From a bacterium (lineage in GTDB: Bacteria > Patescibacteriota > Patescibacteriia > UBA10025): 64,000 nt of DNA. The position numbers and the translations under genes are program-made. The notes under the pieces are model-generated. The model was not told where the DNA came from. It worked only from the letters and a program-made list of their open reading frames with translations, and searched no databases. Of the stretch, positions 1 to 64,000 are shown piece after piece (position 1 is the first letter of the stretch; each line of letters starts with the position of its first letter). The DNA lies in NCBI GenBank assembly GCA_021815445.1, contig JAKAGM010000001.1, positions 3,447 to 67,446 of the forward strand, in the 5' to 3' direction.

Positions 1-52
1 AAGACATGCAGACTCAGATTTTGTTCAGTTAGCGGATAAGAATCATGCCCGT

Positions 53-718
53 ATGACAAAAAAAGAAAAAATCATACTTCTCATCCTGGTAGGCGTTACG
101 ATTGTCGCGGCAGCTGTGTTCGTAGGAATCTACAAATATAACCTCGGCGGACTCATACATACCGCTCCCGGAAATAGCAACCGGAACACAGCGAGGATGC
201 CACTGCCTGAATCGAGAACAATCACCCCGCAAGACCGCAAGGATCTCGGCTTGGCGGAAGGTATTGACGGGGTGATCAAGTATGCGTATAAACCGGATGG
301 CAGTGTGATGTCGTACGTGGAGATTACCAAAGATACGCGGCCGGCTGATGACGACGGCGACGGTCTCTCCAACGATCTGGAAGCTAAGCTGGGCACCGAC
401 CCGAAGAACCCGGATACTGATCGCGATGGACTGCTTGATGGCGATGAAGTCAGGATCGGTACCAACCCGAAGAAAGTGGATACCGACGGAGATAAAGTGA
501 ACGACGGAACGGAAGTAAAATATTGTCTCGACCCGCTGAAGCTCGATACTCTGGGAAACGGGAAAGGGGATGCGGCGAACCTGAAGGCTCACCCGGAAGG
601 GTTTTGCAGTACGGCCGCGTCGCCTACAAATTCTGCCACGAATAGTGACAGCAACGCCAGGGTATTTATTGAGAACGTCAATTCCACACCGAGCGTTCAA
701 ACTAACTCGGCGCAGTGA
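53..718 (+). CDS. membrane-anchored protein with tandem thrombospondin type-3-like Ca-binding repeats (DxDxDGxxD)
   Basis: N-terminal TM helix (IILLILVGVTIVAAAVFVGIY) followed by repeats DDDGDGLSNDLE / DTDRDGLLDGDE / DTDGDKVNDGTE; first of three tandem paralogs. Confidence 0.6.
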   Translation: MTKKEKIILLILVGVTIVAAAVFVGIYKYNLGGLIHTAPGNSNRNTARMPLPESRTITPQDRKDLGLAEGIDGVIKYAYKPDGSVMSYVEITKDTRPADDDGDGLSNDLEAKLGTDPKNPDTDRDGLLDGDEVRIGTNPKKVDTDGDKVNDGTEVKYCLDPLKLDTLGNGKGDAANLKAHPEGFCSTAASPTNSATNSDSNARVFIENVNSTPSVQTNSAQ

Positions 719-745
719 TGCATAAGTATGCTATACTGATTCATT

Positions 746-1351
746 ATGGCTGACAAAAACAATATCCACCCCGAAGATATATTTGGAGGGCAAGAAAAGC
801 CGGCGCCTCTGGGGGACGTCGTCCAAAGGAGCGCCCGAAGGACAGCAATCGGGACACAACCGCCTCAAAGAGCGCCGTTGTTGCCGCAGGCGGACAACGT
901 ACCGCCAAACAGGAAATTCATTTACCTCGGGGCCGGTGTCGGGATAATCGTGCTCGTCGCGCTTGCGGTATATTATGTTACGGCGAAACCGTTCGCAAAT
1001 AAAAATGCTCCGGCAAATACGAATTCCGCCACGCCGGCCGAGACGACGATCCTGCCCTCGAAAGTTACCCCTCCCGTCAATGTGGCGCAGGCAGATACCG
1101 ACAAGGACGGGCTTACAGACCAAGAGGAGGCTCAGTTGGGCACGGATCCCAAGAATCCTGACACCGATGGCGACGGATTGTCAGATCATGATGAAGTGAA
1201 AATTTATCACACCAACCCTCTGAAAAAAGACACCGACGGTGACGGCGTCAGCGACGGGGATGAGGTGAGGCAAGGCACAAATCCCAACGGCCCCGGACTC
1301 TTACGCGACCTCCAAAAAGGGATACAGGGAATTTCAAACATCGCCCAGTAA
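746..1351 (+). CDS. membrane-anchored protein with TSP3-like Ca-binding repeats (paralog 2)
   Basis: TM helix then DTDKDGLTDQEE / DTDGDGLSDHDE / DTDGDGVSDGDE repeats; same architecture as the 53..718 gene. Confidence 0.6.
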   Translation: MADKNNIHPEDIFGGQEKPAPLGDVVQRSARRTAIGTQPPQRAPLLPQADNVPPNRKFIYLGAGVGIIVLVALAVYYVTAKPFANKNAPANTNSATPAETTILPSKVTPPVNVAQADTDKDGLTDQEEAQLGTDPKNPDTDGDGLSDHDEVKIYHTNPLKKDTDGDGVSDGDEVRQGTNPNGPGLLRDLQKGIQGISNIAQ

Positions 1352-1363
1352 CGCCAAACGAAT

Positions 1364-2494
1364 ATGCCGGATGACACCATGCCCCCGCAAAATAACCAAC
1401 CCGCGTTTCACGCGATGCCTGAGAAGTATTATCTCGGCAAACAGCCAAAGGCAAAATCAAAGCGGCTGCTGGTTACGGTAATCGTGCTGGTAGTCATTGC
1501 GCTCGGGTTAGGAGTCGCGTATTTCTTTACCCGAGGGATGAATAATGGTCGCACAACGAATATAACAGCCAACTCTCTCTCGCCCGTGAATCAGGCAACC
1601 CTTAATCGGAATGCGAATAGGAACATAAATGCTCTGGCGCCGGCAAACGCAAATCTCAATACAAACACTTTGACTTTCCTGAACACCAATAGTACTCAGC
1701 TCAACACCCAGCCGACCAACACCGCGGGGCCTGTTATCAATACTGTGACCAATTCATTGTTTTCCACAAATACGAACACCGCTACGATAACCAACGTCGC
1801 CCGCCTTGCGGATTCGGTAGACACCGACCATGACGGGCTGACTGATGTGGAGGAGCTTCTCTATGGGACAAACAAAAACCTTGCCGATACCGATGGTGAC
1901 GGTTACTCGGATGGTGTCGAAGTCGCCGGAGGCTACAATCCCCGCAGCGCCGGCCTTATCATCTCTACAAATCTGGTAAAAGAATACGTCCATCCCATGT
2001 TCGGTTATAAGATACTCTTCCCGTCGACCTGGATCCAGAATCCGAATCCGCAAACATCGAACGGGGTCATTTTTTCAACGTCTACAGGCGAGTTTGTGGG
2101 AATAGATGTCGAAAATAATACAGCAAAGCTTTCTGCACGAGACTGGTATCTCAAAGCTTCCCCCGGAATAGATTTGCGCTCGGTCACCACTATCCAAAAT
2201 ACTGCGAAAACGCTCGAAGGAGTCCTGAGCCTTGACGGGCAGACGGCATACTATACGGCAGGGGAACGCGCGTATATCATTTCGTACAATACCAATCTTT
2301 TGAGTACGATAAATTTTCGGACGACATTTGAGATGATGTATAAAAGCTTTTCCCTGACTCCCGTAGTCCTCACGAACACAAACTCCGGCGCGAACACGAA
2401 TGCTGGTACTGCAAATACAAACTCAAGCCTCAATTCAAACGCAAATACCAACAGCAGCACGCCGACAAACGTCTCGACCAACACGGGATATTAA
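1364..2494 (+). CDS. membrane-anchored protein with N-rich low-complexity linker and TSP3-like repeats (paralog 3)
   Basis: TM helix, long N/T-rich tract, DTDHDGLTDVEE / DTDGDGYSDGVE repeats, C-terminal globular part. Confidence 0.6.
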   Translation: MPDDTMPPQNNQPAFHAMPEKYYLGKQPKAKSKRLLVTVIVLVVIALGLGVAYFFTRGMNNGRTTNITANSLSPVNQATLNRNANRNINALAPANANLNTNTLTFLNTNSTQLNTQPTNTAGPVINTVTNSLFSTNTNTATITNVARLADSVDTDHDGLTDVEELLYGTNKNLADTDGDGYSDGVEVAGGYNPRSAGLIISTNLVKEYVHPMFGYKILFPSTWIQNPNPQTSNGVIFSTSTGEFVGIDVENNTAKLSARDWYLKASPGIDLRSVTTIQNTAKTLEGVLSLDGQTAYYTAGERAYIISYNTNLLSTINFRTTFEMMYKSFSLTPVVLTNTNSGANTNAGTANTNSSLNSNANTNSSTPTNVSTNTGY

Positions 2495-2507
2495 CGCGAA
2501 AGGCGGT

Positions 2508-2981
2508 ATGCTCGATATAGCGTTTCGCTCAGTACATGGTGTTCGCGGCCCGCGTGAGGCTGTTACCGGAGTGCTGGGATGCGCAGCGCGGGTACCTCTG
2601 GTCAGGAAAAAACTTACACAAAGAACTCAGAACAGTGTCACGGTTATTTTTTGCGGGATATCCACAATTCGCGCATTGAACTTCCGTTATCGCAACGTGC
2701 GGAAACCTACCGATGTTCTGTCATTCTCATACCCGTTTTCGCGCCGAGATTCCCAGCATGGAGATTCAGTATTCCTTGGCGAGATATTTATCTGTGTCCC
2801 GATTGCCCGTCGGCAGGCTCGTGAATACGGACATTCCATGCGCGCGGAGATTGAGTTGTTGGTTGTGCATGGTTTATTACACATTCTTGGCTTTGATCAT
2901 ACCACTCGATCCGGGGCCCGGAAGATGAGGATAATCGAGAATAAAATTCTCCGGCGGACTGTTTCGAGAACCGAACATTAG
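2508..2981 (+). CDS. ybeY: endoribonuclease YbeY (rRNA maturation factor)
   Basis: HGLLHILGFDH zinc-binding motif typical of the YbeY/UPF0054 family; ATG at 2508 is in frame with the longer ORF that starts at 2400. Confidence 0.8.
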   Translation: MLDIAFRSVHGVRGPREAVTGVLGCAARVPLVRKKLTQRTQNSVTVIFCGISTIRALNFRYRNVRKPTDVLSFSYPFSRRDSQHGDSVFLGEIFICVPIARRQAREYGHSMRAEIELLVVHGLLHILGFDHTTRSGARKMRIIENKILRRTVSRTEH

Positions 2982-3042
2982 GCCCAAGGGTTTGGGGAAA
3001 CGGTTTTCCTCGATGCTATGTACGTTTTGATATCATAATCGT

Positions 3043-3402
3043 ATGTTCCAATTCCAAAAACTGATCAAAAGTTTCCGCTACGCGTTTCGCGGTCTTTGGT
3101 ACGTGACAAAGCACGAACAGAGTTTCAGGCTGCACCTTATTGCCGCAGCTGTCGTTGTGTTTCTTATGCTGTATTTTCATATCACCATTAAAGAAGCCGT
3201 CATCCTGTCGCTCGTTATAGCTGCTGTCCTGGTTTTGGAGCTCATTAACACCATTTTTGAGAGCCTCGTTGATATGCTCCAGCCGAGGATTCATCATCTT
3301 GCCGAAGTAATAAAGAATATCATGGCGGCCACTGTCCTCATAGCCTCACTTGGAGCGCTCATTATAGGCATTCTCATCTTCGCTCCGTATGTTTTCCATT
3401 AG
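3043..3402 (+). CDS. dgkA: diacylglycerol kinase / undecaprenol kinase family (DgkA)
   Basis: 119 aa, three TM helices, LELINTIFESLVD motif typical of prokaryotic DAGK. Confidence 0.75.
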   Translation: MFQFQKLIKSFRYAFRGLWYVTKHEQSFRLHLIAAAVVVFLMLYFHITIKEAVILSLVIAAVLVLELINTIFESLVDMLQPRIHHLAEVIKNIMAATVLIASLGALIIGILIFAPYVFH

Positions 3403-3533
3403 TATTCGATCACGAGTATGGCCACTCCGACGCTGAACACAAAATCTGGACACCCGTGCCGCCGTTGCGCGCTTTTGCATATTCATTTATACTGTTAGAT
3501 ATCAACATCTGTGCGTATTAAAGCATTCAGACT

Positions 3534-4784
3534 ATGCCACGAGACGAAATAATTACCGGTCTTGATATCGGTTCGATGACTATCCGGGTAGCAATGGGCC
3601 AGCTCGATCCCACGGGGCAGGGCATCCAGATTCTTGGGGCCTCAGAGGCCCAGGCTGACGGCCTGAGCAAAGGAGCAGTTACGAGCATCGAGGATGCGGT
3701 GTCATCTGTCTCAAAAGCTCTAGAGGATGTCGAGCGCATGACGGGCATCCCCGTCGAGAATGCGTTTGTCGGCATTGGCGGAACGCACATTTCAGCGCAG
3801 GAAAGTCATGGCGTTGTTGCGGTTTCCAAAGCCGACGGTGAGATCAAGGAGGAAGATGTTGAGCGTGTCGTCGAAGCGGCGCAAACCGTGGCGACTCCGC
3901 CGAATTACGAGATACTGCACGTGCTCCCGCGAAGCTTCATCGTCGATAACCAAAAGGGGATCAAGGATCCCATCGGTATGACCGGCATCCGACTTGAAGT
4001 CGATGCGCAGATCATTCAGGGGCTCTCGTCACAGATCAAAAATCTTACCAAGTGTGTTTACCGTACCGGCGTCGATATTAACGATGTAGTCGTCGGCGTA
4101 CTCGCGGCGTCGGAATCTGTACTGACCAAACGCCAAAAGGAGCTCGGTGTGGCGCTCGTAAACCTTGGGGGCTCCACGACGAGCGTTTTGGTTTTTGAGG
4201 AGGGCGACGTCATCCACGCGGCGATCCTGCCTGTCGGCGCGTCACATATCACCAATGACATTGCTATAGGACTGCGTACGTCCATAGATGTCGCTGAAAA
4301 AATAAAGCTCGAATACGGTACGGCAATTCCCGGAGATGTAGCCAAACGCGACGAGATCCGTCTCGAGGATATTAGCCAGCAGGAGACTGGTGTCGTCGAG
4401 CGCAAACACGTTGCCGAAATCATCGAGGCACGCTGTGAAGAGATTTTTAAGCTTATTGAAAAAGAACTTGTGAAGGTCGACAGGTCGGGTCTGCTGCCTG
4501 CAGGGGTGGTCCTCACGGGCGGCGGTGCGAAACTTCCCGGGCTTGTCGACATAGCCAAACGCGAATTCAGGCTCCCGGCTGTCGTCGGATTCCCCCAGAA
4601 CATCGCCCACACTCCTGTCGATAAGATCAATGACCCCGCGTGGTCGACTGCCGTAGGGCTTGTCGTCTGGGGAGCTTCGCTCTCCGCCAAGCACAGCGGA
4701 ACCGGATCGTCTCTTCCCCGGTTTTCTTCCGTTGCAGATGTCACCGGAAAGATGCGGAAGTGGTTCAAATCCCTTATCCCCTAA
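3534..4784 (+). CDS. ftsA: cell division protein FtsA
   Basis: actin-like ATPase fold motifs (GLDIGS...GGGA), 416 aa, immediately upstream of ftsZ. Confidence 0.85.
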
Positions 4785-4801
4785 AAATCCATACTGCACG
4801 T

Positions 4802-5977
4802 ATGAAAAGTCGTCTTAACGGAGGAACGAATGTGGAAATAAAACCTGACATAGAAACATTTGCCAAAATCAAGGTGATTGGCGTTGGCGGATCCGGTGGC
4901 GCGGCTATCGACCGCATGATTTCAGAAAAAATTCGCGGCGTTGATTTTATCGCCGTTAATACTGATGCGCAGGCGCTCCATCATTCCCGGGCCCCCCATC
5001 GCATCCACATTGGCAAGATGACGACAAAAGGCCTCGGTGCTGGTATGGATCCTGAGGTTGGGGCGAAGGCGGCCGAAGAGAGCAGGGACGAGATCCATGA
5101 GGCGTTAAAGGGCGCTGACATGGTATTTATCACCTGCGGTTTGGGCGGGGGCACGGGCACGGGCGCCGCTCCGGTGATTTCAGATATCGCCAAAGAGGTC
5201 GGCGCGCTGACAGTCGCCGTTGTCACCAAACCGTTCGCTTTCGAAGGCGCCCAGCGCAAGTCGATTGCGGAATCAGGCTATCATGAACTCTCAGACCGCG
5301 TGGACACGATCATCATGATACCCAACGACAGAATCCTCCAGATTGTGGACAAAAAGACATCCTTGCTCGAGGCGTTCGGGACAGTTGACGATGTGCTTCG
5401 CCAGGGTGTGCAGGGGATTTCCGAGCTTATCACTATCCCCGGCCTCATAAACGTTGACTTTGCAGATGTGAAATCAATCATGGAAGGGGCAGGTTCAGCG
5501 CTCATGGGCATCGGCCGCGGGACAGGGGAGAACAGGGCAGTGGAAGCTGCGAAGGCGGCAATTGACAGCCCGTTGCTCGAGCTCTCTATCGACGGCGCAA
5601 AAGGCATTCTCTTTACCGTTACCGGCGGGCCTAACTTGGGCATGTATGAGGTCAACGAAGCGGCCCGCGTTATTACCGGATCCGCAGATCCGAACGCGCG
5701 AGTTATCTTTGGCACGATTATCGACGAGGATATGAAGGATGAAATCAAGATAACAGTCATTGCGGCCGGTTTTGGCGAACGAAGTAAGACGAAACGCATC
5801 ACCCCTCAAGTATCAATGCAGGAACGAAGGCCGGAAATGCCCGCCCCGCAACCCCGACCGGTCCAGTCAACTCCTCGCGTCATGCCTCCTGTCCGGCCTA
5901 AGACTCCAGAGCAGCAAAAGACGGCCCAGGAAGAAGAGCTTGAGATCCCCGCGTTCATACGGAAGAAAATGATGTAA
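4802..5977 (+). CDS. ftsZ: cell division GTPase FtsZ
   Basis: GGGTGTG tubulin signature and [18 protein letters not shown]-terminus; ATG at 4802 is in frame with the longer ORF from 4640; basic/Pro-rich C-terminal tail. Confidence 0.9.
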
Positions 5978-6004
5978 AACCGGAACATTCGACAGCTTTC
6001 ACAC

Positions 6005-6033
6005 ATGCACTCCCAACCCGAGAGTGCATTTTG
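6005..6033 (+). terminator. rho-independent terminator after ftsZ
   Basis: hairpin ATGCACTC-(9 nt)-GAGTGCAT followed by TTTTGG. Confidence 0.6.
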
Positions 6034-6472
6034 GTAAGCCGACTTTTCCACAAGCAAAGGTGGCGCGATGCGTTTGCAGAGGATCTATCGACAGAGTATC
6101 CTTATTTTATGTAAATATTTTACAGAATATTTTTTTTACTTTACGATGTACATTGCTACCTCATCATCCGATATGCATGGGAGGTTGTCGGCACTCTTTG
6201 CTGTCTGCCTGGATGCTCGGACGACGGCGAAGTGCCTTGGCGGTTCATCTGTTTTCTTCATGTTTCTTGATATAGACCGCCGGAACTCTCCAGGCATCCG
6301 CCCGATAATCAGGAGGCAGGTTTTTATCTCTGCAAAATGCCTCTACAGGGTCCTTGAGCTCCCGAAATGCAGTTATCCACAGACTTTTTGTCTTCAGTAA
6401 AGCAGGAATCTTTTTTCCGACACTTATTTCTTCCAAGAGGTTAGCGCAAAAAGTTTAATAGACCCCAAAATG

Positions 6473-6500
6473 TTGACAAATCTATATATAGTAGTATAAT
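6473..6500 (+). promoter_or_regulatory. sigma70-like promoter of nrdR-nrdJ
   Basis: TTGACA (6473-6478), 16-nt spacer, TATAAT (6495-6500), about 40 nt upstream of the nrdR ATG. Confidence 0.5.
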
Positions 6501-6526
6501 GACAGTTAGGGTACTAGATATTGTAC
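6479..6526. promoter_or_regulatory. two NrdR-box-like palindromes (candidate NrdR operator)
   Basis: aatCTATATATAGtag (6479-6494) and gtaCTAGATATTGtac (6511-6526) resemble the NrdR box consensus acaCwAtATaTwGtgt; centres are 32 bp apart, about 3 helical turns. Confidence 0.5.
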
Positions 6527-6538
6527 TAAAATCCGATT

Positions 6539-6988
6539 ATGAATTGCTTATCCTGCGGCAAAGAAGACACGAAGGTCACTGATTCACGGGTAGTAAACGA
6601 TGGAATGGCGATTCGGAGACGTCGAGAATGCCAAAAATGCGGTTTCCGGTTCTCTACCTACGAAGAAGTTGAAATTTTAAATCTTTCAGTGGTCAAAAGG
6701 GACGGGGTCCATGAGCCCTATTCACGCGAGAAGGTTGAGCGCGGACTCAAAAAAGCTCTCGAGAAACGGCCGATAACGCAAGAGAAGTTCCGCATGCTCA
6801 TTGCAAACATTGAGCGGGATATTCAGACCGAGGCGAAATCCGACGAGGTGACCAGCAGCCAGATCGGCGAGATTATCATGCGCCATCTCAAAAAAGCCGA
6901 TAAGGTCGCATATATCAGGTTCGCGTCAGTGTATAAATCTTTTGAGGATATCGATTCTTTTAAACAAGAAATTAAAAAAATCACTTAA
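6539..6988 (+). CDS. nrdR: transcriptional repressor NrdR
   Basis: N-terminal zinc ribbon CLSCGKEDTKVTDSR...CQKCGFRF followed by an ATP-cone; 149 aa. Confidence 0.9.
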   Translation: MNCLSCGKEDTKVTDSRVVNDGMAIRRRRECQKCGFRFSTYEEVEILNLSVVKRDGVHEPYSREKVERGLKKALEKRPITQEKFRMLIANIERDIQTEAKSDEVTSSQIGEIIMRHLKKADKVAYIRFASVYKSFEDIDSFKQEIKKIT

Positions 6989-6999
6989 AAACCATCTTT

Positions 7000-9777
7000 A
7001 TGTCCTCTTCCGACGTATCTCCTACCCAAACAAAGGTTAAGGAGTCGGTGAGTGTGCTGACTCAAGAGCAGACTGCGGGGGCCGCGCACGCACGCGAAGG
7101 ACTCCATATGGATTATTTTTTTTCCCGCAAGGGTGTGCACCCCTATGATGAGATCGAATGGGAACTGCGCGAAGCCAAGATTGTCGGAAGCGACGGGAAA
7201 GTCGTTTTTGAGCAAAAAGATGTTGAATTGCCTAAGACGTGGTCGCAGCTTGCGACGAATGTTGTCGTATCCAAATATTTTCGCGGCAGGCTCGGGAGTC
7301 CCGAGCGCGAAACAAGCGTCAAGCAGATGGTATCGAGGGTAGCCGATACGATTGCCGCATGGGGGAAAGCAGGAGGCTATTTCGCCAGCGACGAGGACGC
7401 GGAGACTTTCCGCATGGAGCTTACGCATCTTCTCGTCTATCAAAAAGCGGCGTTTAACAGTCCCGTGTGGTTTAATGTCGGGGTCAAGGAACATCCGCAA
7501 TGTTCGGCCTGCTTTATCCTCTCCGTCCAGGATTCCATGGAGTCTATTTTAGATTGGATCAGGAAAGAAGGACTCATCTTTAAGGGCGGGTCCGGATCAG
7601 GCGTCAACCTCTCGACGCTCCGGTCATCGCGGGAACAGCTGTCCGGCGGCGGGTACGCGTCCGGTCCGGTCTCGTTCATGCGCGGCGCCGATGCTTCGGC
7701 CGGTTCCATAAAATCCGGCGGCACGACGCGCAGGGCGGCCAAGATGGTTATCCTCAATGTCGACCACCCCGATATCATTGAATTCATACATTGCAAAGAG
7801 GTCGAGGAAAAGAAGGCGTGGGCGCTCGGCGAACAGGGATACGATATGTCGATGAACGGTGAGGCGTGGAAGTCCATCCAATTCCAGAATGCCAACAATT
7901 CAGTGCGCGCGACGGATGAATTCATGCAGGCTGTTGAGAATGACGGTCTCTTTTCTACCCGCTCGGTAGGCAGCCACAACCCCGTAGACCAATACCGTGC
8001 CCGCGACATCCTGCGGCAGATATCCGAGGCGACCTGGGTATGCGGCGATCCCGGTTTGCAGTACGACACTACGATCAATGCGTGGCACACCTGTCCCAAT
8101 ACGGGCAGGATTAACGCCTCGAATCCGTGTTCAGAGTACATGCACCTCGATAATTCAGCGTGCAACCTCTCCTCAATCAACCTGATGAAATTCCTCAAGG
8201 ACGATGATTCTTTCGATGTCGGGGGGTACAAACGGGCGATAGATATCATGATTCTCGCGCAGGAAATACTCGTAGGATTTTCGAGCTATCCGACGGAGGA
8301 AATCTCGCGGAATGCCCATGATTACCGGGAGCTCGGTCTGGGATACGCGAACCTCGGCGCTCTTCTAATGTCATGGGGCCTGCCGTATGATTCAGACGCG
8401 GGCCGCGCGGTGTCTGCGGCTCTCACGGCGTTTCTTACCGGTGAAGCGTATGCGGAATCGGCGCGAGTAGCCGCTGTCGTCGGGCCTTTTGCCGGATACG
8501 AGAAAAATCGCGAGCCCATGCTCAATGTTATCGCAAAACACAAATTTCACCTGGATGATATCAACCGGCACTACGTCCCGGCTGAACTTTTTGCCGCCGC
8601 TGAAACCTCATGGACAGACGCACTGGAGCTTGGCAAGCACAACGGATTCAGAAACTCACAGACGACTGTCCTTGCCCCCACCGGAACGATCAGCTTCCTG
8701 ATGGATTGTGATACGACAGGCATCGAGCCCGACATAGCCCTGGTCAAATACAAGAATCTTGTCGGCGGCGGCGTCATGAAGATTGTCAACCACTCGGTGC
8801 CTCGCGCCCTGCACAGGCTCGGGTACAGCCAGGACCAGGTCGACGCTATCATAAGGTACGTCGACGACAAGGGGACTATCGAAGGAGCTCCGGAACTGAA
8901 AGAGGAACATCTCTCAGTTTTCGACTGCGCGTTCAAACCGGCGAATGGCGTCCGCTTCATCCACTACATGGGCCATATCAGGATGATGGGAGCCGCGCAA
9001 CCGTTTATCTCCGGGGCCATCTCAAAGACGGTAAACCTGCCGAAAGAAGCGACTGTCGATGATATTTCCACTGCGTATACCGAAGGGTGGAAGCAAGGCC
9101 TCAAAGCGCTCGCCATTTATCGCGACGGTTCCAAGCGCACGCAACCGCTCTCGACGGCCGATGATGATACGACCCAAAAGACGCGTGAGACAAAGCAAAA
9201 GTCATTGCGCAGACGGCTGCCGGACGAGCGCAAATCCATCACCCACAAATTCTCCGTCGGCGGCCATGAGGGGTACATCACCGCCGGGCTCTATGACGAC
9301 GGTACGCCCGGAGAAGTGTTCATTACCATGGCGAAAGAAGGCTCGACAATATCGGGGCTCATGGATGCCTTTGCTACCTCAATCTCCATCGGCCTCCAGT
9401 ACGGCGTCCCGCTCAAGACGATGGTCAATAAGTTTTCCCACATGAGGTTCGAGCCCTCAGGATTTACCGGTAACGCTGATATTCCGATAGCAAAGTCGAT
9501 TGTCGATTACATCTTCCGCTGGATGGGCAGGAAATTCCTCCCCCAGGAGGAGCAGGCGGAGGCGACAAAAGAAGCTGTCAAACCGATTGTCGAGAATGGC
9601 AATCATGACAGTGTAAAAGCAGAGACAGCGCCATCTGTTCCGTCCGCGTTCCAGCAAAAGATAACGTTCACCAACCAGGAGGACGCGCCTGCATGCCAGA
9701 CCTGCGGATCAATCATGGTCCGCAACGCGGCCTGCTACAAATGCACCAACTGCGGCGCTACAAGCGGGTGCAGCTAA
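7000..9777 (+). CDS. nrdJ: ribonucleoside-diphosphate/triphosphate reductase, class II (adenosylcobalamin-dependent, NrdJ-like)
   Basis: 925 aa; ASGPVSFMRGADAS...NVDHPDIIEFI and the NPCSEY active-site region match monomeric class II RNRs; C-terminal CxxC...CxxC; no NrdB partner in the window; nrdR lies 12 bp upstream. Confidence 0.85.
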   Translation: MSSSDVSPTQTKVKESVSVLTQEQTAGAAHAREGLHMDYFFSRKGVHPYDEIEWELREAKIVGSDGKVVFEQKDVELPKTWSQLATNVVVSKYFRGRLGSPERETSVKQMVSRVADTIAAWGKAGGYFASDEDAETFRMELTHLLVYQKAAFNSPVWFNVGVKEHPQCSACFILSVQDSMESILDWIRKEGLIFKGGSGSGVNLSTLRSSREQLSGGGYASGPVSFMRGADASAGSIKSGGTTRRAAKMVILNVDHPDIIEFIHCKEVEEKKAWALGEQGYDMSMNGEAWKSIQFQNANNSVRATDEFMQAVENDGLFSTRSVGSHNPVDQYRARDILRQISEATWVCGDPGLQYDTTINAWHTCPNTGRINASNPCSEYMHLDNSACNLSSINLMKFLKDDDSFDVGGYKRAIDIMILAQEILVGFSSYPTEEISRNAHDYRELGLGYANLGALLMSWGLPYDSDAGRAVSAALTAFLTGEAYAESARVAAVVGPFAGYEKNREPMLNVIAKHKFHLDDINRHYVPAELFAAAETSWTDALELGKHNGFRNSQTTVLAPTGTISFLMDCDTTGIEPDIALVKYKNLVGGGVMKIVNHSVPRALHRLGYSQDQVDAIIRYVDDKGTIEGAPELKEEHLSVFDCAFKPANGVRFIHYMGHIRMMGAAQPFISGAISKTVNLPKEATVDDISTAYTEGWKQGLKALAIYRDGSKRTQPLSTADDDTTQKTRETKQKSLRRRLPDERKSITHKFSVGGHEGYITAGLYDDGTPGEVFITMAKEGSTISGLMDAFATSISIGLQYGVPLKTMVNKFSHMRFEPSGFTGNADIPIAKSIVDYIFRWMGRKFLPQEEQAEATKEAVKPIVENGNHDSVKAETAPSVPSAFQQKITFTNQEDAPACQTCGSIMVRNAACYKCTNCGATSGCS

Positions 9778-9926
9778 AAGCCGGATTAAAGGCGTAGTGG
9801 CAGACCTGCCCGCCGTATGAGACTACGGCAAGCGGGGCTTGCTCTGCGGCATGATTTTAAGAAACAATCCCAAAAAGCCCCGGAAGCAGTCACGCATCGG
9901 GACTTTTTGAATCATCCGGCGAAATA

Positions 9927-10073
9927 TTATACTTCTTCCGCTGGAGCCGCTTTATCCGACCTGAGTTTATTGAGTTCGCTGCGCATTTTTGCGAGCGATT
10001 CCATCAGTCCCTCGAGGCCGAGATCAACATCTGCGGCTCTGAGGTTTGACAGATGATCCTTGAGTTCTTCCAT
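9927..10073 (-). CDS. possible small coiled-coil protein (48 aa)
   Basis: ATG...TAA ORF MEELKDHLSNLRAADVDLGLEGLMESLAKMRSELNKLRSDKAAPAEEV in the otherwise non-coding nrdJ to HD-gene spacer; no clear SD. Confidence 0.2.
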   Translation of the reverse strand: MEELKDHLSNLRAADVDLGLEGLMESLAKMRSELNKLRSDKAAPAEEV

Positions 10074-10208
10074 ATTTTTCGGTGTTTTTTACCTGTGAAT
10101 TAAACAGGCCAGTGTAGCAGAAATTGAAGTATTGTCAAGGGCCGCCTTTGCATTTACCGCCCGGGTGCAGTATCCTGAATCTTACCGGGCATTAAACGCA
10201 CGATACCT

Positions 10209-10808
10209 ATGACTTTCAACCAGCGCGACATAGAATTTCTCTACGAAATCGGCTCCCTGCGCAATGTGCAGAGGGGCTGGCGCCAGCATTTGGCAAAAGA
10301 CTGCGCCAACGACCTCGAGCATACGTACCGCGTCATATGGATAGCCCTCATGCTCGCGAGGAAAGAAGGGGTGACGGACGAGAACAAAGTTATTAAGATG
10401 GCGCTGGTGCATGACCTGGCCGAGGCGCGGACCTCTGACTTGAGCTATGTGCAGAAAGTGTACGTGAAAGCCGACGAAGACAAGGCGGCGCACGACACGT
10501 TCGACGGGACGAGCGTAAATGATTTTTACTCCGAGATACTGAGTGAGTTTGAAAAACGAGACTCATTAGAAGCAAAAATAGTCAAAGATGCCGACAATCT
10601 TGATGCGCAGATTGAGCTGAAAGAGCTTGAGGAAACCGGCTCGAAGATTGCCACGAAATGGATGGCCACTTTTCGCAAACTAGTCAGAAAGGAAAAACTC
10701 TACACCCGGGCGGCCAAAGACCTCTGGGATGCTCTCGACGAAGCTGATGTCGCTGACTGGCACATGAAGGCCAATAAATGGCTCAAGATCCCCGGCGCTG
10801 GCAAGTAA
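10209..10808 (+). CDS. HD-domain phosphohydrolase (YfbR-like 5'-deoxynucleotidase family)
   Basis: H...HD...D metal-binding pattern (LEHTYRVIWIAL...VHDLAEARTSD). Confidence 0.7.
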   Translation: MTFNQRDIEFLYEIGSLRNVQRGWRQHLAKDCANDLEHTYRVIWIALMLARKEGVTDENKVIKMALVHDLAEARTSDLSYVQKVYVKADEDKAAHDTFDGTSVNDFYSEILSEFEKRDSLEAKIVKDADNLDAQIELKELEETGSKIATKWMATFRKLVRKEKLYTRAAKDLWDALDEADVADWHMKANKWLKIPGAGK

Positions 10809-10818
10809 GAGGCAAGTT

Positions 10819-11250
10819 ATGACAGTTGTCGATAAAAAGAAACGCGTTCTCGATTTCATCAAACGCCAACATGTAGCCGTGTTGGCGACGGTTGACGGCG
10901 TGCGGCGCGTACCCGAGTGCGCTGTCGTTGAATTCTCAGAGACGGATAACCTTGAGATTATTTTTGACACATTTTCCTCGTACCGCAAGTACGGAAATTT
11001 GCAGACGAACCAGCGCGTTGCGCTCGTGATCGGCTGCGAGGACGACGTCACTGTCCAGTACGAGGGCGTCGCCCGCGAGGTGACCGGTGACGAACTGAAA
11101 CGGTGCCAGAAAATTCATACGGCCAAGCTTCCCGGTGCGAAAAAGTTCACGACGATGGAAGACATCAGATTTTTTCGTATTACCCCGGTGTGGATCCGCT
11201 ACGTGAATGTGTCGCTCGATCCGTGGGAAGTCTTCGAGCTTTCATTATGA
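10819..11250 (+). CDS. pyridoxamine 5'-phosphate oxidase-like FMN-binding split-barrel protein
   Basis: 143 aa with the HVAVLATVDG...VALVIG pattern of the PPOX/general-stress protein 26 family. Confidence 0.6.
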   Translation: MTVVDKKKRVLDFIKRQHVAVLATVDGVRRVPECAVVEFSETDNLEIIFDTFSSYRKYGNLQTNQRVALVIGCEDDVTVQYEGVAREVTGDELKRCQKIHTAKLPGAKKFTTMEDIRFFRITPVWIRYVNVSLDPWEVFELSL

Positions 11251-11822
11251 AGAGTACTCCCAAAAAGAAGTTTAAAGTCCTGAATCGCGGACTGACCATT
11301 GCCTATATCGGAAACGGGAAAGGGAAGACAACCGCGGCTGTCGGCGCGGCAGTCAGAGCGCGCGGCTGCGGGATGCGAGTGCTTTTTTTGCAGTTCTATA
11401 AAAGTCCCGAATGGCCCTCGGGAGAACGGCAGGCTCTCGTGAAGCTGGGCGTCAAGGTTCACGTTGTCGGCGAGGGGTTTGTCGGCATCCTCGGAGACAG
11501 AAAAAAACTTGCCGTACACAAAAAGGCCGCGGAGCGGGCGCTGAGAGAGAGCCGTAGAGCCCTTGTTTCAGGCGCATACGACCTTATTATCCTCGACGAA
11601 GCTATTTCGTGCCTCGAGCAGAAGCTGTTTACGCCTGCCCGGCTGGCGACACTCCTGAAGCTCAAACAAAAATCCACAAAAGCATCTCATGTCCACTTGA
11701 TTTTGACCGGCCACAAAAGATTTCCGCAGATACTCAAGCTCTGCGACCTGGTCACTGAGATGAAGATGGTGAAGCACCCATATTACCAAGGGTTTTTGGC
11801 GGTAAGGGGAGTGGATTATTAA
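11247..11822 (+). CDS. cobA: cob(I)alamin/corrinoid adenosyltransferase, CobA/CobO/BtuR type
   Basis: P-loop GNGKGKTTAAVGAAVRARGCGMRVLFLQFYK typical of the CobA family; ATG at 11247 overlaps the upstream stop by 4 bp (ATGA). Confidence 0.75.
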   Translation: MKSTPKKKFKVLNRGLTIAYIGNGKGKTTAAVGAAVRARGCGMRVLFLQFYKSPEWPSGERQALVKLGVKVHVVGEGFVGILGDRKKLAVHKKAAERALRESRRALVSGAYDLIILDEAISCLEQKLFTPARLATLLKLKQKSTKASHVHLILTGHKRFPQILKLCDLVTEMKMVKHPYYQGFLAVRGVDY

Positions 11823-11954
11823 CCACAAAGTACTATGGACACCCCAACACCTCAGCCCACCCCACAATCCTCATCAAGCACAATGATGCGAGTCATTTTG
11901 GTAATCATTCTCATTATCGTCGGCGCGGGCGCTTACTTCTGGTGGCAGAAAGGG
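11815..11954. repeat. 140-bp direct repeat copy 1 (promoter-proximal region and first 40 codons of the 11835 gene)
   Basis: identical base-for-base to 13371..13510. Confidence 0.9.
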
Positions 11955-13304
11955 CAAGCAAATACGAACAGTGCGAACCTCGTCCTCAATGCCATGAACC
12001 AGAGTACCAATGCGCCCTCCAACATCAATTCGGTTGCCAACGCGAACACCACCTTGAATACCAATATCGCCGTAAATGCCAATACTCCCGCTAATCTCAA
12101 CACGGCAGTAAACACCAATACTGCGGTAAACTCAAATACCAATACCGCAGTGGATACGAGCGGGTGGCTGGCCGAGACGGCGCGATGCAGTCATGAGCCC
12201 GTATCTCAGCAAAAGGAAAGTATCTTAACTGATAACTCTGACTGGCAAGTCATACGGGTATACAGGGGTGAGCTAAAATTCTCGTACGAAGTACCTTCTA
12301 GTGCAACTTTTAATACCGGTCTGGACAGATATACGAAAACTGGGTCAGAAGAGAGGGAAGTAATATCCGAAGTAAATCTAGAAGGTATGGCTATTGATGT
12401 TAGATGGTATAAAAACAACTCTTCGTTTGAGCTGTGGACTAGGGATCATGAGAATGAGATTTATACTTCCTATATTGCCAGCTCACGTGGCGCGGCAATA
12501 TCGGAACCAGAGCAGATAGTTGTTGATGGACGCAAAACAAAAACATATGAAGTTACGAGTCCTTTTGGGTTTAAGGTAATGCTGGTTTTTGTTGAGGATG
12601 GGGATAAAATATATCAAATAGAGGTTCGGGGGCCAGCGGAGAATATGGAAAACTTCAAAGGGGATATCAATAAAGTATTAATGAGTTTTCACTTTGAAAT
12701 CCCTGATCCAGGTGAATTGATATTTACCTATCGCGAAATTGATCTGTCCTTCAGGTATCCTTCATCCGTCGGCACTCCTCAGCTTGCATGGGGTACCCCA
12801 GTGAATAATAAAAATTGGGAGAAAGCTATGATTGAAGTAGGTCAGAAAGGCCAAAGTGCTTTTTCAATAACACGGGAAGCGGATTATTATAGCTCACATG
12901 AAAATGAGTGGCTGTATACTTTTTACGGGAAAGCGGTCGATGCTAAGCAGCCTCTTTCAGATTTAATCCTTTTTATAAGTAGAGATTTCAAAAATATTCT
13001 CGGTATTTCAAATAAATGTGGTTTCGTTGAGATAGTTGAACTAGACCAATATAATACTCAAACAGCGTTAATTTATCGAGCATTTGTTCCTCATCCTGAT
13101 TATAAGGTTGTATTAGCAACTTTCGTGATAAGTACATCTTTTCCTAATCTTGAAAATAGTAATATTGATCCTAATCTTGTGATAGCCAATGATATGCTCA
13201 ATGACATTAAAATGGGTACATTTCAACAAGATATTATTCAGAATTTAGACACATTTCGTGCGATCTTACCAACAATAAAAACTGCAACACCCCTACCCCG
13301 CTGA
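11835..13304 (+). CDS. membrane-anchored protein: conserved N-terminal anchor, N/T-rich linker, AT-rich C-terminal globular domain
   Basis: MDTPTPQPTPQSSSSTMMRVILVIILIIVGAGAYFWWQKG anchor identical to the 13391 gene; C-terminal ~1.1 kb is markedly AT-rich compared with its surroundings. Confidence 0.6.
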   Translation: MDTPTPQPTPQSSSSTMMRVILVIILIIVGAGAYFWWQKGQANTNSANLVLNAMNQSTNAPSNINSVANANTTLNTNIAVNANTPANLNTAVNTNTAVNSNTNTAVDTSGWLAETARCSHEPVSQQKESILTDNSDWQVIRVYRGELKFSYEVPSSATFNTGLDRYTKTGSEEREVISEVNLEGMAIDVRWYKNNSSFELWTRDHENEIYTSYIASSRGAAISEPEQIVVDGRKTKTYEVTSPFGFKVMLVFVEDGDKIYQIEVRGPAENMENFKGDINKVLMSFHFEIPDPGELIFTYREIDLSFRYPSSVGTPQLAWGTPVNNKNWEKAMIEVGQKGQSAFSITREADYYSSHENEWLYTFYGKAVDAKQPLSDLILFISRDFKNILGISNKCGFVEIVELDQYNTQTALIYRAFVPHPDYKVVLATFVISTSFPNLENSNIDPNLVIANDMLNDIKMGTFQQDIIQNLDTFRAILPTIKTATPLPR

Positions 13305-13370
13305 CTTCGATGGCGACGGCCTTTCTTAATACTTGCTGCTAGGTTACAATGGATATGTAATCTGACAGTA

Positions 13371-13510
13371 ATTATTAACCACAAAGTACTATGGACACCC
13401 CAACACCTCAGCCCACCCCACAATCCTCATCAAGCACAATGATGCGAGTCATTTTGGTAATCATTCTCATTATCGTCGGCGCGGGCGCTTACTTCTGGTG
13501 GCAGAAAGGG
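13371..13510. repeat. 140-bp direct repeat copy 2
   Basis: identical to 11815..11954. Confidence 0.9.
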
Positions 13511-14113
13511 GATACAAAAATAAACACCGCAAACATTGCCATTAATACTACCAATAGGAACACAAATACCGTCTCCAATGCCAATTCGGCTGTGAATACC
13601 AATGTTGCCTCAAATGTCAACACTGCCGCTAATCTCAACACAGCGGTGAATGTGAATGCGGGGGCAAACTTAAACACCAACGCGGCAGTGGATACGAGCG
13701 GGTGGAAGACGTATGAGAATAGCACGTATGGGTACAACATCAAATATCCAACAGACTGGAAGGTAGTTGAGGCCACGGGGATGCTTACAGAATTCTCGCC
13801 CACGAGCAAGGATTATACCGTCGAGGGCTCGATTGCCTACCCCGTGGGGATAACAGGCTATACAGGCGCTGCATCTGATTTCTTAAGTCAGGTGTCGTCA
13901 GATAAGAAGAGTTCAGTAACCATTAATAATCAGGCTGCCACAAAGGTCATAGGATATTCGAATTCAATCTCTTATGTCTTTTCTAATCAGGCGCGAGTGC
14001 AATATCTGGTAATTGGTCCAAATAGCGCGCTGTTAAATAACGTAGATGTTTCAGATCGATCAACAATAGAATCGATGTTTGAGGCAATGCTTCGGACGTT
14101 CACAATTCAATAG
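13391..14113 (+). CDS. membrane-anchored protein paralog with identical N-terminus and a different C-terminal domain
   Basis: first 40 aa identical to the 11835 gene, then an N-rich linker and an unrelated 130-aa C-terminal domain. Confidence 0.6.
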   Translation: MDTPTPQPTPQSSSSTMMRVILVIILIIVGAGAYFWWQKGDTKINTANIAINTTNRNTNTVSNANSAVNTNVASNVNTAANLNTAVNVNAGANLNTNAAVDTSGWKTYENSTYGYNIKYPTDWKVVEATGMLTEFSPTSKDYTVEGSIAYPVGITGYTGAASDFLSQVSSDKKSSVTINNQAATKVIGYSNSISYVFSNQARVQYLVIGPNSALLNNVDVSDRSTIESMFEAMLRTFTIQ

Positions 14114-14197
14114 GAGGTAAGAATGCACTTTAACAACTGGTCTACCTGAAGGTCAGATAGAAACCACTATCCAACTCCCAAACTAAAGAGGTGTTAC

Positions 14198-16189
14198 ATG
14201 AGAACTGTAATGGTCGCTCTTGTTGCGCTGGTGCTGTCAGCTACCAGCGCTGTAGCAGTCGATCTAACGGAAACTGGATTTTACTACCCAACTGGCAGCC
14301 ACACATTAGGCAGCTATGCCGGATGGTTAGCAGTTCCGCCAGCTTACTTTGACGGCTACTACCATATCGGCAAAGATATTGACACCGGTGAAGTTGCGCC
14401 TGTGTACGCAATTTCGAATGGCATCGTGATCTACATCAGTTCTGGTGGATGGGGGACGAACAACAAGGGGGTGTTTGTGAGGCACACCCTTGTAGATGGG
14501 TCTCAGTTCGTTGCGCTTTACGGACACGTGAGAACAAGCAAGGTGGTGAATGACGCGGTACAAGCTGGTGTTCAATTTGCGACGATTGGGCCGTGGGATC
14601 CGACACATTTGCATTTTGGCATTCATCCTGGAGGGACTATACCCTCCGATCCATACGGTATGCTACCCTTGCCGGTGACATCGCCGTACAATGGCTGGCA
14701 GGATCCAATCGATTGGATTGCAACGCACAGTCCCGCTGGTGCTTACTCCTGCTCCTTCGTCTCCAAGTCTATCTCGCCTGCCGGTCCGTATGTTCCAGGG
14801 CAGACAGTTACCTGCCAGGTGAAGTTCAAGAACGAGGGTACGGCAACGTGGAGTAAGACAGGCGGCCAGTCGAATTACGTCGAATTGGGATCGTGCGACG
14901 GAAACGGAGGCATCGGCTACAGTTTCTTCAACTATCCCTGCACACTCCCCAATGACGGCCAAGTTCCATCATGGCTGAATTGCAAAGTGCCATGCACCTT
15001 CGTAGAATCCAATGTGCCGCATGGCAGTAATGCGACCTTCAACTTCACGGGTAAGATTAGGGACACGTTACCCAGTACATACAGCGTGTATTTCGGACCT
15101 GTCTGGAATAGCGCAATCATGTCTGGCTGGGTCGGGACGCATTACGCCGTCCAAGTCACCATCCCTGAGTCGTTCTCTACCATGACCCTTACCCCCATCG
15201 CAGGTGATTGGAACGGAGATGGAGTCTCCGAGGTCGGGGTCTATGCCGACGAGACGCAAACCTTCTATCTGGACACCAACAATGACGGGTATACGGAGTT
15301 GGAGCTTCATTACAGCTCAGCCGTAGACAAACCTTTGGCCGGCAACTGGGCTGGCGGCGGGTACTACGGCGTTGGTTTTTACCGTCCCGCCTATCGCACC
15401 TTCTGGCTGGATTATGACAACAACGGCCAGATGGACAATGGCATTGTGTTTGGTGACGGTGGAGACACGCCTTTGGCAGGTGACTGGCTTGGGAACGGCT
15501 ATTCCCGAATTGGCCTATACCGCCCTTCAACCAGGACATTCTGGCTGGACTACGACAACAACGGCACTGCAGACTTTAGCCGTGTCTTTGGAGATGCCAC
15601 GGACATTCCTATCACGGGAGACTGGGACTGTGACTTGGACTGGAACATCGGCGTTTACCGCCCGTCTACCAGGACGTTCTGGTTAGACTACAATAATGAC
15701 GGCTCGGCCGATTTCTCCCGAACCTTCGGAGACGCCGGTGATCTTCCCGTTGTCGGAGACTGGACCGGCAACTGCGGCACCAACATCGGCGTATTCCGCC
15801 CCTCCACCCAGGAATTCTGGCTCGATTACAACAACGACGGAACGGCTGACCGAGGGTTCCAGATCCAACGGATTATTCCCGGTTCGCCTAAGATCACGGC
15901 ACATGGAGAAGACAATACTCTGCCTCGGACATTCTCCCTGTCCCAGAATTACCCGAACCCGTTCAACCCGGGCACGACGATCAGGTACACCTTGCCGAGG
16001 AGTACCCACGTCGTTCTTTCCATCTACAATGTTCTGGGGCAGAAGCTGGAGACTCTGATTGATGAGCACCAGTTCGCCGGAGAGTATATCGCTTTCTGGG
16101 ACGGATCGCGCTTCGCATCGGGCATGTACTTCTACCGCCTCGTCACCGATCAGGCGGTGGAGACAAAAAAGATGATTCTTTTGAAGTAA
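14198..16189 (+). CDS. secreted multidomain protein: M23/LytM-like peptidase domain, FG-GAP-like repeats and a T9SS-type C-terminal sorting domain
   Basis: signal peptide; HIGKDID...HLHFGIHP (M23-like); four or more ~40-aa repeats (GDWxGxG...YRPSTRTFWLDYNNDGTADF); C-terminal LSQNYPNPFNPGTTIRYTLP...GMYFYRL...KKMILLK matches the Por secretion-system CTD pattern. Confidence 0.75.
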   Translation: MRTVMVALVALVLSATSAVAVDLTETGFYYPTGSHTLGSYAGWLAVPPAYFDGYYHIGKDIDTGEVAPVYAISNGIVIYISSGGWGTNNKGVFVRHTLVDGSQFVALYGHVRTSKVVNDAVQAGVQFATIGPWDPTHLHFGIHPGGTIPSDPYGMLPLPVTSPYNGWQDPIDWIATHSPAGAYSCSFVSKSISPAGPYVPGQTVTCQVKFKNEGTATWSKTGGQSNYVELGSCDGNGGIGYSFFNYPCTLPNDGQVPSWLNCKVPCTFVESNVPHGSNATFNFTGKIRDTLPSTYSVYFGPVWNSAIMSGWVGTHYAVQVTIPESFSTMTLTPIAGDWNGDGVSEVGVYADETQTFYLDTNNDGYTELELHYSSAVDKPLAGNWAGGGYYGVGFYRPAYRTFWLDYDNNGQMDNGIVFGDGGDTPLAGDWLGNGYSRIGLYRPSTRTFWLDYDNNGTADFSRVFGDATDIPITGDWDCDLDWNIGVYRPSTRTFWLDYNNDGSADFSRTFGDAGDLPVVGDWTGNCGTNIGVFRPSTQEFWLDYNNDGTADRGFQIQRIIPGSPKITAHGEDNTLPRTFSLSQNYPNPFNPGTTIRYTLPRSTHVVLSIYNVLGQKLETLIDEHQFAGEYIAFWDGSRFASGMYFYRLVTDQAVETKKMILLK

Positions 16190-16224
16190 TTCCTTTGTGG
16201 GGGAAAGGATTAACTAGCCATCAA

Positions 16225-16258
16225 CCCTTGCGACAACGGTGCTGCAGGGGATTTTTTT
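16225..16258 (+). terminator. probable terminator after the 14198 gene
   Basis: imperfect hairpin CCCTTGCG...CTGCAGGGG followed by ATTTTTTT. Confidence 0.35.
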
Positions 16259-16329
16259 ATTTAACCTTCGCGATTCTGCGTTCTGTCTACCTCGGTTTGA
16301 GTTATGCACCATTGACTGGTTGAGCGAAA

Positions 16330-16570
16330 CCCTGGTACACTTCATCCACATTAACAACTCATAACAGGTAAGCCGGTGAGATTCCGGCACGGTCCCGCCA
16401 CGGTAATAAATAGTCCGACACCTTTTCGCCCCCTTACGTAGTAAGGAGCGGATAAAGCCAAATCATTCGAGCTTGAGCTCGAGTCCTTCGGGGAAAGGTC
16501 GGACGATACTTGCCTTAGTTTACACTGCAGCGCGGCCTTAGAAGGGAACTAAGGTTTTTTTAATTTAGTA
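16330..16570 (+). ncRNA. cobalamin (B12) riboswitch with terminator expression platform
   Basis: core AAcAGGtAAgccGGTGAGATTCCggcaCgGTCCCGCCACgGTAA matches the conserved cobalamin riboswitch core (GGTGnnAnTCC...CCCGCCACTGTAA); B12-box-like AGTCCGACACC...GCC; strong terminator CCTTAG-aagggaa-CTAAGG+T8 at 16536-16568 just upstream of the 16584 ATG. Confidence 0.65.
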
Positions 16571-16583
16571 ACATCACTTTCAT

Positions 16584-17054
16584 ATGGATAAACCTCCAAT
16601 GGTAGTAGTCAAACAAAAAGCAAAAACGAATTATGCGGCACTCGGAATCATCGCCGTCGTGGCGGCCGGCGTATTATTTTTCGGGAATGCCTATAACAAA
16701 GGAGTAACCAATGACGCCCAGAAAGCGGGCGCAGGCGTTGTTGCCGGAGTAGAGTCAGTCCAGCAGGAAGCGACGCTCACCATCAACAACGGCAAAACCA
16801 CCCGCAGTATGGTCATGACCCTCAATCCGGGCGTCTCTGCGCTTGATCTCGTCATCCGGGCGGGAATGAGGGAAAACTTTACAGTCGAAACGAAGAAATA
16901 TGACTTCGGGACCATCGTCGAATCTATCGACGGCGTGCGCGGCGGCGACCAGAAGAAATACTGGCTGTACTATGTGAACGGCAAACAGGCGACAGTCGGC
17001 GCGGATGCGTACAAAGTGCAATCCGGGGATACCATAGACTTCAGATTCGAATAA
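16584..17054 (+). CDS. DUF4430-family protein (transcobalamin/intrinsic-factor C-terminal-domain-like, putative B12-binding)
   Basis: N-terminal TM anchor; C-terminal YWLYYVNGKQATVGADAYKVQSGDTIDFRF matches the DUF4430 signature (W.Y.VNG...G...Y.LKDGD.I.W); directly downstream of the B12 riboswitch. Confidence 0.7.
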   Translation: MDKPPMVVVKQKAKTNYAALGIIAVVAAGVLFFGNAYNKGVTNDAQKAGAGVVAGVESVQQEATLTINNGKTTRSMVMTLNPGVSALDLVIRAGMRENFTVETKKYDFGTIVESIDGVRGGDQKKYWLYYVNGKQATVGADAYKVQSGDTIDFRFE

Positions 17055-17059
17055 TTTCC

Positions 17060-17584
17060 ATGAAAAAAAAGTACTCCATTGCCGTAGCTCTCGCATTGAT
17101 TCTGGTCGGGATGGCCGTCCGTCTCCTTCCGCATCCGGCCAATTTTACCCCCCTTGCCGCAATAGCGCTTTTTTCCGGCGTGTATCTTCCCCGCAGGTTT
17201 GCTCTCGTTGTGCCTCTCGCCGTGATGGTGGCTTCTGATGCGTTGATTGGCTTTCACAACCTCGTACTCTTTACCTGGGGATCCTTCGCGCTGATCGGAG
17301 TGATCGGCTGGTGGGTACAAAAGCATAAGCACGTCACTACGGTCATCGGCGGGGCGCTTGCCGGGTCTCTGCTCTTTTACCTCGTGACTAACTGGGCCGT
17401 GATGCAATTCGGGACTATGTACCCGCACACCATCTCGGGATTACTTGGCTCGTATGCTGCGGGGATACCTTTTTTCCGCAACATGCTTCTCGGAGACCTT
17501 TTTTACACGTCGACCTTTTTCGGGGCCTATGAATTGGCTGAGCGGCTGGGCGTGCGGATAGGAGCCCGCGCAGAAATTCGGTAA
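17060..17584 (+). CDS. polytopic membrane protein, ECF-transporter S-component-like (putative corrinoid uptake component)
   Basis: 174 aa, 5-6 TM helices, N-terminal LPHPANFTPLAAIALFSG motif reminiscent of ECF S components; 6 bp downstream of the DUF4430 gene in the same riboswitch-controlled unit. Confidence 0.5.
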   Translation: MKKKYSIAVALALILVGMAVRLLPHPANFTPLAAIALFSGVYLPRRFALVVPLAVMVASDALIGFHNLVLFTWGSFALIGVIGWWVQKHKHVTTVIGGALAGSLLFYLVTNWAVMQFGTMYPHTISGLLGSYAAGIPFFRNMLLGDLFYTSTFFGAYELAERLGVRIGARAEIR

Positions 17585-17690
17585 CTCTAGGTCCCTTTCT
17601 AGGGTCCAAAACCCGGATTGAATTCCTGGCATAACTGTTGTTTTTCTTGAGAAATCTTGATATACTTGGGGGGTTCACACATATTGTCGT

Positions 17691-18620
17691 ATGGCTAATT
17701 ATCAAAACTATCGCAGGTACCGCAACCAAGGAGGGGACGGACGCCAGCGGGTGGGAAAGGCGGTACTTCTTTTGGCGGCCTTTCTTTTTATTTACCTGAT
17801 CGCGCGGGCAATCTTTGGCAGCGATAAAAACACCTCGATACTCAATACGCTGAATGAACCGCTTGCCAATGTCGGGTCTGCAAACACGGCAAATAACATA
17901 AATGGCATCGTCAATGGCGCTATCAACGGTAATAACAACAGCAATACCAACACAAACGTCAATGCAAGCCCTTCGGCTTCATCATCGACGTTTTCGGTTG
18001 CAAGCAATTGCGCCGCAGTAAAGTCGCGCGGGAGCGAAACGAAAAAAGCAGTAGCCCTCACCTTTAATGTCGGTACGATCAAAGAGGGAAGCATCGACGC
18101 TGTTTTGACCGGACTGAAAAACGGATCGGTGCCGGCGGCTTTCTTTGCGACAGGTGATGTCGCGTCGGGCAACGCGGCGCTTGTCAAGAAAATAGCCGAT
18201 GCGAATTTCCCGGTCTATAATTTCGGCAACAGCCTCGTGAAGTTTACCGACCTGCAAGAGGCGGGCATTACCGAACAGTTGACGAAAGCCGAAGCAAGCA
18301 TTTCAGCTGTTACCGGCGTGAGCACCAAACCGTTTTTCCGCCCCCCGTACAATGCCGTCGACGATACCGTGCTTGCCACTGTCAAGAAAGACGGGTACTG
18401 TCCCGTGGTCTCGACTTTTGATGCTCTCGACTGGAGCGCTGACAGCACGGCGGCTTCCTCGAAGGAGCGCGTGCTTTCAAAGGCCTCGAACGGGTCTATC
18501 ATCCTGATGCAAGCGTCGAACAGCATTACAGCCGAGATTCTTCCCGATGTGATCAGCGGCCTGAAGGCAAAAGGGTTTACTTTTGTAAGTCTTGATGCGC
18601 TTTTAGCGAGCTCATCATAA
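17691..18620 (+). CDS. polysaccharide deacetylase (NodB-homology domain) with N-terminal TM anchor and N-rich linker
   Basis: ALTFNVGT...PFFRPPYNAVDD...DALDWS pattern of CE4 deacetylases. Confidence 0.7.
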   Translation: MANYQNYRRYRNQGGDGRQRVGKAVLLLAAFLFIYLIARAIFGSDKNTSILNTLNEPLANVGSANTANNINGIVNGAINGNNNSNTNTNVNASPSASSSTFSVASNCAAVKSRGSETKKAVALTFNVGTIKEGSIDAVLTGLKNGSVPAAFFATGDVASGNAALVKKIADANFPVYNFGNSLVKFTDLQEAGITEQLTKAEASISAVTGVSTKPFFRPPYNAVDDTVLATVKKDGYCPVVSTFDALDWSADSTAASSKERVLSKASNGSIILMQASNSITAEILPDVISGLKAKGFTFVSLDALLASSS

Positions 18621-18648
18621 TGTAACATAAGGAGGTCCTTTTGAGCCT

Positions 18649-19068
18649 ATGGCCGGAGAAGAAAAACAACAGTCTTCCACAGCTTTAAATGCCGGTCTCA
18701 TAGCCCTTGCCGCGCTTGTGATTGCGGGAAGCATCTTTTTTGCATTCCGACACAAGGTTGCGCCTGCGATGAACGCTCCATCAGCGGGGACAAACACCCC
18801 GGCGGCTGCGCAAAATGCCAACACGGGAAAATTTGAAGGCGATTCCATCACCGTGGGATGCTCCAGTAATGACGACTGTGTCGTCTGGGGGTGTTCAAGC
18901 CAGCTCTGCGGGAGAAAGGTGAAAGTGCAAGACTTAACAACGACGTGTGAATATAAGGACGTTTACTCGTGCACAAAGCTGACAACATGCGGATGCTTCG
19001 AAGGGGAATGCCAATGGCAGCAGACGCCCGATTATACTTCCTGCGTGGAGAAAAAGAAGTCTTCATGA
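18649..19068 (+). CDS. small membrane-anchored cysteine-rich protein
   Basis: TM helix then 12 Cys in the last ~70 aa (GCSSNDDCVVWGCSSQLCGRK...CGCFEGECQWQ). Confidence 0.5.
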   Translation: MAGEEKQQSSTALNAGLIALAALVIAGSIFFAFRHKVAPAMNAPSAGTNTPAAAQNANTGKFEGDSITVGCSSNDDCVVWGCSSQLCGRKVKVQDLTTTCEYKDVYSCTKLTTCGCFEGECQWQQTPDYTSCVEKKKSS

Positions 19069-19176
19069 AATTTTCAGGAAGCGATTTTATCCTGTATCTA
19101 TTGAGAAGTTGACAGTCTTTTTATCGCGAAGGTATACTTTTTACCACATCGCGTAATAACGAAATACGAACGTTGT

Positions 19177-20442
19177 ATGGACACAAAACCTCAAGTGCAT
19201 TCAAAACCCCCGGAAATGTCTCTCAGCAAGAATCTGTTTGTAGTGGCGATAATCACCAGTCTCGTTATCGGCGGACTTTCAGGAGGTATTTTTGGCGTTG
19301 TGGCAACACAAAATCCCCAGTTTACCTCATGGATCCAAAAAAATGTCTTAAACTCTTCCCGGGCCTCTTCGACAGCAAATCTCACGGGCACCGGCAGCAC
19401 GCTCCAAGTCCAAGAGGATTCGGCCACTGTCGACGTGGTCAAACAGGCGACGCCGGCTGTCGTGAGCATCGTTGTCAAGCAGGACTTGAGCAAGCTCAAT
19501 AATAACAATACGTTCCCTTTTTTCAATTCGCCTTTCCAATTTAACGTTCCCCAAGGAGAACAGCAGATCGGCGCGGGAACCGGCTTTATCATCACCTCCG
19601 ACGGGCTTATCCTTACCAATAAGCACGTCGTTTCAGCCGGGCAAGACACCACGGGCAGCGCGACGCAATACACGGTCATCATGAATGACGGCAAGCAGTA
19701 TGACGCGACAGTCGTCGATACCGACCCGGTGAACGATTTTGCGCTGATTCGAATCAAGGCCACGGGGCTCCCCAAGCTTGACCTGGGAGATTCCGATACC
19801 GTCCGGGTAGGGCAGACGGTCATAGCCATCGGCAATGCCCTGGGACAATTCAGCAACACGGTGACGAAAGGGGTGATCTCGGGACTGTCCCGGACTATCA
19901 CGGCAGGAGACAGCCAAAACACGTCCGAAAGGCTGGAAAATATCTTTCAGACTGACGCGGCAATAAACTTCGGCAATTCGGGCGGACCGCTTCTCAACCT
20001 GGCCGGCCAGGTCGTCGGTCTCAACACGGCCATCAGCCAGCAAGGCCAGCTCATCGGATTCGCTATCCCTATTAACCAGGCAAAGACCGTTATCGCGAGC
20101 GTGCAAAAGTACGGCAAAATCGTGCGTCCGTACATGGGCGTCAGGTATGTGCAGGTGGATGATGCCGTAGCCGCTGAAAACAAATTAAGTGTCAACTACG
20201 GGGCGCTCCTGCTCAAGGGAAGCTCGGCAAATGAACCAGCGGTGATAGCAGGCAGCCCGGCGGACAAAGCCGGACTCGTGGAGAATGACATTATTCTCGA
20301 GTTTAACGGGAAGAAAATTACCGCTGATAACTCACTTGCGAGCGCCATCCAGAAGCTCAATCCAGGGGATACCGTCCAGCTCAAAGTTCTGCGCCAGGGA
20401 AAAGAAAAAAATATTTCGGTGACTCTCGAGGAGTTTAAATAA
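19177..20442 (+). CDS. htrA: HtrA/DegP-family serine protease with C-terminal PDZ domain
   Basis: TM anchor; catalytic GNSGGPLLN; trypsin-like fold followed by a PDZ region. Confidence 0.8.
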   Translation: MDTKPQVHSKPPEMSLSKNLFVVAIITSLVIGGLSGGIFGVVATQNPQFTSWIQKNVLNSSRASSTANLTGTGSTLQVQEDSATVDVVKQATPAVVSIVVKQDLSKLNNNNTFPFFNSPFQFNVPQGEQQIGAGTGFIITSDGLILTNKHVVSAGQDTTGSATQYTVIMNDGKQYDATVVDTDPVNDFALIRIKATGLPKLDLGDSDTVRVGQTVIAIGNALGQFSNTVTKGVISGLSRTITAGDSQNTSERLENIFQTDAAINFGNSGGPLLNLAGQVVGLNTAISQQGQLIGFAIPINQAKTVIASVQKYGKIVRPYMGVRYVQVDDAVAAENKLSVNYGALLLKGSSANEPAVIAGSPADKAGLVENDIILEFNGKKITADNSLASAIQKLNPGDTVQLKVLRQGKEKNISVTLEEFK

Positions 20443-20455
20443 TAACAAGAACGTT

Positions 20456-20938
20456 ATGAATATACGGGCAGAGGAAGAACTCGGAAAAACGCATTCCATG
20501 CACGAAGGGCAGGGAGATCAGGGTGCTGATACAGAGCACCAGGATTCCGAGGACGGGCATGAGGAAGAAACGAAACTTTCATGGGGTGAGCTTCATGATG
20601 CGCTCGAGGAGACATGGAAGATCGCGCAGGGCCTTACGGAGGACGAAGCTACCGGTTCAAAAGCGGCTGCAAAGCTCGGACAGCGTCTCCGGATGAAAAG
20701 CCAGGCGCTTTTTGATGTGTTAGAGGGGACATTGGAACTCGCAGGTCTCGACCATACGCGTGTGAGAGAAGCTATGGAGGATCTCGTATCGTTGGCTCGA
20801 AATCACCAAAAGGAATTCTTTGTCCATGGTCTCACGGACTCATCTGCGGCAAGCGGAGAACTGTTAAAAATCCACAACCAGTTCAAAAAAGGGCTTGGCA
20901 GCAAGGCAGAATTGGAAGAGCACCGGAAGGCCGCATAA
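20456..20938 (+). CDS. hypothetical acidic protein
   Basis: 160-aa ORF, His/Asp/Glu-rich N-terminus, no recognisable domain. Confidence 0.45.
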   Translation: MNIRAEEELGKTHSMHEGQGDQGADTEHQDSEDGHEEETKLSWGELHDALEETWKIAQGLTEDEATGSKAAAKLGQRLRMKSQALFDVLEGTLELAGLDHTRVREAMEDLVSLARNHQKEFFVHGLTDSSAASGELLKIHNQFKKGLGSKAELEEHRKAA

Positions 20939-20957
20939 GAGAACAACTATTTAGGAA

Positions 20958-20998
20958 TAAAAAAACGGGGGCACAACTGTGTGTCCCCGGGGTATTTC
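20958..20998. terminator. bidirectional rho-independent terminator between convergent genes
   Basis: GC-rich hairpin CGGGGGCACA...TGTGTCCCCGG flanked by an A-run on the left and a T-rich stretch on the right; sits between the 20456 gene and glnA. Confidence 0.55.
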
Positions 20999-21007
20999 GG
21001 TGCTTCT

Positions 21008-22357
21008 TTAGAGCAACGACAGGCACTGGTCGAGCTCATAATTCGTCACCGCTGTGCGGTAGCCGTCCCACTCGTGGCGTTTATTGTCAACCAGCGAGCC
21101 ATGAATGTGCGGGCCAAGCGTCTCCTGCATCAACGTGCTTGCCTCGAAGAGATCCGTTGCTTCGGCCAGACTGCCCGGAAGCGATCCGATGCCATGCTCT
21201 TTCAGCTCCGCTGTAGTCATTTCGAAGATGTTCTGTTCGATGGGCTCCGGCAGCTTATAACCTTTGTCGATTCCATCAAGTCCAGCGGCGAGCATGCAGG
21301 CGAAGGCGAGGTACGGGTTGCACGCCGGGTCGGCTGAACGAAGCTCGATGCGCGTGGCTTTTTCTTTCCCGACACGGTACATCGGCACGCGGACGAGCGA
21401 CGAACGATTTCTGCGTCCCCACGAGATGTAGACGGGCGCCTCATATCCTGCCACAAGGCGCTTATACGAATTCACCCACTGGTTGAGCACAAGCGTCATT
21501 TCGCGGACATGGGTGAGAATCCCGGCCATGAAAGAGCGCGCCAGTGCGGAGAGATTGTAGGGATCATCGGGATCGAAGAAGGCATTCTTGTCGCCTTTGA
21601 AGAGCGACATATGCGTGTGCATCCCGGAGCCGTTCTGGCCGAAGATCGGTTTGGGGATGAAGCTTGCATACGCACCTGCTTCAAGCGCGAGCTCTTTCAC
21701 CACAAACCTGTAGAGCATCGCGAAGTCAGCCATTGTTGATGCCTCCTGATATCGGAGGTCGATCTCGTGCTGGGAAGGGGCGACTTCATGATGAGAACAC
21801 TCGACCGGAATGCCGATTGCCTCCAGAGAAACCACGGCTTTTTTGCGCAGTCTGGTGCCCTCGTCCACTGTCGAGTAATCGAAGTACCCGCCACTGTCGA
21901 GGGGCGTGGTCCCGTGAGCGTCGCGAAAATAGAAGTACTCGATTTCCGGACCGCAATTGAATTTGTAGCCGCGGTCCGAGGCCTTCTTCAGGACACGCCT
22001 CAGAACCTGGCGAGGATCGCCATGGTAAGGAGTGCCGTCGGGATTGCAGATATCGCAGAACATCAAGGCGATCTTTTCCCCGCCGATTTCCCAGGGGATA
22101 ATCCGAAACGAGTGGAGGTCGGGCATTGCCATCAAGTCAGATTCTTCGATGCGGACAAACCCCTCGACGGAAGAGCCGTCAAAACCCTGTCCCTCTTCCA
22201 GAACTGTCTCCATTTCACTGCGAGTGATCGACATTCCCTTCATCTGGCCGAGAATGTCAGTGAACAGAAGGCGCACGTACCTAATCTTGTTCGTGTCGAG
22301 CGCATCGCGCGCCTGCTGCGAGTTGGTCACTTCGCGTTGTTGTGTACCCTGTTCCAT
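21008..22357 (-). CDS. glnA: glutamine synthetase type I
   Basis: 449 aa; GS beta-grasp and catalytic-domain motifs (DGSS, NPY, HxHxSL-like regions). Confidence 0.85.
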   Translation of the reverse strand: MEQGTQQREVTNSQQARDALDTNKIRYVRLLFTDILGQMKGMSITRSEMETVLEEGQGFDGSSVEGFVRIEESDLMAMPDLHSFRIIPWEIGGEKIALMFCDICNPDGTPYHGDPRQVLRRVLKKASDRGYKFNCGPEIEYFYFRDAHGTTPLDSGGYFDYSTVDEGTRLRKKAVVSLEAIGIPVECSHHEVAPSQHEIDLRYQEASTMADFAMLYRFVVKELALEAGAYASFIPKPIFGQNGSGMHTHMSLFKGDKNAFFDPDDPYNLSALARSFMAGILTHVREMTLVLNQWVNSYKRLVAGYEAPVYISWGRRNRSSLVRVPMYRVGKEKATRIELRSADPACNPYLAFACMLAAGLDGIDKGYKLPEPIEQNIFEMTTAELKEHGIGSLPGSLAEATDLFEASTLMQETLGPHIHGSLVDNKRHEWDGYRTAVTNYELDQCLSLL

Positions 22358-22626
22358 ACGAGCTCCTTTGGGTTAGCGGTTGGTTGCCTATATTGACAAT
22401 GATCCATTTTTCCTCGGAAAACGCGAAAACTCTCCGGTTTGAGCTTCCTTTTTTTACCCCTCCGACTCCGGGAAAAAAGGAAAAAACTCCGTTTGGAGAG
22501 TTTTTTTTATTCTACTTTGAATTGTAGATATAGAGAGTGTAGCAAGATTTTACCAGAGGGTAAAAGAGGGTTATCCACAGGCTCTTATTGCGTAGACAGG
22601 GAAAGCTCATGCCTCCGGCAGGGCTT

Positions 22627-22682
22627 ACTTTTTGTGACCAAAAAGTAGGCAAAAAGTCTCGGGGTTTTCGATTCGCGAGAAA
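22627..22682. repeat. conserved intergenic motif copy A (TTTTTGTGACCAAAAAG...TCTCGGGGTTTTCGATTCGCGAGA)
   Basis: shares two blocks (about 21/24 identities in the second block) with 23973..24019. Confidence 0.5.
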
Positions 22683-22810
22683 GTCAGATCCTTTTTCTAT
22701 CTCGGATTGGCTCAGCGAAAACCCCGAACCCCATATGTAGGAGTAGTATGGCGGGGTTTACCCCAAGGGCAGCGCTTGTTTGTTCGTCTTTTTTACTATA
22801 CACTTCCCCC

Positions 22811-23909
22811 ATGAACGAGATTATTGGGCAACTCAAAGAGCTTCAAAACAAAATCGCCCAGACCTGGGGGTTTCTTTGACCTGGACCAGACGCGGCAAAA
22901 AATCGGCGAACTGGAAAGTGAAGTAAGCGAACCGGATTTTTGGAAGGACACGAAGCACGCCAAGGCGAAAAGCCAGGAGCTCGACGAGCTCAAGGAAGAA
23001 GTTTCGCGTTGGGAGGCAATCAAAAAAGACGTTGATGACCTTGTCGACCTATCTTCGCTGGCCCACAAAGAGCACGATGAGTCCATACGCGGCGATGTCG
23101 AGAAAAAGTTCGCCGAAGTGACTAAACGCTTCAGGGAGCTTGAGTTTTACATCATGTTTTCCCAGAAGTACGATAAACGGAACGCGATTCTCGCTATCCA
23201 CGCCGGCGCAGGCGGGACGGATTCTCAAGACTGGGTCGCTATGCTTCTTCGGATGTATCTGCGTTTCTGCGAACGCAAGGGGTGGGTGGTAAAAATAGTC
23301 GATGAATCGTTCGGACAGGAAGCGGGCATCAAGAGCGTCACCATGGAAATCCACGGCCGATGGGCGTACGGACATCTGCGTTCTGAAGCGGGTGTACACA
23401 GGCTGGTGCGCATTTCACCGTTCGACGCTGAGAAGATGCGCCACACCTCGTTCGCGCTCGTTGAAATCCTGCCGGAGCTTGAAGAGCTTGAGGAGGTCAA
23501 GATTGACGACAAAGATCTCCGCATAGACACTTTTATGTCGTCGGGGAAGGGCGGACAAAGTGTCAATACGACGTACTCGGCGGTGCGCATCGTCCATATC
23601 CCGACCGGCATCATGGTTTCGTGCCAGAATGAGCGCTCTCAGCTCCAAAACAAAGCAACAGCGATGAAAATCCTCAAAAGCAAGCTGTATAAAATTACTC
23701 TTGAGAAACAGCAGGAAGAAAAACAGCAGTTGCGCGGCGAGTACCAATCGGCCGAGTGGGGGAGCCAGATACGTTCGTACGTGCTCCAGCCCTACCAGAT
23801 GGTGAAAGACCACCGGACAAAATACGAGGAGAATAATCCGGACGAGGTATTGAACGGGAAGCTGGAAGGGTTCATCGAAAGCTACTTGCGCTGGAAGGTG
23901 AAGAAATAG
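22811..23909 (+). CDS. prfB: peptide chain release factor 2 with programmed +1 ribosomal frameshift
   Basis: frame 0 is ATG 22811...GGG GGT TTC TTT TGA (stop 22877-22879) with an SD-like GGGGG upstream; the +1 frame from 22878 continues as DLDQTRQKIGELE...; SPF and GGQ motifs present. Confidence 0.85.
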
Positions 23910-23972
23910 CGGCAACACAAAAGCATCGGTTATTCAAAAAAACAACGACATTGCTTTGTCTTCGGCGGAGCG

Positions 23973-24019
23973 CTTTTTTGTGACTGAAAAAATCTCGGGG
24001 TTTGCGATGTGCGAGACGG
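23973..24019. repeat. conserved intergenic motif copy B
   Basis: CTTTTTTGTGACTGAAAAAATCTCGGGGTTTGCGATGTGCGAGA; see copy A. Confidence 0.5.
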
Positions 24020-24042
24020 ATCGAGGTTTGGGAATTAGAGTA

Positions 24043-24072
24043 GTGTATCAGTGTGTTAACACATTGATACAT
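24043..24072. promoter_or_regulatory. 30-bp palindromic site 1 (GTGTATCAGTGTGTTAACACATTGATACAT)
   Basis: 13 of 15 symmetric positions; core GTGTTAACAC; one of four copies in the window. Confidence 0.5.
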
Positions 24073-24239
24073 ACATAAAACTGTTTTTATAATGCATTGA
24101 CACTTGTGTGGGCGACTGCTACCATTGTCTAACCCTTTCGTACATTCGACATTCAAAAACATAACTACCAATAACAGTGCAGCCCTTTATATGTAGGCAA
24201 CACAAATTCTTAGTCCACGTTCTGAAGAAGGAGGATCAC

Positions 24240-24611
24240 ATGTCTAGAAAAGCGAAGTTCTGGATAACCTTAGTGCTTGGTCTCATCTACACCCTGTTTG
24301 GGTGGATGATGACCCATCATTTGCTGGCGGTCATCCTGACCTACGGCGCGCAGTCGGTGATTGCTGCGATCATCGCCGCGTCGTGCAACGAGCGCAATCA
24401 GCGTATCGGCGGCTGGTGGACGTTTGCCCAGGGTATGGCTTTCTGTGTCGTCGGCGGTTTCATCACTGGATTGCTCTACGTCTGGATCGCCTGCGGTCTC
24501 GCGGCAGTTGTCTACGGCGCTGGGATCGGAGGGATCAAGCTGGAAGAAGAGTTTCAGGAGAATCCTTCGATTCCAAAAGCACAACTGGGCATATGTTCAG
24601 TGTGGTGCTGA
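24240..24611 (+). CDS. small polytopic membrane protein
   Basis: SD GAAGGAGGA 6 nt upstream of ATG 24240; three or four TM helices. Confidence 0.5.
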   Translation: MSRKAKFWITLVLGLIYTLFGWMMTHHLLAVILTYGAQSVIAAIIAASCNERNQRIGGWWTFAQGMAFCVVGGFITGLLYVWIACGLAAVVYGAGIGGIKLEEEFQENPSIPKAQLGICSVWC

Positions 24612-24634
24612 TGTGACCATCAGTATGTTTCTTT

Positions 24635-24661
24635 CGACCCGCTTATGAGTGGGTCTTTTTT
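24635..24661 (+). terminator. rho-independent terminator
   Basis: GACCCGC-ttatga-GTGGGTC followed by T8. Confidence 0.6.
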
Positions 24662-24733
24662 TATGTGCTTGCCCAGATGAACGTTTTGTGATAGAATACT
24701 CCTGTTAGCAACTTTATTCATCTTACCGCACTT

Positions 24734-26230
24734 ATGGGTCCGGCAAGAGCTTTTTTGTATATTCTCATCAGTTTTATCCTCGGGGTGGGGACTCGTTCTT
24801 TACTGCCTATCCCAACGGTTTTCGCTTTGACTGTCAGTGTGGTGGCGTTTTTGGGCATGATAATTGCGTTTCGTCACGCGACGGCGCGGTTCATATTTCT
24901 CTGCGCGCTTTTGTTTGCTCTCGGCATATTGCGCTTTAACATTTCAGAACCGCGCAATGATTCTACTGCCATTCGGTCGCTGAATAATAAGGGAACTGTG
25001 ACATTTATGGGTGTTGTTGTGCAGGAGCCTGATGTTAGGCAAGACAGCGTTAAGTTGACGGTCTCGGTGCGAAAGGTCCAACTCAAAAAACGTGATGCCG
25101 CCTACCGTGGCAAAGTTCTTGTAACAGCTCCGCTATATCCTGAGATTGCATATGGAGAGGCGCTTCTCATAACCTGTACGTTCAAATCTCCGGAGCCTGT
25201 CCAGGACTTTGCCTATGACCAGTACCTGAGCCGATTCGGCGTGTATTCTCTGTGTTCTTTCCCCCGCATCAAACGTGTCTCATCAGGGCAGGGGAATCCG
25301 ATCATGAACAGTATTCTCAACGTTAAGCGTTTATTCACCAACCGCATCCAAATGGCCGTACCTGAGCCGGAAGCGTCGTTTCTCGGGGGACTTGTGCTTG
25401 GTGCAAAACGCTCAATACCTCAAAAACTTATGGATGCATTCGCTCGGACAGGGACGACGCACGTCGTGGCGTTGTCAGGGTACAATATTACCATCATCGC
25501 AGTATGTATCCAGAATCTCTGCCGAGCTCTGCGAATTCCAAAGCGTAAAGGGTTCTGGGTGGCGCTTGGAGTGATTGCCATATTCATCCTTATGACCGGA
25601 GCTCAGGCATCAGTCGTGCGGGCGGGGATTATGGGTGGTCTTACTTTGCTTGCCAACCGCCTCGGCCGGCTTTCACGGATTACCAACGCGCTCGTACTTG
25701 CCGCATTTTGCATGTTGGCCATCAACCCGCGCATCCTTGCTTTTGACGCCGGCTTCCAGTTATCTTTTTTGTCCACTCTCGGGCTCGTGTACTGTTCGCC
25801 GCTCATAGAGAAATGGTTCGTTAAAGTTCCCGATGTCCTCGGGATGAGGTCGAGCCTTGTTGCCACTCTTTCGGCAATGATGTTCACGCTACCGCTGATT
25901 GTCGCGACTTTCGGGAGGATTTCGCTTATTGCGCCGCTTGTGAACGCGCTCATACTTCCGTTTGTCCCTCTTGCCATGGGTGTCGGATTTGCTACGGGTA
26001 TTGCGGCGTTTGTCTGGCTGCCGCTCGGGAAACTGTGCGGCTGGCTCGCCTGGCTGGTACTACGTTCAATACTTTTGGTTATCGAAACAGGATCATCACT
26101 GCCTTTCACATCATATTCGCTGTCACATATTCACTGGGCGTTGATTATTGCATGCTATGCCGGTATTATTTTTGTCCTTTGGAAAAATAAAAAAAGACCG
26201 CGGGGCGATATCGTGCGCCCTGCGGTATGA
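24734..26230 (+). CDS. comEC: ComEC/Rec2 DNA-uptake channel, membrane (DUF4131 plus competence) part only
   Basis: polytopic; HVVALSGYNITIIAV and GAQASVVRAGIMG competence-domain motifs; no beta-lactamase domain in this ORF. Confidence 0.7.
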   Translation: MGPARAFLYILISFILGVGTRSLLPIPTVFALTVSVVAFLGMIIAFRHATARFIFLCALLFALGILRFNISEPRNDSTAIRSLNNKGTVTFMGVVVQEPDVRQDSVKLTVSVRKVQLKKRDAAYRGKVLVTAPLYPEIAYGEALLITCTFKSPEPVQDFAYDQYLSRFGVYSLCSFPRIKRVSSGQGNPIMNSILNVKRLFTNRIQMAVPEPEASFLGGLVLGAKRSIPQKLMDAFARTGTTHVVALSGYNITIIAVCIQNLCRALRIPKRKGFWVALGVIAIFILMTGAQASVVRAGIMGGLTLLANRLGRLSRITNALVLAAFCMLAINPRILAFDAGFQLSFLSTLGLVYCSPLIEKWFVKVPDVLGMRSSLVATLSAMMFTLPLIVATFGRISLIAPLVNALILPFVPLAMGVGFATGIAAFVWLPLGKLCGWLAWLVLRSILLVIETGSSLPFTSYSLSHIHWALIIACYAGIIFVLWKNKKRPRGDIVRPAV

Positions 26231-26260
26231 ATTCCTTGATAAAACATTGACACTTGACTG

Positions 26261-27190
26261 TCAGGTTTTCTCGGCCCAGATGGCCTCGGCTTCCTCAAGA
26301 AGTTGGATTCCTTCATTCTCGGGGCGCTGGAAGATATTGCGTCCAATGATGCTTCCAAACCCTCCGCCATCTCTGATGGCACGGATTTCCGAGAGAACCG
26401 CGGCCTTGTCTTTTGCTTCGCCCCCCGAGAAGAGGACGATCCTCCGGCCGCCGAAAGCGGACTGTATAACGTGTTTGATACTGTCGACGAGCGCAGTATG
26501 AGGGATGTCCAGATCTTCGTAGAGTTTCGATCCCTCTTGCTTACCGGCGAAGTACAGACTTCCTCGCGGCGGCTTCACCTTGACGATGTGCGCCCCAAGC
26601 TGGCAGGCGATGTGCGCGGCGTAGGCGATCACATCCGTAGCCTCCTGTTTCGCCTTGGTGTCGAGGTTGCCGCCTCGCGGATACGACCATACGACGACGA
26701 CCAGCCCGGCTGCCTTGGCCTCTGCGGCGATCTCGCGAAGCTGCTCATACATTTCACGCGAACGCGGAGATCCGGGGTAGATCGTAAATCCCACGGCGCG
26801 ACAGCCCAGGCGCAGCGCATCTTGGACTGAAGCCGTTACGGCAGGGCACGGATCGCCGGTGGAGAGCAGGTCGCTGTTGTTGAGTTTGAGTATCAAGGGG
26901 ATTCCCCCTTTGAATTCTTCGAATCCGGCTTCCAGAGCACCGAGAGGAGCAGCGTGGGCGTTACACCCCGCCTCGATGGCAAGATGGAAATGGTATCTGG
27001 GGTCGTATCCTGCCGGGTTCTTTGCGAAACTGGCTCCCGGACCATGCTCAAAACCCTGGTCAACGGGCAGGATGACCAATTTGCCGGTGCCCGCCAGCCT
27101 GCCGTGGTTGAGAATCTGTGCAAGATTCGCCAGCACTTGCTTATTTTCTCCCCGGTACCACGAGAGAATTTTATCAACTGGTTCTGACAT
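26261..27190 (-). CDS. fba: fructose-bisphosphate aldolase class I, DhnA/FbaB (archaeal) type
   Basis: GRLAGTGKLVILPVDQGFEHGP...AIEAGCNA closely parallels E. coli FbaB; start at 27190 chosen for the strong SD AGGAGGAAG. Confidence 0.8.
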   Translation of the reverse strand: MSEPVDKILSWYRGENKQVLANLAQILNHGRLAGTGKLVILPVDQGFEHGPGASFAKNPAGYDPRYHFHLAIEAGCNAHAAPLGALEAGFEEFKGGIPLILKLNNSDLLSTGDPCPAVTASVQDALRLGCRAVGFTIYPGSPRSREMYEQLREIAAEAKAAGLVVVVWSYPRGGNLDTKAKQEATDVIAYAAHIACQLGAHIVKVKPPRGSLYFAGKQEGSKLYEDLDIPHTALVDSIKHVIQSAFGGRRIVLFSGGEAKDKAAVLSEIRAIRDGGGFGSIIGRNIFQRPENEGIQLLEEAEAIWAEKT

Positions 27191-27339
27191 ACTCTTCCTC
27201 CTGTTACGTGGTGGTTTTGGTGAGCGATGTTGTTTCATGTTATTGCGAGATCACTCTATCATGTACCGTCTTGAGCGTCAATATAAGAAAAACGACCGCG
27301 GATTAATGCGGTCGTGACGTATTCAGAGTGTGCCGAGGG

Positions 27340-28293
27340 TCAGCAGTTGTTCCTTCCAAACTGATGTTTGGTTTCCATGAAGCGGATAGTGCCTGAAGCC
27401 GAGCGTCCCATGATTGAGTAGGTCACGTCTCCGTGAGGAGTGGTGCGTACACCGCGGAGCAGATCGCCGTCAGTGACCCCGGTGGCAGCAAAGATCACAT
27501 CCTCACCGCTGGCCAATTCCTTTGCCGTGTAGATCCGATCGGGATCCGTGATGCCCATTTCACGCGCTCGTTCTTTCTGGGCATCATCTTTCCACTGGAG
27601 CTGGCCGAGTATCTCGCCGCCCATGCAGCGAAGCGCCGCGGCGGCAAGCACCCCTTCAGGCGCGGCACCGATACCCATGAGCACATCAACGGGACTGTCA
27701 GGGAGCGCTGTCGCTATAGCCCCTGCGACGTCGCCGTCCTGGATGAAGTGGATGCGGGCGCCCGTAGAGCGGATCTCAGCCACCAGATCGTTATGTCGAT
27801 CGCGCTTCAAGACGACCACTACCAGGTCGCGCATCGGTTTACCAAGGGCCTTGGAAATCCTCTGAAGGTTCCAGGTGGGGGACTCTCGCAGATTGATGAC
27901 TCCGCATGCTTTGGGCCCGACAGCAAGTTTCCGCATGTAGCCGTCGGGAGCATGGAGCAGAGTGCCGGGATTGCCTGCGGCTATCACGGACATTGCGTTC
28001 TCGCCGCCCTCGGCAGTCCGGTCCGTACACTCGAGAGGATCGACAGCGATGTCGAGCTCGAGGCCATGTCCGGATCCAACCTTCTCGTCGATGAAGAGCA
28101 TGGGAGCTTCATCACGCTCTCCCTCGCCGATGACGATAGTGCCTCGGATGTCGATGAAGTTAAATTCACTCCGCATGGCTTCGACAGCGGCACTATCAGC
28201 GGCATGTTTATCGCCCCGACCAATCCAACCCGCGGCGGCTCGTGCAGCCGCCTCGGTGACTCTGACAAATTCAAGTGCAATGTTTTTATCCAT
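27340..28293 (-). CDS. glpX: fructose-1,6-bisphosphatase class II (GlpX)
   Basis: MDKNIALEFVRVTEAAA...GEGERDEAPMLFIDEKVG GlpX signature; SD AGGAGG upstream of the ATG at 28293. Confidence 0.85.
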   Translation of the reverse strand: MDKNIALEFVRVTEAAARAAAGWIGRGDKHAADSAAVEAMRSEFNFIDIRGTIVIGEGERDEAPMLFIDEKVGSGHGLELDIAVDPLECTDRTAEGGENAMSVIAAGNPGTLLHAPDGYMRKLAVGPKACGVINLRESPTWNLQRISKALGKPMRDLVVVVLKRDRHNDLVAEIRSTGARIHFIQDGDVAGAIATALPDSPVDVLMGIGAAPEGVLAAAALRCMGGEILGQLQWKDDAQKERAREMGITDPDRIYTAKELASGEDVIFAATGVTDGDLLRGVRTTPHGDVTYSIMGRSASGTIRFMETKHQFGRNNC

Positions 28294-28394
28294 TCCTTTG
28301 CCTCCTGTTCTCGTGTTTGTAGGTTTGTTTTCCATAGTTCAGTCGTATTAAAATCATCTCATTTTTCGAAAGGTTTTGTCAACATCTGTAATGT

Positions 28395-29243
28395 ATGCGC
28401 TATATAAAAAAATACATTTACCTTGTGCCTATCGTCATACTGTTAATGCTCGCAGTAGGTTTTTTCGTATTTCGAGGCGACGGAATGCTCGTCGTCACCT
28501 TCCTCGATGTCGACCAAGGAGACAGTATCCTTATCCAAAGCCCTTCAAGCGCCACTGTCCTTATCGATTGCGGGCCGGACAGATCAGTGCTCTCGGAGCT
28601 CGGCCGCAGTGTGCCGTTTTATGACCGGACAATTGATCTTCTCGTCATCACGCATCCCGATGCCGACCATATCACCGGATGCATTGATGTCGTCGAGCGG
28701 TATCGCATTTCACGGGTGCTGATCACAGGCATTGCCTCAACAAGCAACCTGTGGTCAATTTTGGACGATGCCATAGAACGAAAACACATTCCCGCCACTG
28801 TAGCGCGGGCTGGTGAATCATTTATGTTTGATAGGGCTGTGCTGCGCGTCCTGTTTCCTCTTGAGGACGTTTCCGGCCAAACGTTTAAAAACACGAACGA
28901 CAGCTCGATAGTTGCGATGCTTGAGTATGGCGATGAAAGATTCCTTTTCACGGGCGATGCGAATGTCAGTGTTGAGCAGAAACTTCTCCAAGTGGGAACC
29001 AACGTGTCCGCCCAAGTGCTCAAAGTCGGGCATCACGGGAGCAGGACATCGTCATCACGGGAGTTTCTCGAAAAGGTGCATCCGGCTTATGCCGTCATCC
29101 AAGTAGGTGAGAAAAATAAATACGGACATCCGACTCAGGATGTTCTCGAAAGGTTGCGGCACATTGGAGCCAAAGTGTTGAGAACGGACAGAGACGGACG
29201 GTTAGAGATGAAGAGTGATGGAAGACAGGTGCGGGTTAAGTAG
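28395..29243 (+). CDS. ComEC-associated metallo-beta-lactamase-fold domain protein (C-terminal ComEC module as a separate gene)
   Basis: TM helix then VTFLDVDQGDSILIQ...LVITHPDADHITG...HHGSRTSSS MBL motifs typical of the ComEC C-terminal domain. Confidence 0.7.
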   Translation: MRYIKKYIYLVPIVILLMLAVGFFVFRGDGMLVVTFLDVDQGDSILIQSPSSATVLIDCGPDRSVLSELGRSVPFYDRTIDLLVITHPDADHITGCIDVVERYRISRVLITGIASTSNLWSILDDAIERKHIPATVARAGESFMFDRAVLRVLFPLEDVSGQTFKNTNDSSIVAMLEYGDERFLFTGDANVSVEQKLLQVGTNVSAQVLKVGHHGSRTSSSREFLEKVHPAYAVIQVGEKNKYGHPTQDVLERLRHIGAKVLRTDRDGRLEMKSDGRQVRVK

Positions 29244-29253
29244 ACTCTGAACT

Positions 29254-29784
29254 ATGTCGCGGCCCTTTCACTTACACGTAGAAGAAGGATATTATTTTCT
29301 TACTGCTCGGACTCAGCAAGGATACCCGTTTTTACATAGCCAAAATGCCAAAAGAATTCTCTTAGGATCAATTGAACAATCGGTTCAACAATGCACGATT
29401 AAACTTTTTGCGTGGGTAATAATGGATAATCATTACCACATTCTTATCGGTACCGATAGGGGGCAAAGAATACAACAGCTTATGCAGCTGATTCATGGAA
29501 GAAGCTCAAGACGTCTACGAAAGTTTAATCAAACGGAGGGCAGACTGATCAGTCTGCCCTCCACGGGGTGGAAAGTCTGGCAAAATTACTGGGACATATG
29601 TATCCGTGATGAGGCAGATTTCTTTACCCACCTGAACTATATCCACCACAACCCGGTCAAGCACGGATTAGTGAGAAGGATGGAGGACTACCCATTTTCA
29701 AGCTATAGACAATACGTTCAAACAGAGGGTTCTCAGTGGCTCGACAGCTCCTTTGAGACTTATCCCGTCATTGACTTTACATAG
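29254..29784 (+). mobile_element. IS200/IS605-family Y1 (HuH) transposase or REP-associated tyrosine transposase-like gene, solitary
   Basis: HuH motif MDNHYHILIG and C-terminal catalytic-Tyr region YIHHNPVKHGLV...DYPFSSYRQY; only 10 bp from the upstream stop, so no IS ends are recognisable. Confidence 0.6.
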
Positions 29785-29906
29785 TAGTAACCTTTCAGCT
29801 GCCTGACCATTACGTCCGCCTTGACAAAAGTTTACAGTTCATGTACGGTATGGGGAATTTCTAAATCACAAACTGTTCATCACATTCAACAGAAAGAGAG
29901 GTTTGT

Positions 29907-30974
29907 ATGGCCGCGGATCCAAGCGCTGAAAACACAGGATCCCGCCCGGGGCGACTCAGTGCGCTTCGAGATTTTACTTCGCGTTTTAAACCCACATTCA
30001 AAGCCGATGATAAGGCAATGCTCTTACTTCGGCTGGTCCTCTTCGTCGCGTGGGTCGGAGCCACCCTGGCTCTAGCTTTCACGCACCCGTTTCTGGCCGT
30101 CACCTTGTTTGGCACGGTTATGTTCTTCTTCGGCACCGTCAAGGTGGACGAAGGCAACCGTGGACTTCCATCTCTGCTTGGCGGGCGCAAACCCGTAAGT
30201 TTGCCTGAGGGCCTGAAGCCAGTCCTACCATTTTTGATCACGGTGCGCAGTATTGATATCCGTGATCATCTGACGATGGTAACTGTCAGGCATCAATCCG
30301 CGGACGGTTTCTTTCATGATGTGCAGGTTGCCGTGCAGTGGCATGCCCCTCGACGAAATGATGAGTCTGGTCGATGGTTCGACGGTCGTCAGCTTCTGGC
30401 GTTCGACAACCTTGAACCAGGGGTTGCTGAGCGGCAAGTGATCGCGCTGACCGAACAGGCTACAGAGCCCACCATAGCTTCCTATGCCCACGATCAGCTG
30501 TCCGGCATTAATGTCTACCAGTTGGTGGACAAGCTCAAGGATGCTCTGGAAAATGGGGTCAGCCTTGACCTGGGCGCAATCTTCTCCCGGGACTCGGCAA
30601 TCGCCCTGAAAACCCGGGCGGACATGGCTCGCCAAATCCGCGATGTCATTTCCGTCCAGCTGAAGTCTGTCGGGATTGTTGTCTCGATGGTCGCTATGGC
30701 CGTCGTGAATCCCGACAAGACCATTGTTGACCTCCTGGAGGAAATCCAAAGGCAGTTTGTCGAGAAGTCCTCCCAGGCGCTCGATACCGCGGGTGACATT
30801 CAGAAAGCGCTTCAGTTTGTCGAGGCGGCTAAGAGGCGCGGCCAGGAAGTTACGCTGCTTGACGCGTATCGAACGATTCGCGACCTCGATAACCGGGAAG
30901 TTGCAGCGAAGCAGGGCCTCTCAAGTGCCCTCATTGAAAGTCTTGCGAGGGCGGTCAGCAGTCAGGCAGCATGA
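29907..30974 (+). CDS. SPFH/band-7 (stomatin/flotillin-like) membrane protein with C-terminal coiled-coil
   Basis: TM helix, then VKVDEGNRGLPSLLGGRKP...ITVRSIDIRDH...SADGFFHDVQVAVQW resembling the band-7 core; SD AGAGAGG precedes the ATG. Confidence 0.6.
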   Translation: MAADPSAENTGSRPGRLSALRDFTSRFKPTFKADDKAMLLLRLVLFVAWVGATLALAFTHPFLAVTLFGTVMFFFGTVKVDEGNRGLPSLLGGRKPVSLPEGLKPVLPFLITVRSIDIRDHLTMVTVRHQSADGFFHDVQVAVQWHAPRRNDESGRWFDGRQLLAFDNLEPGVAERQVIALTEQATEPTIASYAHDQLSGINVYQLVDKLKDALENGVSLDLGAIFSRDSAIALKTRADMARQIRDVISVQLKSVGIVVSMVAMAVVNPDKTIVDLLEEIQRQFVEKSSQALDTAGDIQKALQFVEAAKRRGQEVTLLDAYRTIRDLDNREVAAKQGLSSALIESLARAVSSQAA

Positions 30975-31275
30975 TCTTTCAACTTCTTCGGGTGTGAGCG
31001 GCCCAAGGGTGTTCACCTCCCACGGACTCGTGTATTTTGCGGGTCCTTTTTTTGTTCAAGTGGGATTACGAATCCCACCTACACGTGAGGCGGTCTTGAC
31101 AAGATCATGGTAAATGTGGTAAGGTGGGGTGCTTTTTATGATGCACAAAGTGTGTCTTAGGAAGCTTGTCAGGAGGGTAGTATTTGAATGCTCTTTGACA
31201 ATTGAATGAACAATCAACTTAAGTTCTCATAACTCATAGCTCACCCCAGATGCGGGTGGAAAGGAGTAATTCCTT

Positions 31276-31380
31276 ATGAACGCGCATGCGTTCAAAGTGT
31301 CTTTTGGCACTTGGTGCGCCAGGGCACCCGCAAATTCCTGGACGTTTCCACTTCCAACGCGGGAGGTGAGCGATGGTTGA
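31276..31380 (+). CDS. micro-ORF a (34 aa) with strong SD
   Basis: AAGGAG 9 nt upstream; MNAHAFKVSFGTWCARAPANSWTFPLPTREVSDG. Confidence 0.3.
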   Translation: MNAHAFKVSFGTWCARAPANSWTFPLPTREVSDG

Positions 31381-31435
31381 GCAGTATCTTGGAATGGCGC
31401 AAGTTGTTGAAGCGGGAGGAGGTGATCCTTCGTGA
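31373..31435 (+). CDS. micro-ORF b (20 aa) overlapping ORF a and the next gene
   Basis: GGGAGGTGA SD; MVEQYLGMAQVVEAGGGDPS; its stop overlaps the GTG start of the 31432 gene. Confidence 0.2.
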   Translation: MVEQYLGMAQVVEAGGGDPS

Positions 31436-32355
31436 GGGAAAATCCAGCTTTACCCTTCGGCACATTAATTCGATGGGGAATTTCTGCTGCCAGACGGCAC
31501 AGCGAAGGTGAATTTAAGGATGGCATCCACTTCCTACATGAAGCCGACCACATGCTCTTTGCTTTTTTGCGAGAGCTAACCGACCGCACACAAAGTCCAG
31601 AACTTCGAGCACTTTTGAATTCCGTCGTCGAAGAACTGGGCCATTCCATTGGAGACAGCGAAATGGTACAGCAGCGGAGAGACAGAGGCAGGGGACAGCC
31701 CCAAGGAGCCTCTGTACAGAAAGATCGTCAACAGAATGTTAAAGTTGGCGATTCAGCACGAGGCAGAGTAAAGGTGAACGATCTTTCGGGCGCCGGCGGA
31801 GACCGTCTCAGACATATTCTGCAAGTAATTGATACCAAGGATGCGGAGCGAGCTTCATTGGTTTGCGAGAAGCTTGATGAGCACAGTCAATCGGGGCTGC
31901 TGCATCTTGGTCAAAGTCTGATCGCAGCGGGTGGTACGGATAATGAACAAAAGGACCTGCTGCTGAGACTCCTCGGCATCGGTGTTGGTGAAGAAAAACA
32001 AGCACACTCGAACACCGAAGTGATTACGAGAGCCGCGGAAGTTCTTTCGTGGCTTTCACCCGAGACTAAGCTGAAACTTCACGCAGCTAAGGCAAGCAAT
32101 GAAGCGCTCGCTGCTTTGCATCCTCTGGGAGAAGATCGCGTGCGCAAGTTGCTTGACGAAATGGCGCAAGATCTGGAGTTTCTCGAACAGCTCGTTGCGG
32201 CTAAACACGGGAGAATCCAGAAGGGTTTTTCTTGGATAGGCCGCATGTTTCAAAACTTGCGCGGAACACCGGCAAGCACAGATCAAGTGGAGGCCGCGCG
32301 CGCAAGCAACCTTGCAGCATGGGCAGCGGTCGAAGCACAACGCAATGCGAGTTAA
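31432..32355 (+). CDS. hypothetical alpha-helical cytoplasmic protein
   Basis: GTG start preceded by GGAGGAGG SD; 307 aa, no TM helix, no recognisable domain. Confidence 0.5.
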   Translation: MRENPALPFGTLIRWGISAARRHSEGEFKDGIHFLHEADHMLFAFLRELTDRTQSPELRALLNSVVEELGHSIGDSEMVQQRRDRGRGQPQGASVQKDRQQNVKVGDSARGRVKVNDLSGAGGDRLRHILQVIDTKDAERASLVCEKLDEHSQSGLLHLGQSLIAAGGTDNEQKDLLLRLLGIGVGEEKQAHSNTEVITRAAEVLSWLSPETKLKLHAAKASNEALAALHPLGEDRVRKLLDEMAQDLEFLEQLVAAKHGRIQKGFSWIGRMFQNLRGTPASTDQVEAARASNLAAWAAVEAQRNAS

Positions 32356-32408
32356 CTGCAACCAATCCCCGGTGACGACAATTGTCCCGGTGCAAACTGG
32401 AGAAATAC

Positions 32409-33023
32409 ATGGCTGATAAAAGTGATGAAAGGGAAAAGCGTCCCGACAAGGACGAAAGGCCGAAATCAACCGCCGAAAAGGTGGCTGAGATAGCGGCTGA
32501 TCCTGTCACAGGGATGCTCGAAGGATTCGCCCAGGCGTTCCGCGAAATCGTGATGGACAGATCCGTCGCGGAGCTTGTGGTTCTGTGGCTGATGGGACTC
32601 GTGACTACGAAGATTGTAGTTAACGGGATCTCAAACTTCATTCGCAATGATGCAAACCTCGTGGACATGAAACACCAGCACAAGATGGAGCTTCTTGGCC
32701 GCCTCACCGGGAACACTGAATGGTTCCTGAAGCAGTGCAAGAAGACTCTGATTGAATGCAAGGACTTCGTGTTCGACAGAGCGAGTAAGTATTACCAGTT
32801 CCTCAAGACCAAGGACACCGAAAGTGCGGCATGGATCACGACCCACGCAGATCGTTTTGCAGCGGATGCGGAACGGATCCGTTTGGGGAGGAAGCAGGTA
32901 AGCTTTCTTCACCCACTCAGTGTGTTCAACCGGAGATTGGTATGGCGTCGTCGCTTGTGGCCAATCTCAATCCAGACGATCACCGTACCAACAACAGCAG
33001 TCAATGCTCAGGAGGTAAACTAG
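32409..33023 (+). CDS. hypothetical single-pass membrane protein
   Basis: acidic/basic N-terminus, one TM helix (VAELVVLWLMGLVTTKIVV); stop lies 1 bp before the next ATG. Confidence 0.5.
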   Translation: MADKSDEREKRPDKDERPKSTAEKVAEIAADPVTGMLEGFAQAFREIVMDRSVAELVVLWLMGLVTTKIVVNGISNFIRNDANLVDMKHQHKMELLGRLTGNTEWFLKQCKKTLIECKDFVFDRASKYYQFLKTKDTESAAWITTHADRFAADAERIRLGRKQVSFLHPLSVFNRRLVWRRRLWPISIQTITVPTTAVNAQEVN

Positions 33024-33024
33024 C

Positions 33025-34995
33025 ATGTCGGATGCAAATTCGACTTCAACTGGCCCGGAAGACGGCGCTGATACCATTTCTAAAAAGCGCGGTCTCTTCA
33101 AGTGGCTGTTACACTTGTTTGACAAGGAAAAGATGGATCCGGCAGCTCGTGGCCTCCTCAACGAGATTGACACTGAGGAAGGCACCAAACCGGTATGGCT
33201 CCTATGGGGTGCGTTGGCGGGAATGTTCTTCGCCTTCACTCAAACCGGCCGGTCTGGCGTCGACGCTGGCTACCAGTTCGTGAATCGCGAGCTGCAGCGT
33301 TTTCTGGATTTCACAAAACGCATCGCAGTGTTTACGGTATGGTGCGTGCTTCCAGGAGCGTTCTCGTACGTATTCTGGCTCTTGATGGCGACATGGCTGC
33401 AATTCGATCCGTCGTTTTGGCTGTTCTGGTCGGGGATCCTGGTTGCTCTCGGATGGACTGTGTTCTTCACCTATTTGGTGGTCATCCAGAGCATCATTCG
33501 GCTTCTCAAAGTTCAGGAAGACCTGTCGACAATCGACACCAAAACTCCGGAAGGAAAGAGGCTGAAGGAAGAGCGACGTGCGGCACGTTTTGCTCTCGCT
33601 GGCGCGTTCTCGAAATCGATCCTGTGGTGTTGCCTCTATATCCTGTTCGGTATGCTGTTGCGGCCGTGGGAACATCTCCTCACGTTCGTTATCTTCAACC
33701 TTTCCCTCTTTGTGACGCTCTTGACGAAAGACTCGTCACAGCGGGGGCGTGAAGGTAAGTGGACGATCGGACATCTCATGGAAGCTGTGCAAATCGGCAG
33801 CATAGCCGCGGTATGCATTTTCCTGACGATTCACTACTGGAATGTTGGTCTTCGGCGCGCGGGTGGTCCCCAGGTTGCAAAAGTCCTCGATGCCCTTGCT
33901 GACGTGGGTATTGTCACTTCGGACCAAGTTCTCGGTTGGGCACCGGTGAAGAGACAGGTCGACTCACTGAAAGTCGTCCGTTCAAAAGCAGAAGATCGGA
34001 ACAAGGACGGTTTTGTCGATGCTCTCGATACCGCATTTGCCGTCATGGATATCGACGGTCGCGGCGGGATGCCAAATCTCGCCGATCTGAGAGCTTTCCC
34101 GCTGTATTTCAGGTCAACCGCTGACACCACCATCAGTGAGCTCGGTGACGGTACGATGGATACCACAATTGTACGTGGCCCGCGCGAGTGGACTCTTCAT
34201 GCCACTGTCGGACCCTACAAGCAGCCGGTCGGCGACTTCAACGGCGATTTCCATGTCAACATGGAGGACTCCCTAGATTTCGCAAATTATCTGCTTATGG
34301 GTGGACACCCGCCAATCTACCAGACCGATCCGGATATGATCCCCGCCGGCGACAGACCTCTCACATCCGAGCCTCCAAAGAAGGACACTCTCGTGCTTTA
34401 CGGATCCTTGGAGAAACCTGAGGCTCGCTATCCGTCAGCCGATGTGAGGGATCGCGCTGACAGAATCCGCCAGCTCGCGGAACGCCAAGTAGAGGGAGAA
34501 CAGCAGCGTGCGGTGGTCGTACCGTCGGTATCTGAAGTGCCGATGGCATACTCACCGCAAACGGTGAATTACAACGTGGATGCGAAGAATCCCGAGCCCC
34601 TCTCCATAGGGCGATTCCCCAGCGGTTCTGTGATTCACATCCTGGCCACGGGCAAGATCAGGTACGATAATTTACTCGCCCAAAGGTTCACGATCGGTCC
34701 CATCGGAGATCCCGAGCAGGGGCCGGTATGGAAGGCCAATGTTGCCGGCGAAGACTTACCGATCTGGCATGGAGCACTATGCATCGTGGTCCCGCCAGAT
34801 AAGTCCATCAAAGGATTCGTACCCCCGTCGCAACACATGCCCTTGAATTGGATAAGGGATGGTGGCGGCGTATGGATTGCCGACTTCCCTGTCTCAATCG
34901 ACGGGGAGTATGAGCTTGTCGTCGCAGACGGAGGATACGGCGACAATGACGGGTATTACGTGGCTACGGTCAAGTGGTCACGTCAGTCAAGTTAG
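33025..34995 (+). CDS. polytopic membrane protein with dockerin/EF-hand-like Ca-binding loops and a beta-rich C-terminal domain
   Basis: SD GGAGG; about six TM helices; DRNKDGFVDALD...DIDGRGGMPNLADL and DFNGDFHVNMED loops; C-terminal ~150 aa Gly/Asp-rich beta domain. Confidence 0.55.
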   Translation: MSDANSTSTGPEDGADTISKKRGLFKWLLHLFDKEKMDPAARGLLNEIDTEEGTKPVWLLWGALAGMFFAFTQTGRSGVDAGYQFVNRELQRFLDFTKRIAVFTVWCVLPGAFSYVFWLLMATWLQFDPSFWLFWSGILVALGWTVFFTYLVVIQSIIRLLKVQEDLSTIDTKTPEGKRLKEERRAARFALAGAFSKSILWCCLYILFGMLLRPWEHLLTFVIFNLSLFVTLLTKDSSQRGREGKWTIGHLMEAVQIGSIAAVCIFLTIHYWNVGLRRAGGPQVAKVLDALADVGIVTSDQVLGWAPVKRQVDSLKVVRSKAEDRNKDGFVDALDTAFAVMDIDGRGGMPNLADLRAFPLYFRSTADTTISELGDGTMDTTIVRGPREWTLHATVGPYKQPVGDFNGDFHVNMEDSLDFANYLLMGGHPPIYQTDPDMIPAGDRPLTSEPPKKDTLVLYGSLEKPEARYPSADVRDRADRIRQLAERQVEGEQQRAVVVPSVSEVPMAYSPQTVNYNVDAKNPEPLSIGRFPSGSVIHILATGKIRYDNLLAQRFTIGPIGDPEQGPVWKANVAGEDLPIWHGALCIVVPPDKSIKGFVPPSQHMPLNWIRDGGGVWIADFPVSIDGEYELVVADGGYGDNDGYYVATVKWSRQSS

Positions 34996-35021
34996 TTGAT
35001 TGTGTCATTTCAATTGTTCAA

Positions 35022-35059
35022 CGGGGGACGAGTCTTTACGATTCGCCCCCTTTTTATTT
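35022..35059 (+). terminator. rho-independent terminator ending the 31.4-35.0 kb operon
   Basis: GGGGGACGAGTC...GATTCGCCCCC followed by TTTTTATTT. Confidence 0.6.
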
Positions 35060-35161
35060 AGCGGCATCAGATGTTTGCATAATGGGTCATGCAGACATTT
35101 TTTAAGTTGAAATAAATTTTCGAGCGGCGATAGCATGTAAAAAACTTGGAAGAATTCTCAC

Positions 35162-35190
35162 TTGAAATAATATGCGTTCCATGGTATACT
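35162..35190 (+). promoter_or_regulatory. sigma70-like promoter
   Basis: TTGAAA, 17-nt spacer, TATACT, about 35 nt upstream of the 35225 ATG. Confidence 0.5.
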
Positions 35191-35224
35191 GAGTCAGGAA
35201 ATAAAAAACCAAAACCATTATCCC

Positions 35225-38200
35225 ATGCTACGACGGTATCTCTTTTTTACCGCAGTGTTTGGCGCGATAGCCATCGCGATAAGCATTTTTGCTGTGCCTG
35301 TCGGCCATGCTGCTTACGGTGATACGTCAACATTTATAGGTCAAATCTATGCCGGGGATGGCGGTCAGGTGCTGGACGCGTACTTTGATTTTCCTGATGA
35401 CATGATCCTTGATGCATCCGGAAATTTTCTCATCGCCGATACGTATAACAATGTCGTTCGGAAAGTGGACGGCTCGGGTATCGTGAGCACGATGGCCGGC
35501 ACGGGGTCGACGGGATTCATTAACGGTGCGAGCGGGTCAGCCGAATTTTATCAGCCGCGGGCGCTTGTCGCCGCTGCGAACGGCGATATCTACGTTGCTG
35601 ATTCCGCGAACAACGCCGTGCGAAAAATAAGCGGAGGAATTGTTTCCACCGTAGTTTCATCGGGGCTGAATTCGCCTCTGGGGCTCGCACTTGCCGGTAC
35701 GGCACTCTATATCTCTGATTCAGGAAACAATGCAATCAAGTACGTGAGCACGAGCGGAGGCGCCGTCACTACGTTGGCGACTGGCGTGAATGATCCCCGT
35801 AAACTTATCGTCAGCGCCGACGGTTCAAAACTTTATGTTGCTGATAACGGGAATCACCGTGTTGTTTCCATTGCACTGCCCGGAGGAGCCGTCACGGTTG
35901 TCGCCGGGTCGGGAACGTCAGGGTATGTCGAAGGAACCGGCACGGCTGCCCAATTCCAAAATGTCTGGGGGCTTGTCCAGGATGGAACGACACTCTACGT
36001 CACCGATCATGACGGGCTGGTGACTGACAGGATTCGCACTATTAATTTAAATACCGGGACGACCGGCCTTTTTGCCTTTGACCAGTACCAGCGCACAATG
36101 CTCTACCCCGGGGCCCTTGTCATAAAAGATGGTTACCTCTACGCGATGATGACCGGTAGAGGCACCATTCAACGATTTCTCCTTACTGATTCCGCTACGA
36201 CAGACCACTTCGGAGGTGTGGAGGCCTTCAGCGACACGATAGGCACCAACGCATTGGTGGGCAGGCCGCTTGATTTGACGTTGTCTCCCGACGGGAAGTA
36301 CGTGTACTTTTCCGAGAACAACAAGGTACGGAAGTTTGATGCGACCACGGGCGAGGTGCTCACCGTGCTTGGCTCCATTACTGACGGGTACCGTGAAGGC
36401 ACGGATGCGTACCCGAGTCCCATGAGATTCAGCGGGCCTTTTGGCATCACCGTGAACTCCACAGGCACGCGGCTGTATGTCGCCGACAGGAACAATAACA
36501 GGATCCGGGGAGTGCTTCTTGACGCGACTCCAATTTCTTCGTTCCTGGTGAGCGGAGCCGGGTTGACGAATACGACCGGCACGCAGGACAACGGCTACCA
36601 GGAGGGCGTGAAGTGCGAAGGAGAACTTGCCCAAGGGGTGTCAGGATGCGCGTATTTCAAAAATCCTGCGGGTATAGTCATTGACCCGACAAACACGTAT
36701 CTCTATGTCACCGATACGGGGAATAACCGCGTGAGGAGAGTCCGCATCTCCGACGGCCAAACTTCACTCATAGCCGGATCCGGGACAGCGGGATTTGCCG
36801 ACGGCGCCGGTTCCGCGGCAAAATTCAACCGGCCATTCGGGATAGCGATTGATTCGGCGGGCAAATTCCTCTATATCGCCGATTCAAACAATCATCGCAT
36901 TCGCAAGATTGACCTTGCTACCAATACAGTCTCGACATTGATCGGAACCGGGGCCCTCGGCTACGCCAATGCAACCCCGTTGAATTCAGTGCTCTCGTAT
37001 CCCGAATATGTCGATGTCACCAGTAATGGCAATGTGTATTTTACCGAAGCGGGCTCCCAGCGCATCCGTGTGTTTGATATTGCCGCAAACGCAGTCAAGC
37101 TTGTCGCCGGCTCCGGCACCCGCGGCTTCCTCAATGGCGCCGCGTCGGTGGCGAAGTTTAACAATCTCAAGGGGCTCGCAGTAGATACTCAAAAGAACAA
37201 GATTTTTGTCGCAGATTCCTGGAACGACCTCATTCGCGCCGTCAATATTACCGGAGATATTCCGTATACTGACCCGGCTCCCGAGGTTGCGGCTGTATCA
37301 CCGAAAAACGTCAATCCCGCGTGGAACACCGGGTCGGGCCTTAAAGTCCAAATCACGGGAAAAAACTTTCGGTATAACGCGACTGTATTGTTTGGAAACT
37401 TCACTGCTGAGAAGACATGGGTAGTGTCGGGGACTGCGATAGTTGCGCAGCTCCCGCTTTCAAAGATGTCCCCTGGAATCTATGACGTCACCGTTCGTGA
37501 AGCTGACGGGCAGGAAGCGACGCTGGAAAAAGGGTTCAATCTTACGCAGACAAATAATGCTCTCTCAACCACCTACTTTGCCTATGCGGGAAAGAAGCAG
37601 GCGAACATTGCCGTGGCGCCGGGAAGTTCTTTCTTTGCTTTCTCCTCAACGTTGAGAGGAGGTTTCAATGTTACCTCGGGAAATGTGGCCGGGGACAGCA
37701 AAAGCGAAATCATTGTCGGGACGGGAAACGGTATGAATCCCGAAATCCGTGTTTTCACGAATGGAGGAAAACTTCTCAGCGCGTTTGCACCGTATAGCCC
37801 CTCCATTAAGTCGGGCGTGCGCCTCTATGTCTGCGATGTGAATGGCGACGGGGCGAAGGATATAGTCACAGTCCCCGGGCCGGGCGCTGCACCGCTCGTC
37901 AAAGTATTTTCGGGCGAGGGAAAATTGGAGTCAAGTTTTTCCGCGCTCGACGGAAAGTTTAAAGGCGGCGCGTTCTTGGCCTGCGGAGATGTGAATGGCG
38001 ACGGTGTCAGCGATATAGTCGTATCCGCGGGAAAAGGCGGGGGGCCACATGTCACCGCGCATTCGTCCTCCGGCAAAATCATAGCGAACTTTTTCGCTTA
38101 TGATAAAAATTTCCGAGGAGGCATCAGGGTCGCTACGGCAGATATTGACGGTGACGGCAAGGAAGAAATCATTACCGGGCCCGACAACGGCGCGCCGCAC

Positions 38201-38551
38201 ATACAGACATTCCAGTTCCGTTCAGGGATCGTCAAGCGCCTCAATCCCGGGTGGTTCGTATTTTCCCGTGATTATCGCGGAGGGGTTTCAGTCGCGGGAG
38301 CCGATGTCGACGGAGACGGGTCAAAAGAAATCATCGTCGGGGTAGGGGACAATGCGACGCCCCTGGTGAAAGTGCTCAACAAGAGCGGTACGCTTGTGAA
38401 ACAATTCTATGCTTTTGCCACGACCTTCTTGGGCGGTGTCAATATAGGCGGTGGCGATGTCGACGGTGACGGGCTGGACGAAGTTCTTGTGCTTCCTAGA
38501 AGCGGGGGAGGGCCGAATCTCCGGATTATCAATGTCGAACAGTTGAAGTAA
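35225..38551 (+). CDS. giant secreted/surface protein: NHL-repeat beta-propellers, IPT/TIG-like domain and FG-GAP repeats
   Basis: signal peptide; more than 10 NHL-type repeats (ADSANNAVRKI, VADNGNHRVVSI, ADRNNNRIRGV, TDTGNNRVRRV, ADSNNHRIRKI); C-terminal FG-GAP-like CDVNGDGAKDIV / GDVNGDGVSDIV / ADIDGDGKEEII / ADVDGDGSKEII / GDVDGDGLDEVL. Confidence 0.75.
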   Translation: MLRRYLFFTAVFGAIAIAISIFAVPVGHAAYGDTSTFIGQIYAGDGGQVLDAYFDFPDDMILDASGNFLIADTYNNVVRKVDGSGIVSTMAGTGSTGFINGASGSAEFYQPRALVAAANGDIYVADSANNAVRKISGGIVSTVVSSGLNSPLGLALAGTALYISDSGNNAIKYVSTSGGAVTTLATGVNDPRKLIVSADGSKLYVADNGNHRVVSIALPGGAVTVVAGSGTSGYVEGTGTAAQFQNVWGLVQDGTTLYVTDHDGLVTDRIRTINLNTGTTGLFAFDQYQRTMLYPGALVIKDGYLYAMMTGRGTIQRFLLTDSATTDHFGGVEAFSDTIGTNALVGRPLDLTLSPDGKYVYFSENNKVRKFDATTGEVLTVLGSITDGYREGTDAYPSPMRFSGPFGITVNSTGTRLYVADRNNNRIRGVLLDATPISSFLVSGAGLTNTTGTQDNGYQEGVKCEGELAQGVSGCAYFKNPAGIVIDPTNTYLYVTDTGNNRVRRVRISDGQTSLIAGSGTAGFADGAGSAAKFNRPFGIAIDSAGKFLYIADSNNHRIRKIDLATNTVSTLIGTGALGYANATPLNSVLSYPEYVDVTSNGNVYFTEAGSQRIRVFDIAANAVKLVAGSGTRGFLNGAASVAKFNNLKGLAVDTQKNKIFVADSWNDLIRAVNITGDIPYTDPAPEVAAVSPKNVNPAWNTGSGLKVQITGKNFRYNATVLFGNFTAEKTWVVSGTAIVAQLPLSKMSPGIYDVTVREADGQEATLEKGFNLTQTNNALSTTYFAYAGKKQANIAVAPGSSFFAFSSTLRGGFNVTSGNVAGDSKSEIIVGTGNGMNPEIRVFTNGGKLLSAFAPYSPSIKSGVRLYVCDVNGDGAKDIVTVPGPGAAPLVKVFSGEGKLESSFSALDGKFKGGAFLACGDVNGDGVSDIVVSAGKGGGPHVTAHSSSGKIIANFFAYDKNFRGGIRVATADIDGDGKEEIITGPDNGAPHIQTFQFRSGIVKRLNPGWFVFSRDYRGGVSVAGADVDGDGSKEIIVGVGDNATPLVKVLNKSGTLVKQFYAFATTFLGGVNIGGGDVDGDGLDEVLVLPRSGGGPNLRIINVEQLK

Positions 38552-38577
38552 AAAGCGTTGAAAAAGGAATAGCGTGG

Positions 38578-38607
38578 GTATATCAACGTGTTAACACATT
38601 AATACAT
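38578..38607. promoter_or_regulatory. 30-bp palindromic site 2 (core ACGTGTTAACACAT)
   Basis: centre about 37 bp upstream of the 38630 ATG. Confidence 0.5.
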
Positions 38608-38629
38608 TTCGAAAGACAAGAACAGATCC

Positions 38630-39280
38630 ATGAAAGCAAAAATACCGCTCACAAACACCACGGTTGCGGTCGTATGGTCGTTTGTTGCTGTCTTTTACGC
38701 CATAATCTTCACTACATCAAAGTATTTATTCTGGCAGAAACTTGGTGAAACAAGCATTTTGTTTGCTTTTATCATTATACTTTTACCATACTTTGTCGTA
38801 CTCTTTTTTATTGTTCGTTTTGTGAGAGAAGGGGTAGAAATAACGCGCAGAATTCGGGCAGACCTAGGGGAAGCGGCAGAATACGCCTCAGGTGACACGA
38901 TTACTTCACGGATGTATTTTATTATTCCTGCGCTCCAGGGCAAGTATGCAATCCCTGAGGAAAACGTGCTGACGTATTATCAAACCCATATCCAGGATAT
39001 CAAAACGCAAGCCGCAGGGTTTATGCATTTTGCTATTCTTCTGACCGTTTCAGGTGTGGCGATATCTCTTCGGGTAAATTCAGTTTCAGGAACTCTATTC
39101 GCGATTCTTATCGCTGTCATTGCTCTAGGTATGTGGGGGTGGGCCTTTGATTATCGCAGTATCGAGGCATTGCGTACAAGGCGATTCACGGGATTTTTGA
39201 GAAAGAATCCTAAACTCTTTGCTGTTGGGTTTCTGAGTTTAGTATGCGCGATGGTTTTACTGGCTGTAGTCGGGTATTAG
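38630..39280 (+). CDS. hypothetical polytopic membrane protein (AT-rich gene)
   Basis: 216 aa, 5 or more TM helices; GC clearly lower than the flanks. Confidence 0.5.
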   Translation: MKAKIPLTNTTVAVVWSFVAVFYAIIFTTSKYLFWQKLGETSILFAFIIILLPYFVVLFFIVRFVREGVEITRRIRADLGEAAEYASGDTITSRMYFIIPALQGKYAIPEENVLTYYQTHIQDIKTQAAGFMHFAILLTVSGVAISLRVNSVSGTLFAILIAVIALGMWGWAFDYRSIEALRTRRFTGFLRKNPKLFAVGFLSLVCAMVLLAVVGY

Positions 39281-39306
39281 TGTACTTTGAGGGCCATGAT
39301 GTAGCG

Positions 39307-39336
39307 TCGCATATGTTAGTGTTCCGATGTGTTAAC
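39307..39336. promoter_or_regulatory. 30-bp palindromic site 3 (core ATGTGTTAACACAC)
   Basis: about 187 bp upstream of malQ. Confidence 0.45.
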
Positions 39337-39508
39337 ACACTAGTACATTTCGTAAATAAAAAATTCCAGCCAGCCTTTTATGTGCAAACAGGGGTTGTTT
39401 TTGTTTCAGTAAGCGTATAAACTACCGGCGGTAGAGATGGTATCGCGATGTAGTGTTTTGAGAATACATCAAGGGGTCATGAGCAATGTTTTATGCTAAC
39501 ATGATAAT

Positions 39509-40990
39509 ATGAAAACACGCCGATCAGGCATTCTCCTCCACCCGACTTCGCTCCCCAGTCCGTACGGCATTGGGGACTTTGGGCCGGAGGCGTACAGTTT
39601 CGTGGATTTTCTGAGAAAAGCCGGGCAAAAGTTCTGGCAGGTTTTGCCGCTCAGAATACCCGATGAAACCGGCTCCCCGTACGCGTCGTCGTCTGCGTTT
39701 GCCGGTAACTGGCTCTTGGTCAGTCCGGATCTTTTGGTCGCGCAAGGGCTGTTGCCTGAATCAGAACTCCCGCGCGAACGAAAGGTCGGTTTTGTGAATT
39801 ATGACAACCTGATTCACGACAGGAAAAATATGCTTGACCGTTCTCTGCGGTATTTCGACGATTCGGTATCCGAACGGCTTAAAAAAGCCTTCTGGGAATT
39901 TAAAAAGCGCGAGTCGTGGTGGCTGAGGGATTTTTCCCTTTTTATGGCCATAAAGGATTTTTTTGGAGGCAGATCGTGGCATCGATGGTCCGACGGTTTG
40001 GCGCGAAGAAATCCAGATACGCTCCGGTTATGGGCAAAAACTCTTGGAAATGGAATGAGAATATACGAGTACGGGCAGTGGCTTTTTTTCAGGCAGTGGG
40101 AGAGTTTGCGGGCGTATGCAAATCGTCGCGGAATCCAGATCATCGGTGACGTGCCGTTTTTTGTGCGTCACGACAGCGTGGATGTGTGGAGCCATCGCAG
40201 GTTGTTCATGCTTGATAAGAGGAATCTCCCGCGGGTCGTTTCCGGCGTCCCGCCCGACTATTTCAGTTCCCGAGGACAGATATGGCGCGACCCCCAGTAT
40301 GACTGGAAGGCGATGGAACAGGGGCAATTCACATGGTGGGTACAGCGTCTCGGGATGGTGCTGCGGCTGTATGATAAAGTCAGGCTTGACCATTTCCGCG
40401 GGTATGAAGCAGTCTGGCACATCAGACGGGGGAGTCTGACAGCGCGAAACGGGCACTGGTCTCCCGTGCCTGGCGATAAACTCTTTACTCGCATGTGCAA
40501 ATTTTCGAAACATATGCCGTTTATTGCGGAAGATCTCGGATTGATAACTGACGACGTAACCGCATTGCGGAAAAAATTCGGCTTTCCTTCAATGCGCGTC
40601 CTCCAGTTCGGTTTCTCGCTCAATGCCGGAAATCCGCACGCCATCAAAAACCTGCCTCTGAACGCGGTGGTCTACACAGGGACGCATGATAACAATACCG
40701 CGCAAGGGTGGATTCTCGATGATGCGCCCGCAAATATTCGACGGCACGCTCTCGCCGTGCTTAAAGCCGACAAGCGCACTTTCGCATGGAAGCTTATCCA
40801 AGCAGGGATGAAGTCCCGGGCTGATACGTTCATTGCGCCGCTCCAAGATGTGCTCGGTCTGGGCTCGGAGGCACGCATGAATACCCCATCGACAAAACGA
40901 AAAAATTGGCGGTGGAGACTCAAGCCCGCAGTCCTGACGGACCAGATTGCAAAGAAATTAAGGAAACTCAGCACAGATTCGGGCAGGTAA
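39509..40990 (+). CDS. malQ: 4-alpha-glucanotransferase (amylomaltase, GH77)
   Basis: GILLHPTSLPSPYGIGDFG N-terminus and GH77 catalytic regions. Confidence 0.85.
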   Translation: MKTRRSGILLHPTSLPSPYGIGDFGPEAYSFVDFLRKAGQKFWQVLPLRIPDETGSPYASSSAFAGNWLLVSPDLLVAQGLLPESELPRERKVGFVNYDNLIHDRKNMLDRSLRYFDDSVSERLKKAFWEFKKRESWWLRDFSLFMAIKDFFGGRSWHRWSDGLARRNPDTLRLWAKTLGNGMRIYEYGQWLFFRQWESLRAYANRRGIQIIGDVPFFVRHDSVDVWSHRRLFMLDKRNLPRVVSGVPPDYFSSRGQIWRDPQYDWKAMEQGQFTWWVQRLGMVLRLYDKVRLDHFRGYEAVWHIRRGSLTARNGHWSPVPGDKLFTRMCKFSKHMPFIAEDLGLITDDVTALRKKFGFPSMRVLQFGFSLNAGNPHAIKNLPLNAVVYTGTHDNNTAQGWILDDAPANIRRHALAVLKADKRTFAWKLIQAGMKSRADTFIAPLQDVLGLGSEARMNTPSTKRKNWRWRLKPAVLTDQIAKKLRKLSTDSGR

Positions 40991-41310
40991 ATAAAAAAAG
41001 CCCCTCGCCTCAATGGTGGGTCTCATCGAGTACTCAAAGGGGCTTCTCGGGCAGCCGCGCAGGGTACGGAGTTTCATACCCACTAACGTCGCCAACGTTC
41101 TTCGCGACACCCGGTCGTTTCCAGGGAAAACCTGGTTCTGCTTGTTCTTGTCGGATAAAATAAATGTACCAATTACAAGCCTACCTTCGGTTGCCATTAA
41201 GGTCAAGTGGAATTTTTGAAATTAGTCGGACTTCTTTGTGGATCCACGTCAAACTCGCTAAGCACGACGGTACGGGCAGGCGGGGAGACTGTTTTCAGAA
41301 GTAAGCGGAC

Positions 41311-41365
41311 CCAACCCCGTCATTCGCGAATGACGGGGTGGTCTTCTCCGTGATCCCGCACCATG
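41311..41365 (-). pseudogene. degenerate tRNA-Asp-like element (T-arm replaced by a 24-bp perfect palindrome)
   Basis: contains CACCATG and GGTCTTCTCCGTGA, blocks identical to tRNA-Asp; CCCCGTCATTCGCGAATGACGGGG (41315-41338) replaces the T-arm. Confidence 0.3.
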
Positions 41366-41409
41366 TCGCTTCGCTCCAGATGCGGGACTTCGCAGGGAGG
41401 CATTTTCCT

Positions 41410-41431
41410 CAAACCGGACCCAAGGGGATTT
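41410..41431. repeat. 22-bp direct repeat of the tRNA-Asp 3' end
   Basis: CAAACCGGACCCAAGGGGATTT is identical to 41568-41589 (3' acceptor/T-stem of tRNA-Asp). Confidence 0.6.
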
Positions 41432-41572
41432 GGTTCCGGGGTCTCGCTGTTCCTTCGGAACATCGCTCGACCCGTCTCGTCCCGCGCGAAGCAAAACTAT
41501 TTGCTTCGCTTGTTGACTCAACCCCCTGATCTTCTCGGGGATCTGTGCAAGTTAGGCGCATTGTTTCCAAAC

Positions 41573-41647
41573 CGGACCCAAGGGGATTTGAACCCCTGGT
41601 CTTCTCCGTGACAGGGAGACGTGTTAACCGGGCTACACCATGGGTCC
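41573..41647 (-). tRNA. tRNA-Asp (anticodon GUC)
   Basis: GGACCCA-UG-GUGU-AGCCCGGUUA-ACAC-G-UCUCC-CUGUCAC-GGAGA-AGACC-AGGGG-UUCAAAU-CCCCU-UGGGUCC-G; canonical cloverleaf, 75 nt, CCA not encoded. Confidence 0.9.
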
Positions 41648-41735
41648 GGTTTGGAAACAATATGTTAATGTGACGTTCACTACTTTACCAAGCGAAATGG
41701 GAAATGTACAGGGATAGCACAAAGAACTGTCACTG

Positions 41736-41757
41736 TCCGCCGGAGGGGCGGTTTTTC
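41736..41757 (+). terminator. plus-strand intrinsic-terminator-like hairpin abutting the rplT stop
   Basis: CCGCC-GGAG-GGGCGG followed by TTTTTCC. Confidence 0.4.
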
Positions 41758-42105
41758 CTATTTTTTTGCGGCTTTCTCAACCACTGCGGCAAAGATTTGA
41801 GGATGGAATTCAGCAAGGTCAGCCAATATTTTTCTATTGAGCTCAATCTTGGCAATCTTCAGGAGATGAATTAATTTAGAATAACTCATCTTGTTCTGGC
41901 GAGCAGCGGCGTTGACTTGCATCGTCCATTGAGAGCGAAAGTCGCCTTTTTTCATCTTGCGATGCTTGTACGCGAAGGATCCCGCTTTTAGGTGAGCGAC
42001 TTTGGCAAGCCGGGGTATATTTTTCCTGCCCCACCTGTAGCCTTTTACTTTGCGCAGGAGGCGTTTTCTTTTTTTTGCCCTAATTGTTCCACGTTTGACG
42101 CGCAT
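41758..42105 (-). CDS. rplT: 50S ribosomal protein L20
   Basis: MRVKRGTIRAKKRKRLLRKVKGYRWGRKN. Confidence 0.9.
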   Translation of the reverse strand: MRVKRGTIRAKKRKRLLRKVKGYRWGRKNIPRLAKVAHLKAGSFAYKHRKMKKGDFRSQWTMQVNAAARQNKMSYSKLIHLLKIAKIELNRKILADLAEFHPQIFAAVVEKAAKK

Positions 42106-42110
42106 AGATA

Positions 42111-42308
42111 TTATCGGTAGGGGGTTACACGGCGAACAATCTTTTCGAATGAATGGTCAACATTTTTATCACGACGTTTCCGGCGTGTAACAATGCTCGA
42201 CTCTCGGGCGTTGAAATGGTCTTGGCCCGCTTTTCGCCTGATGAGCTTTCCGCGTTTGGTGACCCTGAAGCGTTTCGCAGTTGCTTTATGTGTTCTGAGC
42301 TTTGCCAT
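42111..42308 (-). CDS. rpmI: 50S ribosomal protein L35
   Basis: MAKLRTHKATAKRFRVTKRGKL. Confidence 0.9.
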   Translation of the reverse strand: MAKLRTHKATAKRFRVTKRGKLIRRKAGQDHFNARESSIVTRRKRRDKNVDHSFEKIVRRVTPYR

Positions 42309-42313
42309 AGAAA

Positions 42314-42841
42314 TTATTTCTTTTTCATGAGAAGCATAGTCAGCCTGCCGCCCATTTTTGATACGTCCTGTTCTATCTGTACCGTGTCGCCGAATGAACG
42401 GGCAAACTCATGCATTTGGTCGATTGCCCGGCGCACATGTGCGCGTTCCCGTCCCCGTAAAATCATTTCCACCTGAACCTTATCTCCCTTTTCAAAAAAT
42501 TTCTCCGACTGGGCATGTCTCATCTCAAGATCGTGCTTGCCGATATTGATAGAGATACGGATGCCCTTTATCTCAACCCGTTTCTGTCTGGCCTTGTTTT
42601 TCCGTTCCAACTTCTCCTGCCGAAATTGGTAGGCGCCATAGTCCATAATACGGACCACCGGCGGATTCGCCAGGGGGGAAACCTCGATAAGGTCAAGCCC
42701 ACGCTCTTGTGCCATCTGGAGAGCGTCGCGAATAGAAACGACACCTATTTGGGCATCTTTTTCGTCGATCAACCTTACTTCCGGTACTCGAATCTGATGG
42801 TTCAGCCGATAGCGCTTAGTAGTACTAATTGTTCTATGAAT
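42314..42841 (-). CDS. infC: translation initiation factor IF-3, probable AUU start
   Basis: the longest listed ORF begins at TTG 42772 (LIDEKDAQIGVVS), but the in-frame upstream sequence reads IHRTISTTKRYRLNHQIRVPEVRLID, matching the IF3 N-domain, and starts with ATT at 42841..42839 just after an in-frame TAA. Confidence 0.75.
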   Translation of the reverse strand: MHRTISTTKRYRLNHQIRVPEVRLIDEKDAQIGVVSIRDALQMAQERGLDLIEVSPLANPPVVRIMDYGAYQFRQEKLERKNKARQKRVEIKGIRISINIGKHDLEMRHAQSEKFFEKGDKVQVEMILRGRERAHVRRAIDQMHEFARSFGDTVQIEQDVSKMGGRLTMLLMKKK

Positions 42842-43110
42842 TAATGATTAACTTTCTTGTAGGGGTGACCAAATTCGATCAAATTGAGTTTTTTGTCTCG
42901 CCGCCAGCCTTTAATCTGTCTTTCTCGGTTTCTTGCTTCTCGAAGAGTATCAAATTGTTCTTGATATACCAACTTTACTGGAAGCCTTTTTCTCGTATGT
43001 TCGGGACCCAACCCGAGATTGTGTATCTTAACTCTTACTTTAAGGTGGCTACTAGTTCCTGTATACAGCGAGTTATCAGAGCAAAGAAGGATGTAAAGAT
43101 AGTACTTCAT
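42841..43110 (-). CDS. GIY-YIG nuclease-domain protein (UPF0213/YhbQ-like)
   Basis: MKYYLYILLCSDNSLYTGTSSHLKVRVKIHN...REARNRERQIKGWRRDKK; start chosen at the ATG that begins the GIY-YIG module. Confidence 0.65.
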   Translation of the reverse strand: MKYYLYILLCSDNSLYTGTSSHLKVRVKIHNLGLGPEHTRKRLPVKLVYQEQFDTLREARNRERQIKGWRRDKKLNLIEFGHPYKKVNH

Positions 43111-43231
43111 ACTCTTGGTGCCCTTCGGTATGCTCAGGGCACCATTCGATTCAAGGCTGCCTTGACTTAAGGGGTTGTCGATCCTCCTATTGGTCGAAGA
43201 CCATGAGTGAGGAGCGTAGCGACGAATCGAA

Positions 43232-43631
43232 TGGTGGAGATGAGGGGAATTGCACCCCTGTCCAATATACGAACCAGTCAACGTCTCCAAGCTATCCTAT
43301 TTTAGCGTGGTCGATGGCAGAAGTCAAAATAGGAAAAAGGTCCTGCCATCCGAGTCTCGTGGTACGGCCGGGAGCAAGAGACACGCTCGTCGGTCGTCCT
43401 CCGTTTGTGACACCTCCGACCTTCTCAGGAGGAATCAGAAGGGGAGATGGTTATCGGTTTTTACGCGACAACAGGCGCAAAGGAAGGCGCAAATACGCTT
43501 GCAAGTGCGGTCTTCGCTTTGCTTACAAATGATTTGGCATTTGTCTAATTGGAGCCAGTTTAACGTCATGAACTGCCGTGGACGGCTTGCAGTTGAGATG
43601 GCAATGTACACTGTCGATTATAAGCATCCCC
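43232..43631 (-). ncRNA. ssrA: tmRNA (SsrA)
   Basis: 5' GGGGAUGCUUAUAAUCGACAG (acceptor G3-U wobble, UCGAC box) and 3' GGACAGGGGUGCAAUUCCCCUCAUCUCCACCA (T-arm plus acceptor plus CCA); 34 nt downstream of smpB; candidate tag frame ending ...APSFAPVVA-UAA (stop at 43463-43461). Confidence 0.8.
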
Positions 43632-43665
43632 ATGATGCGCCTGATTGCGGAAAGGTTGAAAATGA

Positions 43666-44109
43666 TCAGTAGTCCAGCGCTTGCCTGATCCGCCGGTCAA
43701 CCTCGCGTTTCTTAATGGTTTCGCGCTTATCCTGTTTCTTCTTCCCGCGCGCCAAACCCAGCTCAACCTTGATCAAGCTACCCTTAGTATAGACAGAAAG
43801 CGGAATAAGTGTCAAGCCTGCCGAAGCCATCTTCCCGATCAATGATTTGATGTCCTCACGCTTCACAAGCAGCTTCTTTTCTCGGTCAGGATCCTCGTGG
43901 GATTCTTTCGAAGCACGCTGGTATCTCGCTATATGGCAGCCGATCAGCCAGAGTTCATTGCCGCGCATGCTCACATAACTTCCCATCAGAGTACAGTTGC
44001 CCAGCTTGACCGACTTTACCTCTGCGCCTCTCAATACAATACCGGCCTCAATTTTTTCGAGGATTGTGTAGTTGAAATAGCCTTTTTTGTTCTTAGCGAG
44101 GGTAGGCAT
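43666..44109 (-). CDS. smpB: SsrA-binding protein SmpB
   Basis: KGYFNYTILEKIEAGIVLRGAEVKS...LIPLSVY. Confidence 0.9.
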   Translation of the reverse strand: MPTLAKNKKGYFNYTILEKIEAGIVLRGAEVKSVKLGNCTLMGSYVSMRGNELWLIGCHIARYQRASKESHEDPDREKKLLVKREDIKSLIGKMASAGLTLIPLSVYTKGSLIKVELGLARGKKKQDKRETIKKREVDRRIRQALDY

Positions 44110-44182
44110 AGGAATATGAGTAGTATACAGGATTTTTGAACTGTGGATAATCGGGGTTGACGTCCGAAGTTGTTTGGGTGTA

Positions 44183-44212
44183 GTGTATCAATGTGTTAAC
44201 ACACTAATACAC
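44183..44212. promoter_or_regulatory. 30-bp palindromic site 4 (GTGTATCAATGTGTTAACACACTAATACAC)
   Basis: 13 of 15 symmetric positions; centre about 35 bp upstream of the yerC ATG. Confidence 0.55.
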
Positions 44213-44232
44213 CTCAGCATGTACCCCATTTT

Positions 44233-44586
44233 ATGCCAAAGCGTTCGATAGACTGGAACAAAAGAAAAACAAGCGATCTCTTTGAAGCGGTTCTCGCGCT
44301 TAAAACGCAGGATGAGTGCAGGCGTTTTTTCCGTGACCTGTGCACGCTTGAGGAAATTGCCGCACTTGCCGACAGGTGGCAGATGGTCAAAATGATGGTC
44401 CAAGGATATTCATACCGCGATATATCGGCGAAACTCAAAGTGAGCACAACGACTGTTGCCCGTGTCGCGCAGTGGTTCACACGAGGCGAAGAGGGTTATC
44501 GGCTCGTGGTTAAGAGACTGGGGCTCACCAGACTGCCTGAAGCAAAAATTTCTTCAAATCATTATCACCACGCTTCTCTTCACTGA
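44233..44586 (+). CDS. yerC: TrpR-like DNA-binding protein of the YerC/YecD family
   Basis: DLFEAVLALKTQDECRRFFRDLCTLEEIAALADRWQMVKMM...YRDISAKLKVSTTTVARV helix-turn-helix. Confidence 0.75.
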   Translation: MPKRSIDWNKRKTSDLFEAVLALKTQDECRRFFRDLCTLEEIAALADRWQMVKMMVQGYSYRDISAKLKVSTTTVARVAQWFTRGEEGYRLVVKRLGLTRLPEAKISSNHYHHASLH

Positions 44587-44627
44587 AGAGGTGTCGTGAT
44601 GTGGTAGACATTTCACCGCATCCGGAG

Positions 44628-44656
44628 AAACCCCTTCAGTGCAAGAGGTTTTTTTT
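44628..44656 (+). terminator. rho-independent terminator after yerC
   Basis: AAACCCCTT-cagtgc-AAGAGGTTT followed by T8. Confidence 0.55.
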
Positions 44657-44874
44657 GATACATGCGTACCTTGAGAAAATCTTGAGACACGATGGGACGT
44701 GATGACAACCGTTCGCACCGAGAGAGGTGTATGTTGATGCGACAACATAAACATACCCCCTTCTCGTCATTGAGAAGAGCTTGTCGGACTGCTCCTGCAA
44801 TCCGAGACTGTCACCGTCCGGTGGCCGCCCTCACTCTCGAGCTTGCTCATGTTCATTTCATTTGGAGGTGTACC

Positions 44875-45972
44875 GTGTCAAAGCACGAAGCCAGCACGCA
44901 AACAGTGTTCGATCCAATCGGCCAGCGCTATGAAGGCCTCGCCAGGCCGTCAGGACTTCGATACGGCATTATTGAGGTAACAACCCGGTGCCAACTCGCT
45001 TGCCCAGGATGCTACATGGTTCGACGTGGCGCGCTCAATCACGGCAGTTTGTCTTTTGACCAGGCGGTCGGCGTACTTGACCGGTGCTGCGAATATACTG
45101 GCCGAGAGCTCGAAACAATGGACATCCTCGGCGGCGAGCCGCTCCTGTGGCCGCCGCTCAAAGAATACATCGTCGAGCTACTCAATCGCGGCATCAAACC
45201 TTGGCTTTTTACCAACATGCTGACGATCACGCCGTCACTGGCCCGGTGGCTCTTTGAGCGGAAGGTGCATATCACCGGCAAGCTGAACGTGGATCCGTCT
45301 GATCCTGCTCAGCTCTCTGTCCAAGCGGCGATGATTGGCCGGAACGAGCGCGTAGCCCGCCGAATGGCCGCGGCAATTTCTGTTTGGCTTGGAGTCGGAT
45401 ATCGCAACCCATTATTCCGGCTCCAAAATCTGGTTCGTCAGGCAAACATCGGATTTGTGCCCGATTACTACCGCTGGTGCCTCGAACAAGGGATTGGGAC
45501 GGATCTTGAACTCATGGGTTCCGGCGAAACGGTAGGCGCGGAGTACTATGCGGTGGCGCCGACTCCGAAACAAGTCGCCCGCATGATAGAAGCGATCCAT
45601 GCGGTTCGGCGCGAGTACGGTTTGCCGGAAGCTGAAGTGCTGATGCCCCACGTCTTTGGATCCTGCCCTTTTTATGACAAGGGGCTCTACTTCGCCGCCG
45701 ACTGTTCAATCCGTGCCTGTTCCAACTCCACGGTCACGCTTGCACACTTAAGCGACCAGGATCCGATCCGGAAAGCCTATGAGTCGCCGCTCATCTGCCG
45801 CCGGCTCAGCCTGTGCCGTGAGGTGGTAGGAGAGCCATGCCGTTCGTGCGATCGGTGGGAACGGTGCCGCGGTGGCTGCCGGGCAACCGTGGAAGGGATG
45901 GGCGACCCGTACGGCGGATATACGCTTTGTCCGCTTCCTTACCTCGGCAATGGTAAGCCCAAAGTCGGCTAG
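44875..45972 (+). CDS. radical SAM enzyme with C-terminal SPASM domain
   Basis: CQLACPGCY (CxxxCxxC) near the N-terminus; SPASM-like C-terminal Cys cluster CSNSTV...ICRRLSLC...EPCRSCDRWERCRGGC; GTG start with GGAGG SD (an in-frame 61-codon stop-free extension back to ATG 44692 was noted but not preferred). Confidence 0.8.
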   Translation: MSKHEASTQTVFDPIGQRYEGLARPSGLRYGIIEVTTRCQLACPGCYMVRRGALNHGSLSFDQAVGVLDRCCEYTGRELETMDILGGEPLLWPPLKEYIVELLNRGIKPWLFTNMLTITPSLARWLFERKVHITGKLNVDPSDPAQLSVQAAMIGRNERVARRMAAAISVWLGVGYRNPLFRLQNLVRQANIGFVPDYYRWCLEQGIGTDLELMGSGETVGAEYYAVAPTPKQVARMIEAIHAVRREYGLPEAEVLMPHVFGSCPFYDKGLYFAADCSIRACSNSTVTLAHLSDQDPIRKAYESPLICRRLSLCREVVGEPCRSCDRWERCRGGCRATVEGMGDPYGGYTLCPLPYLGNGKPKVG

Positions 45973-46045
45973 GCAGCACGCAATAGTAGCGGGGGGCTGG
46001 AATAATGAACTTCTAAAGTTCCGGCCCCCCTATTTTCTCTCGACT

Positions 46046-46588
46046 ATGCGTCAAAAAATTATTACAACAGCTCAAAAGAAATTACTAGAGCTTAACCGCC
46101 GATACAACGGGTTCATGGCAGTCATCCTTGATAACTGGCGCGGTTATCGTTTTATTTACGACACTGTCGATGTTCGACGATGCCAGAATAATTGCACGCA
46201 GTGTCCGCTTTTCCGATTGTTAGCAAATGAAAAAGACGGCGCTTTTACAGCTCGCCTTCTCCGGGCGTCGCCTGCCGACCGCAGACTGTTCGGTCCCCAA
46301 AAGTATCTCAATTGTAAAACAATTTCGCAGTACCGAATGTGTTATAAGAATTTTATTGCTCAAAAAATAGCAACGCAAAAAGAATTGACGGCCGAATTAC
46401 GGCTTGTTCAAGGACTCAGGGTGCTCTACGCCAAAGAGCGAGATCCCTTGCTTGTCGAACAAGAGATAAAAAGGAATATTATCAACTTTTCTGCTCGATG
46501 GTCGCCACTCTCAGCAGCAGCCGGCAAGAGCCGGCGCAAATCATTTGACAGCTTGTTGAAAAAGGATTACACTTTATCCACATTATGA
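46046..46588 (+). CDS. hypothetical protein with CxxxCxxC motif (AT-rich gene)
   Basis: VRRCQNNCTQCPLF at residues ~45-55 with additional Cys; too short for a full radical-SAM barrel; GC far below its neighbours; start uncertain. Confidence 0.4.
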   Translation: MRQKIITTAQKKLLELNRRYNGFMAVILDNWRGYRFIYDTVDVRRCQNNCTQCPLFRLLANEKDGAFTARLLRASPADRRLFGPQKYLNCKTISQYRMCYKNFIAQKIATQKELTAELRLVQGLRVLYAKERDPLLVEQEIKRNIINFSARWSPLSAAAGKSRRKSFDSLLKKDYTLSTL

Positions 46589-46718
46589 ATCTAACTTCAC
46601 TCCAACAGAAAAACCTGAAGATGTTCCGCTGGAACTTTCGTCACTATGGCGGCAGGGTTTCTTTACTGTTTGGAGTAGATATGGCGTAATAACGAATTCC
46701 AAAATATTCCACAGAAAG

Positions 46719-46748
46719 AAACCTCAAGCTGCCGCTCGAGGTTTTTTG
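46719..46748 (+). terminator. rho-independent terminator
   Basis: CCTCAAGC-tgcc-GCTCGAGG followed by TTTTTT. Confidence 0.5.
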
Positions 46749-46772
46749 GTAAATAATTAATTTTAAGAAAGT

Positions 46773-47663
46773 ATGAACACACGCACGATTTTCATCGGAA
46801 CTATCGGCACATTCCGCGTCGAGATCCCGGTTATAGAAATAGGCTCAGGAGAGCCGAAAGGTTTGATTGTGGCCGTTCAACACGGGGGTGAGCTAAGCCC
46901 GTTATGGATTATCAAAGAACTTATCAACGCTCCCCCACGTTCGGGCGCCATGACGCTAATTCCCGTAGCAAATCCATTCGGATTCGTGTTTGGGGAGCGA
47001 AATGAGGTCATCGAACAGAAAGATCCGAACCGCCAATATCCGGGGAGGGCAAGCGGTGATTTCTCAGCCAGGATCGCGGATAAAATTTTTTCCCTGGCAA
47101 AGGAGGCTGACTTCGTTGTCGACCTGCACACGTTTACGCGCCAAGCTCCATTCCTTGTCGGCTATGAACGGGGCGGGATATCAGACGGTAACGATGTGGA
47201 AAAACTCATCCAACTGCTAGGGCCGGATGTCGTATGGACGGTTGATGAAAAGCAAGGAGAGGATAGGCGGTTTGCCGGAAGTTTTGACGGCGCTCTGGGG
47301 CGGGAGGGCGTCCCGTCGGTATTCATTGAAATGCCGAACTACCAGATGATTTCACAGGATCTCATTGTCCGTATCGCTTCCGGTATCAGAAACGTATTCG
47401 AAGGGTACTCGTCGCCTTTTCAAAAAGGGAAGGAGATCAAAAGGTTCTCGGCAAAGTATCTGTACGCGGATGATGCTGGGATCTTTGATCCGACGGTGAA
47501 ACCGCTTGAAACAGTTGTTGCGGGACAGGAGATTGGCACGCTTTATCTTCTGCCAAATTTCAAAAAGCAAAAGGTGATCACGCCCATCGGAGGGACGGTA
47601 CTCACGGTAAAAGGAAAGGATGTGATAAGGACAGGGACAAAACTTGCCAGTATCGGAGTGTAA
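46773..47663 (+). CDS. succinylglutamate desuccinylase/aspartoacylase (AstE/AspA) family zinc hydrolase
   Basis: VAVQHGGELSP (H-x-x-E zinc site) and DLHT second His region, typical of M14-like AstE/AspA deacylases. Confidence 0.7.
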   Translation: MNTRTIFIGTIGTFRVEIPVIEIGSGEPKGLIVAVQHGGELSPLWIIKELINAPPRSGAMTLIPVANPFGFVFGERNEVIEQKDPNRQYPGRASGDFSARIADKIFSLAKEADFVVDLHTFTRQAPFLVGYERGGISDGNDVEKLIQLLGPDVVWTVDEKQGEDRRFAGSFDGALGREGVPSVFIEMPNYQMISQDLIVRIASGIRNVFEGYSSPFQKGKEIKRFSAKYLYADDAGIFDPTVKPLETVVAGQEIGTLYLLPNFKKQKVITPIGGTVLTVKGKDVIRTGTKLASIGV

Positions 47664-47720
47664 ACCGCACGAAACAGAAAACAACAGAGAACGTTCACAA
47701 TTCACGAAAGGGGAGTGGTC

Positions 47721-49097
47721 ATGAGACCAACTCAAGAGCTGTTCAGCGATTTGCTGGCACAGGGATGCTCGTTTCGGTATCAGCCCGAGCGTTTCTGCGA
47801 ACTCGAAGGCGGAGGGCATCCGTATCCTTCACTCACACGTACAGTTTCCACACCTTCCGGCGACATGATCGAGGAGCTTATCCAGCCGGTGCTGCAACCG
47901 ATTGTCCTCGACCAACGTCTTGTCGCCAATGTACGGAAAGCTTCGGCGGCGTGGCCAACGTTTCTCGGGGTCCAACTCGAGCTTTTCCGCGCGGCGCAAA
48001 AAGGCGAGCTCAGCGGATCGGACGTCGCACTCATTAGGGGTATGTGCACCGAGCGGGAATGGAAGTGCGGACTCGTAGAGCCCGGCTACCGGACGATTCA
48101 CCCGTTTATCCGCCTGGACGCCGTGTTGACCGATGACGGTTTTAAAGTCATCGATATCAATTCGACGCGTCCGGCCGGCGTAGGGGACCTGCTCGGTTTC
48201 CACGTGGCGATGAACGGCAGTGATGGTTCGGGCATCAAACCGTTTCCCATCGGGTGCTCATTCAGCCGCATCGTGTCTTCGTGCGTGGGCGACTGGGCCT
48301 CGGCAAAACATCTGCCGGGCGAGTCGATTCCCGTTGATATTGTCGTGCGGCACACGGACGGTGACTGGAACAATTTCCGGAACCTGAGCCGCCAGCTGGC
48401 ACGTTCAGGCCTGAATACCCGGCTCATCGAACCAGATGAACTGAGGAGCGGAGAGCCAAGCGCCATTGTGCGGGGTCGCATCAAGGAAGGCGACCCGGCG
48501 TATGCCATCTTGCAGCAGGGTTACCCGAATGAGCGCTGCGTGATGTCTCCGCTCTATCGCCGTTTCCTCGGAAACAAAGTGTGGATGTATCTTTTCCGGA
48601 TTCCGCCGTTCTCCGAGCATTTCAAGCGGGTAATGGGCGAGGCATACCAGCTTTTTGACCGTCTGTTCCCGCCCATAGGGCTCTTTTCCGGCACCTCCGT
48701 TCGTTTCCCGGAAGGCTTCCTGGATATCGCGAAACTCGATCGGCAAGAATGGGTCCTCAAAGATCCGGCGAGCTCGTCAGGGCGCAGGATGTATCTCGGG
48801 TACCTGATGGGAAAGAAAAAATGGGCCGATGCGCTTGCGCAGATGCAGGACGGCTGGATCGTGCAGCGTTTCTACCGCGCGACCGAAAAACTTGCAGTTG
48901 CCGGTCCGTGTGGCGAGCCGATTGAAGAATCGCTCTTCACGAAGTACGGCATCTACATTTTCGGTTCGGAGCTTGCCGGACTGGAATTCAACGCCCGGAA
49001 AATGCCCGTTGTCCATGGTGCGCGGAATACATACTGCAACGCCGTGTACGAAACCGCAGGCCCCTCATCGTGCGCAGGAGAATTGGGGGCTCAATGA
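47721..49097 (+). CDS. ATP-grasp superfamily amidoligase, apparently circularly permuted
   Basis: FIRLDAVLTDDGFKVIDINSTRP (Mg-binding E/D-x-N segment) lies N-terminal to WVLKDPASSSGRRMYLG...WIVQRFY (nucleotide-binding loop), the reverse of the usual ATP-grasp order; SD AAAGGGGAG. Confidence 0.6.
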   Translation: MRPTQELFSDLLAQGCSFRYQPERFCELEGGGHPYPSLTRTVSTPSGDMIEELIQPVLQPIVLDQRLVANVRKASAAWPTFLGVQLELFRAAQKGELSGSDVALIRGMCTEREWKCGLVEPGYRTIHPFIRLDAVLTDDGFKVIDINSTRPAGVGDLLGFHVAMNGSDGSGIKPFPIGCSFSRIVSSCVGDWASAKHLPGESIPVDIVVRHTDGDWNNFRNLSRQLARSGLNTRLIEPDELRSGEPSAIVRGRIKEGDPAYAILQQGYPNERCVMSPLYRRFLGNKVWMYLFRIPPFSEHFKRVMGEAYQLFDRLFPPIGLFSGTSVRFPEGFLDIAKLDRQEWVLKDPASSSGRRMYLGYLMGKKKWADALAQMQDGWIVQRFYRATEKLAVAGPCGEPIEESLFTKYGIYIFGSELAGLEFNARKMPVVHGARNTYCNAVYETAGPSSCAGELGAQ

Positions 49098-49483
49098 TCC
49101 CCATGGTCAGCAAGTATTGGCTTGTCCGCGTTTGGGATATTAAAGATGTCCTGAGCGACTACGGGTTGACACCTGAGCAGACTGCGACTGTATGCGGTAC
49201 TATCGTGAACAACACGTGCATCCGCTTTACAATACAGTCGCAGTATCAGTGCGGAGTTGGCGAACCTCACGTAGTACCTTTTACCGGCGAGTACGTGGGT
49301 GTGTTTCCCGCCTTGATCCGATCGTCGCTCCTCGAGCACCATGTCATCCTCCGGCGATACAGGAGAATGATATTCCGACTCTGGAATCGGAAAGTCGCTA
49401 CTATGTATCTCGGGACGCTGGTGTGCGCGGAGCACTTTACGTACGTTAAGTCTATTCCCCTGGACTATTGGGGACCATGGTAA
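49094..49483 (+). CDS. hypothetical protein translationally coupled to the ATP-grasp gene
   Basis: ATGA start/stop overlap at 49094-49097; 129 aa ending ...PLDYWGPW. Confidence 0.45.
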   Translation: MIPMVSKYWLVRVWDIKDVLSDYGLTPEQTATVCGTIVNNTCIRFTIQSQYQCGVGEPHVVPFTGEYVGVFPALIRSSLLEHHVILRRYRRMIFRLWNRKVATMYLGTLVCAEHFTYVKSIPLDYWGPW

Positions 49484-49600
49484 CGCAAAGCAGAGTGGCA
49501 GTGGAACCTGATCGAAAGATTTGGGTCTGTAAGATCAGTAGGTTCCTCTGCACACTCTGCAGAATGCAGGCTAGGCGATCCGTCTCGGATTGTCAAGCCG

Positions 49601-49637
49601 ACAGGCAGAGCTTTTTTGAGCTATCTGCCTGTTTTTC
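49601..49637 (+). terminator. rho-independent terminator closing the 44.9-49.5 kb cluster
   Basis: ACAGGCAGA-(14 nt)-TCTGCCTGT followed by TTTTT. Confidence 0.6.
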
Positions 49638-49666
49638 TTGACAACTTTTTACACGCAGTATACAGT
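49638..49666 (+). promoter_or_regulatory. candidate promoter of the argS leader
   Basis: TTGACA, 17 nt, TACAGT. Confidence 0.4.
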
Positions 49667-49683
49667 GCTCACAAACGCAGATT

Positions 49684-49745
49684 CCCCCCGTAGTGCAGTC
49701 TGGTAGCACGCTCGGTTCGGGACCGAGAAGTCGCTAGTTCTCCGC
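49684..49745 (+). pseudogene. tRNA-Pro(CGG)-like fragment (D-arm plus anticodon arm, no acceptor or T-arm)
   Basis: GUAGUGCAGUCUGGUAGCAC (D-arm) plus GCUCGG-UUCGGGA-CCGAG (anticodon arm with CGG) closely resemble bacterial tRNA-Pro; downstream sequence does not form a T-arm or acceptor stem. Confidence 0.35.
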
Positions 49746-49883
49746 CACCTAAATATCCAAAGAGGCGGATCCGCCTCTGGCGGAAAATCCGGCTGGTGGC
49801 CCTCACTTTTTTCCCAATGATCGTTGCAGGACGGTCTTTTTTTCTTACCTCTTTCTCGATTCCTTGATATACTGTACACATCT

Positions 49884-51536
49884 ATGACGCTCAAAGGATT
49901 GATAGCGAGACAACTCACCAAAGATATTCTGGCGCTCTGGCCGGATGCTCGAGAAGCCCTCGAACAGGGTTCCTTTGTTGTTGATATCAGCTATCCGCCC
50001 GATTCGAAGTTCGGCCACTATACCACGAACATTGCCCTCCGGCTTAGCGCTGTTGCTAAAATGGCTCCCCAGGAGACTGCAAAAAAGATTGCTGATCGCT
50101 TCTCGCTTCCCGCTGTGCAAAAAACCGAGGTGGCGGGCCCCGGCTTCGTGAACTTTTTCCTCAAAGAATCCTGGCTTTCACGCCAGCCGGAAAAGATTAT
50201 CAAGGAAAAGAAAGCATTCGGTAAAAGCGTGCTCGGCAAAGGCCAGCGCGTTGACGTCGAGTTCATCTCAGCCAACCCCACGGGTCCGCTGACGCTCGGC
50301 AATGGCAGGGGAGCATTCATGGGCGATACATTGGCAAACGTTCTCTCGGCCGCAGGATATGTCGTGAAGCGGGATTATTATGTCAACGACATGGGCAACC
50401 AGGTCAATATCCTCGCAGAATCAGTCCTGCGCAGGTATTGGATTTCTCAGGGCATCCGCATGGAATATCCCGCATACTGTTATCAGGGGGAGTACATCGA
50501 CGATATAGCAAAAAGCCTCTACCTCCCAAATTACAATCTGGGGAAAACGTCGCTTTCCGACATTCGGGACAAGATCAAGGGGAGAATCCTCAAGCGAATG
50601 CTTGGCGGTATCCAACGTTTTGTCACGAAGCGGCTCGGGATCAAGTTCGATATGTGGTTTTCTGAACGGAGCCTCTATGTCTCGGGAAAAATGGACAAGA
50701 TGCTCGACACGCTCCGCTCGCTCGACCTCATTTTTGAGAAGGAAGATGCGATCTGGTTCCGTACGACTCAGTTCGGCGACGACAAAGACCGCGTATTGAT
50801 CCGCGCTAACAGCGAACCGACATATTTTCTCCCAGACATTGCCTACCATCACGATAAGTTCACCCGGAGGAAATTCAACAGAGTGATTAACTTCCTCGGC
50901 GCCGACCACGCGGGGTACGCGCCGAGACTGCAGGCGGCTATGAAGGCGCTCGGGCACGGCGGCAAGCTGGATATTATCGTATTCCAGCTCGTGAAGCTTA
51001 TCTCCGGCGGCAAGGAGGTCCGCATGTCGAAACGCAAAGGCATGTTTGTCACTTTCGAGGAGCTTATCGACGATGTGGGGCCTGATGCGGCGCGATACTT
51101 TTTCCTCATGCACGCGCCGAACACGCACATGGACTTCGATCTTGATTTAGCCAAGAAAAAAACGCAGGATAATCCCGTGTATTACGTCCAGTATGCTCAC
51201 GCGCGTATTTGTAGTATACTCAGGAATGCGAAAGGACTGCCGGTACTTCAAAAAGCAACGGTGGAAAGCAGCGTCCACCCAAGCCAGTTCAATCTGATGG
51301 TCAAACTTGCCCAGTGGCCTGAGATAGTCGAAGATATCGCCCAGACCTATGCGATGCACCAGCTGCCCACGTACGCGTATGAGCTTGCAACCCTTTTCCA
51401 TGAGTTTTATACTCATGTACGCGTGATTGACCAGGGTGCTGTAGCGAAAATGCCTTTTGAGCTTATCCAAGCAGCAAAAATCGTGCTCGCCAACGTGCTT
51501 ACCATGATGGGCATTTCAGCGCCTGAAAAAATGTAA
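49884..51536 (+). CDS. argS: arginine--tRNA ligase
   Basis: SANPTGPLTLGNGRG (HIGH-region equivalent), RMSKRKG (KMSKS), DALR anticodon-binding C-terminus; start at the ATG with a typical ArgRS N-terminus. Confidence 0.9.
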   Translation: MTLKGLIARQLTKDILALWPDAREALEQGSFVVDISYPPDSKFGHYTTNIALRLSAVAKMAPQETAKKIADRFSLPAVQKTEVAGPGFVNFFLKESWLSRQPEKIIKEKKAFGKSVLGKGQRVDVEFISANPTGPLTLGNGRGAFMGDTLANVLSAAGYVVKRDYYVNDMGNQVNILAESVLRRYWISQGIRMEYPAYCYQGEYIDDIAKSLYLPNYNLGKTSLSDIRDKIKGRILKRMLGGIQRFVTKRLGIKFDMWFSERSLYVSGKMDKMLDTLRSLDLIFEKEDAIWFRTTQFGDDKDRVLIRANSEPTYFLPDIAYHHDKFTRRKFNRVINFLGADHAGYAPRLQAAMKALGHGGKLDIIVFQLVKLISGGKEVRMSKRKGMFVTFEELIDDVGPDAARYFFLMHAPNTHMDFDLDLAKKKTQDNPVYYVQYAHARICSILRNAKGLPVLQKATVESSVHPSQFNLMVKLAQWPEIVEDIAQTYAMHQLPTYAYELATLFHEFYTHVRVIDQGAVAKMPFELIQAAKIVLANVLTMMGISAPEKM

Positions 51537-51611
51537 ATAATCTGTAGGTGCAGAGCTTGCTCTGCGAGATGGCATTCAGGCGAGCAAGCTCGCCACCTAC
51601 GCGCCTATACT

Positions 51612-52751
51612 ATGAAAATAGGTATCGACAGCCGAACAATTCTGAATCCCGCATCCGGCGAGCGCGCCGGGGTGGGGCATTATACCTATTATTTAGTTAA
51701 AAACCTCCTCAAGATAGACACAAAGAACCAGTACGTGTTGTTTTTTGACTATCGCACGCAAAACACGAATGAGTTTCGCCAGAAGAACGTAATCATCCGC
51801 CACTTCCCGTTTTCGCAATACAAGTCATTCCTGCCTTTTGCGTATTCACACATGCTCATCTCAGCGTATCTGGTGAAATTCGGACTCGACGTGTACCATT
51901 CGCCGATCACCGCCTTGCCGCTGACCTATCCCCGGAAATCAGTCGTCACTGTCCACGACCTCGCTATTTACAAGAACCCGGGCTGGTTTCCTTCGCAGAT
52001 TTTTTCCACGAGACTCCTTGTCCCGCAGGCTTTGCGTAGCGCCGATAAGATTATCGCCGTGTCGGAGAGCACAAAAAAAGATCTCAAAGAACTCTTTAAC
52101 GTTTCAGACAAGAAAATCAGCGTGATATACGAGGGCGTCCGCGTCGAAAAGATACGCTTAAAGAAGCAGAAAGAAAACATTGCCAGGTTTAAGCTGGGCC
52201 CCAAGTTTATCCTTTTTATCGGCACGCTCGAACCGCGAAAAAATCTCGTGACACTTGTGCGTGCGTATAAGAAGCTCCTCACTTGGCACAAAGAATTTGT
52301 CAGGTACCCGCTGGTCATCGCCGGTCATCCCGCGTATAAATCGGAAGAGGTGTACGACGAAGTGAAGGAACTAAAGCTCGGCAAGCTCGTCAAGTTCATT
52401 GGATATATTACGCACAATGAGAAAGTAGACCTCCTCAAAGCGTGTTCCTGTTTCATTAATCCCTCAAGTTATGAGGGATTCGGACTGACGCTGGTCGAGG
52501 CAATGGCGCTGGGAGCTCCCGTCATCACGAGCGGCATTTCCTCAATGCCCGAGATTGTCGGCAAGGCCGGCGTGCTAATTGACCCTGAAAAAGAATACGA
52601 GATTGCCGCGGCGATGAAAGAAGTTCTTTCGAACACCCGTCTGCGGAGCAAGCTCAAAAAGCTCGGCATCGAGCAGGCGGCAAAGTTCTCTTGGGAAAAA
52701 TGCGCACGCCAGACACTCGCCGTCTACAAGGACGCGGGGAAGAAAAAGTAA
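51612..52751 (+). CDS. glycosyltransferase family 4 (GT-B, group 1)
   Basis: EGFGLTLVEAMALGAPVITS C-terminal nucleotide-sugar-binding motif. Confidence 0.8.
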   Translation: MKIGIDSRTILNPASGERAGVGHYTYYLVKNLLKIDTKNQYVLFFDYRTQNTNEFRQKNVIIRHFPFSQYKSFLPFAYSHMLISAYLVKFGLDVYHSPITALPLTYPRKSVVTVHDLAIYKNPGWFPSQIFSTRLLVPQALRSADKIIAVSESTKKDLKELFNVSDKKISVIYEGVRVEKIRLKKQKENIARFKLGPKFILFIGTLEPRKNLVTLVRAYKKLLTWHKEFVRYPLVIAGHPAYKSEEVYDEVKELKLGKLVKFIGYITHNEKVDLLKACSCFINPSSYEGFGLTLVEAMALGAPVITSGISSMPEIVGKAGVLIDPEKEYEIAAAMKEVLSNTRLRSKLKKLGIEQAAKFSWEKCARQTLAVYKDAGKKK

Positions 52752-52847
52752 CTGGAATTGCGCAGGCGTGATGTTTAGTCCATTGTTCAAAAACTATGGG
52801 GTTAGTTTGGTATGGTATACTAGAAATAAGAGGATAAAAAACTTCCT

Positions 52848-53468
52848 ATGAGCGCCGACCAACTCAGGTCAACGTACAACACCATCGCAGCCGACTACCA
52901 CAAGGAACACATCACAGATGCCTGGAACAATGATTACATCGTGCTTTTTTGCTCGTTATTACCCGCAGGTGCGCATGTCCTTGACCTAGGGTGCGGGCCG
53001 GGCACTGACACGAGTACATTGGTGAATGCAGGGTTCAAGCTGGACGGATTTGACCTTTCAGATGAACTCTTAGCTATTGCGAGAACAAAAAATCCCTCCG
53101 TGGCATTTACACAGGGAGACATGCGCAAACTACCCTATACGCCAGGTATGTTTGATGGTGTTTTTGCTAAAGCATCGCTCCTCCATATCCCAAAGAAAGA
53201 ACTTCCTGCAGTCCTCCAAGAAATTTGGAGAGTCCTGAAGCCAGGTGGAATAGTGCAGATCTCGGTAAAGAAAGGAGAAGGGGAAAGCGAGCTCACCGAA
53301 GACGACTACGGGTATTCCTACACACGTTTTTTTGCCTACTGGACGAGTGAAGAAATGCGGTCAGCATTGAATCTTGCGGGGTTCAGCGTCGAACATGGCA
53401 CGGAGACTCCGATACCAGGCAAAAAGACTGTCTGGATCAAGCTGGTTGCTAGGAAAAAAGCGGGATAA
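52848..53468 (+). CDS. class I SAM-dependent methyltransferase
   Basis: VLDLGCGPGTDT motif I. Confidence 0.7.
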   Translation: MSADQLRSTYNTIAADYHKEHITDAWNNDYIVLFCSLLPAGAHVLDLGCGPGTDTSTLVNAGFKLDGFDLSDELLAIARTKNPSVAFTQGDMRKLPYTPGMFDGVFAKASLLHIPKKELPAVLQEIWRVLKPGGIVQISVKKGEGESELTEDDYGYSYTRFFAYWTSEEMRSALNLAGFSVEHGTETPIPGKKTVWIKLVARKKAG

Positions 53469-53469
53469 C

Positions 53470-54009
53470 ATGCTCACCATCATTTTCGAATCTCACGGTA
53501 CGACGTTAGACAATGAGGCCGGCCTTTCCTCGGGTATTTTTGACGTACAATTGTCTGAGCTTGGCAAACGCCAGGCGCGGGAGTTGGGCGACCGGTACCG
53601 CACCACCGACCTCGCCGCTGTCTATTGTTCAGATTTACAACGCTCGTATAAGACTGCCGAAATAGCGTTCAAAGGAAAGAGCATCCCTATCATCCATGAT
53701 GCGCGGCTCCGCGAGTGCGATTACGGAACGTTCACACGGCGTTCGGTCAAAGAGGTTGAAGCACTCAGGGGCGCTCATGTCCATAACCCGTTTCCCAATG
53801 GAGAAAGCTATGAACAGACGACGGCTCGAATGAAAGATTTCTTACGCGACGCGTTGCGCGCCTATGACGGCAAGACAGTCATGATTATCGGTCACCGGGC
53901 GACCCAGTACGGACTTGAACATTGGATTCGCCAAGTTCCTCTGGAAGAAGCTGTCATCGCGTCATGGAAGTGGCAACCTGGGTGGACGTATCAGCTTGAA
54001 GAAATTTAG
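53470..54009 (+). CDS. histidine phosphatase (phosphoglycerate-mutase-like) family protein
   Basis: ESHGTTLDNE (RHG-like catalytic His near the N-terminus) and a second H in IIGHRAT. Confidence 0.7.
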   Translation: MLTIIFESHGTTLDNEAGLSSGIFDVQLSELGKRQARELGDRYRTTDLAAVYCSDLQRSYKTAEIAFKGKSIPIIHDARLRECDYGTFTRRSVKEVEALRGAHVHNPFPNGESYEQTTARMKDFLRDALRAYDGKTVMIIGHRATQYGLEHWIRQVPLEEAVIASWKWQPGWTYQLEEI

Positions 54010-54122
54010 CGCAGGCCCGCTTCGCCGGATTTCAGCGAGGCGAGCAGAGCCGCCTGCGCTACGTGGTTAAAATAACCGAGCGCGCCCGGCCCTGGGTGCG
54101 CGAGAAAAAATAAGGACAAGAC

Positions 54123-55112
54123 CTAGGAAATAGTTTTTACCAATAAATAGACAGCACCTCCGACGAGCGCGGCGCCGGGGATAGTAAGAAGCCAGGCCCA
54201 GACAATCCTCACCGTAATATCCCATCTCACCGCGGAGATCCGTTTTGCCGCGCCCACTCCGGAAATGGCGCCGGTGATGACGTGCGTCGTGCTGACCGGC
54301 GCGCCGAGAGCAGTGGCGACAAAAATGCTTATCGCGCTCGCGGTCTCGGCGCAGAATCCGTCTAGCGGCCGCAGCTTGGTAATTTTCTGTCCCATCGTTT
54401 TCACGATGCGCCAGCCTCCCGAGAGTGTACCGAGTGCGATAGCCGTGTGAGCACTGAGAACAACCCATAGCGGGACGTGGAAACTTTTGAGAAATCCAGC
54501 TGTGACAAGAAGGCTCGTGATGATACCCATGGTTTTTTGCGCATCATTCCCGCCGTGGCCTAAACTGTAGAGCGCGGCGGAAACCAGCTGGAATCGCCGG
54601 GACCATTTCGTGATGACCGCGGGACGCCTGTTCCGCACCATCCACATCGTGATAACCATAAAGAGGAGGCCCAGAACGAGGCCAATGCCCGGCGCCAGGA
54701 CAAGGAAAACCAGCGTTTTTATCCACCCGCTGGCAATAATAACGCCGAATCCGCCTTTTACGATAGCCGCTCCCGCGTATCCTCCTATCAACGCGTGGGA
54801 TGAGCTTGTCGGGAGCCCGAGATACCAGGTGAAAAGGTTCCAACTGATCGCGCCAAGGAGCCCGCCGAAGATGACCTTAGGCGTGACGAGGGAGATATCA
54901 ATAAGTCCCTTGCCTATTGTCGCCGCGACGGCAGTGCCGAAGATAAGAAAAGCGACGAAATTGAAAAATGCCGCCCACGCGACAGCCTGCCGGGGGGTGA
55001 GGACGCGCGTGGAGACAATTGTAGCTATCGAGTTCGCCGCATCGTGGAGGCCGTTTGTGTAATCAAACGCTAGCGCGATCAGGATGATGATGACCACGAA
55101 GATGAGGTTCAT
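54123..55112 (-). CDS. pitA: inorganic phosphate transporter, PiT family
   Basis: GLHDAANSIAT and GGNDAQKTMGII repeats of the PHO4 domain. Confidence 0.85.
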   Translation of the reverse strand: MNLIFVVIIILIALAFDYTNGLHDAANSIATIVSTRVLTPRQAVAWAAFFNFVAFLIFGTAVAATIGKGLIDISLVTPKVIFGGLLGAISWNLFTWYLGLPTSSSHALIGGYAGAAIVKGGFGVIIASGWIKTLVFLVLAPGIGLVLGLLFMVITMWMVRNRRPAVITKWSRRFQLVSAALYSLGHGGNDAQKTMGIITSLLVTAGFLKSFHVPLWVVLSAHTAIALGTLSGGWRIVKTMGQKITKLRPLDGFCAETASAISIFVATALGAPVSTTHVITGAISGVGAAKRISAVRWDITVRIVWAWLLTIPGAALVGGAVYLLVKTIS

Positions 55113-55128
55113 GCTCGTTGTCGCTCCG

Positions 55129-55755
55129 CTACGCTGTCTTAATTACGATGCCCTCAATAACGTTCGCCACATCCTCGCAGCGGTCTGACGCAATCTCGAG
55201 CCGACCGTAGATTTCTTTGAGCCTGATCAGGTCTTTCAACTGCTCTACCGTTTCCGCATGTTCAAAAAGGGAAGCTGTTGCAGACTGACAGATGAGGTCG
55301 GCCCGGTTTTCAAGCGTGTTGATCTCCTCGCAAAACGAGTGGACGTGTTCAAGCGTTTTGAGCCGGGCAATCGCCTCGTAAATCTGGCATACCGCCTTGT
55401 TGATTATCGTTACGAGTTCTACCAGCTGGGGTGTCGGCTCTTTGATGCCAAAAAAATTCAGTCTGCTCGCCACTCCCTCAATGCAGTCGAGCACATCGTC
55501 GAGTCCGCTGGCAAGCTCGTGGATATCTTCCCGGTCAAACGGGGTGATAAACGTTTCGCGCAGACGGGTAAAAATATCATGGGTGATGGCGTCCCCCTCG
55601 TGCTCGATGTGTTCGATTTTCCTATATTTTTTCTCGATGTCGACATAGTTGTTCACCATCTCGTCGAGCGCTTCAATCCCTTCTTTGACTTTATTCGCTT
55701 GCAATTTAAAAAGCTCAAAGAATTTTTCCTCCTTTGGCAAAAGATTAAATTTCAT
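55129..55755 (-). CDS. DUF47 (PhoU-like/YkaA) phosphate-transport regulator partner of PitA
   Basis: 208-aa helical protein upstream of and co-oriented with pitA, the classical pairing. Confidence 0.75.
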   Translation of the reverse strand: MKFNLLPKEEKFFELFKLQANKVKEGIEALDEMVNNYVDIEKKYRKIEHIEHEGDAITHDIFTRLRETFITPFDREDIHELASGLDDVLDCIEGVASRLNFFGIKEPTPQLVELVTIINKAVCQIYEAIARLKTLEHVHSFCEEINTLENRADLICQSATASLFEHAETVEQLKDLIRLKEIYGRLEIASDRCEDVANVIEGIVIKTA

Positions 55756-55845
55756 AGGTGCCCGAGAATATTGAATAATTCTACATTCTTTATATCATAC
55801 TTTTTGACCTCAGGTCAAAGCAAAAAAAGAACCTCACCAGGAGGT

Positions 55846-56343
55846 TCATGGCCAAGGTTCGATGTGTTCGGGAAGCTCAGTAACTTCTTCGAGATGATAC
55901 CAGAGAATTGTTTTCTCGCTGGTATTGTCGAGATGAAAATGTCCGACGAATCGCTCACCGAGCAGGAGCATAGGCAGGAAGTAGCTGTCGTTCGACCACA
56001 TGTCCGGGTAAGGGATTCCGTCGAGGGAAAACCAGCCAGGAATCATCTCGTCGGTCTCGCGGGGTTCACCGGAGAATTCCCGGCTCGAGAACACGTGGAG
56101 CTCGACTTCGAGCGGACTCTCGGCGTAGGTGATGAGTACCACGCCGTGCTTTGTGAGATTCCGGGGGCGTATTCCGCTTTCGTCGAATGTCTCACGCACT
56201 GCTGTCTGTTCGATAGTCTCGCCGCTTTCATTGTGGCCTCCGTACCCCGTCCAGAGACCGGCTCCAAGGCGGACTTTCTTATGTCCCAGCAAAATGTGCG
56301 TCTCCGTGAGGAGGAAGCACAGTGTCATTGCAGTTGGCGGCAT
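55846..56343 (-). CDS. NUDIX hydrolase
   Basis: NUDIX box GYGGHNESGETIEQTAVRETFDESGI. Confidence 0.7.
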   Translation of the reverse strand: MPPTAMTLCFLLTETHILLGHKKVRLGAGLWTGYGGHNESGETIEQTAVRETFDESGIRPRNLTKHGVVLITYAESPLEVELHVFSSREFSGEPRETDEMIPGWFSLDGIPYPDMWSNDSYFLPMLLLGERFVGHFHLDNTSEKTILWYHLEEVTELPEHIEPWP

Positions 56344-56445
56344 GCACCCTCCTTTTCAGAGAATTGTGTGATGGATCTTTATAAAGATCAAATCGTACAG
56401 GTTCTTTTAACCACGGGCTGGAGAATGTGTCAATATCTTCCTTTT

Positions 56446-56520
56446 TCGTAGCAAGGACCTTTAGGTCCGACGCCCCAACTACATTGTTGCTGTGGGTCTA
56501 AAGACCCTTGCTACACAGTC
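56446..56520. promoter_or_regulatory. paired 14-bp palindromes GGACCTTTAGGTCC / GGGTCTAAAGACCC flanked by inverted GCAAGG...CCTTGC
   Basis: lies in the divergent NUDIX/ileS intergenic region; a related copy GGACCTTTAGGTTC occurs at 62481-62494. Confidence 0.35.
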
Positions 56521-56553
56521 GATGTTCCGCTACACTGAGTGTACTTCCCTGAT

Positions 56554-59553
56554 ATGGAAGCACCACAAAAGCCCGTAAAAACCCGCGCGTCTGTTCCAAA
56601 CTTCCCCAAACTTGAGGAAGGCGTTTTAGATTTTTGGGATAAAGAGCGGATTTTCCAAAAGACGCTCGAAAAGACGGCCGGCGGAAAACGGTTTGTTTTC
56701 TTTGAAGGCCCGCCGACAGCGAACGGATTGCCCGGCATCCACCATGTGATTGCGCGTGCGTTTAAAGATATTATCGTCCGGTACAAAGCGCTCCGCGGTT
56801 TTTTTGTCGAGCGCAAAGCCGGCTGGGACACGCACGGCCTGCCTGTGGAAATCCAAGTCGAGAAAGCGCTGAAACTTTCCGGGAAAAAACAGATCGAGGA
56901 CTACGGGATAGAAAAGTTTAACGCGAAATGCAAAGAGAGCGTTCTGGAATACAAAAAAGAGTGGGAAACGCTCACCAAGCGCATCGGATTTTGGCTCGAT
57001 ATGGAGCATCCATACATGACCTATACGAATGATTACATCGAATCGCTCTGGTGGCTTATCAGGCAGATTTGGAGCAAAGGGCTGCTCTATAAAGGACACA
57101 AGGTAGTCCCGCACTGTCCGCGTTGCGGTACGGCGTTATCGAGCCACGAAGTGGCGCAGGGATATAAGGATGTGACTGAAGATTCTGTCTTTGTGAAATT
57201 CGAGGTAAAAAATCCAGAAAGGGTTGGGATGAAGGGCCCATTATTTATTCTTTCATGGACGACTACACCGTGGACACTGCCGGGGAATGTTGCGCTTGCG
57301 GTGGGAGCGGATATTAAATATGTTGCAGTCACGATTGGTAGTGAAACATATATTCTTGCTGAGGACAGGGTTAGTTCGGTAATTGAATTTCCACTTGGGA
57401 AAAAACTTGAGTCAGAAAAACCCTTAGACCCGAGCACAAAAATACAAAAGGGCTTAAAAGGAAAAGATCTCGTCGGACTGGAGTATGAACCCCTCTATCC
57501 AGTAATCCCCCTCGAAGGAAAAAAAGCCTATTACGTCGCTCCGGCAGACTTTGTAACCACTGATGAGGGAACGGGCGTGGTGCATACCGCTGTCATGTAC
57601 GGCGAAGATGACTACACTCTCGGAGAAAAGCTTGATTTGCCTAAGCATCATACAGTTCACCGCGACGGTACATTCACCGACGAATTGCCAAAATGGAAAG
57701 GCATGTTTGTCAAAGATGCCGAGAAAGATATTATTGAGGATCTCCGTTCACGAGGCCTACTTTATAATGCGGTTTCGCATACACATTCATACCCCTTTTG
57801 CTGGCGATGCGGCACGCCGCTTCTCTATTACGCGAAAGACAGCTGGTTTATCGCGATGTCAAAGCTTCGTGAACAACTGGTGGCGAATAACCAGCAGATC
57901 AACTGGGTTCCGTCACATATTAAAGATGGCCGGTTCGGAGAATGGCTCAAAGAGGTGAAAGATTGGGCATTCTCGCGCGAACGGTATTGGGGGACACCAT
58001 TACCTATTTGGGAGTCAGCTAACGGCGAAAAAATCTGTGTCGGTTCATACGAGGAACTCCGTTCCTTAGCGAAAGACAAATCATTGGTGGGGGAGACATT
58101 TGACCCTCATAGGCCGTTTGTCGATAACATAACTCTCGTCAAAAATGGTAAAGAATATACACGCGTGAACGAAGTCATCGACGTGTGGTTTGATTCGGGA
58201 TCGATGCCGTTTGCCCAGTGGCACTACCCGTTCGAAAACGCTGAGCGGGTTGACGGCGGACTCAGTTTTCCCGCCGACTATATTTCAGAAGCGATTGACC
58301 AGACGCGGGGATGGTTTTATACCCTTCTCGCAATTTCCACATTACTCGGCAAGGGCGCTCCGTATAAAAACGTCATCTGCCTCGGGCATATTTTAGATGA
58401 AAAAGGCCAGAAGATGTCGAAGTCAAAAGGAAACATCTTGAAACCGTACGACGTGATTGATACATACGGGGCTGACCCGCTCCGCATGTATCTCGCCACG
58501 ATGAACCCGCCGGGCGAACCGAAGCGGTTCGATACCAAAGGACTTGATGAAGTGGTCAAAAAATATTTCTTTACGCTCTGGAATGTCACTGAGTTCTATT
58601 TGCTGTATGCTAGCCATGGTCCGGCAGCCGAGATTAAGCCGGTGGACGTTCTCGACAGGTATATCCTTGCGCGGCTGGCACAGCTCGTGGAGCAGGCGAC
58701 ACGGGCATTTGACGCGTTCGATGTCTATACAGTCGGCCGGAAACTGATGGAGTTCGCCACGGAGCTGTCCACGTGGTACGTGAGACGGTCGCGGGAACGG
58801 TTCAAACATGGCGGCGAGGAAGCCCAGCAGGCTGTCAGCACATTGGGGAAGGTGCTCAAAACCCTCGCGCAACTTATGGCCCCATTAACGCCGATGTACG
58901 CCGATATTATCTGGAAAAAACTCGATCCACAGGCAGTTTCCGTGCACTTGAGTTCGTGGCCGGAAAGCGGGGGAGACGCAGATGAGGATTTACTCGATGC
59001 CATGGAAACAGTGCGCCTCGTCAGCGAGCTTGGGCATGCCCTGAGAGCCGAACACGCTTTGCGCGTACGCCAGCCATTGCCGCAGTGCGTGCTCATCGGC
59101 AAACGGATTCCCGACGCATTTATCCGCCTCGTGGCAGAAGAGCTTAATGTAAAAGAGGTTAACTTTGGCACCAAGGCTCCTACAGGCACAGAGTTCGCCA
59201 AAAAAGAATCTGGCGGACTCACCGTGGTTCTCGATACCACCATCACTGACGAACTGCTCCAGGAAGGGATGCTGCGAGACATCATTCGCCATATCAATGC
59301 CCAACGCAAAGCACTCGGTTTTACACTTGCAGACACCGCGTGTATCACGTACGTTACGGAAGATGAAGATATTGTGAAACTCCTCGAACACTTTACCGAT
59401 GTATTACTCAAAGACACGCTGTCGTCTACGCTGCAGCATGCCGAGTCCGAGGAAAAGCTCGCCGGCGCCGGTGAGCCGCTCAAGGTGAAATACGGCACTG
59501 TGCGTTTTGGGTTGGAGAAAATTGCCGAAGCTTCATCCCGCTCAAACAGCTGA
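56554..59553 (+). CDS. ileS: isoleucine--tRNA ligase
   Basis: PPTANGLPGIHHV (HIGH region), GWDTHGLP, KMSKSKGN, C-terminal zinc-binding Cys region. Confidence 0.9.
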   Translation: MEAPQKPVKTRASVPNFPKLEEGVLDFWDKERIFQKTLEKTAGGKRFVFFEGPPTANGLPGIHHVIARAFKDIIVRYKALRGFFVERKAGWDTHGLPVEIQVEKALKLSGKKQIEDYGIEKFNAKCKESVLEYKKEWETLTKRIGFWLDMEHPYMTYTNDYIESLWWLIRQIWSKGLLYKGHKVVPHCPRCGTALSSHEVAQGYKDVTEDSVFVKFEVKNPERVGMKGPLFILSWTTTPWTLPGNVALAVGADIKYVAVTIGSETYILAEDRVSSVIEFPLGKKLESEKPLDPSTKIQKGLKGKDLVGLEYEPLYPVIPLEGKKAYYVAPADFVTTDEGTGVVHTAVMYGEDDYTLGEKLDLPKHHTVHRDGTFTDELPKWKGMFVKDAEKDIIEDLRSRGLLYNAVSHTHSYPFCWRCGTPLLYYAKDSWFIAMSKLREQLVANNQQINWVPSHIKDGRFGEWLKEVKDWAFSRERYWGTPLPIWESANGEKICVGSYEELRSLAKDKSLVGETFDPHRPFVDNITLVKNGKEYTRVNEVIDVWFDSGSMPFAQWHYPFENAERVDGGLSFPADYISEAIDQTRGWFYTLLAISTLLGKGAPYKNVICLGHILDEKGQKMSKSKGNILKPYDVIDTYGADPLRMYLATMNPPGEPKRFDTKGLDEVVKKYFFTLWNVTEFYLLYASHGPAAEIKPVDVLDRYILARLAQLVEQATRAFDAFDVYTVGRKLMEFATELSTWYVRRSRERFKHGGEEAQQAVSTLGKVLKTLAQLMAPLTPMYADIIWKKLDPQAVSVHLSSWPESGGDADEDLLDAMETVRLVSELGHALRAEHALRVRQPLPQCVLIGKRIPDAFIRLVAEELNVKEVNFGTKAPTGTEFAKKESGGLTVVLDTTITDELLQEGMLRDIIRHINAQRKALGFTLADTACITYVTEDEDIVKLLEHFTDVLLKDTLSSTLQHAESEEKLAGAGEPLKVKYGTVRFGLEKIAEASSRSNS

Positions 59554-59558
59554 ACGCC

Positions 59559-60314
59559 ATGGCAACTTTTTCTACTGAAGGCGTCGTGCTCTCCCATTCG
59601 TCGCCTACCGATTCAGGAAGGCTAGTGACGCTGTATACCTGGGGGCACGGCAAGCTCCAAGCGCGCCTCCGTGGAAGCCATAAGACACTCAGTAAGCTCG
59701 CAGGGAACATGGAGCCGTTTTGCGACGGGCTTTTTTTCCTTGCCCACGGGCCGGGCGGGTACACTGTTATCGGCGTCGATGCCGCCTCGCCGCGGAGCGC
59801 GCTCAAGCGAAAGCTCCAGACGACGGCCGCTGCAAGCATCGTTGCGGAAGCTGTCATACGCCTTACGCATGACCAGCAGCCTGACCGCAGGCTTTTTGCC
59901 GTCGTACAGTCCGTCTTTTCTTTTCTTGACCAGAAAGCGCTTCGGACAGGATCTCTCTTGCTCCTCATCACATGGTTTTTCCTCCGTTTCTTTTCTTTGC
60001 AGGGAAGCGGACTCGAGTTTTCACAATGCGTGCGCTGCAGGAAAAAGCTCACCCCCGGGACGCTCAGCATTAGTTTCTCGCTTGGCGGCGCTCTCTGCGG
60101 AGAATGCGGGAGACTGACTTCCGATGCGCAAGCTTTGCGGGCTGATACGCTCAAGCTTTTTCGCCTCCTCAACGAGGCTCCGCTCGCTGACGTCCTTCGT
60201 GTAAAGACTTCGACAGCCAGCCTTGTCCAGGCGCTCAACGTCGTTTCACGGCTGTATCGCTATCACCTCGAGGATAGCTCGCCGGCGCAACAATTCTTTC
60301 AGGCGCTCTCCTGA
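59559..60314 (+). CDS. recO: DNA repair protein RecO
   Basis: OB-fold N-terminus plus CVRCRKK...CGEC zinc-finger. Confidence 0.8.
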   Translation: MATFSTEGVVLSHSSPTDSGRLVTLYTWGHGKLQARLRGSHKTLSKLAGNMEPFCDGLFFLAHGPGGYTVIGVDAASPRSALKRKLQTTAAASIVAEAVIRLTHDQQPDRRLFAVVQSVFSFLDQKALRTGSLLLLITWFFLRFFSLQGSGLEFSQCVRCRKKLTPGTLSISFSLGGALCGECGRLTSDAQALRADTLKLFRLLNEAPLADVLRVKTSTASLVQALNVVSRLYRYHLEDSSPAQQFFQALS

Positions 60315-60349
60315 GCAGTTGTTTATGGCACCGCTCCCTGCTATACTTT

Positions 60350-62335
60350 ATGCGTACCGAGCGTATGAAAAAAAACTATAAACCATTCACTCCCCCCAAG
60401 CGCCAGGCTTCGGAGGAGGAAGATGCAGACAAGGAACAACATATCCCGATACGCGATGTCCGCACTGATGACGTTCCCCGATCCGGCGTGAGGAAATTTT
60501 CAGTCAAGCGCATCGCTGAGATTTACCAGGACGACGGCAAGCTTCCTGACATGTCAAAAATAGTCCGCAAGGATCCGCACAGAAAGCGGACAGTATTCAC
60601 TTTGATCATCGTCGCGCTTGTGGTACTTCTCGGAGCTTCACTCGGGGGTTTTTATCTTTTTAACCAGAGTCGCAATACGTTCTCGGGAAACAACATTAAT
60701 GTGACCGTCAAGGGGCCGCAACTGGCGACATCAGGTGATGACATGACGCTCACTGTTACCATCCACAATGGCGAGAAGATCTCCCTCACGCATGGGGAGC
60801 TCACTGTGCTGTATCCTACGAATTTCCAGTTTGGCTCCGCCCAGCCGTCTCCTCTGGCTGACCGCCAGAATATCTGGGAGGTCGGGGATGTCGGTGCAGG
60901 GAAAGATATACAAATTGTGTTGCGCGGATCTCTTGTCGGGGAAGTGGGGGACAAGAAGCTTTTCTCTCTCACATTCGCCTATGTCCCGCAGAATTTCAAT
61001 TCCGAGTTTCAGGAATCCGTTAATTTTACCGTTACGCTCGGCTCATCAATCATCAGCTTGAAGCTTGATGCCCCTTTGCGGGTCGGTGTAGGGAAAGACA
61101 GCGAATTTAAAATTACTTACCGCAACGAGTCAGATAAAGATATTGATCGTGTCCGCATCCAGGCGACCTATCCTGACGGGTTTTCTGTCATCAGCAGCGC
61201 ACCGCAAGCCAAAGAGGGGACAAACGTCTGGGATATCGACAAGCTGAAAAGCGGGGAGAGCGGCACCATCTCCATCCACGGCACGTTGGCGGGCAACGGA
61301 GGGGAAAATAAGGAGTTTAAAGTACAGGCAGGTCTACTCGCCCAGGACAATACCTTCCGCCTCCAAGTGGAAAAATCCGCGCTTATTCTCCTGCTCAAGC
61401 CGGAGCTTTCGCTCACCCTTACGGCGGGCGGCAGTGAAAAAGGCGGTATCGCCGCACTTGGGGATCTCATTTCATATTCCCTCGCGTACACTAATAACGG
61501 CGATGTCGAGGTGAAAAATGTCGAAATCACCGTCACGCTCGCGTCTCCTATTGTCGACTGGGATCATATCATCGACCCGCAGAAAGGCAAAATGGATGCT
61601 ACGACGATTACCTGGACATCCGACCAAATTGCCGCGCTGGCTTCAGTGAAACCGAACGAAGGCAGTACAATTACTTTTTCGGTGCCAGTCATGTCCGCGC
61701 TGACCGCCAAGACGCTTGCGAAAAACCTTTCACTTATCGCGAGCGCCAAGGCAAAGTCGCAGAAGGTCACTGACCTCGAGGGGCAGGCATTTGAGACCGA
61801 GAGCAACACGACGGTGACGAAGATAGCCAGTACCTTCACGTTCAAGGCCGAGGCGCGGTATTACAATGACGAATTTCTCCAGGTGGGTTACGGTCCGCTC
61901 CCGCCCACTGTCGGTCAAAAAACCACCTACAGGATTTTTTGGAACCTTGCGAATACGAGCAACGAAGTGACTGACGTTGTGGTAAAGACGACGTTGCCGG
62001 ATAATGTCATCTGGACGGGGACGACATCGGTGTCTGCGGGCGAGAAGCTTGTCTATGACGATGCCGCGCGCACAGTAACGTGGAAAATCAACAGAATCCC
62101 TGTCGGCGTAGGGATTACTCTCCCCGAGCTTGAGGCGTACTTCGATCTGACGGTGACGCCCACCTCAGCGGATGTCGGCAAAATACTCGTCTTGAGCGAA
62201 AAGTCCGAGGCGACGGGCGTCGATTCATATACCGAGCAGAAGCTCGATATCACGAAGGAGCTTCTCACCACTGACTTAAGCTCAGACCCCAACGCCAAGG
62301 GAAAGGGGATAGTCGCCGAGGCAAAGACGCCGTAG
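60350..62335 (+). CDS. membrane-anchored surface protein with tandem DUF11/CARDB-like beta-sandwich repeats
   Basis: TM helix, then repeated ~100-aa modules (MTLTVTIHNGEK..., ITYRNESDKDID..., ISYSLAYTNNGD..., TYRIFWNLANTS...). Confidence 0.6.
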   Translation: MRTERMKKNYKPFTPPKRQASEEEDADKEQHIPIRDVRTDDVPRSGVRKFSVKRIAEIYQDDGKLPDMSKIVRKDPHRKRTVFTLIIVALVVLLGASLGGFYLFNQSRNTFSGNNINVTVKGPQLATSGDDMTLTVTIHNGEKISLTHGELTVLYPTNFQFGSAQPSPLADRQNIWEVGDVGAGKDIQIVLRGSLVGEVGDKKLFSLTFAYVPQNFNSEFQESVNFTVTLGSSIISLKLDAPLRVGVGKDSEFKITYRNESDKDIDRVRIQATYPDGFSVISSAPQAKEGTNVWDIDKLKSGESGTISIHGTLAGNGGENKEFKVQAGLLAQDNTFRLQVEKSALILLLKPELSLTLTAGGSEKGGIAALGDLISYSLAYTNNGDVEVKNVEITVTLASPIVDWDHIIDPQKGKMDATTITWTSDQIAALASVKPNEGSTITFSVPVMSALTAKTLAKNLSLIASAKAKSQKVTDLEGQAFETESNTTVTKIASTFTFKAEARYYNDEFLQVGYGPLPPTVGQKTTYRIFWNLANTSNEVTDVVVKTTLPDNVIWTGTTSVSAGEKLVYDDAARTVTWKINRIPVGVGITLPELEAYFDLTVTPTSADVGKILVLSEKSEATGVDSYTEQKLDITKELLTTDLSSDPNAKGKGIVAEAKTP

Positions 62336-62531
62336 GAACATTGAGCGTAGAAGTATTTATTTATCCCACCACTCCGAGCTTGCCTGCCCGCCCCTGGAGG
62401 GACCCGGAGTCCCGTTGTCGTACTTCGGAATGCTGAGCCCAATAGACAGTCTTTGCTGCGGGAAAAAAGTGTGTGTAACAAGGACCTTTAGGTTCGTAAG
62501 CCAGCGGCCATTTTCGCCAGCTCTTGGCAGT

Positions 62532-62560
62532 CTTGACAAAAACCCCAGGATATGATAGTA
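62532..62560 (+). promoter_or_regulatory. strong sigma70-like promoter with extended -10
   Basis: TTGACA, 17 nt, TGaTAGTAT; followed by a ~150-nt leader. Confidence 0.5.
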
Positions 62561-62708
62561 TACGCGGTTACGCTAGTACTTCTTTATGTTCTTTGATAAC
62601 TCGCTTACGCAGTTAGTTCGCAGTTAACGCACAGCAGTAATTGGACATAACGTCCATCGTCTCCAACAAACGGTCTTCACCGCATGGTGCAAGGCTAAGG
62701 GAGGTCCC

Positions 62709-63731
62709 GTGGAAAGCAAGAGTCACGTAGTTGTGGTCCCCAACGAGCTGACCATTGACAAGATGTTTTCACTCTTTGTGTACACGAGGGAGGTTCTTGG
62801 GTTTACCCTCGAACAAATGGACATCCACTTCGAGGATGAATATCTCGGGAAGGGTATTCCTGAAGGCATCCCTGACATTGACGTCAGGCAAAAGTACAAC
62901 AAGCGCGGGTTCGGATCCGCGCTGGAGTGCCTCGCCAGGGTATTTCCGAAACTCCACCGGGTACTCGGCATGGATCACCTCATTGATATCCTGAACAGGA
63001 ACAACAAGACAGGATATCTCAAATCTGACTCGTTGAGCCTCGTATGGCTTATTCGCCAAATGCCCCGCCTGGCTCACAACTGCTCACCACGGCAGCACCG
63101 GCTGTACATCATCGGACTATTCTGGTCGGTGTGCGAGATCTACTTCGCTGCCGCACAGAACGACGAAAACTGTGGTCTTGATACCGTAACCTCGCTTCAA
63201 AACCCTTTCACGATGGAGGGGTACATGAAGATGTGGGACACCATCGAGTCGGCGTATGAGGGCGATCCGCGCTTCAGTGAGTTCGACGAACTGTTCACTC
63301 GGGCTGACGCACGCGAGGAGCAGGCCCAGGAGCGAGCGATCGCAATCCAGCCGACGCACACCTTCGAGGTGAGATCCATCAACGGCGGCAAGGTTGTCGG
63401 TCACTACATCGAGAGCGATGACGATCGCGTCCCGCGCCGGTATTTTCACCTACATCCTGAAGTTCTGGTGCTGTTGGCGCGGAAACCGGAAAAGCGGAAC
63501 TACGCCGTGTTTACTCGCGGCAGTCAGAACCTCAATCCGTTGTTCCAGGCTCTCTCGAACCAGGAGCCGGATCGCTGGGATCTGGTTCCCGGAGGAGGCA
63601 GTGCAATGCTGCTCAACGGATCCAGCACTCGTGCGCGCCAGGCTTCGGACTTGAAGCCATTGGAGCTGATTGAGCTCGTCACCACTCATCTCCGGTATCG
63701 GTCGCGCAGTGAGGCAAGGCGGCGCAAGTAG
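62709..63731 (+). CDS. hypothetical protein
   Basis: 340-aa ORF (GTG start after AGGGAGG; alternative ATG at 62763); no recognisable domain. Confidence 0.45.
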   Translation: MESKSHVVVVPNELTIDKMFSLFVYTREVLGFTLEQMDIHFEDEYLGKGIPEGIPDIDVRQKYNKRGFGSALECLARVFPKLHRVLGMDHLIDILNRNNKTGYLKSDSLSLVWLIRQMPRLAHNCSPRQHRLYIIGLFWSVCEIYFAAAQNDENCGLDTVTSLQNPFTMEGYMKMWDTIESAYEGDPRFSEFDELFTRADAREEQAQERAIAIQPTHTFEVRSINGGKVVGHYIESDDDRVPRRYFHLHPEVLVLLARKPEKRNYAVFTRGSQNLNPLFQALSNQEPDRWDLVPGGGSAMLLNGSSTRARQASDLKPLELIELVTTHLRYRSRSEARRRK

Positions 63732-63756
63732 CGTCGCGCGTAAGCAAGTTGGACAT

Positions 63757-63805
63757 GGCCCGGGGTCACGAGACATTTCGTCTTTGTGACCGCCGGGCTT
63801 TTTTC
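63757..63805 (+). terminator. rho-independent terminator
   Basis: nested hairpins GGCCCGGGGTCACGAGAC...GTCTTTGTGACCGCCGGGC followed by TTTTTT. Confidence 0.6.
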
Positions 63806-64000
63806 TTATTTATTAAGTCCACCAGTTTGAGCTGGTGAATTAGTTTTTATAGTATTAGACTGTGAGCGTCGCTGTGACTTGGAAGAAAGAAAATAACTGC
63901 CCCTCCGGGGCGGGCTCCACTTTTCTTTGCTCGTCCAAAAAAAAGTGGAGAGAAAAGAAAAGACGTCGCGGCGCAAACTCGGCCGTTTGGTCTATATCAT

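Follow-up and report, generated by a model that had tools for sequence, protein, structure and literature searches.

A probable recent gene conversion tract at the 5′ ends of two tandem membrane-anchored protein genes in Patescibacteria

Results

Organization of the locus

The stretch of Patescibacteria DNA analyzed here (“the window”) is 64,000 nucleotides long and carries two tandem genes on its forward strand, to which all coordinates below refer. Gene A (11835–13304) encodes a protein of 489 amino acids with an N-terminal tail, a transmembrane (TM) helix, an Asn/Thr-rich linker, a VDTSGW junction and two globular modules. Module 1 (approximately residues 125–290) has a weak PsbP match, and module 2 (approximately residues 288–489) has no Pfam family. 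Gene B (13391–14113) encodes 240 amino acids, with tail, TM helix, linker and junction as in A followed by one PsbP-like module. Gene callers begin A at M17 (protein P0004), yet the M(D/E)xPxxQP start is conserved among homologues. Cys is absent from residues 1–110 of both proteins, which therefore have no lipobox; both are probably extracellular. Upstream of A lies cobO (11247–11822), encoding ATP:corrinoid adenosyltransferase. The secreted M23 peptidase encoded downstream of B (14198–16189) combines a signal peptide and FG-GAP-like repeats with a Por_Secre_tail domain, and its HxxxD and HxH motifs are intact.

The 140-nt identity

Positions 11815–11954 and 13371–13510 match base for base over exactly 140 nt (the “handle”), which agrees with an earlier note on this DNA that had reported an identical segment covering the 5′ UTR and first 40 codons of the two genes. 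Both copies consist of the 20 nt preceding the ATG plus codons 1–40 (MDTPTPQPTPQSSSSTMMRVILVIILIIVGAGAYFWWQKG). In copy 1 the upstream portion is made up of the last 8 nt of cobO (ATTATTAA, including the stop codon) and a 12-nt spacer, whereas copy 2 is separated from the stop codon of A by 66 nt of unique sequence (13305–13370) in which no terminator-like site was found. The match cannot be extended by a single nucleotide at either edge, and the flanks are clearly dissimilar rather than interrupted by single SNPs. No repeat of this length arose in 100 shuffles, and the handle is the sole exact direct repeat of at least 24 nt within the window.

Only these two copies, both in complete genes and in the same orientation, were found in the window; there was neither a third copy nor a silent cassette. 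Further copies may exist in the other ∼813 kb of the genome (contig 877–881 kb). When GAGAYFWWQKG was sought as a degenerate pattern, there was no match in GTDB representative genomes, JGI metagenomes or IMG/VR, collections that do not include the source genome. Word-indexed protein searches with A and with B failed to retrieve each other despite the common handle, so such searches are unusable for excluding further copies.

A matching public contig bears a MEGAHIT-style name (k141_1660939) and the repeat length of 140 equals k−1. By the general principle of de Bruijn graphs (PMC9215042), and given that MEGAHIT uses (k+1)-mer edges, no longer exact repeat could be threaded by such a graph. These features would suit an assembly artefact, in which a de Bruijn graph assembler duplicated the 140 nt or created the order cobO–handle–A–spacer–handle–B. 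We consider this quite improbable. Unrelated sequence flanks both copies on both sides, which argues that the repeat is not a truncated form of a longer one, and the 66-nt spacer and both junctions would need supporting k-mers of their own. Both genes are found with the same neighbors on seven long contigs from separate assemblies (ENA and NCBI; 0.2–1 Mb, including contigs of 877,264 and 881,187 nt), and independently assembled related genomes show the same tandem layout with common anchors.

Linker, junction motif and synonymous sites

According to the earlier note, the two genes diverge completely after the handle. This does not hold, since the Asn/Thr-rich, low-complexity linker of A (11955–12146), which has a native-like GC content at third codon positions (GC3) of 0.61, is homologous to that of B (13511–13684) at ∼57% amino acid identity. 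Between handle and junction the linkers are ∼35% diverged at the nucleotide level. They end in (A)VDTSGW, encoded by 21 identical nucleotides (12147–12167 in A, 13685–13705 in B) that form the second-longest exact repeat in the region; the motif is invariant across the family described below. Gapped blastn aligned A and B at 80% identity over 353 nt, handle included. The bodies of the two proteins differ only beyond the AVDTSGW junction. There, hhalign found nothing between the C-terminal part of A and the B family (probability 8%), and the match of A module 2 to that family is confined to a 29-residue junction motif.

Synonymous sites were compared at degenerate codons for identical residues. 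In the handle all 35 such codons were unchanged, whereas 23 of 37 were unchanged in the linker plus motif (14 changed). At the linker rate, an unchanged handle would be expected with a probability of approximately (23/37)^35, or roughly 6e-8. A recent recombination tract is therefore required.

Protein family and its M23 partner

The tandem paralogs A and B belong to a Patescibacteria family whose members have a short tail, one TM helix, a long Asn/Thr-rich linker, the DTSGW junction and at least one PsbP-like module. The TM helix is predicted to act as a signal anchor or signal peptide, with the tail cytoplasmic. The Pfam gathering threshold for PsbP_2 (PF18933), 27 bits, is passed by several members (P0003, 31; P0007, 29.5; P0009, 28.8; P0013, 54.8; the L126 genes, 47.3 and 32.1). 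The B module (13 bits on PsbP_2, 15.9 on PsbP) and A module 1 (13.6 bits on PsbP) score below threshold.

Structure prediction of both C-terminal domains, a check proposed in the earlier note, was informative for B and not for A. The AF2 model of B has pLDDT 65–84 over the greater part of the module core and below 50 in loops 128–149 and 211–221. Foldseek matched it best in the PDB to CyanoP/PsbP (E 3e-6 to 6e-4; target TM-score 0.43–0.52), so that a predicted PsbP/Mog1-type alpha-beta-alpha sandwich could be assigned to B only. The AF2 model of A had pLDDT 36 and no usable fold.

A B-type gene lies immediately 5′ of a secreted M23 peptidase gene in ∼10 independent loci. The peptidase gene directly follows the family gene on the same strand in the window and in L002, L005, L006/7, L089, L092, L094, L096, L107 and L126; more distant PsbP_2 relatives among L097–L135 mostly have no adjoining M23 gene. 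When genome contigs were scanned with the M23 alignment, only T9SS C-terminal-domain matches were obtained, in Ignavibacteria, Bacteroidota and Zixibacteria. The locus brings to light a recurrent, uncharacterized Patescibacteria gene pair, in which the gene for a membrane-anchored PsbP-like protein precedes that for a secreted M23 peptidase. The predicted fold also matches Tsi3, and B may be functionally linked to the peptidase, for example as a regulator or immunity protein.

Anchors within and between genomes

Identity over the N-terminal 45 residues is 91–100% for A/B and 79% for P0002/P0006, a tandem pair in L002, compared with 33–44% for all cross-genome pairs. Linkers and C-terminal domains show no such excess of within-genome over between-genome identity. 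At the nucleotide level, the window is the extreme instance of a concerted evolution of 5′ anchors that also appears among paralogs within three other genomes (73–85%): 85% over 87 nt in L002; 83.6% over 165 nt in L107, including ∼82 nt upstream; and 73–79% among three genes with one anchor in L126, where the block reaches ∼35 nt upstream of the ATG. The earlier note's proposal of recent gene conversion or recombination is supported by the absence of synonymous differences in the handle, set against those of the linker, and by the recurrence of this within-genome pattern elsewhere.

Note that the shared block begins upstream of the ATG in the window (by 20 nt) and likewise in L107 and L126, as would be expected if selection on the nucleotide sequence, for example on a regulatory RNA or translation-initiation element, kept the 140 nt identical. 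Neither start has a Shine-Dalgarno motif, which could favor some other initiation element; the earlier description of the repeat as spanning a ribosome-binding region is not supported, as no such motif is evident in the common 20 nt. Nevertheless, selection of this kind is exceedingly improbable. The handle RNA is predicted to be unstructured (MFE −23.1 kcal/mol; mean of shuffled sequences −28.2; z = +1.45) and matched no Rfam family, and the same block tolerates 15–27% nucleotide change in related genomes, largely synonymous in L002. The neighboring M23 gene, by contrast with A and B, has AGAGGTG upstream.

Composition of the distal parts

Change-point analysis placed a drop in GC3 from 0.60 to 0.30 at codon 151 of gene A (reached in 0 of 500 shuffles) and from 0.61 to 0.36 at codon 153 of gene B (4 of 500 shuffles); the mean for ORFs in the window is 0.59 ± 0.065. 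The AT-rich distal part of A (12288–13304) is lower in GC3 than every other ORF segment in the window, and that of B spans 13850–14113. The M23 gene also has a compositional break, in the opposite sense. The low GC that the earlier note ascribed to the domains downstream of the repeat is thus real for the distal parts, but it begins ∼110 codons past the end of the handle. The only relatives of the distal 340 codons of A are modules, 27–34% identical, of multi-module proteins from other lineages. A profile of module 2 found no sequence relative in the PDB. A viral origin of module 2 was considered and rejected, there being no match in viral contigs.

These data bear on whether foreign C-terminal domains were captured, as the earlier note had also suggested. 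Gene A might have arisen recently by fusion of foreign DNA for its two distal modules with a newly made copy of the handle and linker already resident, in which case the identity of the handles would reflect the youth of the fusion and not conversion between old paralogs. For A this is plausible given the contrast between its distal 340 codons and its first 151 codons (or the genome, at 0.59), and given the remoteness of the relatives. The DTSGW junction, exact over 21 nt, is a plausible crossover site, and homologues carry shuffled and repeated versions of these modules after the same motif. Still, we regard capture as an unlikely, if serious, account of the identity. With 14 of 37 synonymous codons changed and ∼35% nucleotide divergence, the linker cannot be of the same age as the handle. 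The distance between handle and break also counts against it. The similar break in B and the opposite one in the M23 gene indicate that compositional mosaicism is not specific to A, and the L002 tandem pair has common anchors in front of two ordinary modules. The AT-rich distal parts of A and B fit a foreign origin or drift in recombination-cold sequence.

Discussion

Probable gene conversion between tandem paralogs

The 140-nt identity is best explained by recent gene conversion between the 5′ ends of the tandem paralogs A and B, to which we assign a probability of about 0.62. The tract would have arisen by recent non-reciprocal homologous recombination between the two 5′ ends. Its left edge, 5 nt ahead of the cobO stop codon, would coincide with the end of paralogous homology, which we take to be the junction of an old duplication. 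Its right edge would fall at the start of the low-complexity linker, which may be too diverged to support strand exchange. The module-encoding distal parts would lie outside recombination and diverge fast, and in A foreign DNA may have taken the place of this part. The cobO-derived ATTATTAA also precedes B, which suggests that conversion ran from A to B. The absence of homology beyond the left edge is awkward for classical two-ended conversion, and a one-sided or duplication-type event is possible.

A RecA-type mechanism seems likely. RecO is encoded at 59559–60314, and no recA gene was found in the 64-kb window. Anchor identity in the other genomes is 73–85%, with 100% in one genome only, so that purifying selection on an old duplicate could explain part of the pattern. 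Identity of this kind is what textbooks describe for gene conversion within tandem families, and no new mechanism has to be invoked for the handle. Anchors appear to be homogenized within genomes, while the outer modules show rapid turnover and unusual composition. Patescibacteria are thought to live attached to other cells, and proteins of the A/B type may be candidates for host contact or control of cell-wall hydrolases.

Switching and module exchange as alternatives

The earlier note had read the locus as a cassette-exchange or antigenic-variation system. A programmed system in which recombination at the handle drives phase or antigenic variation, as at the Mycoplasma vsp/vpma or vsa loci, would account for a conserved 5′ untranslated stretch and N-terminal export sequence placed before different extracellular bodies, which is the vsp/vpma layout (PMC3365025), and 140-nt direct repeats would permit the 1,556-nt unit to be deleted or amplified. 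Recombination between direct repeats, however, can only delete or amplify A and cannot switch expression. Only two copies were seen; each belongs to a full-length gene that has a start codon and no lipobox, and the two genes share one orientation. The gene tables (∼1,900–62,750 of the window) contain no site-specific recombinase (Xer/tyrosine or serine) and no reverse transcriptase, the only transposase-like gene (Y1_Tnp) is 16 kb away, and no significant inverted repeats flank A and B. With silent cassettes lacking from the window as well, programmed variation is very improbable, and the pair most likely reflects ordinary evolution of a tandem gene family rather than a switching system. Shufflon/invertase and integron-type readings were rejected for want of a recombinase or inverted repeats. 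In diversity-generating retroelements, template and variable repeats differ at adenines, the variable repeat occupies the 3′ end of its target gene, and a reverse transcriptase is encoded close by; here the repeats are identical, lie at the 5′ end, show no adenine-specific differences and have no reverse transcriptase in the gene tables, and this reading was likewise rejected.

We also advance, as a speculation that is decidedly unlikely to hold, that in Patescibacteria the fixed 5′ handle and the DTSGW junction, conserved in its nucleotides, are portable homology sites by which extracellular PsbP-like modules, foreign ones included, are swapped behind one export and anchor unit. The swapped proteins would be partners of the adjacent M23 peptidase (in specificity, regulation or immunity) where the cell meets the wall of its host, and the turnover of modules would then be expected to follow host range.

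Comparison with known systems

The predicted fold of B resembles the PsbP-like/Mog1 fold (PF18933 PsbP_2, PF01789 PsbP; CyanoP 2LNJ/2XB3; Tsi3 3WA5; DcrB 6E8A; Foldseek E 3e-6 to 5e-3), and the N-terminal W-x-T-Y...Y-G-F...Y-P..W hairpin of the family aligns to the start of the PsbP Pfam models. However, A and B themselves are sub-threshold (13–16 bits), A module 2 has just the 29-residue entry motif, and the photosystem context of PsbP proteins is absent, the partner here being an M23 peptidase.

The vsp genes of M. bovis and vpma genes of M. agalactiae likewise place a conserved 5′ and export part before divergent extracellular parts in a small genome; in vsp the conserved non-coding stretch before the ATG is 70 bp and the export sequence 31 amino acids (PMC3365025; PMC2268961). 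Those loci have a lipobox Cys, an adjacent recombinase, inverted sites and a cluster of several genes, none of which was found for A and B. In Borrelia burgdorferi, the “upstream homology box” genes (ospE/ospF/elp; Marconi 1996, Akins 1999, in PMC10016077) also carry one upstream region and leader on differing mature families, an arrangement attributed to recombination. They encode lipoproteins on multicopy cp32 prophage plasmids, whereas A and B lie in tandem on the chromosome and have a TM anchor.

The Staphylococcus aureus lpl cluster (Tsuru & Kobayashi 2008, PMC2568036), an example of concerted evolution by gene conversion, similarly consists of tandem paralogs for extracellular proteins. 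It differs in having a central block, lipoproteins, a genomic island location and many copies, where A and B have a 5′-end block, no lipobox and two copies seen. In lpl, a highly conserved nucleotide block in or at the edge of the ORF is a site of homologous recombination and the flanking variable regions evolve separately (PMC2568036); A and B resemble it in having a conserved block within or at the ORF edge, with the variable parts as separate units.

Extent and support of the repeat

The two segments that an earlier note had described as identical base for base (11815-11954 and 13371-13510) match exactly over 140 nt, with a mismatch one base beyond either edge, and the flanks of both copies are unrelated rather than near-identical sequence. 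A 71-nt core of this segment (the “handle”) occurs twice in the window, with zero occurrences expected from 100 shuffles, and no other exact direct repeat of at least 24 nt was found in the 64 kb. The handle comprises the 20 nt before each ATG and codons 1–40 of two ORFs on the same strand, gene A (11835-13304, 489 aa) and gene B (13391-14113, 240 aa). The 3′ end of cobO, including its stop codon, supplies the first 8 nt of copy 1 (ATTATTAA). The genes do not diverge completely after the handle, as had been claimed: their Asn/Thr-rich linkers can still be aligned (57% at the amino acid level) and end in AVDTSGW, encoded within a 21-nt exact match (12147-12167 and 13685-13705), and the proteins differ only downstream of this motif. 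An RNA element in the handle was considered and rejected, given no stable structure (z = +1.45) and no Rfam match.

MEGAHIT uses (k+1)-mer edges. The repeat length equals k−1 of a k141 assembly, the longest exact repeat that such a graph can thread, which is a genuine caveat; the limit of de Bruijn graphs on threading exact repeats is touched on in PMC9215042. An assembly artifact is nevertheless very improbable. The flanks are clearly different, hence the handle is not a truncated longer repeat, and separate read support is needed for each junction as well as for the unique 66-nt spacer. Moreover, seven assemblies are concordant and the same tandem layout is present in independent genomes. 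The window corresponds to ENA ERZ27237554 k141_1660939 (877,264 bp), identical wherever compared, and both proteins with the same neighbors are found on seven long contigs of up to 881,187 bp (ENA and NCBI).

Protein family and modules

One layout is common to the homologs of B (P0002, P0003 and P0006–P0012). An M(D/E)xPxxQP tail precedes a single hydrophobic helix and an N/T-rich linker; next come the junction motif (V/I)DTSGWKTYEN..YG(Y/F)..KYP..W and a ∼130-residue module. The nearest homologs and the gene content carry the label “Patescibacteria group bacterium”, which, with a genome size of ∼0.9 Mb, suggests a CPR/Patescibacteria organism. Several family members reach the Pfam threshold for PsbP_2 (PF18933); B itself does not. 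In the AlphaFold model of B, pLDDT is 65–84 across most of the core of the module. Among PDB structures the model best matches CyanoP and PsbP (E 3e-6 to 6e-4), and Tsi3, DcrB and BT_1490 are also among its matches.

No close relatives of the C-terminal 385 residues of A were found. An exhaustive HMMER search recovered seven distant relatives (27–34% identity), all of them multi-module proteins that share the anchor and linker; their modules are repeated, each is introduced by DTSDW-TYEN, and some are PsbP_2. A has two modules. The first has a weak PsbP match; the second groups clearly in one family with the C-termini of P0013–P0018, has only a 29-residue entry motif in common with the B family, and yielded no sequence relative in the PDB. 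The bodies of A and B thus represent distinct modules within a single modular class of proteins.

The combination of a TM helix and a downstream Asn/Thr-rich linker also occurs in a protein of 376 aa that weakly matches TSP3_bac (1364-2494) and in a 309-aa polysaccharide deacetylase (17691-18620). This linker type is thus general to the exported proteins of this genome rather than specific to A and B.

Origin of the identical 5′ ends

Where aligned residues are identical and have degenerate codons, the same codon is used at 35 of 35 positions in the handle versus 23 of 37 in the linker and junction; at the linker's rate, the handle result has a probability of ∼6e-8. It follows that the handle must be much younger than the remaining shared 5′ region, and a recombination breakpoint at codon 40/41 is required. 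Other genomes repeat the pattern qualitatively. The two tandem genes in L002 have TM-YLADQDNEN in common (85% nucleotide identity over 87 nt), with synonymous differences present. Two genes flanking an M23 peptidase gene in L107 have a common 165-nt block (83.6% identity) that spans ∼82 nt upstream and 26 codons, and also a 65-nt block at the junction, the remainder being 30% identical in protein sequence. In L126, one anchor is present in three genes around an M23 gene (73–79% nucleotide identity). Between genomes, anchor identity is only 33–44%. Greater similarity of anchors inside one genome than from genome to genome is the signature of concerted evolution, of which the window holds the most recent case. 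The earlier suggestion of recent gene conversion or recombination is upheld by both the codon counts and this pattern.

The handle is most likely a gene-conversion tract with sharp edges, located where two tandem paralogs for PsbP-like anchored proteins have their 5′ ends. The left edge of the tract would be the end of paralogous homology, and the right edge the start of the diverged, quasi-repetitive linker. The template would be the copy adjoining cobO, as suggested by the cobO-derived ATTATTAA that stands before B.

A programmed variation system, whether cassette exchange or antigenic variation, had been proposed for this architecture and was rejected or given reduced weight. There are two copies only, both complete and in direct orientation; lipobox and inverted repeats are absent; and the gene tables (∼1,900–62,750) list no recombinase or reverse transcriptase, the sole transposase-like gene being Y1_Tnp, ∼16 kb away. 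The handle was not found in three public collections (GTDB representatives, JGI metagenomes and IMG/VR), which do not include the source genome.

Composition of the distal parts

The AT-rich downstream cassettes previously described do show a real GC3 drop, but its onset lies ∼110 codons past the handle and not at its end. Relative to a reference GC3 of 0.59±0.065 (ORFs in the window), A falls from 0.60 to 0.30 at codon 151 (nt 12288; reached in 0 of 500 shuffles) and B from 0.61 to 0.36 at codon 153 (nt 13850; 4 of 500). The M23 gene is compositionally mosaic too (0.51 to 0.68). A foreign origin for the distal part of A is plausible because its relatives are distant and from other lineages; alternatively, AT-biased drift may have acted in parts too divergent to recombine.

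Two more ORFs are low in GC when compared with the mean GC3 in the window (0.59): the Y1_Tnp (IS200-like) transposase gene (29254-29784; GC 0.435, GC3 0.46) and an ORF of 216 aa that matches no Pfam family (38630-39280; GC 0.432, GC3 0.42). A 23-nt exact direct repeat (41410-41432 and 41568-41590, copies 158 nt apart) overlaps the 3′ end of tRNA-Asp (41572-41648, minus strand) and may be an integration-site remnant. The tmRNA (43232-43631, minus strand) has a long predicted tag, AKSFVSKAKTALASVFAPSFAPVVA, that terminates in VVA versus the common LAA.

Start codons and expression signals

Public gene calls begin A and B at M17 (11883 and 13439), giving P0004 (473 aa) and P0001 (224 aa). The M(D/E)xPxxQP N-terminus, conserved in at least six homologs, matches M1 (11835 and 13391) and supports M1 as the probable start codon. 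No Shine-Dalgarno motif was found at either start; the M23 gene has one. Of the sigma-70-like matches in the region, the best (13027-13055, TTGAGA-17-TATAAT, 11/12) lies inside the AT-rich end of A, ∼340 nt upstream of B. This candidate promoter could allow B and M23 to be transcribed independently of A, or the match could simply result from AT richness.

Gene neighborhood and the M23 peptidase

B is followed by the M23 peptidase gene (14198-16189), whose product is predicted to be secreted, with a signal peptide, invariant HxxxD and HxH motifs, FG-GAP-like repeats and a Por_Secre_tail domain. The pairing of a family gene with an M23 gene immediately downstream in the same orientation recurs in L002, L005, L006/7, L089, L092, L094, L096, L107 and L126. 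That modules are exchanged via the handle and junction sites, in a manner tied to peptidase function and host range, seems unlikely.

Upstream of A are NrdR, a class II ribonucleotide reductase, an HD hydrolase, a PNPOx-like protein and CobO; DUF4430 and DUF6580 lie downstream in the window. Cobalamin-related genes surround the pair (6539-9777, 11247-11822 and 16584-17584), namely those for NrdR, the B12-dependent reductase, the CobO adenosyltransferase, DUF4430 (transcobalamin-like) and DUF6580. Rfam at gathering scores yielded no cobalamin riboswitch. The L002 pair follows mur genes rather than B12-related genes, and the latter are therefore not part of the gene unit.

A T9SS-type sorting domain (Por_Secre_tail, 31 bits) forms the C-terminus of the M23 peptidase, whose final ∼100 residues are 40–57% identical to such domains in Ignavibacteria, Bacteroidota, Kryptoniota and Zixibacteria (loci L008–L087), and the M23 relatives in L002, L005 and L006 likewise carry one. 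An outer membrane or T9SS is not known from this lineage, which makes the domain odd here. Other arrangements were also observed: four or five PsbP-like anchored genes, three with the same anchor, around one M23 gene (L126, 3462-9768); M23 fragments on both sides of a family gene (L092); and a serine recombinase and phage-type integrase directly upstream of a B-like gene (L005, 3050-5946).

Comparison with known systems

Three known systems are the closest analogs. In Staphylococcus aureus, tandem lpl paralog clusters recombine at a conserved block (PMC2568036). Mycoplasma vsp/vpma genes have a conserved 70-bp upstream region and 31-aa signal peptide and lie beside a Xer recombinase (PMC3365025). 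Borrelia upstream-homology-box genes are a further analog, to which references in PMC10016077 point. Like all of these, A and B have the same front and different bodies; the pair is without lipoproteins, a recombinase, multiple copies, or a plasmid or prophage context. It would work like lpl-type homologous recombination and falls outside the site-specific switching systems. The phenomenon is of a known kind, and the pair is a new instance of it in a little-studied, M23-linked family of Patescibacteria.

Follow-up and report, generated by a model that had tools for sequence, protein, structure and literature searches.

A riboswitch-associated DUF4430-DUF6580 gene pair as a candidate vitamin B12 capture and import module in a Patescibacteria genome

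How does a bacterium with a tiny genome, whose DNA precursors depend on a B12-dependent ribonucleotide reductase, obtain its vitamin B12? The classical BtuCDF importer is missing from roughly half of the bacteria that are auxotrophic for B12, and for most of these no membrane transporter is known (PMC6072759). The CPR, which make up a large share of bacterial diversity, are reliant on scavenged cofactors, and our literature search returned no paper joining Patescibacteria, cobalamin and riboswitch. The locus described here lies in a 64-kb window, by which we mean the whole stretch of DNA analysed, and an original prediction had described in it a leader, a terminator and two open reading frames, all of which we found where it had placed them (Table 1). 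We consider B12 capture and import to be the most likely role of the resulting two-gene DUF4430-DUF6580 operon, which would be off when cobalamin is plentiful, and assign this reading a probability of roughly 0.8. In the best explanation the host, a tiny-genome CPR/Patescibacteria bacterium, is in all likelihood auxotrophic for B12.

Table 1. Positions of the genes and leader elements discussed in the text, numbered from the first nucleotide of the window
Feature	Position	Strand	Basis and remarks
NrdR	6530-6985		adjoins NrdJ
NrdJ, class II AdoCbl-dependent ribonucleotide reductase	6976-9774	+	Pfam Ribonuc_red_lgC, Ribonuc_red_2_N, TSCPD; coordinates are stop-to-stop
BtuR/CobA ATP:corrinoid adenosyltransferase	11247-11819	+	PF02572, 167 bits
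Promoter-like site	16312-16341	+	TTGACT, 18 nt, TG-extended TACACT; consensus scan, consensus match only
Cobalamin riboswitch aptamer core	16362-16427	+	P3-P4-P5-P6 and B12-box-like AGUCCGAC; 14/14 pairs formed
Post-aptamer hairpin (UUUCGCC...GGCGGAUAAAG)	16424-16457	+	internal CCUUAC-GUA-GUAAGG stem-loop; RNAalifold and folds
Invariant hairpin CCUU-CGGGGA-AAGG	16485-16498	+	candidate L13; unchanged in 6/6 leaders
Intrinsic terminator GCCUUAGUUU...GGGAACUAAGG then U7	16512-16561	+	hairpin 16512-16554, U7 16555-16561; -14.6 kcal/mol
DUF4430 protein, CbrS-like, 156 aa	16584-17054	+	PF14478, 63.5 bits (cutoff 23.8)
DUF6580, polytopic membrane protein of 174 aa	17060-17584	+	PF20221, 170 bits

The identities of these parts are established directly by sequence, fold and context. 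Upstream of the operon the window encodes NrdJ, a likely consumer of imported B12, which is 76-79% identical to the NrdJ proteins of two relatives (L084 and L086), and an adenosyltransferase, BtuR, which is 68% identical to the BtuR of relatives, where its gene sits directly upstream of the leader; the order in the closest relatives is NrdJ-BtuR-leader-DUF4430-DUF6580. The statement that no ECF A or T components lie nearby was borne out by motif and phmmer searches, which found no ABC or ECF ATPase within the 64-kb window. These searches covered the window, and other parts of the 881-kb contig could carry an ECF module. One open reading frame with an LSGGQ-like motif (26264-27250) was considered as an ABC protein and rejected, being a DeoC aldolase.

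The first gene of the operon had been taken to encode a membrane-anchored DUF4430 protein, and the PF14478 match together with a single N-terminal hydrophobic segment (residues 14-38) agrees with this; an alternative start at 16599 would yield a protein of 151 aa. Its layout comprises an N-terminal signal-anchor helix, a low-complexity linker and a predicted extracytoplasmic transcobalamin-β-like (SLBB) domain at about residues 60-156. B12 scavenging by DUF4430 or transcobalamin-like SLBB proteins was predicted in 2007, and a β-hairpin insert after the helix is the defining feature of the transcobalamin-like SLBB clade (Burroughs et al., PMC1796856). The AlphaFold2 (AF2) model of the window domain (pLDDT >92) has a β-grasp fold with this very hairpin, its strands spanning residues 62-68 and 73-79, its helix 86-97 and the hairpin 101-106/109-115. 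By Foldseek it superposes on the human transcobalamin β-domain 5NO0 with a TM score of 0.80 and an rmsd of 1.9 Å, and its top 19 matches are all B12 carriers or 3U7Z. The matched domains are the β-domains of transcobalamin, intrinsic factor and haptocorrin and include 5NP4, an isolated β-domain holding bound cyanocobalamin. The original prediction had called DUF4430 the fold of the eukaryotic B12 carriers, which is right for their β-domain and too broad for the carriers as a whole. The window protein is without the α/α-toroid domain, the source of half the B12 pocket in transcobalamin. It shares 34-35% identity with Lactobacillus CbrS1 and CbrS2, and sequence searches of PDB and NCBIfam with both operon proteins gave nothing decisive. 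Together, fold and context suggest that the window DUF4430 protein may bind cobalamin.

The second gene starts 5 nt past the DUF4430 stop and encodes a member of DUF6580, the only family that Pfam gives for this protein. Consistent with the predicted ECF-S-like small membrane partner, its AF2 model (pLDDT 93.9, pTM 0.87) adopts the ECF S-component fold, and the top three Foldseek matches are FolT 4HUQ_S, FolT 4Z7F and RibU 5KC0 (TM 0.53-0.64, probability 0.97-0.99), the E-values to S-components being 0.24-0.4 despite TM scores of about 0.6. When the DUF6580 profile was run against PDB with hmmsearch the sole match was CbrT (6FNP_A), a weak one at E=0.15, and hhalign of DUF6580 against the CbrT family gave a probability of 62% and E=7.4e-5 over 61 columns in TM1-3 only, aligning R..P-x-P-N-[FV]-x-P and M..S[DN]..[IL]GF of DUF6580 with CbrT. 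This weak but specific profile link suggests that DUF6580 is a distant CbrT relative. An NCBIfam search with the DUF6580 protein gave no match, and one family member, P0171, matches ECF-ribofla_trS below threshold (E=0.003). R21, H25, N28, D60, T110, N111 and D146 are invariant or nearly so in a 41-sequence alignment (A1), and a natural DUF6580-TM-DUF4430 fusion exists (P0192). The family is large, with 6,640 representatives when clustered at 50% identity, and also occurs on complete CPR chromosomes such as OY970216.1 and OY970322.1; our literature search found no paper on DUF6580, and its link to B12 appears undescribed. The original prediction had called the pairing with this membrane partner poorly characterised; the partner family DUF6580 is without literature, and the pairing of DUF4430 with a B12 S-component has a named precedent in cbrS-cbrT of Lactobacillus. 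Since CbrS, encoded beside CbrT in Lactobacillus, turns out to be a DUF4430 protein, the DUF4430-DUF6580 pair is a divergent cbrS-cbrT equivalent. DUF6580 is a candidate corrinoid transporter and has the look of a B12 transporter of a new kind.

Would such a protein act alone? With the uptake function unchanged, DUF6580 might instead be a conventional group-II ECF S-component that docks, like CbrT, on an EcfA/A'/T module shared with other transporters and located elsewhere in the genome, with transport driven by ATP, an account that we regard as possible and on the whole unlikely. Group-II S-component genes are said to be typically scattered, far from the ECF module, which would fit. The AxxxA motif in TM1 of S-components is a docking feature for EcfT, and in the 41-sequence alignment it is not conserved in DUF6580, position 14 being Ile or Val, position 10 Ala in 21 sequences and only the G/A/S at position 17 conserved, which speaks against a shared module. 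The S-component fold itself, the ECF requirement of CbrT, which is the closest sequence relative (PMC5997447), and the presence of CbiO/CbiQ-like genes in operons that encode SLBB proteins (Burroughs et al., PMC1796856) all favor such a module. Weighing against it, in addition to the absence of an ABC ATPase from the 64-kb window, no ABC ATPase adjoins DUF6580 in 79 of 80 loci surveyed, and the family is common in diderms beside btuB-like receptors, which is the setting of the ECF-less BtuM (PMC6072759).

That survey took in the genomic context of 80 species-level DUF6580 loci. A cobalamin riboswitch was present in 49 loci, with none within 3 kb in the other 31, and a DUF4430 gene in 43. Corrinoid adenosyltransferases occurred in 24/80 (PduO in 10, BtuR in 14), NrdJ in 14/80 and α/α-toroid proteins in 18/80. 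TonB-dependent receptors were found in 23 loci, 17 of these with a riboswitch, and shared none of the 80 loci with DUF4430. At least 67 of the 80 carry one or more B12 markers, counting riboswitch, DUF4430, adenosyltransferase, NrdJ or BtuB-like receptor, and this, together with NrdJ and BtuR upstream in the window, strongly supports the proposal of a corrinoid capture module.

The same counts bear on the ligand. We think it improbable that the module serves a precursor or some tetrapyrrole other than complete cobalamin, be it heme, cobinamide or a different corrinoid, even if an ECF-like operon of L. sakei with split transcobalamin α/β-like proteins has been proposed as a heme importer (bioRxiv 10.1101/864751), cobinamide is also carried by ECF-CbrT, and a reviewer of the SLBB paper cautioned that ligands may vary (PMC1796856). 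The frequencies of riboswitches, adenosyltransferases and NrdJ tie the family to cobamides specifically, and completion of cobinamide to cobalamin would be unlikely in an 881-kb CPR genome. Slightly less probable again is that DUF6580 is no transporter at all and acts as a membrane-bound corrinoid-processing protein (for example a decyanase or reductase), a docking protein or a receptor for DUF4430, with the permease elsewhere. BtuM does have decyanase chemistry (PMC6072759) and the seven conserved residues could equally be catalytic, but the S-component fold is a scaffold dedicated to substrate translocation, diderm DUF6580 is often the sole inner-membrane protein of a riboswitch-btuB unit, and no alternative permease recurs in the surveyed loci.

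Regulation of the operon by B12 was predicted from a cobalamin riboswitch core. At Rfam gathering thresholds no cobalamin riboswitch was reported for the whole window, and a permissive-filter scan of 16150-16650 returned an RF00174 match at 16309-16443 on the plus strand (30.7 bits, gathering score 31.5, E=4.4e-6) that covers the model from end to end, the P6 extension being deleted. Taken literally, the refuting condition of the original prediction, that cmsearch finds no cobalamin riboswitch here, has a borderline outcome. Because the score falls 0.8 bits short and is rescued by comparative evidence, we did not take it as a refutation: the predicted riboswitch misses the Rfam cutoff in its own right, yet homologous leaders exceed it (36.2 bits for L002 and 32.2 bits for L086) and the helices covary. 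In a 10-sequence core alignment from 10 loci, 8 rows of which were picked through Rfam hits, the P3-P6 helices are 93.6% paired versus 33-51% with partners slid, compensatory changes occur at 8/14 pairs, and the observed values were matched by 0/500 shuffles; the window sequence satisfies all 14 core pairs. A strict core-motif regex for sub-threshold riboswitches proved too insensitive and was dropped in favor of a custom covariance model, whose single match in the 64-kb window, itself part of the training set, is the aptamer core at 16362-16427 (63.9 bits). The leader is kept block by block in five relatives, and CCCGCCACGG and AGUCCGACACC, which align to the GCCACUG-like strand and the B12 box of the model core, are unchanged in six leaders. 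The aptamer is of a compact class without the P6 extension and resembles RF01689 AdoCbl-II. Since a promoter-like site occupies 16312-16341, the first 40-50 nt of the Rfam match would seem to be promoter DNA and the true aptamer the compact core; transcription is predicted to start at about 16348, and the TACACT box is kept in homologous leaders.

Downstream of the aptamer, RNAalifold pairs columns 209-216 with 258-269 to form the post-aptamer hairpin, with compensatory changes among relatives, and a clade-specific inserted hairpin (16465-16484) precedes the candidate L13 hairpin. RNAalifold also pairs the aptamer L5 loop UCCCG (16393-16397) with CGGGG, a pairing that is invariant in close relatives, and in other loci the sequences of L5/L13-type loops vary with the subtype, which suggests the 16485-16498 hairpin as a candidate kissing-loop partner of L5. 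The attenuator terminator that had been predicted is present as a hairpin followed by U7, and all five homologous leaders have a hairpin and U-run with differing stem sequences; an alternative inner hairpin lies within the terminator region (16534-16556). Thermodynamic folding defined no antiterminator, the terminator forming in every in silico fold, and suggested a GUCCGAC/GUCGGAC pairing of the aptamer 3' strand with the platform. Folding z-scores of the leader are unremarkable. The switching mechanism that we propose goes no further than the candidate kissing loop and the terminator. That the sequence resembles a riboswitch by chance or as a decayed remnant, leaving the operon free of B12 regulation, is very improbable: the score under the gathering threshold, the promoter-like site that overlaps the first third of the alignment to the Rfam model and the plain z-scores are outweighed by covarying core helices, a leader kept in relatives of which two pass gathering, a custom model match unique in the window and a conserved terminator downstream.

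Taken together, B12 capture and import by the DUF4430-DUF6580 operon could proceed as follows. When intracellular cobalamin is high, it would be bound by the compact aptamer; L5 would then dock onto the hairpin with the GGGG loop further downstream, transcription would end at the terminator, and at low cobalamin transcription would read through into the two translationally close genes. The DUF4430 protein would be held in the membrane by its single N-terminal helix with the transcobalamin-β-like domain facing outside, where the displayed domain would catch free corrinoid. DUF6580, with its six-helix S-component fold, would take the corrinoid and move it through the cytoplasmic membrane, most likely as a solitary protein like BtuM with no dedicated ECF ATPase module, and BtuR would adenosylate the imported corrinoid to AdoCbl for use by NrdJ. 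We infer ligand binding, the hand-over from DUF4430 to DUF6580, the direction of transport, ECF independence and how the RNA switch works in detail from the evidence set out above, in which covariation of the riboswitch is observed directly.

The locus and the 80-genome comparison nominate the widespread DUF6580 family as a missing B12 transporter and a testable candidate. They also give the long-predicted bacterial transcobalamin-like proteins, including CbrS beside the validated CbrT, a concrete candidate role, and are relevant to the proposal that the B12 carriers of animals arose from bacteria. A bolder reading, which we hold tentatively and at somewhat less than even odds, is that DUF6580 proteins are unrecognised ECF-independent corrinoid transporters, the main B12 entry in CPR, where a "bacterial transcobalamin" would feed them, and the inner-membrane partner of BtuB in diderms. 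They might then be a fourth kind after BtuCDF, ECF-CbrT and BtuM/BacA. The diderms so served would perhaps be Ignavibacteriota, Bacteroidota and Omnitrophota, and in CPR a tethered DUF4430 protein, alone or with an α/α-toroid protein, might pass the vitamin directly.

The window leader shares with RF01689 AdoCbl-II riboswitches (clan CL00101) a compact P3-P6 core with a B12-box-like 3' strand, a downstream hairpin placed where an L5-L13 kissing loop could form and a position, here as a predicted OFF switch, before B12 transport genes. It differs in scoring under both family thresholds (RF00174 and RF01689), in its UCCCG L5 loop with a matching GGGG loop downstream where RF01689-type loci have UGCCG, and in using a terminator as its expression platform.

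The DUF4430 domain, the β-domains of the carriers (transcobalamin, intrinsic factor, haptocorrin) and the bacterial transcobalamin-like SLBB clade have in common the β-grasp with its post-helix β-hairpin and the motif YW...G(A/I)ADY...GD/E-x-I-[DE]-[FL]-R; like the transcobalamin-like SLBB clade, which is extracytoplasmic and found in organisms without B12 synthesis, it is predicted to lie outside the cytoplasm. The two-domain architecture of transcobalamin is mirrored by the α/α-toroid and DUF4430 proteins of many CPR loci, whereas the window protein consists of the β-like domain only, in an operon with no toroid protein, and is tethered to the membrane where transcobalamin is soluble. The SLBB contexts of the 2007 paper were CbiO/CbiQ operons (PMC1796856); here the partner is DUF6580.

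BtuM of Thiobacillus denitrificans, a solitary S-component-like B12 transporter proposed to be ECF-free (Rempel et al. 2018, PMC6072759), resembles DUF6580 as a small S-component-like membrane protein. Its role was predicted from co-localisation with btuB (PMC6072759), and diderm DUF6580 genes likewise lie in riboswitch-btuB-like units. BtuM is mostly proteobacterial, unlike DUF6580 with its spread over CPR, Ignavibacteriota, Bacteroidota and Omnitrophota, and ligates cobalt via a Cys (PMC6072759), whereas the window DUF6580 protein has no cysteine. No BtuM chain appears among the PDB matches of DUF6580 at E<=10, and we rejected membership of the window protein in the BtuM family given the lack of both a sequence match and the Cys.

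A close parallel is the published Lactobacillus cluster nrdJ-cbrS-cbrT-pduO, whose ECF-CbrT is a vitamin B12 transporter (PDB 6FNP; Santos et al. 2018, PMC5997447). CbrT and DUF6580 belong to different Pfam families (ECF_trnsprt PF12822 and PF20221), and ECF-CbrT works with an ECF module, of which the window operon has none in 64 kb. A TM helix anchors the window binder, whereas the Lactobacillus one is a lipoprotein or secreted protein; the window operon is predicted to be riboswitch-controlled whereas no riboswitch was detected at the Lactobacillus locus (L081), and the adenosyltransferase is BtuR-type in the window and PduO-type in Lactobacillus, as also in other CPR loci. In our annotation the Lactobacillus cluster reads nrdJ-DUF4430-DUF4430-CbrT-PduO, agreeing with the published order (PMC5997447), and there, as in the window, DUF4430 lies directly upstream of a membrane protein of the S-component fold. 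Motifs of TM1-TM3 in DUF6580 line up with CbrT in the weak profile alignment, and the cbrS-cbrT cluster and the DUF6580 operon alike have a corrinoid adenosyltransferase and NrdJ nearby.

The DUF6580 ORF starts 5 nt past the stop codon of the DUF4430 ORF, and 3' of it a gap is followed by an unrelated polysaccharide deacetylase gene. In the three closest related loci (L084-L086) the gene order is NrdJ-...-BtuR-leader-DUF4430-DUF6580-deacetylase-Cys-rich protein-HtrA-GlnA; the window shares this gene set, but three extra genes (11835-16189) separate btuR from the leader. These genes, which encode two paralogous Asn/Thr-rich membrane-anchored proteins with identical first 40 residues (MDTPTPQPTPQSSSSTMMRVILVIILIIVGAGAYFWWQKG) and an M23 peptidase, have no counterpart in L084-L086, where btuR to DUF4430 spans about 300 bp. 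GC content is 38-43% at 12100-13500 versus about 53% in the flanking sequence, and the stretch looks like an insertion. The peptidase ends in a type IX secretion sorting domain, which is unexpected for Patescibacteria and may point to horizontal acquisition. The small cysteine-rich protein keeps its syntenic place downstream of the deacetylase, and its orthologues in relatives match Pfam Heavy_Cys_CGP. Judged by homologues of both operon proteins, the window, part of an 881-kb contig, belongs to Patescibacteria (CPR).

Features of the window with their coordinates
Feature	Position	Details
NrdR	6530-6985	
NrdJ	6976-9774	
HD-domain nucleotidase	10179-10805	
BtuR	11247-11819	
Direct repeat	11815-12113 and 13371-13669	299 nt, 78% identity
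489-aa ORF	11835-13304	no Pfam match
240-aa ORF	13391-14113	no Pfam match
663-aa protein	14198-16189	N-terminal Peptidase_M23, repeated FWLDYxNxG units, C-terminal Por_Secre_tail (31 bits)
Terminator-like hairpin	about 16225-16260	past the M23 peptidase gene
RF00174 match	16309-16443	30.7 bits (gathering 31.5), E=4.4e-6
Promoter-like site	16312-16341	TTGACT-18-TG-TACACT
Leader	about 16312-16561	
Terminator hairpin	16512-16554	followed by U7; -14.6 kcal/mol
156-aa ORF, DUF4430	16584-17054	63.5 bits (cutoff 23.8)
174-aa ORF, DUF6580	17060-17584	170 bits (cutoff 27)
Cysteine-rich protein	18649-19068	139 aa, membrane-anchored
tRNA	41573-41647 (-)	67.7 bits
tmRNA	43232-43631 (-)	86.7 bits; long insertion versus the model after the tag-reading-frame region

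A scan of GTDB representative genomes returned 572 relatives, of which the best 80 loci were kept with 3 kb on either side. Cobalamin-clan riboswitches were found at Rfam gathering in 35 of these 80 loci, and a custom model recovered further cores in 14, for a total of 49. A DUF4430 ORF is present in 43 loci, nearly always directly upstream and on the same strand, and the remaining partners include α/α-toroid proteins of at least 400 aa, often carrying DUF4430 (18/80), PduO-type (10/80) and BtuR-type (14/80) adenosyltransferases, NrdJ (14/80) and TonB-dependent receptors (23/80). DUF4430 and a TonB-dependent receptor never occur in one locus (0/80): the former is found in CPR loci and the latter in diderm loci, arranged as riboswitch-receptor-DUF6580 or DUF6580-riboswitch-receptor. 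At least one B12 marker accompanies DUF6580 in 67 of the 80 loci, which supports the proposed role in corrinoid binding or uptake at the level of gene context. The original statement that no ECF A/T components lie nearby also held: motif and phmmer searches found no ABC ATPase in the window. Of the 80 loci, a single one has an ABC ATPase, on the opposite strand.

We found no paper mentioning DUF6580, and the 174-aa protein has no NCBIfam match, although NCBI gives part of the family the name 'DUF6580 family putative transport protein'. Its AlphaFold model (41 homologues; pLDDT 93.9, pTM 0.87) has ECF S-components as its three top PDB matches, namely FolT (4HUQ_S), FolT (4Z7F) and RibU (5KC0), with TM 0.53-0.64 and probabilities of 0.97-0.99 but weak E-values of 0.24-0.4; at the level of the model, the protein thus appears ECF-S-like, as first suggested. 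Searched against PDB sequences, the family profile has 6FNP_A as its sole match (E=0.15). The 6FNP structure is that of ECF-CbrT, a vitamin B12 transporter (PMC5997447), and from the 182-aa size and 'Membrane protein' label of chain A we infer that this chain is CbrT. Profile-profile comparison with the CbrT family reached a probability of 62% (E=7.4e-5) in a match confined to TM1-TM3, aligning R..LPHPxNFxP with R..IPIPNVQP and M..SD..IGF with M..SN..LGF.

DUF6580 probably acts as a solitary transporter in a BtuM-like mode, to which we assign a probability of roughly 55%. That it relies on an ECF module from another part of the genome is the less likely alternative, since all but one of the loci are without ABC genes, the family (6,640 representatives at 50% identity, 4,829 at E<=1e-10) is abundant beside btuB in diderm lineages, and the TM1 AxxxA motif canonical in ECF-docking S-components is not conserved in DUF6580. 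BtuM is absent among the sequence matches of DUF6580, and the window protein contains no cysteine. Less probably, the substrate is another tetrapyrrole, heme having been proposed for an L. sakei system (bioRxiv 10.1101/864751). A non-transport role for DUF6580 is also an unlikely alternative.

The partner protein carries a single N-terminal hydrophobic segment (residues 14-38) with lysines ahead and no lipobox, followed by an Ala/Gly/Gln-rich linker and a domain at about 60-156 modelled with pLDDT above 92. Its DUF4430 assignment was confirmed by Pfam. Foldseek superimposes the domain on 5NO0, the human transcobalamin β-domain, at TM 0.80 and an rmsd of 1.9 A. Every one of the 19 matches at E<0.001 belongs to transcobalamin, intrinsic factor, haptocorrin or bacterial 3U7Z; one of them, 5NP4, is a β-domain on its own that binds cyanocobalamin. 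In the model a β-hairpin comes after the helix, the feature defining the transcobalamin-like SLBB clade. Extracellular bacterial members of this clade were predicted to be B12 scavengers as early as 2007, and many were noted to be fused to, or to occur alongside, an α/α-toroid domain and a second paralogue (Burroughs et al., 2007, PMC1796856). The likeness of DUF4430 to eukaryotic B12 carriers is to their β-domain. Proteins joining α/α-toroid and DUF4430 have the two-domain transcobalamin architecture; the window operon has no α/α-toroid protein. In ten CPR loci (L003, L007, L008, L013, L015, L021, L022, L027, L050, L055) the stretch from a small DUF4430 gene to DUF6580 encodes 550-830-aa proteins with a squalene-cyclase/prenyltransferase-type α/α-toroid, often with DUF4430. 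A metagenomic protein (P0192, 337 aa) is a natural single-chain fusion of DUF6580 (5-165), a hydrophobic segment (185-214) and DUF4430 (255-329), the reverse of the usual operon order.

An Rfam scan of the entire window at gathering thresholds returned the tmRNA and tRNA only and no cobalamin riboswitch. A focused scan with permissive filters did recover RF00174 (Cobalamin), 0.8 bits under gathering, across the full model with the 66-nt P6 extension cut to 1 nt. Block-by-block alignment with the leaders of L084-L086 and the species-level relatives L001 and L002 showed retention of the TACACT -10 box, the core CGGUCCCGCCACGGUAA, AGYCCGAC.CC, a covarying hairpin, the invariant CCUUCGGGGAAAGGUCG and the terminator, and the L002 (36.2 bits) and L086 (32.2 bits) leaders exceed the Rfam threshold. 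Across 10 compact cores from different CPR lineages, most of them selected via Rfam hits, helices P3, P4, P5 and P6 are 93.6% paired versus 33-51% with 3' partners slid, compensatory changes occur at 8 of 14 pairs, and 0 of 500 shuffles reached the observed values; the window forms all 14 pairs. With helices that covary and relatives above threshold, the predicted riboswitch is, on comparative grounds, real despite its score, and a spurious match is unlikely.

The promoter-like site places the transcript start near 16348, so the 5' part of the RF00174 alignment is probably promoter DNA and the aptamer of the compact kind that, as in RF01689, lacks the P6 extension. RNAalifold predicts that UCCCG in loop L5 base-pairs with the loop of an invariant hairpin, CCUU-CGGGGA-AAGG. 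Such pairing would correspond to the L5-L13 kissing loop of cobalamin riboswitches, reportedly described by Johnson et al. in 2012. RF01689-type loci have L5 UGCCG and then a conserved CC-CGAGCA-GG hairpin, a pattern compatible with co-variation of L5 and the downstream loop between the two types. The predicted attenuator was recovered as a hairpin with U7, and a hairpin and U-run end all five homologous leaders with differing stem sequences; no convincing antiterminator was found in the window leader. In L005, L013, L025 and L046 (RF01689-type), the CC-CGAGCA-GG hairpin lies 3' of the aptamer and a second hairpin, with GAGGAG in its 3' arm, directly precedes U-runs and the ATG, which suggests combined terminator and ribosome-binding-site control, unlike the window's platform.

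Other loci carry two riboswitches. L018 has cores at 1141-1201 and 1283-1358 (74.6 and 50.9 bits, custom model) that may form a tandem riboswitch; downstream of them come a 524-aa ORF (toroid HMM match, no Pfam match), DUF6580 and PduO. Four Chitinophagaceae-labelled MAGs (L010, L037, L041, L064) show riboswitch-DUF6580-riboswitch-TonB-dependent receptor with both riboswitches full-length, so that each gene is under its own switch. In L066 a second riboswitch (1735-1909) downstream of PduO precedes a 539-aa ORF (1857-3473) without Pfam match, a putative further B12-regulated gene.

B12 synthesis by a bacterium with an 881-kb genome seems implausible, and the AdoCbl need of NrdJ would be met by corrinoid uptake from outside. 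At low B12 the operon would be transcribed, the tethered DUF4430 domain would capture corrinoid outside the cell, DUF6580 would carry it across the membrane and BtuR would adenosylate it; at high B12 the riboswitch would terminate transcription.

All functional statements on the locus are computational. Earlier work already covers this class of riboswitch, the S-component paradigm and the idea that DUF4430 proteins scavenge B12. Apparently new are the assignment of DUF6580 to an S-component-fold, CbrT-like family whose gene context is overwhelmingly related to B12, its complementary partners (DUF4430 in CPR, BtuB-like receptors in diderms), and the recognition of CbrS as a DUF4430 protein. Santos et al. 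(2018, PMC5997447) placed CbrT in an nrdJ-cbrS-cbrT-pduO cluster and did not discuss CbrS; the locus of a CbrT homologue reads nrdJ-DUF4430-DUF4430-CbrT-PduO, which identifies CbrS as DUF4430. The window DUF4430 is 34-35% identical to CbrS over the conserved motif, and several CPR loci follow the same order as the Lactobacillus cluster, riboswitch-DUF4430-DUF6580-PduO.

Follow-up and report, generated by a model that had tools for sequence, protein, structure and literature searches.

The five co-oriented genes at positions 44875-49483 of the window (the whole 64,000-nucleotide stretch of DNA analyzed here) are likely to belong to two independent transcription units that are neighbors only in this genome. 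Unit A consists of yerC (hisR), a leader, a gene encoding a radical-SAM/SPASM enzyme (rSAM), and gene 2. Unit B consists of a promoter, a leader, and the genes for a hydrolase, a ligase, and a 129-aa protein. The roles of both units are apparently new to the literature. All the features described below are on the + strand.

Results

The five ORFs are all real, and their co-orientation and coordinates were borne out by an ORF check. The initial annotation had treated them as one cluster starting at the rSAM gene, but this block is not a conserved entity; the full combination was found in one genome only. When rSAM, gene 2, and the 129-aa ORF were compared by tblastn with 12 other ligase loci, none of the three gave a match, and no other ligase locus has rSAM or gene 2. 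The hydrolase and the ligase, for their part, were found in none of 79 rSAM loci (0/79), these neighborhood counts covering flanks of 6-8 kb on contigs many of which are short. The linkage of ligase and hydrolase in relatives did hold, with the hydrolase (AstE) gene directly 5' of the ligase gene, in conserved order, in 14/14 related loci, none of the others having rSAM or gene 2. The rSAM gene goes instead with YerC, located upstream and originally left outside the cluster. YerC is found 5' of rSAM in 61/68 loci and gene 2 is found 3' of it in 54/55, rSAM and gene 2 accompanying YerC in about 60 Patescibacteria loci. Histidyl-tRNA synthetase (HisRS) is the sole other recurrent neighbor of rSAM loci (six distinct loci), and no further family occurs in >7 loci. 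In the nearest relatives, the order YerC, AstE, ligase, ArgS is kept without rSAM or gene 2.

The units are set apart by two hairpins that resemble terminators, by a promoter, and by a 34-codon leader ORF, the last two being conserved. Three elements had been missed by the initial annotation. The first, in the gap separating rSAM from gene 2, is a 13-bp GC-rich hairpin followed by UAUUUUCU (45991-46030; -28.7 kcal/mol, z = -3.55). The second is the sigma-70-like promoter of unit B, TTGACA-17-TACACT (46545-46573), within the 3' end of gene 2; TTGACA-N17-TAnnnT is also present 5' of the leader ORF in loci L004, L096, and L097. The third, 26 nt 5' of the hydrolase start, is the leader terminator hairpin of unit B with a U6 run (46716-46747; -15.3 kcal/mol, z = -3.4). 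The 34-codon ORF (MNLTSLQQKNLKMFRWNFRHYGGRVSLLFGVDMA; 46585-46689), the ATG of which overlaps the gene 2 stop, shows 59-79% identity in L096, L004, and L097, i.e. promoter and leader ORF are retained in relatives lacking rSAM and gene 2. A 22-aa ORF proposed as a candidate precursor upstream of the hydrolase is conserved, but it is misplaced, corresponding to the tail (46621-46689) of the 34-codon ORF. Parts of this ORF complement the arms of the terminator. In an RNAalifold prediction from four similar sequences, which show almost no covariation, GGGTTTCTTTACTG of the ORF pairs with CAG..AAGAAACC of the terminator 5' arm. Unit B ends with an intrinsic terminator (49600-49637; -29.2 kcal/mol, z = -6.8) followed by a U run, which confirms the right-hand member of the two terminators reported to bracket the genes. 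The left-hand one (44628-44656), which scores weakly as an ordinary terminator (z = -1.3), forms the terminator arm of the conserved attenuator between YerC and rSAM and does not mark a cluster boundary.

The first gene of unit A (44233-44586) encodes a YerC/HisR-family TrpR-like regulator (TIGR02531, 87.4 bits versus a cut-off of 42.2; PF01371, 5.5e-24) with the C-terminal tail ...NHYHHASLH. In B. subtilis, YerC is HisR, a histidine repressor with L-histidine as co-repressor (PMC9413887). Its 3' end is part of an attenuator-like leader (44547-44659), which comprises His codons (44560-44571), a small hairpin across the YerC stop (~44574-44592), and the above terminator hairpin with a U8 run. 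Covariance model R1 matches this leader with 41.8 bits (E = 6.6e-6) and recovers the element between leader and rSAM in loci beyond its training set. Compensatory changes were seen at 15/15 pairs of the antiterminator helix (31 loci), with 89.7% of cells paired versus 74.8% in shuffles and 0/500 shuffles as good, although these controls only partly remove relatedness among the sequences. HH or HHH codons are found in at least 47/54 leaders, at least eight of which are free-standing leader ORFs, and a sequence-conserved terminator is present in most loci. Part of the conservation of the His codons could be due to RNA structure, since they also lie inside an extended stem.

In the window itself, the leader scores as a weak copy (41.8 bits), and an additional spacer of ~220 nt comes after it. 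A second, degenerate copy at 44685-44789 (R1, 31.9 bits, E = 9.5e-4) has the arm CCCCCTTCTCGTCATTGAGAAGAG at 44757-44780 without a U run. Farther downstream (44849-44868), a conserved ATGTTCATTT motif precedes the GGAGG ribosome-binding site of rSAM and may be a HisR half-site, the published HisR consensus being cacTTTAnnnnnnTAAAgtg (PMC9413887). The pattern G[TC]TC[TAC]TT occurs in 23/63 upstream segments versus 2.3 expected, and L015 has a perfect TTTA-N6-TAAA palindrome where the window has the ATGTTCATTT motif. In L004 and L096, leaders of the unit A type also precede sets of two or three tRNA-His genes.

The rSAM gene (44875-45972; PF04055, 29.9 bits versus 29.5) encodes an enzyme with a SPASM-type C-terminal domain. 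Its GTG start is backed by GGAGG 7 nt upstream and by homologue N termini, and a 61-codon in-frame extension upstream of it, another candidate precursor, is not conserved. The SPASM assignment holds in terms of Cys pattern, since CxxxCxxC (C39/C43/C46) and the complete 7-Cys SPASM pattern (C264, C282, C322, C325, C331, C335, and C352) are invariant in 22 homologues, but the SPASM HMM score is below the cut-off (17.4 versus 27 bits). This segment has a weak local match to PqqE (PDB 6c8v). The rSAM family is spread across Patescibacteria, with 253 homologues in many candidate phyla (57-71% identity). Its partner, gene 2 (46046-46588), encodes a 180-aa protein for which no fold match was found. 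The CxxxCxxC motif by which gene 2 had been described is present, but it is missing in 3/22 homologues and is not essential.

In unit B, the first enzyme (46773-47663) is an AstE/AspA-family zinc amidohydrolase, as originally called. It matches PF24827 with 61.8 bits (cut-off of 25; 8.1e-17), and its HxxE...NR..PGR...DLH motifs align with those of DoeB and Mlr6093. The second (47721-49097) is an ATP-grasp-type amide ligase, which gave no match in sequence searches of Pfam, NCBIfam, and the PDB. Its AF2 model (pLDDT 92.8) predicts a circularly permuted, eukaryotic glutathione-synthetase/GspS-like architecture. As assessed by Foldseek against the PDB, the best matches of the model are 8fbz, 1m0w, and 2hgs (E ~1e-13, TM 0.61-0.67), followed by YjfC, YgiC, GspS, TryS, and 3n6x. 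This full-length match to eukaryotic glutathione synthetase is consistent with the original reading of a Mg site ahead of the nucleotide loop. Invariant residues include R131, D133, D145, N147, K255, K286, K408, and E422. There are 32 homologues (clusters), every named one from Patescibacteria, and judged by sequence the ligase represents a new family. The last gene, a lineage-specific accessory ORF of 129 aa (49094-49483), is translationally coupled to the ligase by a true ATGA overlap. Among 1.84 billion representatives it has one genuine homologue (P0176, 129 aa, 49% identity), which is coupled to a ligase gene as well, in L097; it was not found in the other ligase loci.

Discussion

The rSAM/gene 2 pair appears to be under histidine control. 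Considering the HisR-family gene, the His-codon leader, and the HisRS and tRNA-His neighbors, we infer, through guilt by association, a role for the pair in histidine or tRNA-His supply. Unit A is a three-gene module with representatives across Patescibacteria, and its leader resembles an attenuator of the ribosome-dependent kind. Two or three codons for His lie right at the 3' end of YerC or, in some lineages, within a free ORF of 15-27 codons, and the first of four RNA segments would come directly after them. Stalling of a ribosome at these codons would mask segment 1, so that segments 2 and 3 could pair as the antiterminator and rSAM and gene 2 would be transcribed, whereas a ribosome advancing to the stop codon would mask segment 2 and leave segments 3 and 4 to form the terminator. 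Repression by histidine may come on top, through a HisR-like operator half-site that overlaps the ribosome-binding site of rSAM.

With histidine regulation by HisR (Ashniev et al. 2022, PMC9413887) and by the classical hisL attenuator, this arrangement shares a TrpR-family YerC/HisR-type regulator, a His-codon run before mutually exclusive antiterminator and terminator helices, and HisRS and tRNA-His genes as neighbors. It is distinct for several reasons. The C terminus of the regulator itself usually serves as the leader, whereas hisL is a separate peptide, and only two or three His codons are present. The leader controls rSAM/SPASM and gene 2, or tRNA-His genes, whereas known systems control his biosynthesis or transport. 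Unlike HisR/hisL systems, the element is found in Patescibacteria and matches no Rfam family.

HisR adjoins AstE-ligase (≤3 kb upstream) in 5/15 loci and leader-like elements lie directly 5' of AstE in L015 and L008, and therefore units A and B may be under common regulation and more closely tied than their distribution implies. L015 has, in this order, a HisR tail with HH codons, a terminator, the perfect palindrome, a small ORF, and AstE-ligase. In L008, AstE follows a 22-codon leader (..WRHYHY..) that has a similar terminator. Both units could accordingly be cargo of one histidine regulon, the ligase and hydrolase for example storing and releasing a histidine-containing amide, in which case their adjacency would be meaningful without being one operon. 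We consider this unlikely: 10/15 ligase loci are without a nearby HisR, AstE-ligase is in no rSAM locus, and, in the window and its close relatives, the 34-codon leader has zero or one His codon and a promoter of its own.

Alternatively, the short ORFs could be substrates, instead of or besides being leaders. In that case, rSAM, with gene 2 as helper, would modify the YerC tail or the free His-rich peptide (cf. PqqA/PqqE/PqqD), and ligase and hydrolase would extend and trim the C terminus of the 34-aa peptide. The classic layout for a precursor is a small conserved ORF directly 5' of the SPASM gene, there is peptide-level likeness in the His-rich ORFs (HHxNxSP) and in the 34-aa ORF (RWNFRHYGG.VSLL), and in clusters of this kind precursor genes can be followed by leaky terminators. 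However, residues past the His run vary freely (NSSPVGKGL versus NPAKLRRGL versus NFFSSEKRL) with pairing and terminator-arm match kept, and therefore RNA structure is the dominant constraint on the His-rich ORFs. In addition, C termini are variable, and the leader also occurs ahead of tRNA-His genes (L004 and L096), for which no precursor is required. The rSAM resembles the PqqE/MftC maturases in its CxxxCxxC and 7-Cys SPASM motifs, and these are its best, though weak, HMM matches (~35 bits versus cut-offs of 265-381), but no PqqD- or MftB-like recognition (RRE) domain is visible in it, the fold of its partner gene 2 differs from those of their partners, and its conservation across candidate phyla is very high (about 60-70% identity), unlike that of natural-product maturases. 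A substrate role is quite improbable. That all five genes form one pathway, in which a SPASM maturase and a Cys-rich helper would join the ligase, the hydrolase, and the coupled protein in modifying one peptide or cofactor, accords with their contiguity and co-orientation in this genome, with the typical role of SPASM enzymes as peptide maturases, and with short conserved ORFs 5' of both enzyme groups, but it is largely refuted by distribution (0/79 rSAM loci, none of the other 14 ligase loci, and relatives keeping the flanking order) and by the terminators, promoter, and separate leader between the groups, which leaves it hardly any credibility.

With two independent units as the preferred reading, the ligase/hydrolase pair probably makes and breaks one amide bond. 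Their strict co-occurrence and the ligase architecture make this reading reasonable, and it is the best one for the pair, but the make-and-break logic originally proposed does not extend to the rSAM part. The ligase would convert a carboxylate to an acyl phosphate for coupling to an amine, and the zinc hydrolase would cleave the same bond type (N-acyl or C-terminal amino acid), so that the two together would set how much of one small amide or peptide tail is present. The hydrolase shares the Pfam catalytic domain and its motifs with the AstE/AspA family (succinylglutamate desuccinylase, aspartoacylase, and DoeB N-acetyl-diaminobutyrate deacetylase). Unlike the equivalogs, it scores far under their cut-offs (36 versus 403 bits for DoeB), is always paired with a glutathione-synthetase-like ligase, and has no Ast or ectoine pathway genes nearby. 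The ligase is alike in whole-length fold, with TM 0.61-0.67 in both normalizations, to eukaryotic-type glutathione synthetase (2HGS, 1M0W)/GspSA, YgiC, YjfC, and trypanothione synthetase. As in glutathione synthetase/GspSA, its acidic-x-Asn near residue 145 precedes a Lys/Gly-rich loop, i.e. it is permuted versus classical ATP-grasp. On the other hand, it has no detectable sequence-family membership, and hhalign against this type aligned only a K-x-I-[DE]-I-N-[ST] stretch, which is not significant. GspSA pairs a ligase with a hydrolase undoing its product, which is the logic proposed for unit B, but the GspSA hydrolase is a fused CHAP amidase, whereas that of unit B is a separate AstE/AspA zinc enzyme. 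Unlike the glutathione synthetase/GspSA group, the ligase family is limited to a few Patescibacteria, and the hydrolase/ligase pair is rarer than the rSAM pair.

Two gene sets rather than one conserved cluster

In the window, rplT, rpmI, and infC, as well as the tmRNA gene and smpB, are on the minus strand, and yerC, the genes encoding a radical-SAM enzyme (rSAM) and a 180-aa protein (gene 2), an AstE-like hydrolase gene, the gene for a 458-aa protein (the ligase), a 129-aa ORF, and argS are on the plus strand. The tmRNA gene (tag AKSFVSKAKTALASVFAPSFAPVVA) adjoins smpB (43232-43631 and 43666-44109), and the ORFs annotated over it are spurious. The initial annotation had joined rSAM (44875-45972), gene 2 (46046-46588), the hydrolase (46773-47663), the ligase (47721-49097), and the 129-aa ORF (49094-49483) into a single candidate modification cluster lying between two terminators. 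This observation holds in part: all five ORFs are present, the right-hand terminator is strong, and the ATGA overlap of the ligase with the 129-aa ORF is real. Across 44750-49250, the G+C content varies strongly, rSAM (57-61%) and the ligase (58-60%) differing from gene 2 (44%) and the flanks (46-50%).

Besides the window, we collected 14 further loci encoding the ligase. An AstE-like gene is directly upstream of the ligase in 14/14 loci with upstream sequence (gaps of 49-163 nt), and neither rSAM nor gene 2 was found in the 14 other ligase loci. Among the 79 rSAM loci that we examined, yerC is upstream of rSAM in 61/68 and gene 2 downstream in 54/55, no other family recurs in more than seven loci, and neither the hydrolase nor the ligase was found. 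The closest relatives of the window (L004, L096, and L097) keep smpB, yerC, and, farther along, AstE-ligase-(129-aa ORF)-argS, without rSAM and gene 2. The two gene pairs, rSAM/gene 2 and hydrolase/ligase, never occur together outside this genome. The five-gene block is thus not conserved as such, and the co-inheritance of maturase, tailoring enzymes, and precursor that marks a ribosomal-peptide cluster is not seen. What stands of the earlier interpretation is the ligase/hydrolase pair and the permuted fold of the ligase, but not the joining of the rSAM genes to that pair. An apparent one-off "biosynthetic cluster" is resolved into two testable units: unit A, consisting of yerC (hisR), a leader, rSAM, and gene 2, and unit B, consisting of a promoter, a 34-codon leader, the hydrolase, the ligase, and the 129-aa ORF. 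The outcome is two uncharacterized modules and an undescribed putative attenuator. The general lesson is that contiguity in a single genome and flanking hairpins are weak evidence for a pathway.

A probable histidine-codon attenuator lies between yerC and rSAM

The left-hand "bracketing" terminator is an internal regulatory element, part of a leader between yerC (44233-44586) and rSAM. This leader is found at 44547-44659 in the window, at 4848-4958 and 1735-1844 in two other loci (L017 and L062, respectively), and in ~55 further loci. In many cases, its reading frame is simply the C-terminal tail of YerC, which carries HH or HHH across loci (tail form ...N-H-H-H-N-S-S-x-x-G-K-G-L-x-stop), and HH or HHH is present in at least 47/54 leaders. 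At least eight lineages have the His codons in a free ORF of 15-27 codons instead, e.g. MNKISKNIIHHQIVSP-stop and MNAINSQKINEILNQHHHNFSSLGRGLC-stop; such free-standing ORFs are found in L026, L049, L093, L094, L085, L027, L031, L089, and L096. A short translated region with consecutive regulatory codons is present just before segment 1. What sets the leader apart is that codons from the C-terminal end of the repressor gene itself would act as the attenuator sensor.

A hairpin is located directly 3' of the His codons and a terminator farther downstream, with the conserved sequence CCCCTTCTC-loop-GAGAAGGGG-UUUU and, across loci, stems of 9-12 bp plus a U run. In the RNAalifold consensus, the 3' half of the first hairpin pairs alternatively with the 5' half of the terminator, i.e. 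terminator and antiterminator are mutually exclusive, and this arrangement has covariation support. In the antiterminator helix, compensatory double changes are seen at 15/15 pairs (76 compensatory cells vs 22 in shuffles), and 89.7% of cells are paired vs 74.8% in shuffles, with 0/500 shuffles as good; slid controls were 39-62% paired. The first hairpin (P1 helix), 80.9% paired, is also supported. Because the residues after the His run vary while base pairing persists, RNA structure is the main constraint on the leader. As assessed by Rfam, using gathering and E-value thresholds on the window leader and 11 loci, only tRNAs and tmRNA were found. The leader is a new cis-regulatory RNA absent from Rfam and probably an undescribed attenuator, with a predicted read-through response to charged tRNA-His, to which the neighboring HisRS (histidyl-tRNA synthetase) and tRNA-His genes are relevant. 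Expression of rSAM and gene 2 would be favored by low levels of histidine or of charged tRNA-His.

A covariance model of the leader RNA (R1) locates it in loci beyond its training set, always immediately before rSAM, with matches also in L004, L096, L015, and L008. The window has two matches, one at 44547-44659 and a weaker one at 44685-44789. A spacer of ~220 nt (44657-44874), absent from other loci, contains a degenerate second leader copy (44757-44780), which suggests a local duplication. L038 harbors a second leader RNA copy as well (7606-7748; 49.8 bits), 3' of gene 2 and 5' of another gene, and the cassette can thus control further cargo.

Four ties suggest that unit A is linked to histidine

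The four ties are the YerC family, the His codons of the leader, neighboring histidyl-tRNA synthetase (HisRS) genes, and tRNA-His genes that follow the same leader. YerC belongs to the YerC/YecD TrpR-related family TIGR02531 (87.4 bits vs a cut-off of 42.2). In Bacillus subtilis, YerC is HisR, a repressor that requires L-histidine for binding to TTTA-N6-TAAA sites (PMC9413887). A GTTCTTTA-like motif is enriched just 5' of the ribosome-binding site of rSAM (23/63 segments vs 2.3 expected). This motif resembles a HisR half-site and is a candidate for histidine-dependent repressor binding, and at the equivalent place L015 has a perfect TTTA-N6-TAAA palindrome.

HisRS is the only other recurrent neighbor family of the rSAM-gene 2 module in the rSAM loci examined. 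Its gene is directly upstream of rSAM in L042 (132-1355) and L089 (531-2375), downstream of gene 2 in L081 (7722-8936), L090 (1886-2375), and L060 (9002-10243), and divergent from yerC in L019 (3143-4366). L089 has tRNA-His first, then hisS, then a free leader ORF with HHH, and then rSAM. In the two closest relatives without rSAM, L004 and L096, tRNA-His (GTG) genes follow this leader in place of rSAM (L004 1443-1518, 1932-2008, and 2038-2110; L096 1647-1720 and 2095-2170), two each as identified by ARAGORN, the third in L004 by Rfam only. The one detected by Rfam only has C33. A conserved 93-aa ORF lies between tRNA-His genes (L004 1575-1856). In L097, the slot after yerC that holds rSAM elsewhere contains a His-rich 65-aa ORF (2840-3037) with the same CTCTTTCA motif, as well as a ribosome-binding site, on its 5' side.

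Patescibacteria account for a large share of bacterial diversity, with tiny genomes and many conserved genes without an assigned role, and are widely regarded as reliant on amino acids that they scavenge. Our literature search on YerC with radical SAM in Patescibacteria found nothing direct. That unit A encodes an undescribed histidine-linked function, switched on when charged tRNA-His is low, is a tentative reading that we regard as rather doubtful; under it, the pair might provide histidine by a radical-SAM route or act on tRNA-His. The rSAM/gene 2 pair, with ~60-70% identity across candidate phyla, gains a physiological handle, namely histidine or tRNA-His.

The radical-SAM enzyme and gene 2

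The CxxxCxxC motif of rSAM (C39-x3-C43-x2-C46) is invariant in the homologue alignment, and the Radical_SAM model PF04055 matches, marginally, at 29.9 bits vs a cut-off of 29.5. Its assignment to the SPASM group holds for the cysteines but not for the domain model. The full seven-Cys pattern that we tested (CX9-15GX4C...CX2CX5CX3C...C) is kept (C264, G277-x4-C282, C322-x2-C325-x5-C331-x3-C335, and C352), and the segment has a local match to PqqE, but the SPASM HMM (TIGR04085) scores 17.4 bits, below its cut-off of 27. The GTG start at 44875, with GGAGG 7 nt upstream, is well placed, with an equivalent start in 21 homologues. Because these homologues begin there, the 61-codon upstream extension is not conserved; it also overlaps the leader RNA, and it was rejected as a precursor. 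The family is large and highly conserved, comprising 253 matches (57-71% identity), with relatives in Buchanan-, Doudna-, Gribaldo-, Magasanik-, Gracili-, and Peregrinibacteria. An anti-phage defense role, raised by a weak generic viperin-core match in PADLOC (27.9 bits), was dismissed because the family is conserved, syntenic, and HisR-linked.

Gene 2 starts at 46046, by homology. Pfam and NCBIfam scans returned no match for its product, and no structural relative of its confident model was found. Because 3/22 relatives lack the CxxxCxxC stretch by which it had been named, this stretch does not define the protein, and we rejected it in that capacity as an Fe-S or radical-SAM motif. A very stable 13-bp GC hairpin (45991-46030; -28.7 kcal/mol) separates the stop codon of rSAM from the start of gene 2; it might serve in termination, in RNA processing, or in transcript stabilization. 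Conserved small plus-strand ORFs were not found downstream of gene 2 in rSAM loci, and apparent minus-strand "peptides" around the two genes come from reading the strand opposite to the leader RNA, to the YerC tail, and to the rSAM N terminus.

The ligase and hydrolase of unit B

The hydrolase is an AstE/AspA zinc amidohydrolase, as first proposed. It matches the catalytic domain model PF24827 (61.8 bits vs a cut-off of 25), and its zinc and carboxylate motifs (H37-x-x-E40, N86-R87..P-G-R, and D117-L-H119) align with those of DoeB and Mlr6093.

The ligase has no Pfam or NCBIfam match at E ≤ 0.1, including CP_ATPgrasp_1/2, GSP_synth, and GSH_synth_ATP, and a search of PDB sequences with a profile of 32 homologues gave no match at E ≤ 10. 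Its AF2 model (pLDDT 92.8), compared with the PDB using Foldseek, matches eukaryotic glutathione synthetase (GS) over its whole length (E ~1e-13, TM 0.61-0.67), followed by YjfC, YgiC, GspS, trypanothione synthetase (TryS), and 3n6x. The best 50 PDB matches (E ≤ 1e-3) comprise eukaryotic GS, GS-like effectors, and these same proteins, with no classical ATP-grasp enzyme among them. This GS/GspS-like fold is the circularly permuted branch of the ATP-grasp fold. Polekhina et al. reportedly described eukaryotic GS in 1999 as a permutation of the bacterial fold. In ligase homologues, D145-I-N147, R131, D133, and E422 are invariant or nearly so, K347 and S352-S353-G are nearly invariant, and D145-I-N147, the candidate Mg-binding motif, is N-terminal to the K347/SSSG loop, the candidate nucleotide loop. 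The modeled GS-like fold, with which this motif order is consistent, supports the claim of a permuted ATP-grasp at fold level. The support does not extend to residue level: hhalign of the ligase profile with human GS (sequence verified as identical to 2HGS) gave a single, insignificant match of 14 columns (probability 0.2), placing ligase KVIDINST on GS KQIEINTI (E144/N146). Only 32 protein clusters make up the family, and every named one is from Patescibacteria. By sequence, the ligase belongs to a new family within the permuted ATP-grasp ligases.

The strict pairing of ligase and hydrolase is consistent with a cycle in which one amide bond is made and broken, by analogy with the GspS synthetase/amidase, which makes and breaks one bond, and with the ligase/peptidase pairs cited in the initial annotation, which have the same mode. 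A literature search on ATP-grasp with AstE/AspA pairing found nothing direct. Because the ligase always comes with a zinc amidohydrolase, the pair is a clean system in which a new small amide or peptide tag could be sought.

Upstream of the hydrolase, and thus between the two gene groups of the window, are a promoter, TTGACA-17-TACACT (46545-46573; conserved in L004, L096, and L097), a conserved 34-codon ORF (46585-46689), and a terminator (46716-46747). The ORF is also found at 2201-2302 in L004, 2261-2362 in L096, and 3116-3217 in L097, with 59-79% identity. The "22-aa ORF" singled out earlier is conserved but not separate, being the last 22 codons of this ORF. Two of its segments, AAAAACCTC and GAGGTTTCTTTACTG, can pair mutually or with the terminator arms CAG..AAGAAACCTC and GAGGTTTTTT, a geometry that, in four similar sequences only, appears to be that of a leader-peptide attenuator. 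The 34-codon ORF may also encode a substrate peptide.

The 129-aa ORF had no match in Pfam or NCBIfam. It has one real homologue (P0176), likewise overlapping a ligase stop, and is probably a genuine, lineage-specific accessory gene. Its origin as a repeat-protein fragment was rejected, P0176 being the only real homologue; the multi-stretch matches P0177-P0179 look like translated repeats or unrelated proteins.

Units A and B, though inherited separately, may share a regulatory theme in some genomes, because HisR is within 3 kb of AstE-ligase in 5/15 loci and leader-like elements with His codons are directly before AstE in two distant lineages, L008 (5484-5616, carrying MAEQTQKNFWRHYHYLFEQRRV-stop) and L015 (6768-7034, where the tail of HisR is accompanied by a terminator, a TTTA-N6-TAAA site, and an ORF of 19 codons). 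Under the same rather doubtful reading as for unit A, the regulatory cassette may have the GS-like ligase and AstE-like hydrolase as a second cargo, rarer than the first. SHMT and FolD are just upstream of the AstE-ligase pair in L006, L012 (4354-5637), and L015 (5026-6318), a position that is probably lineage synteny.
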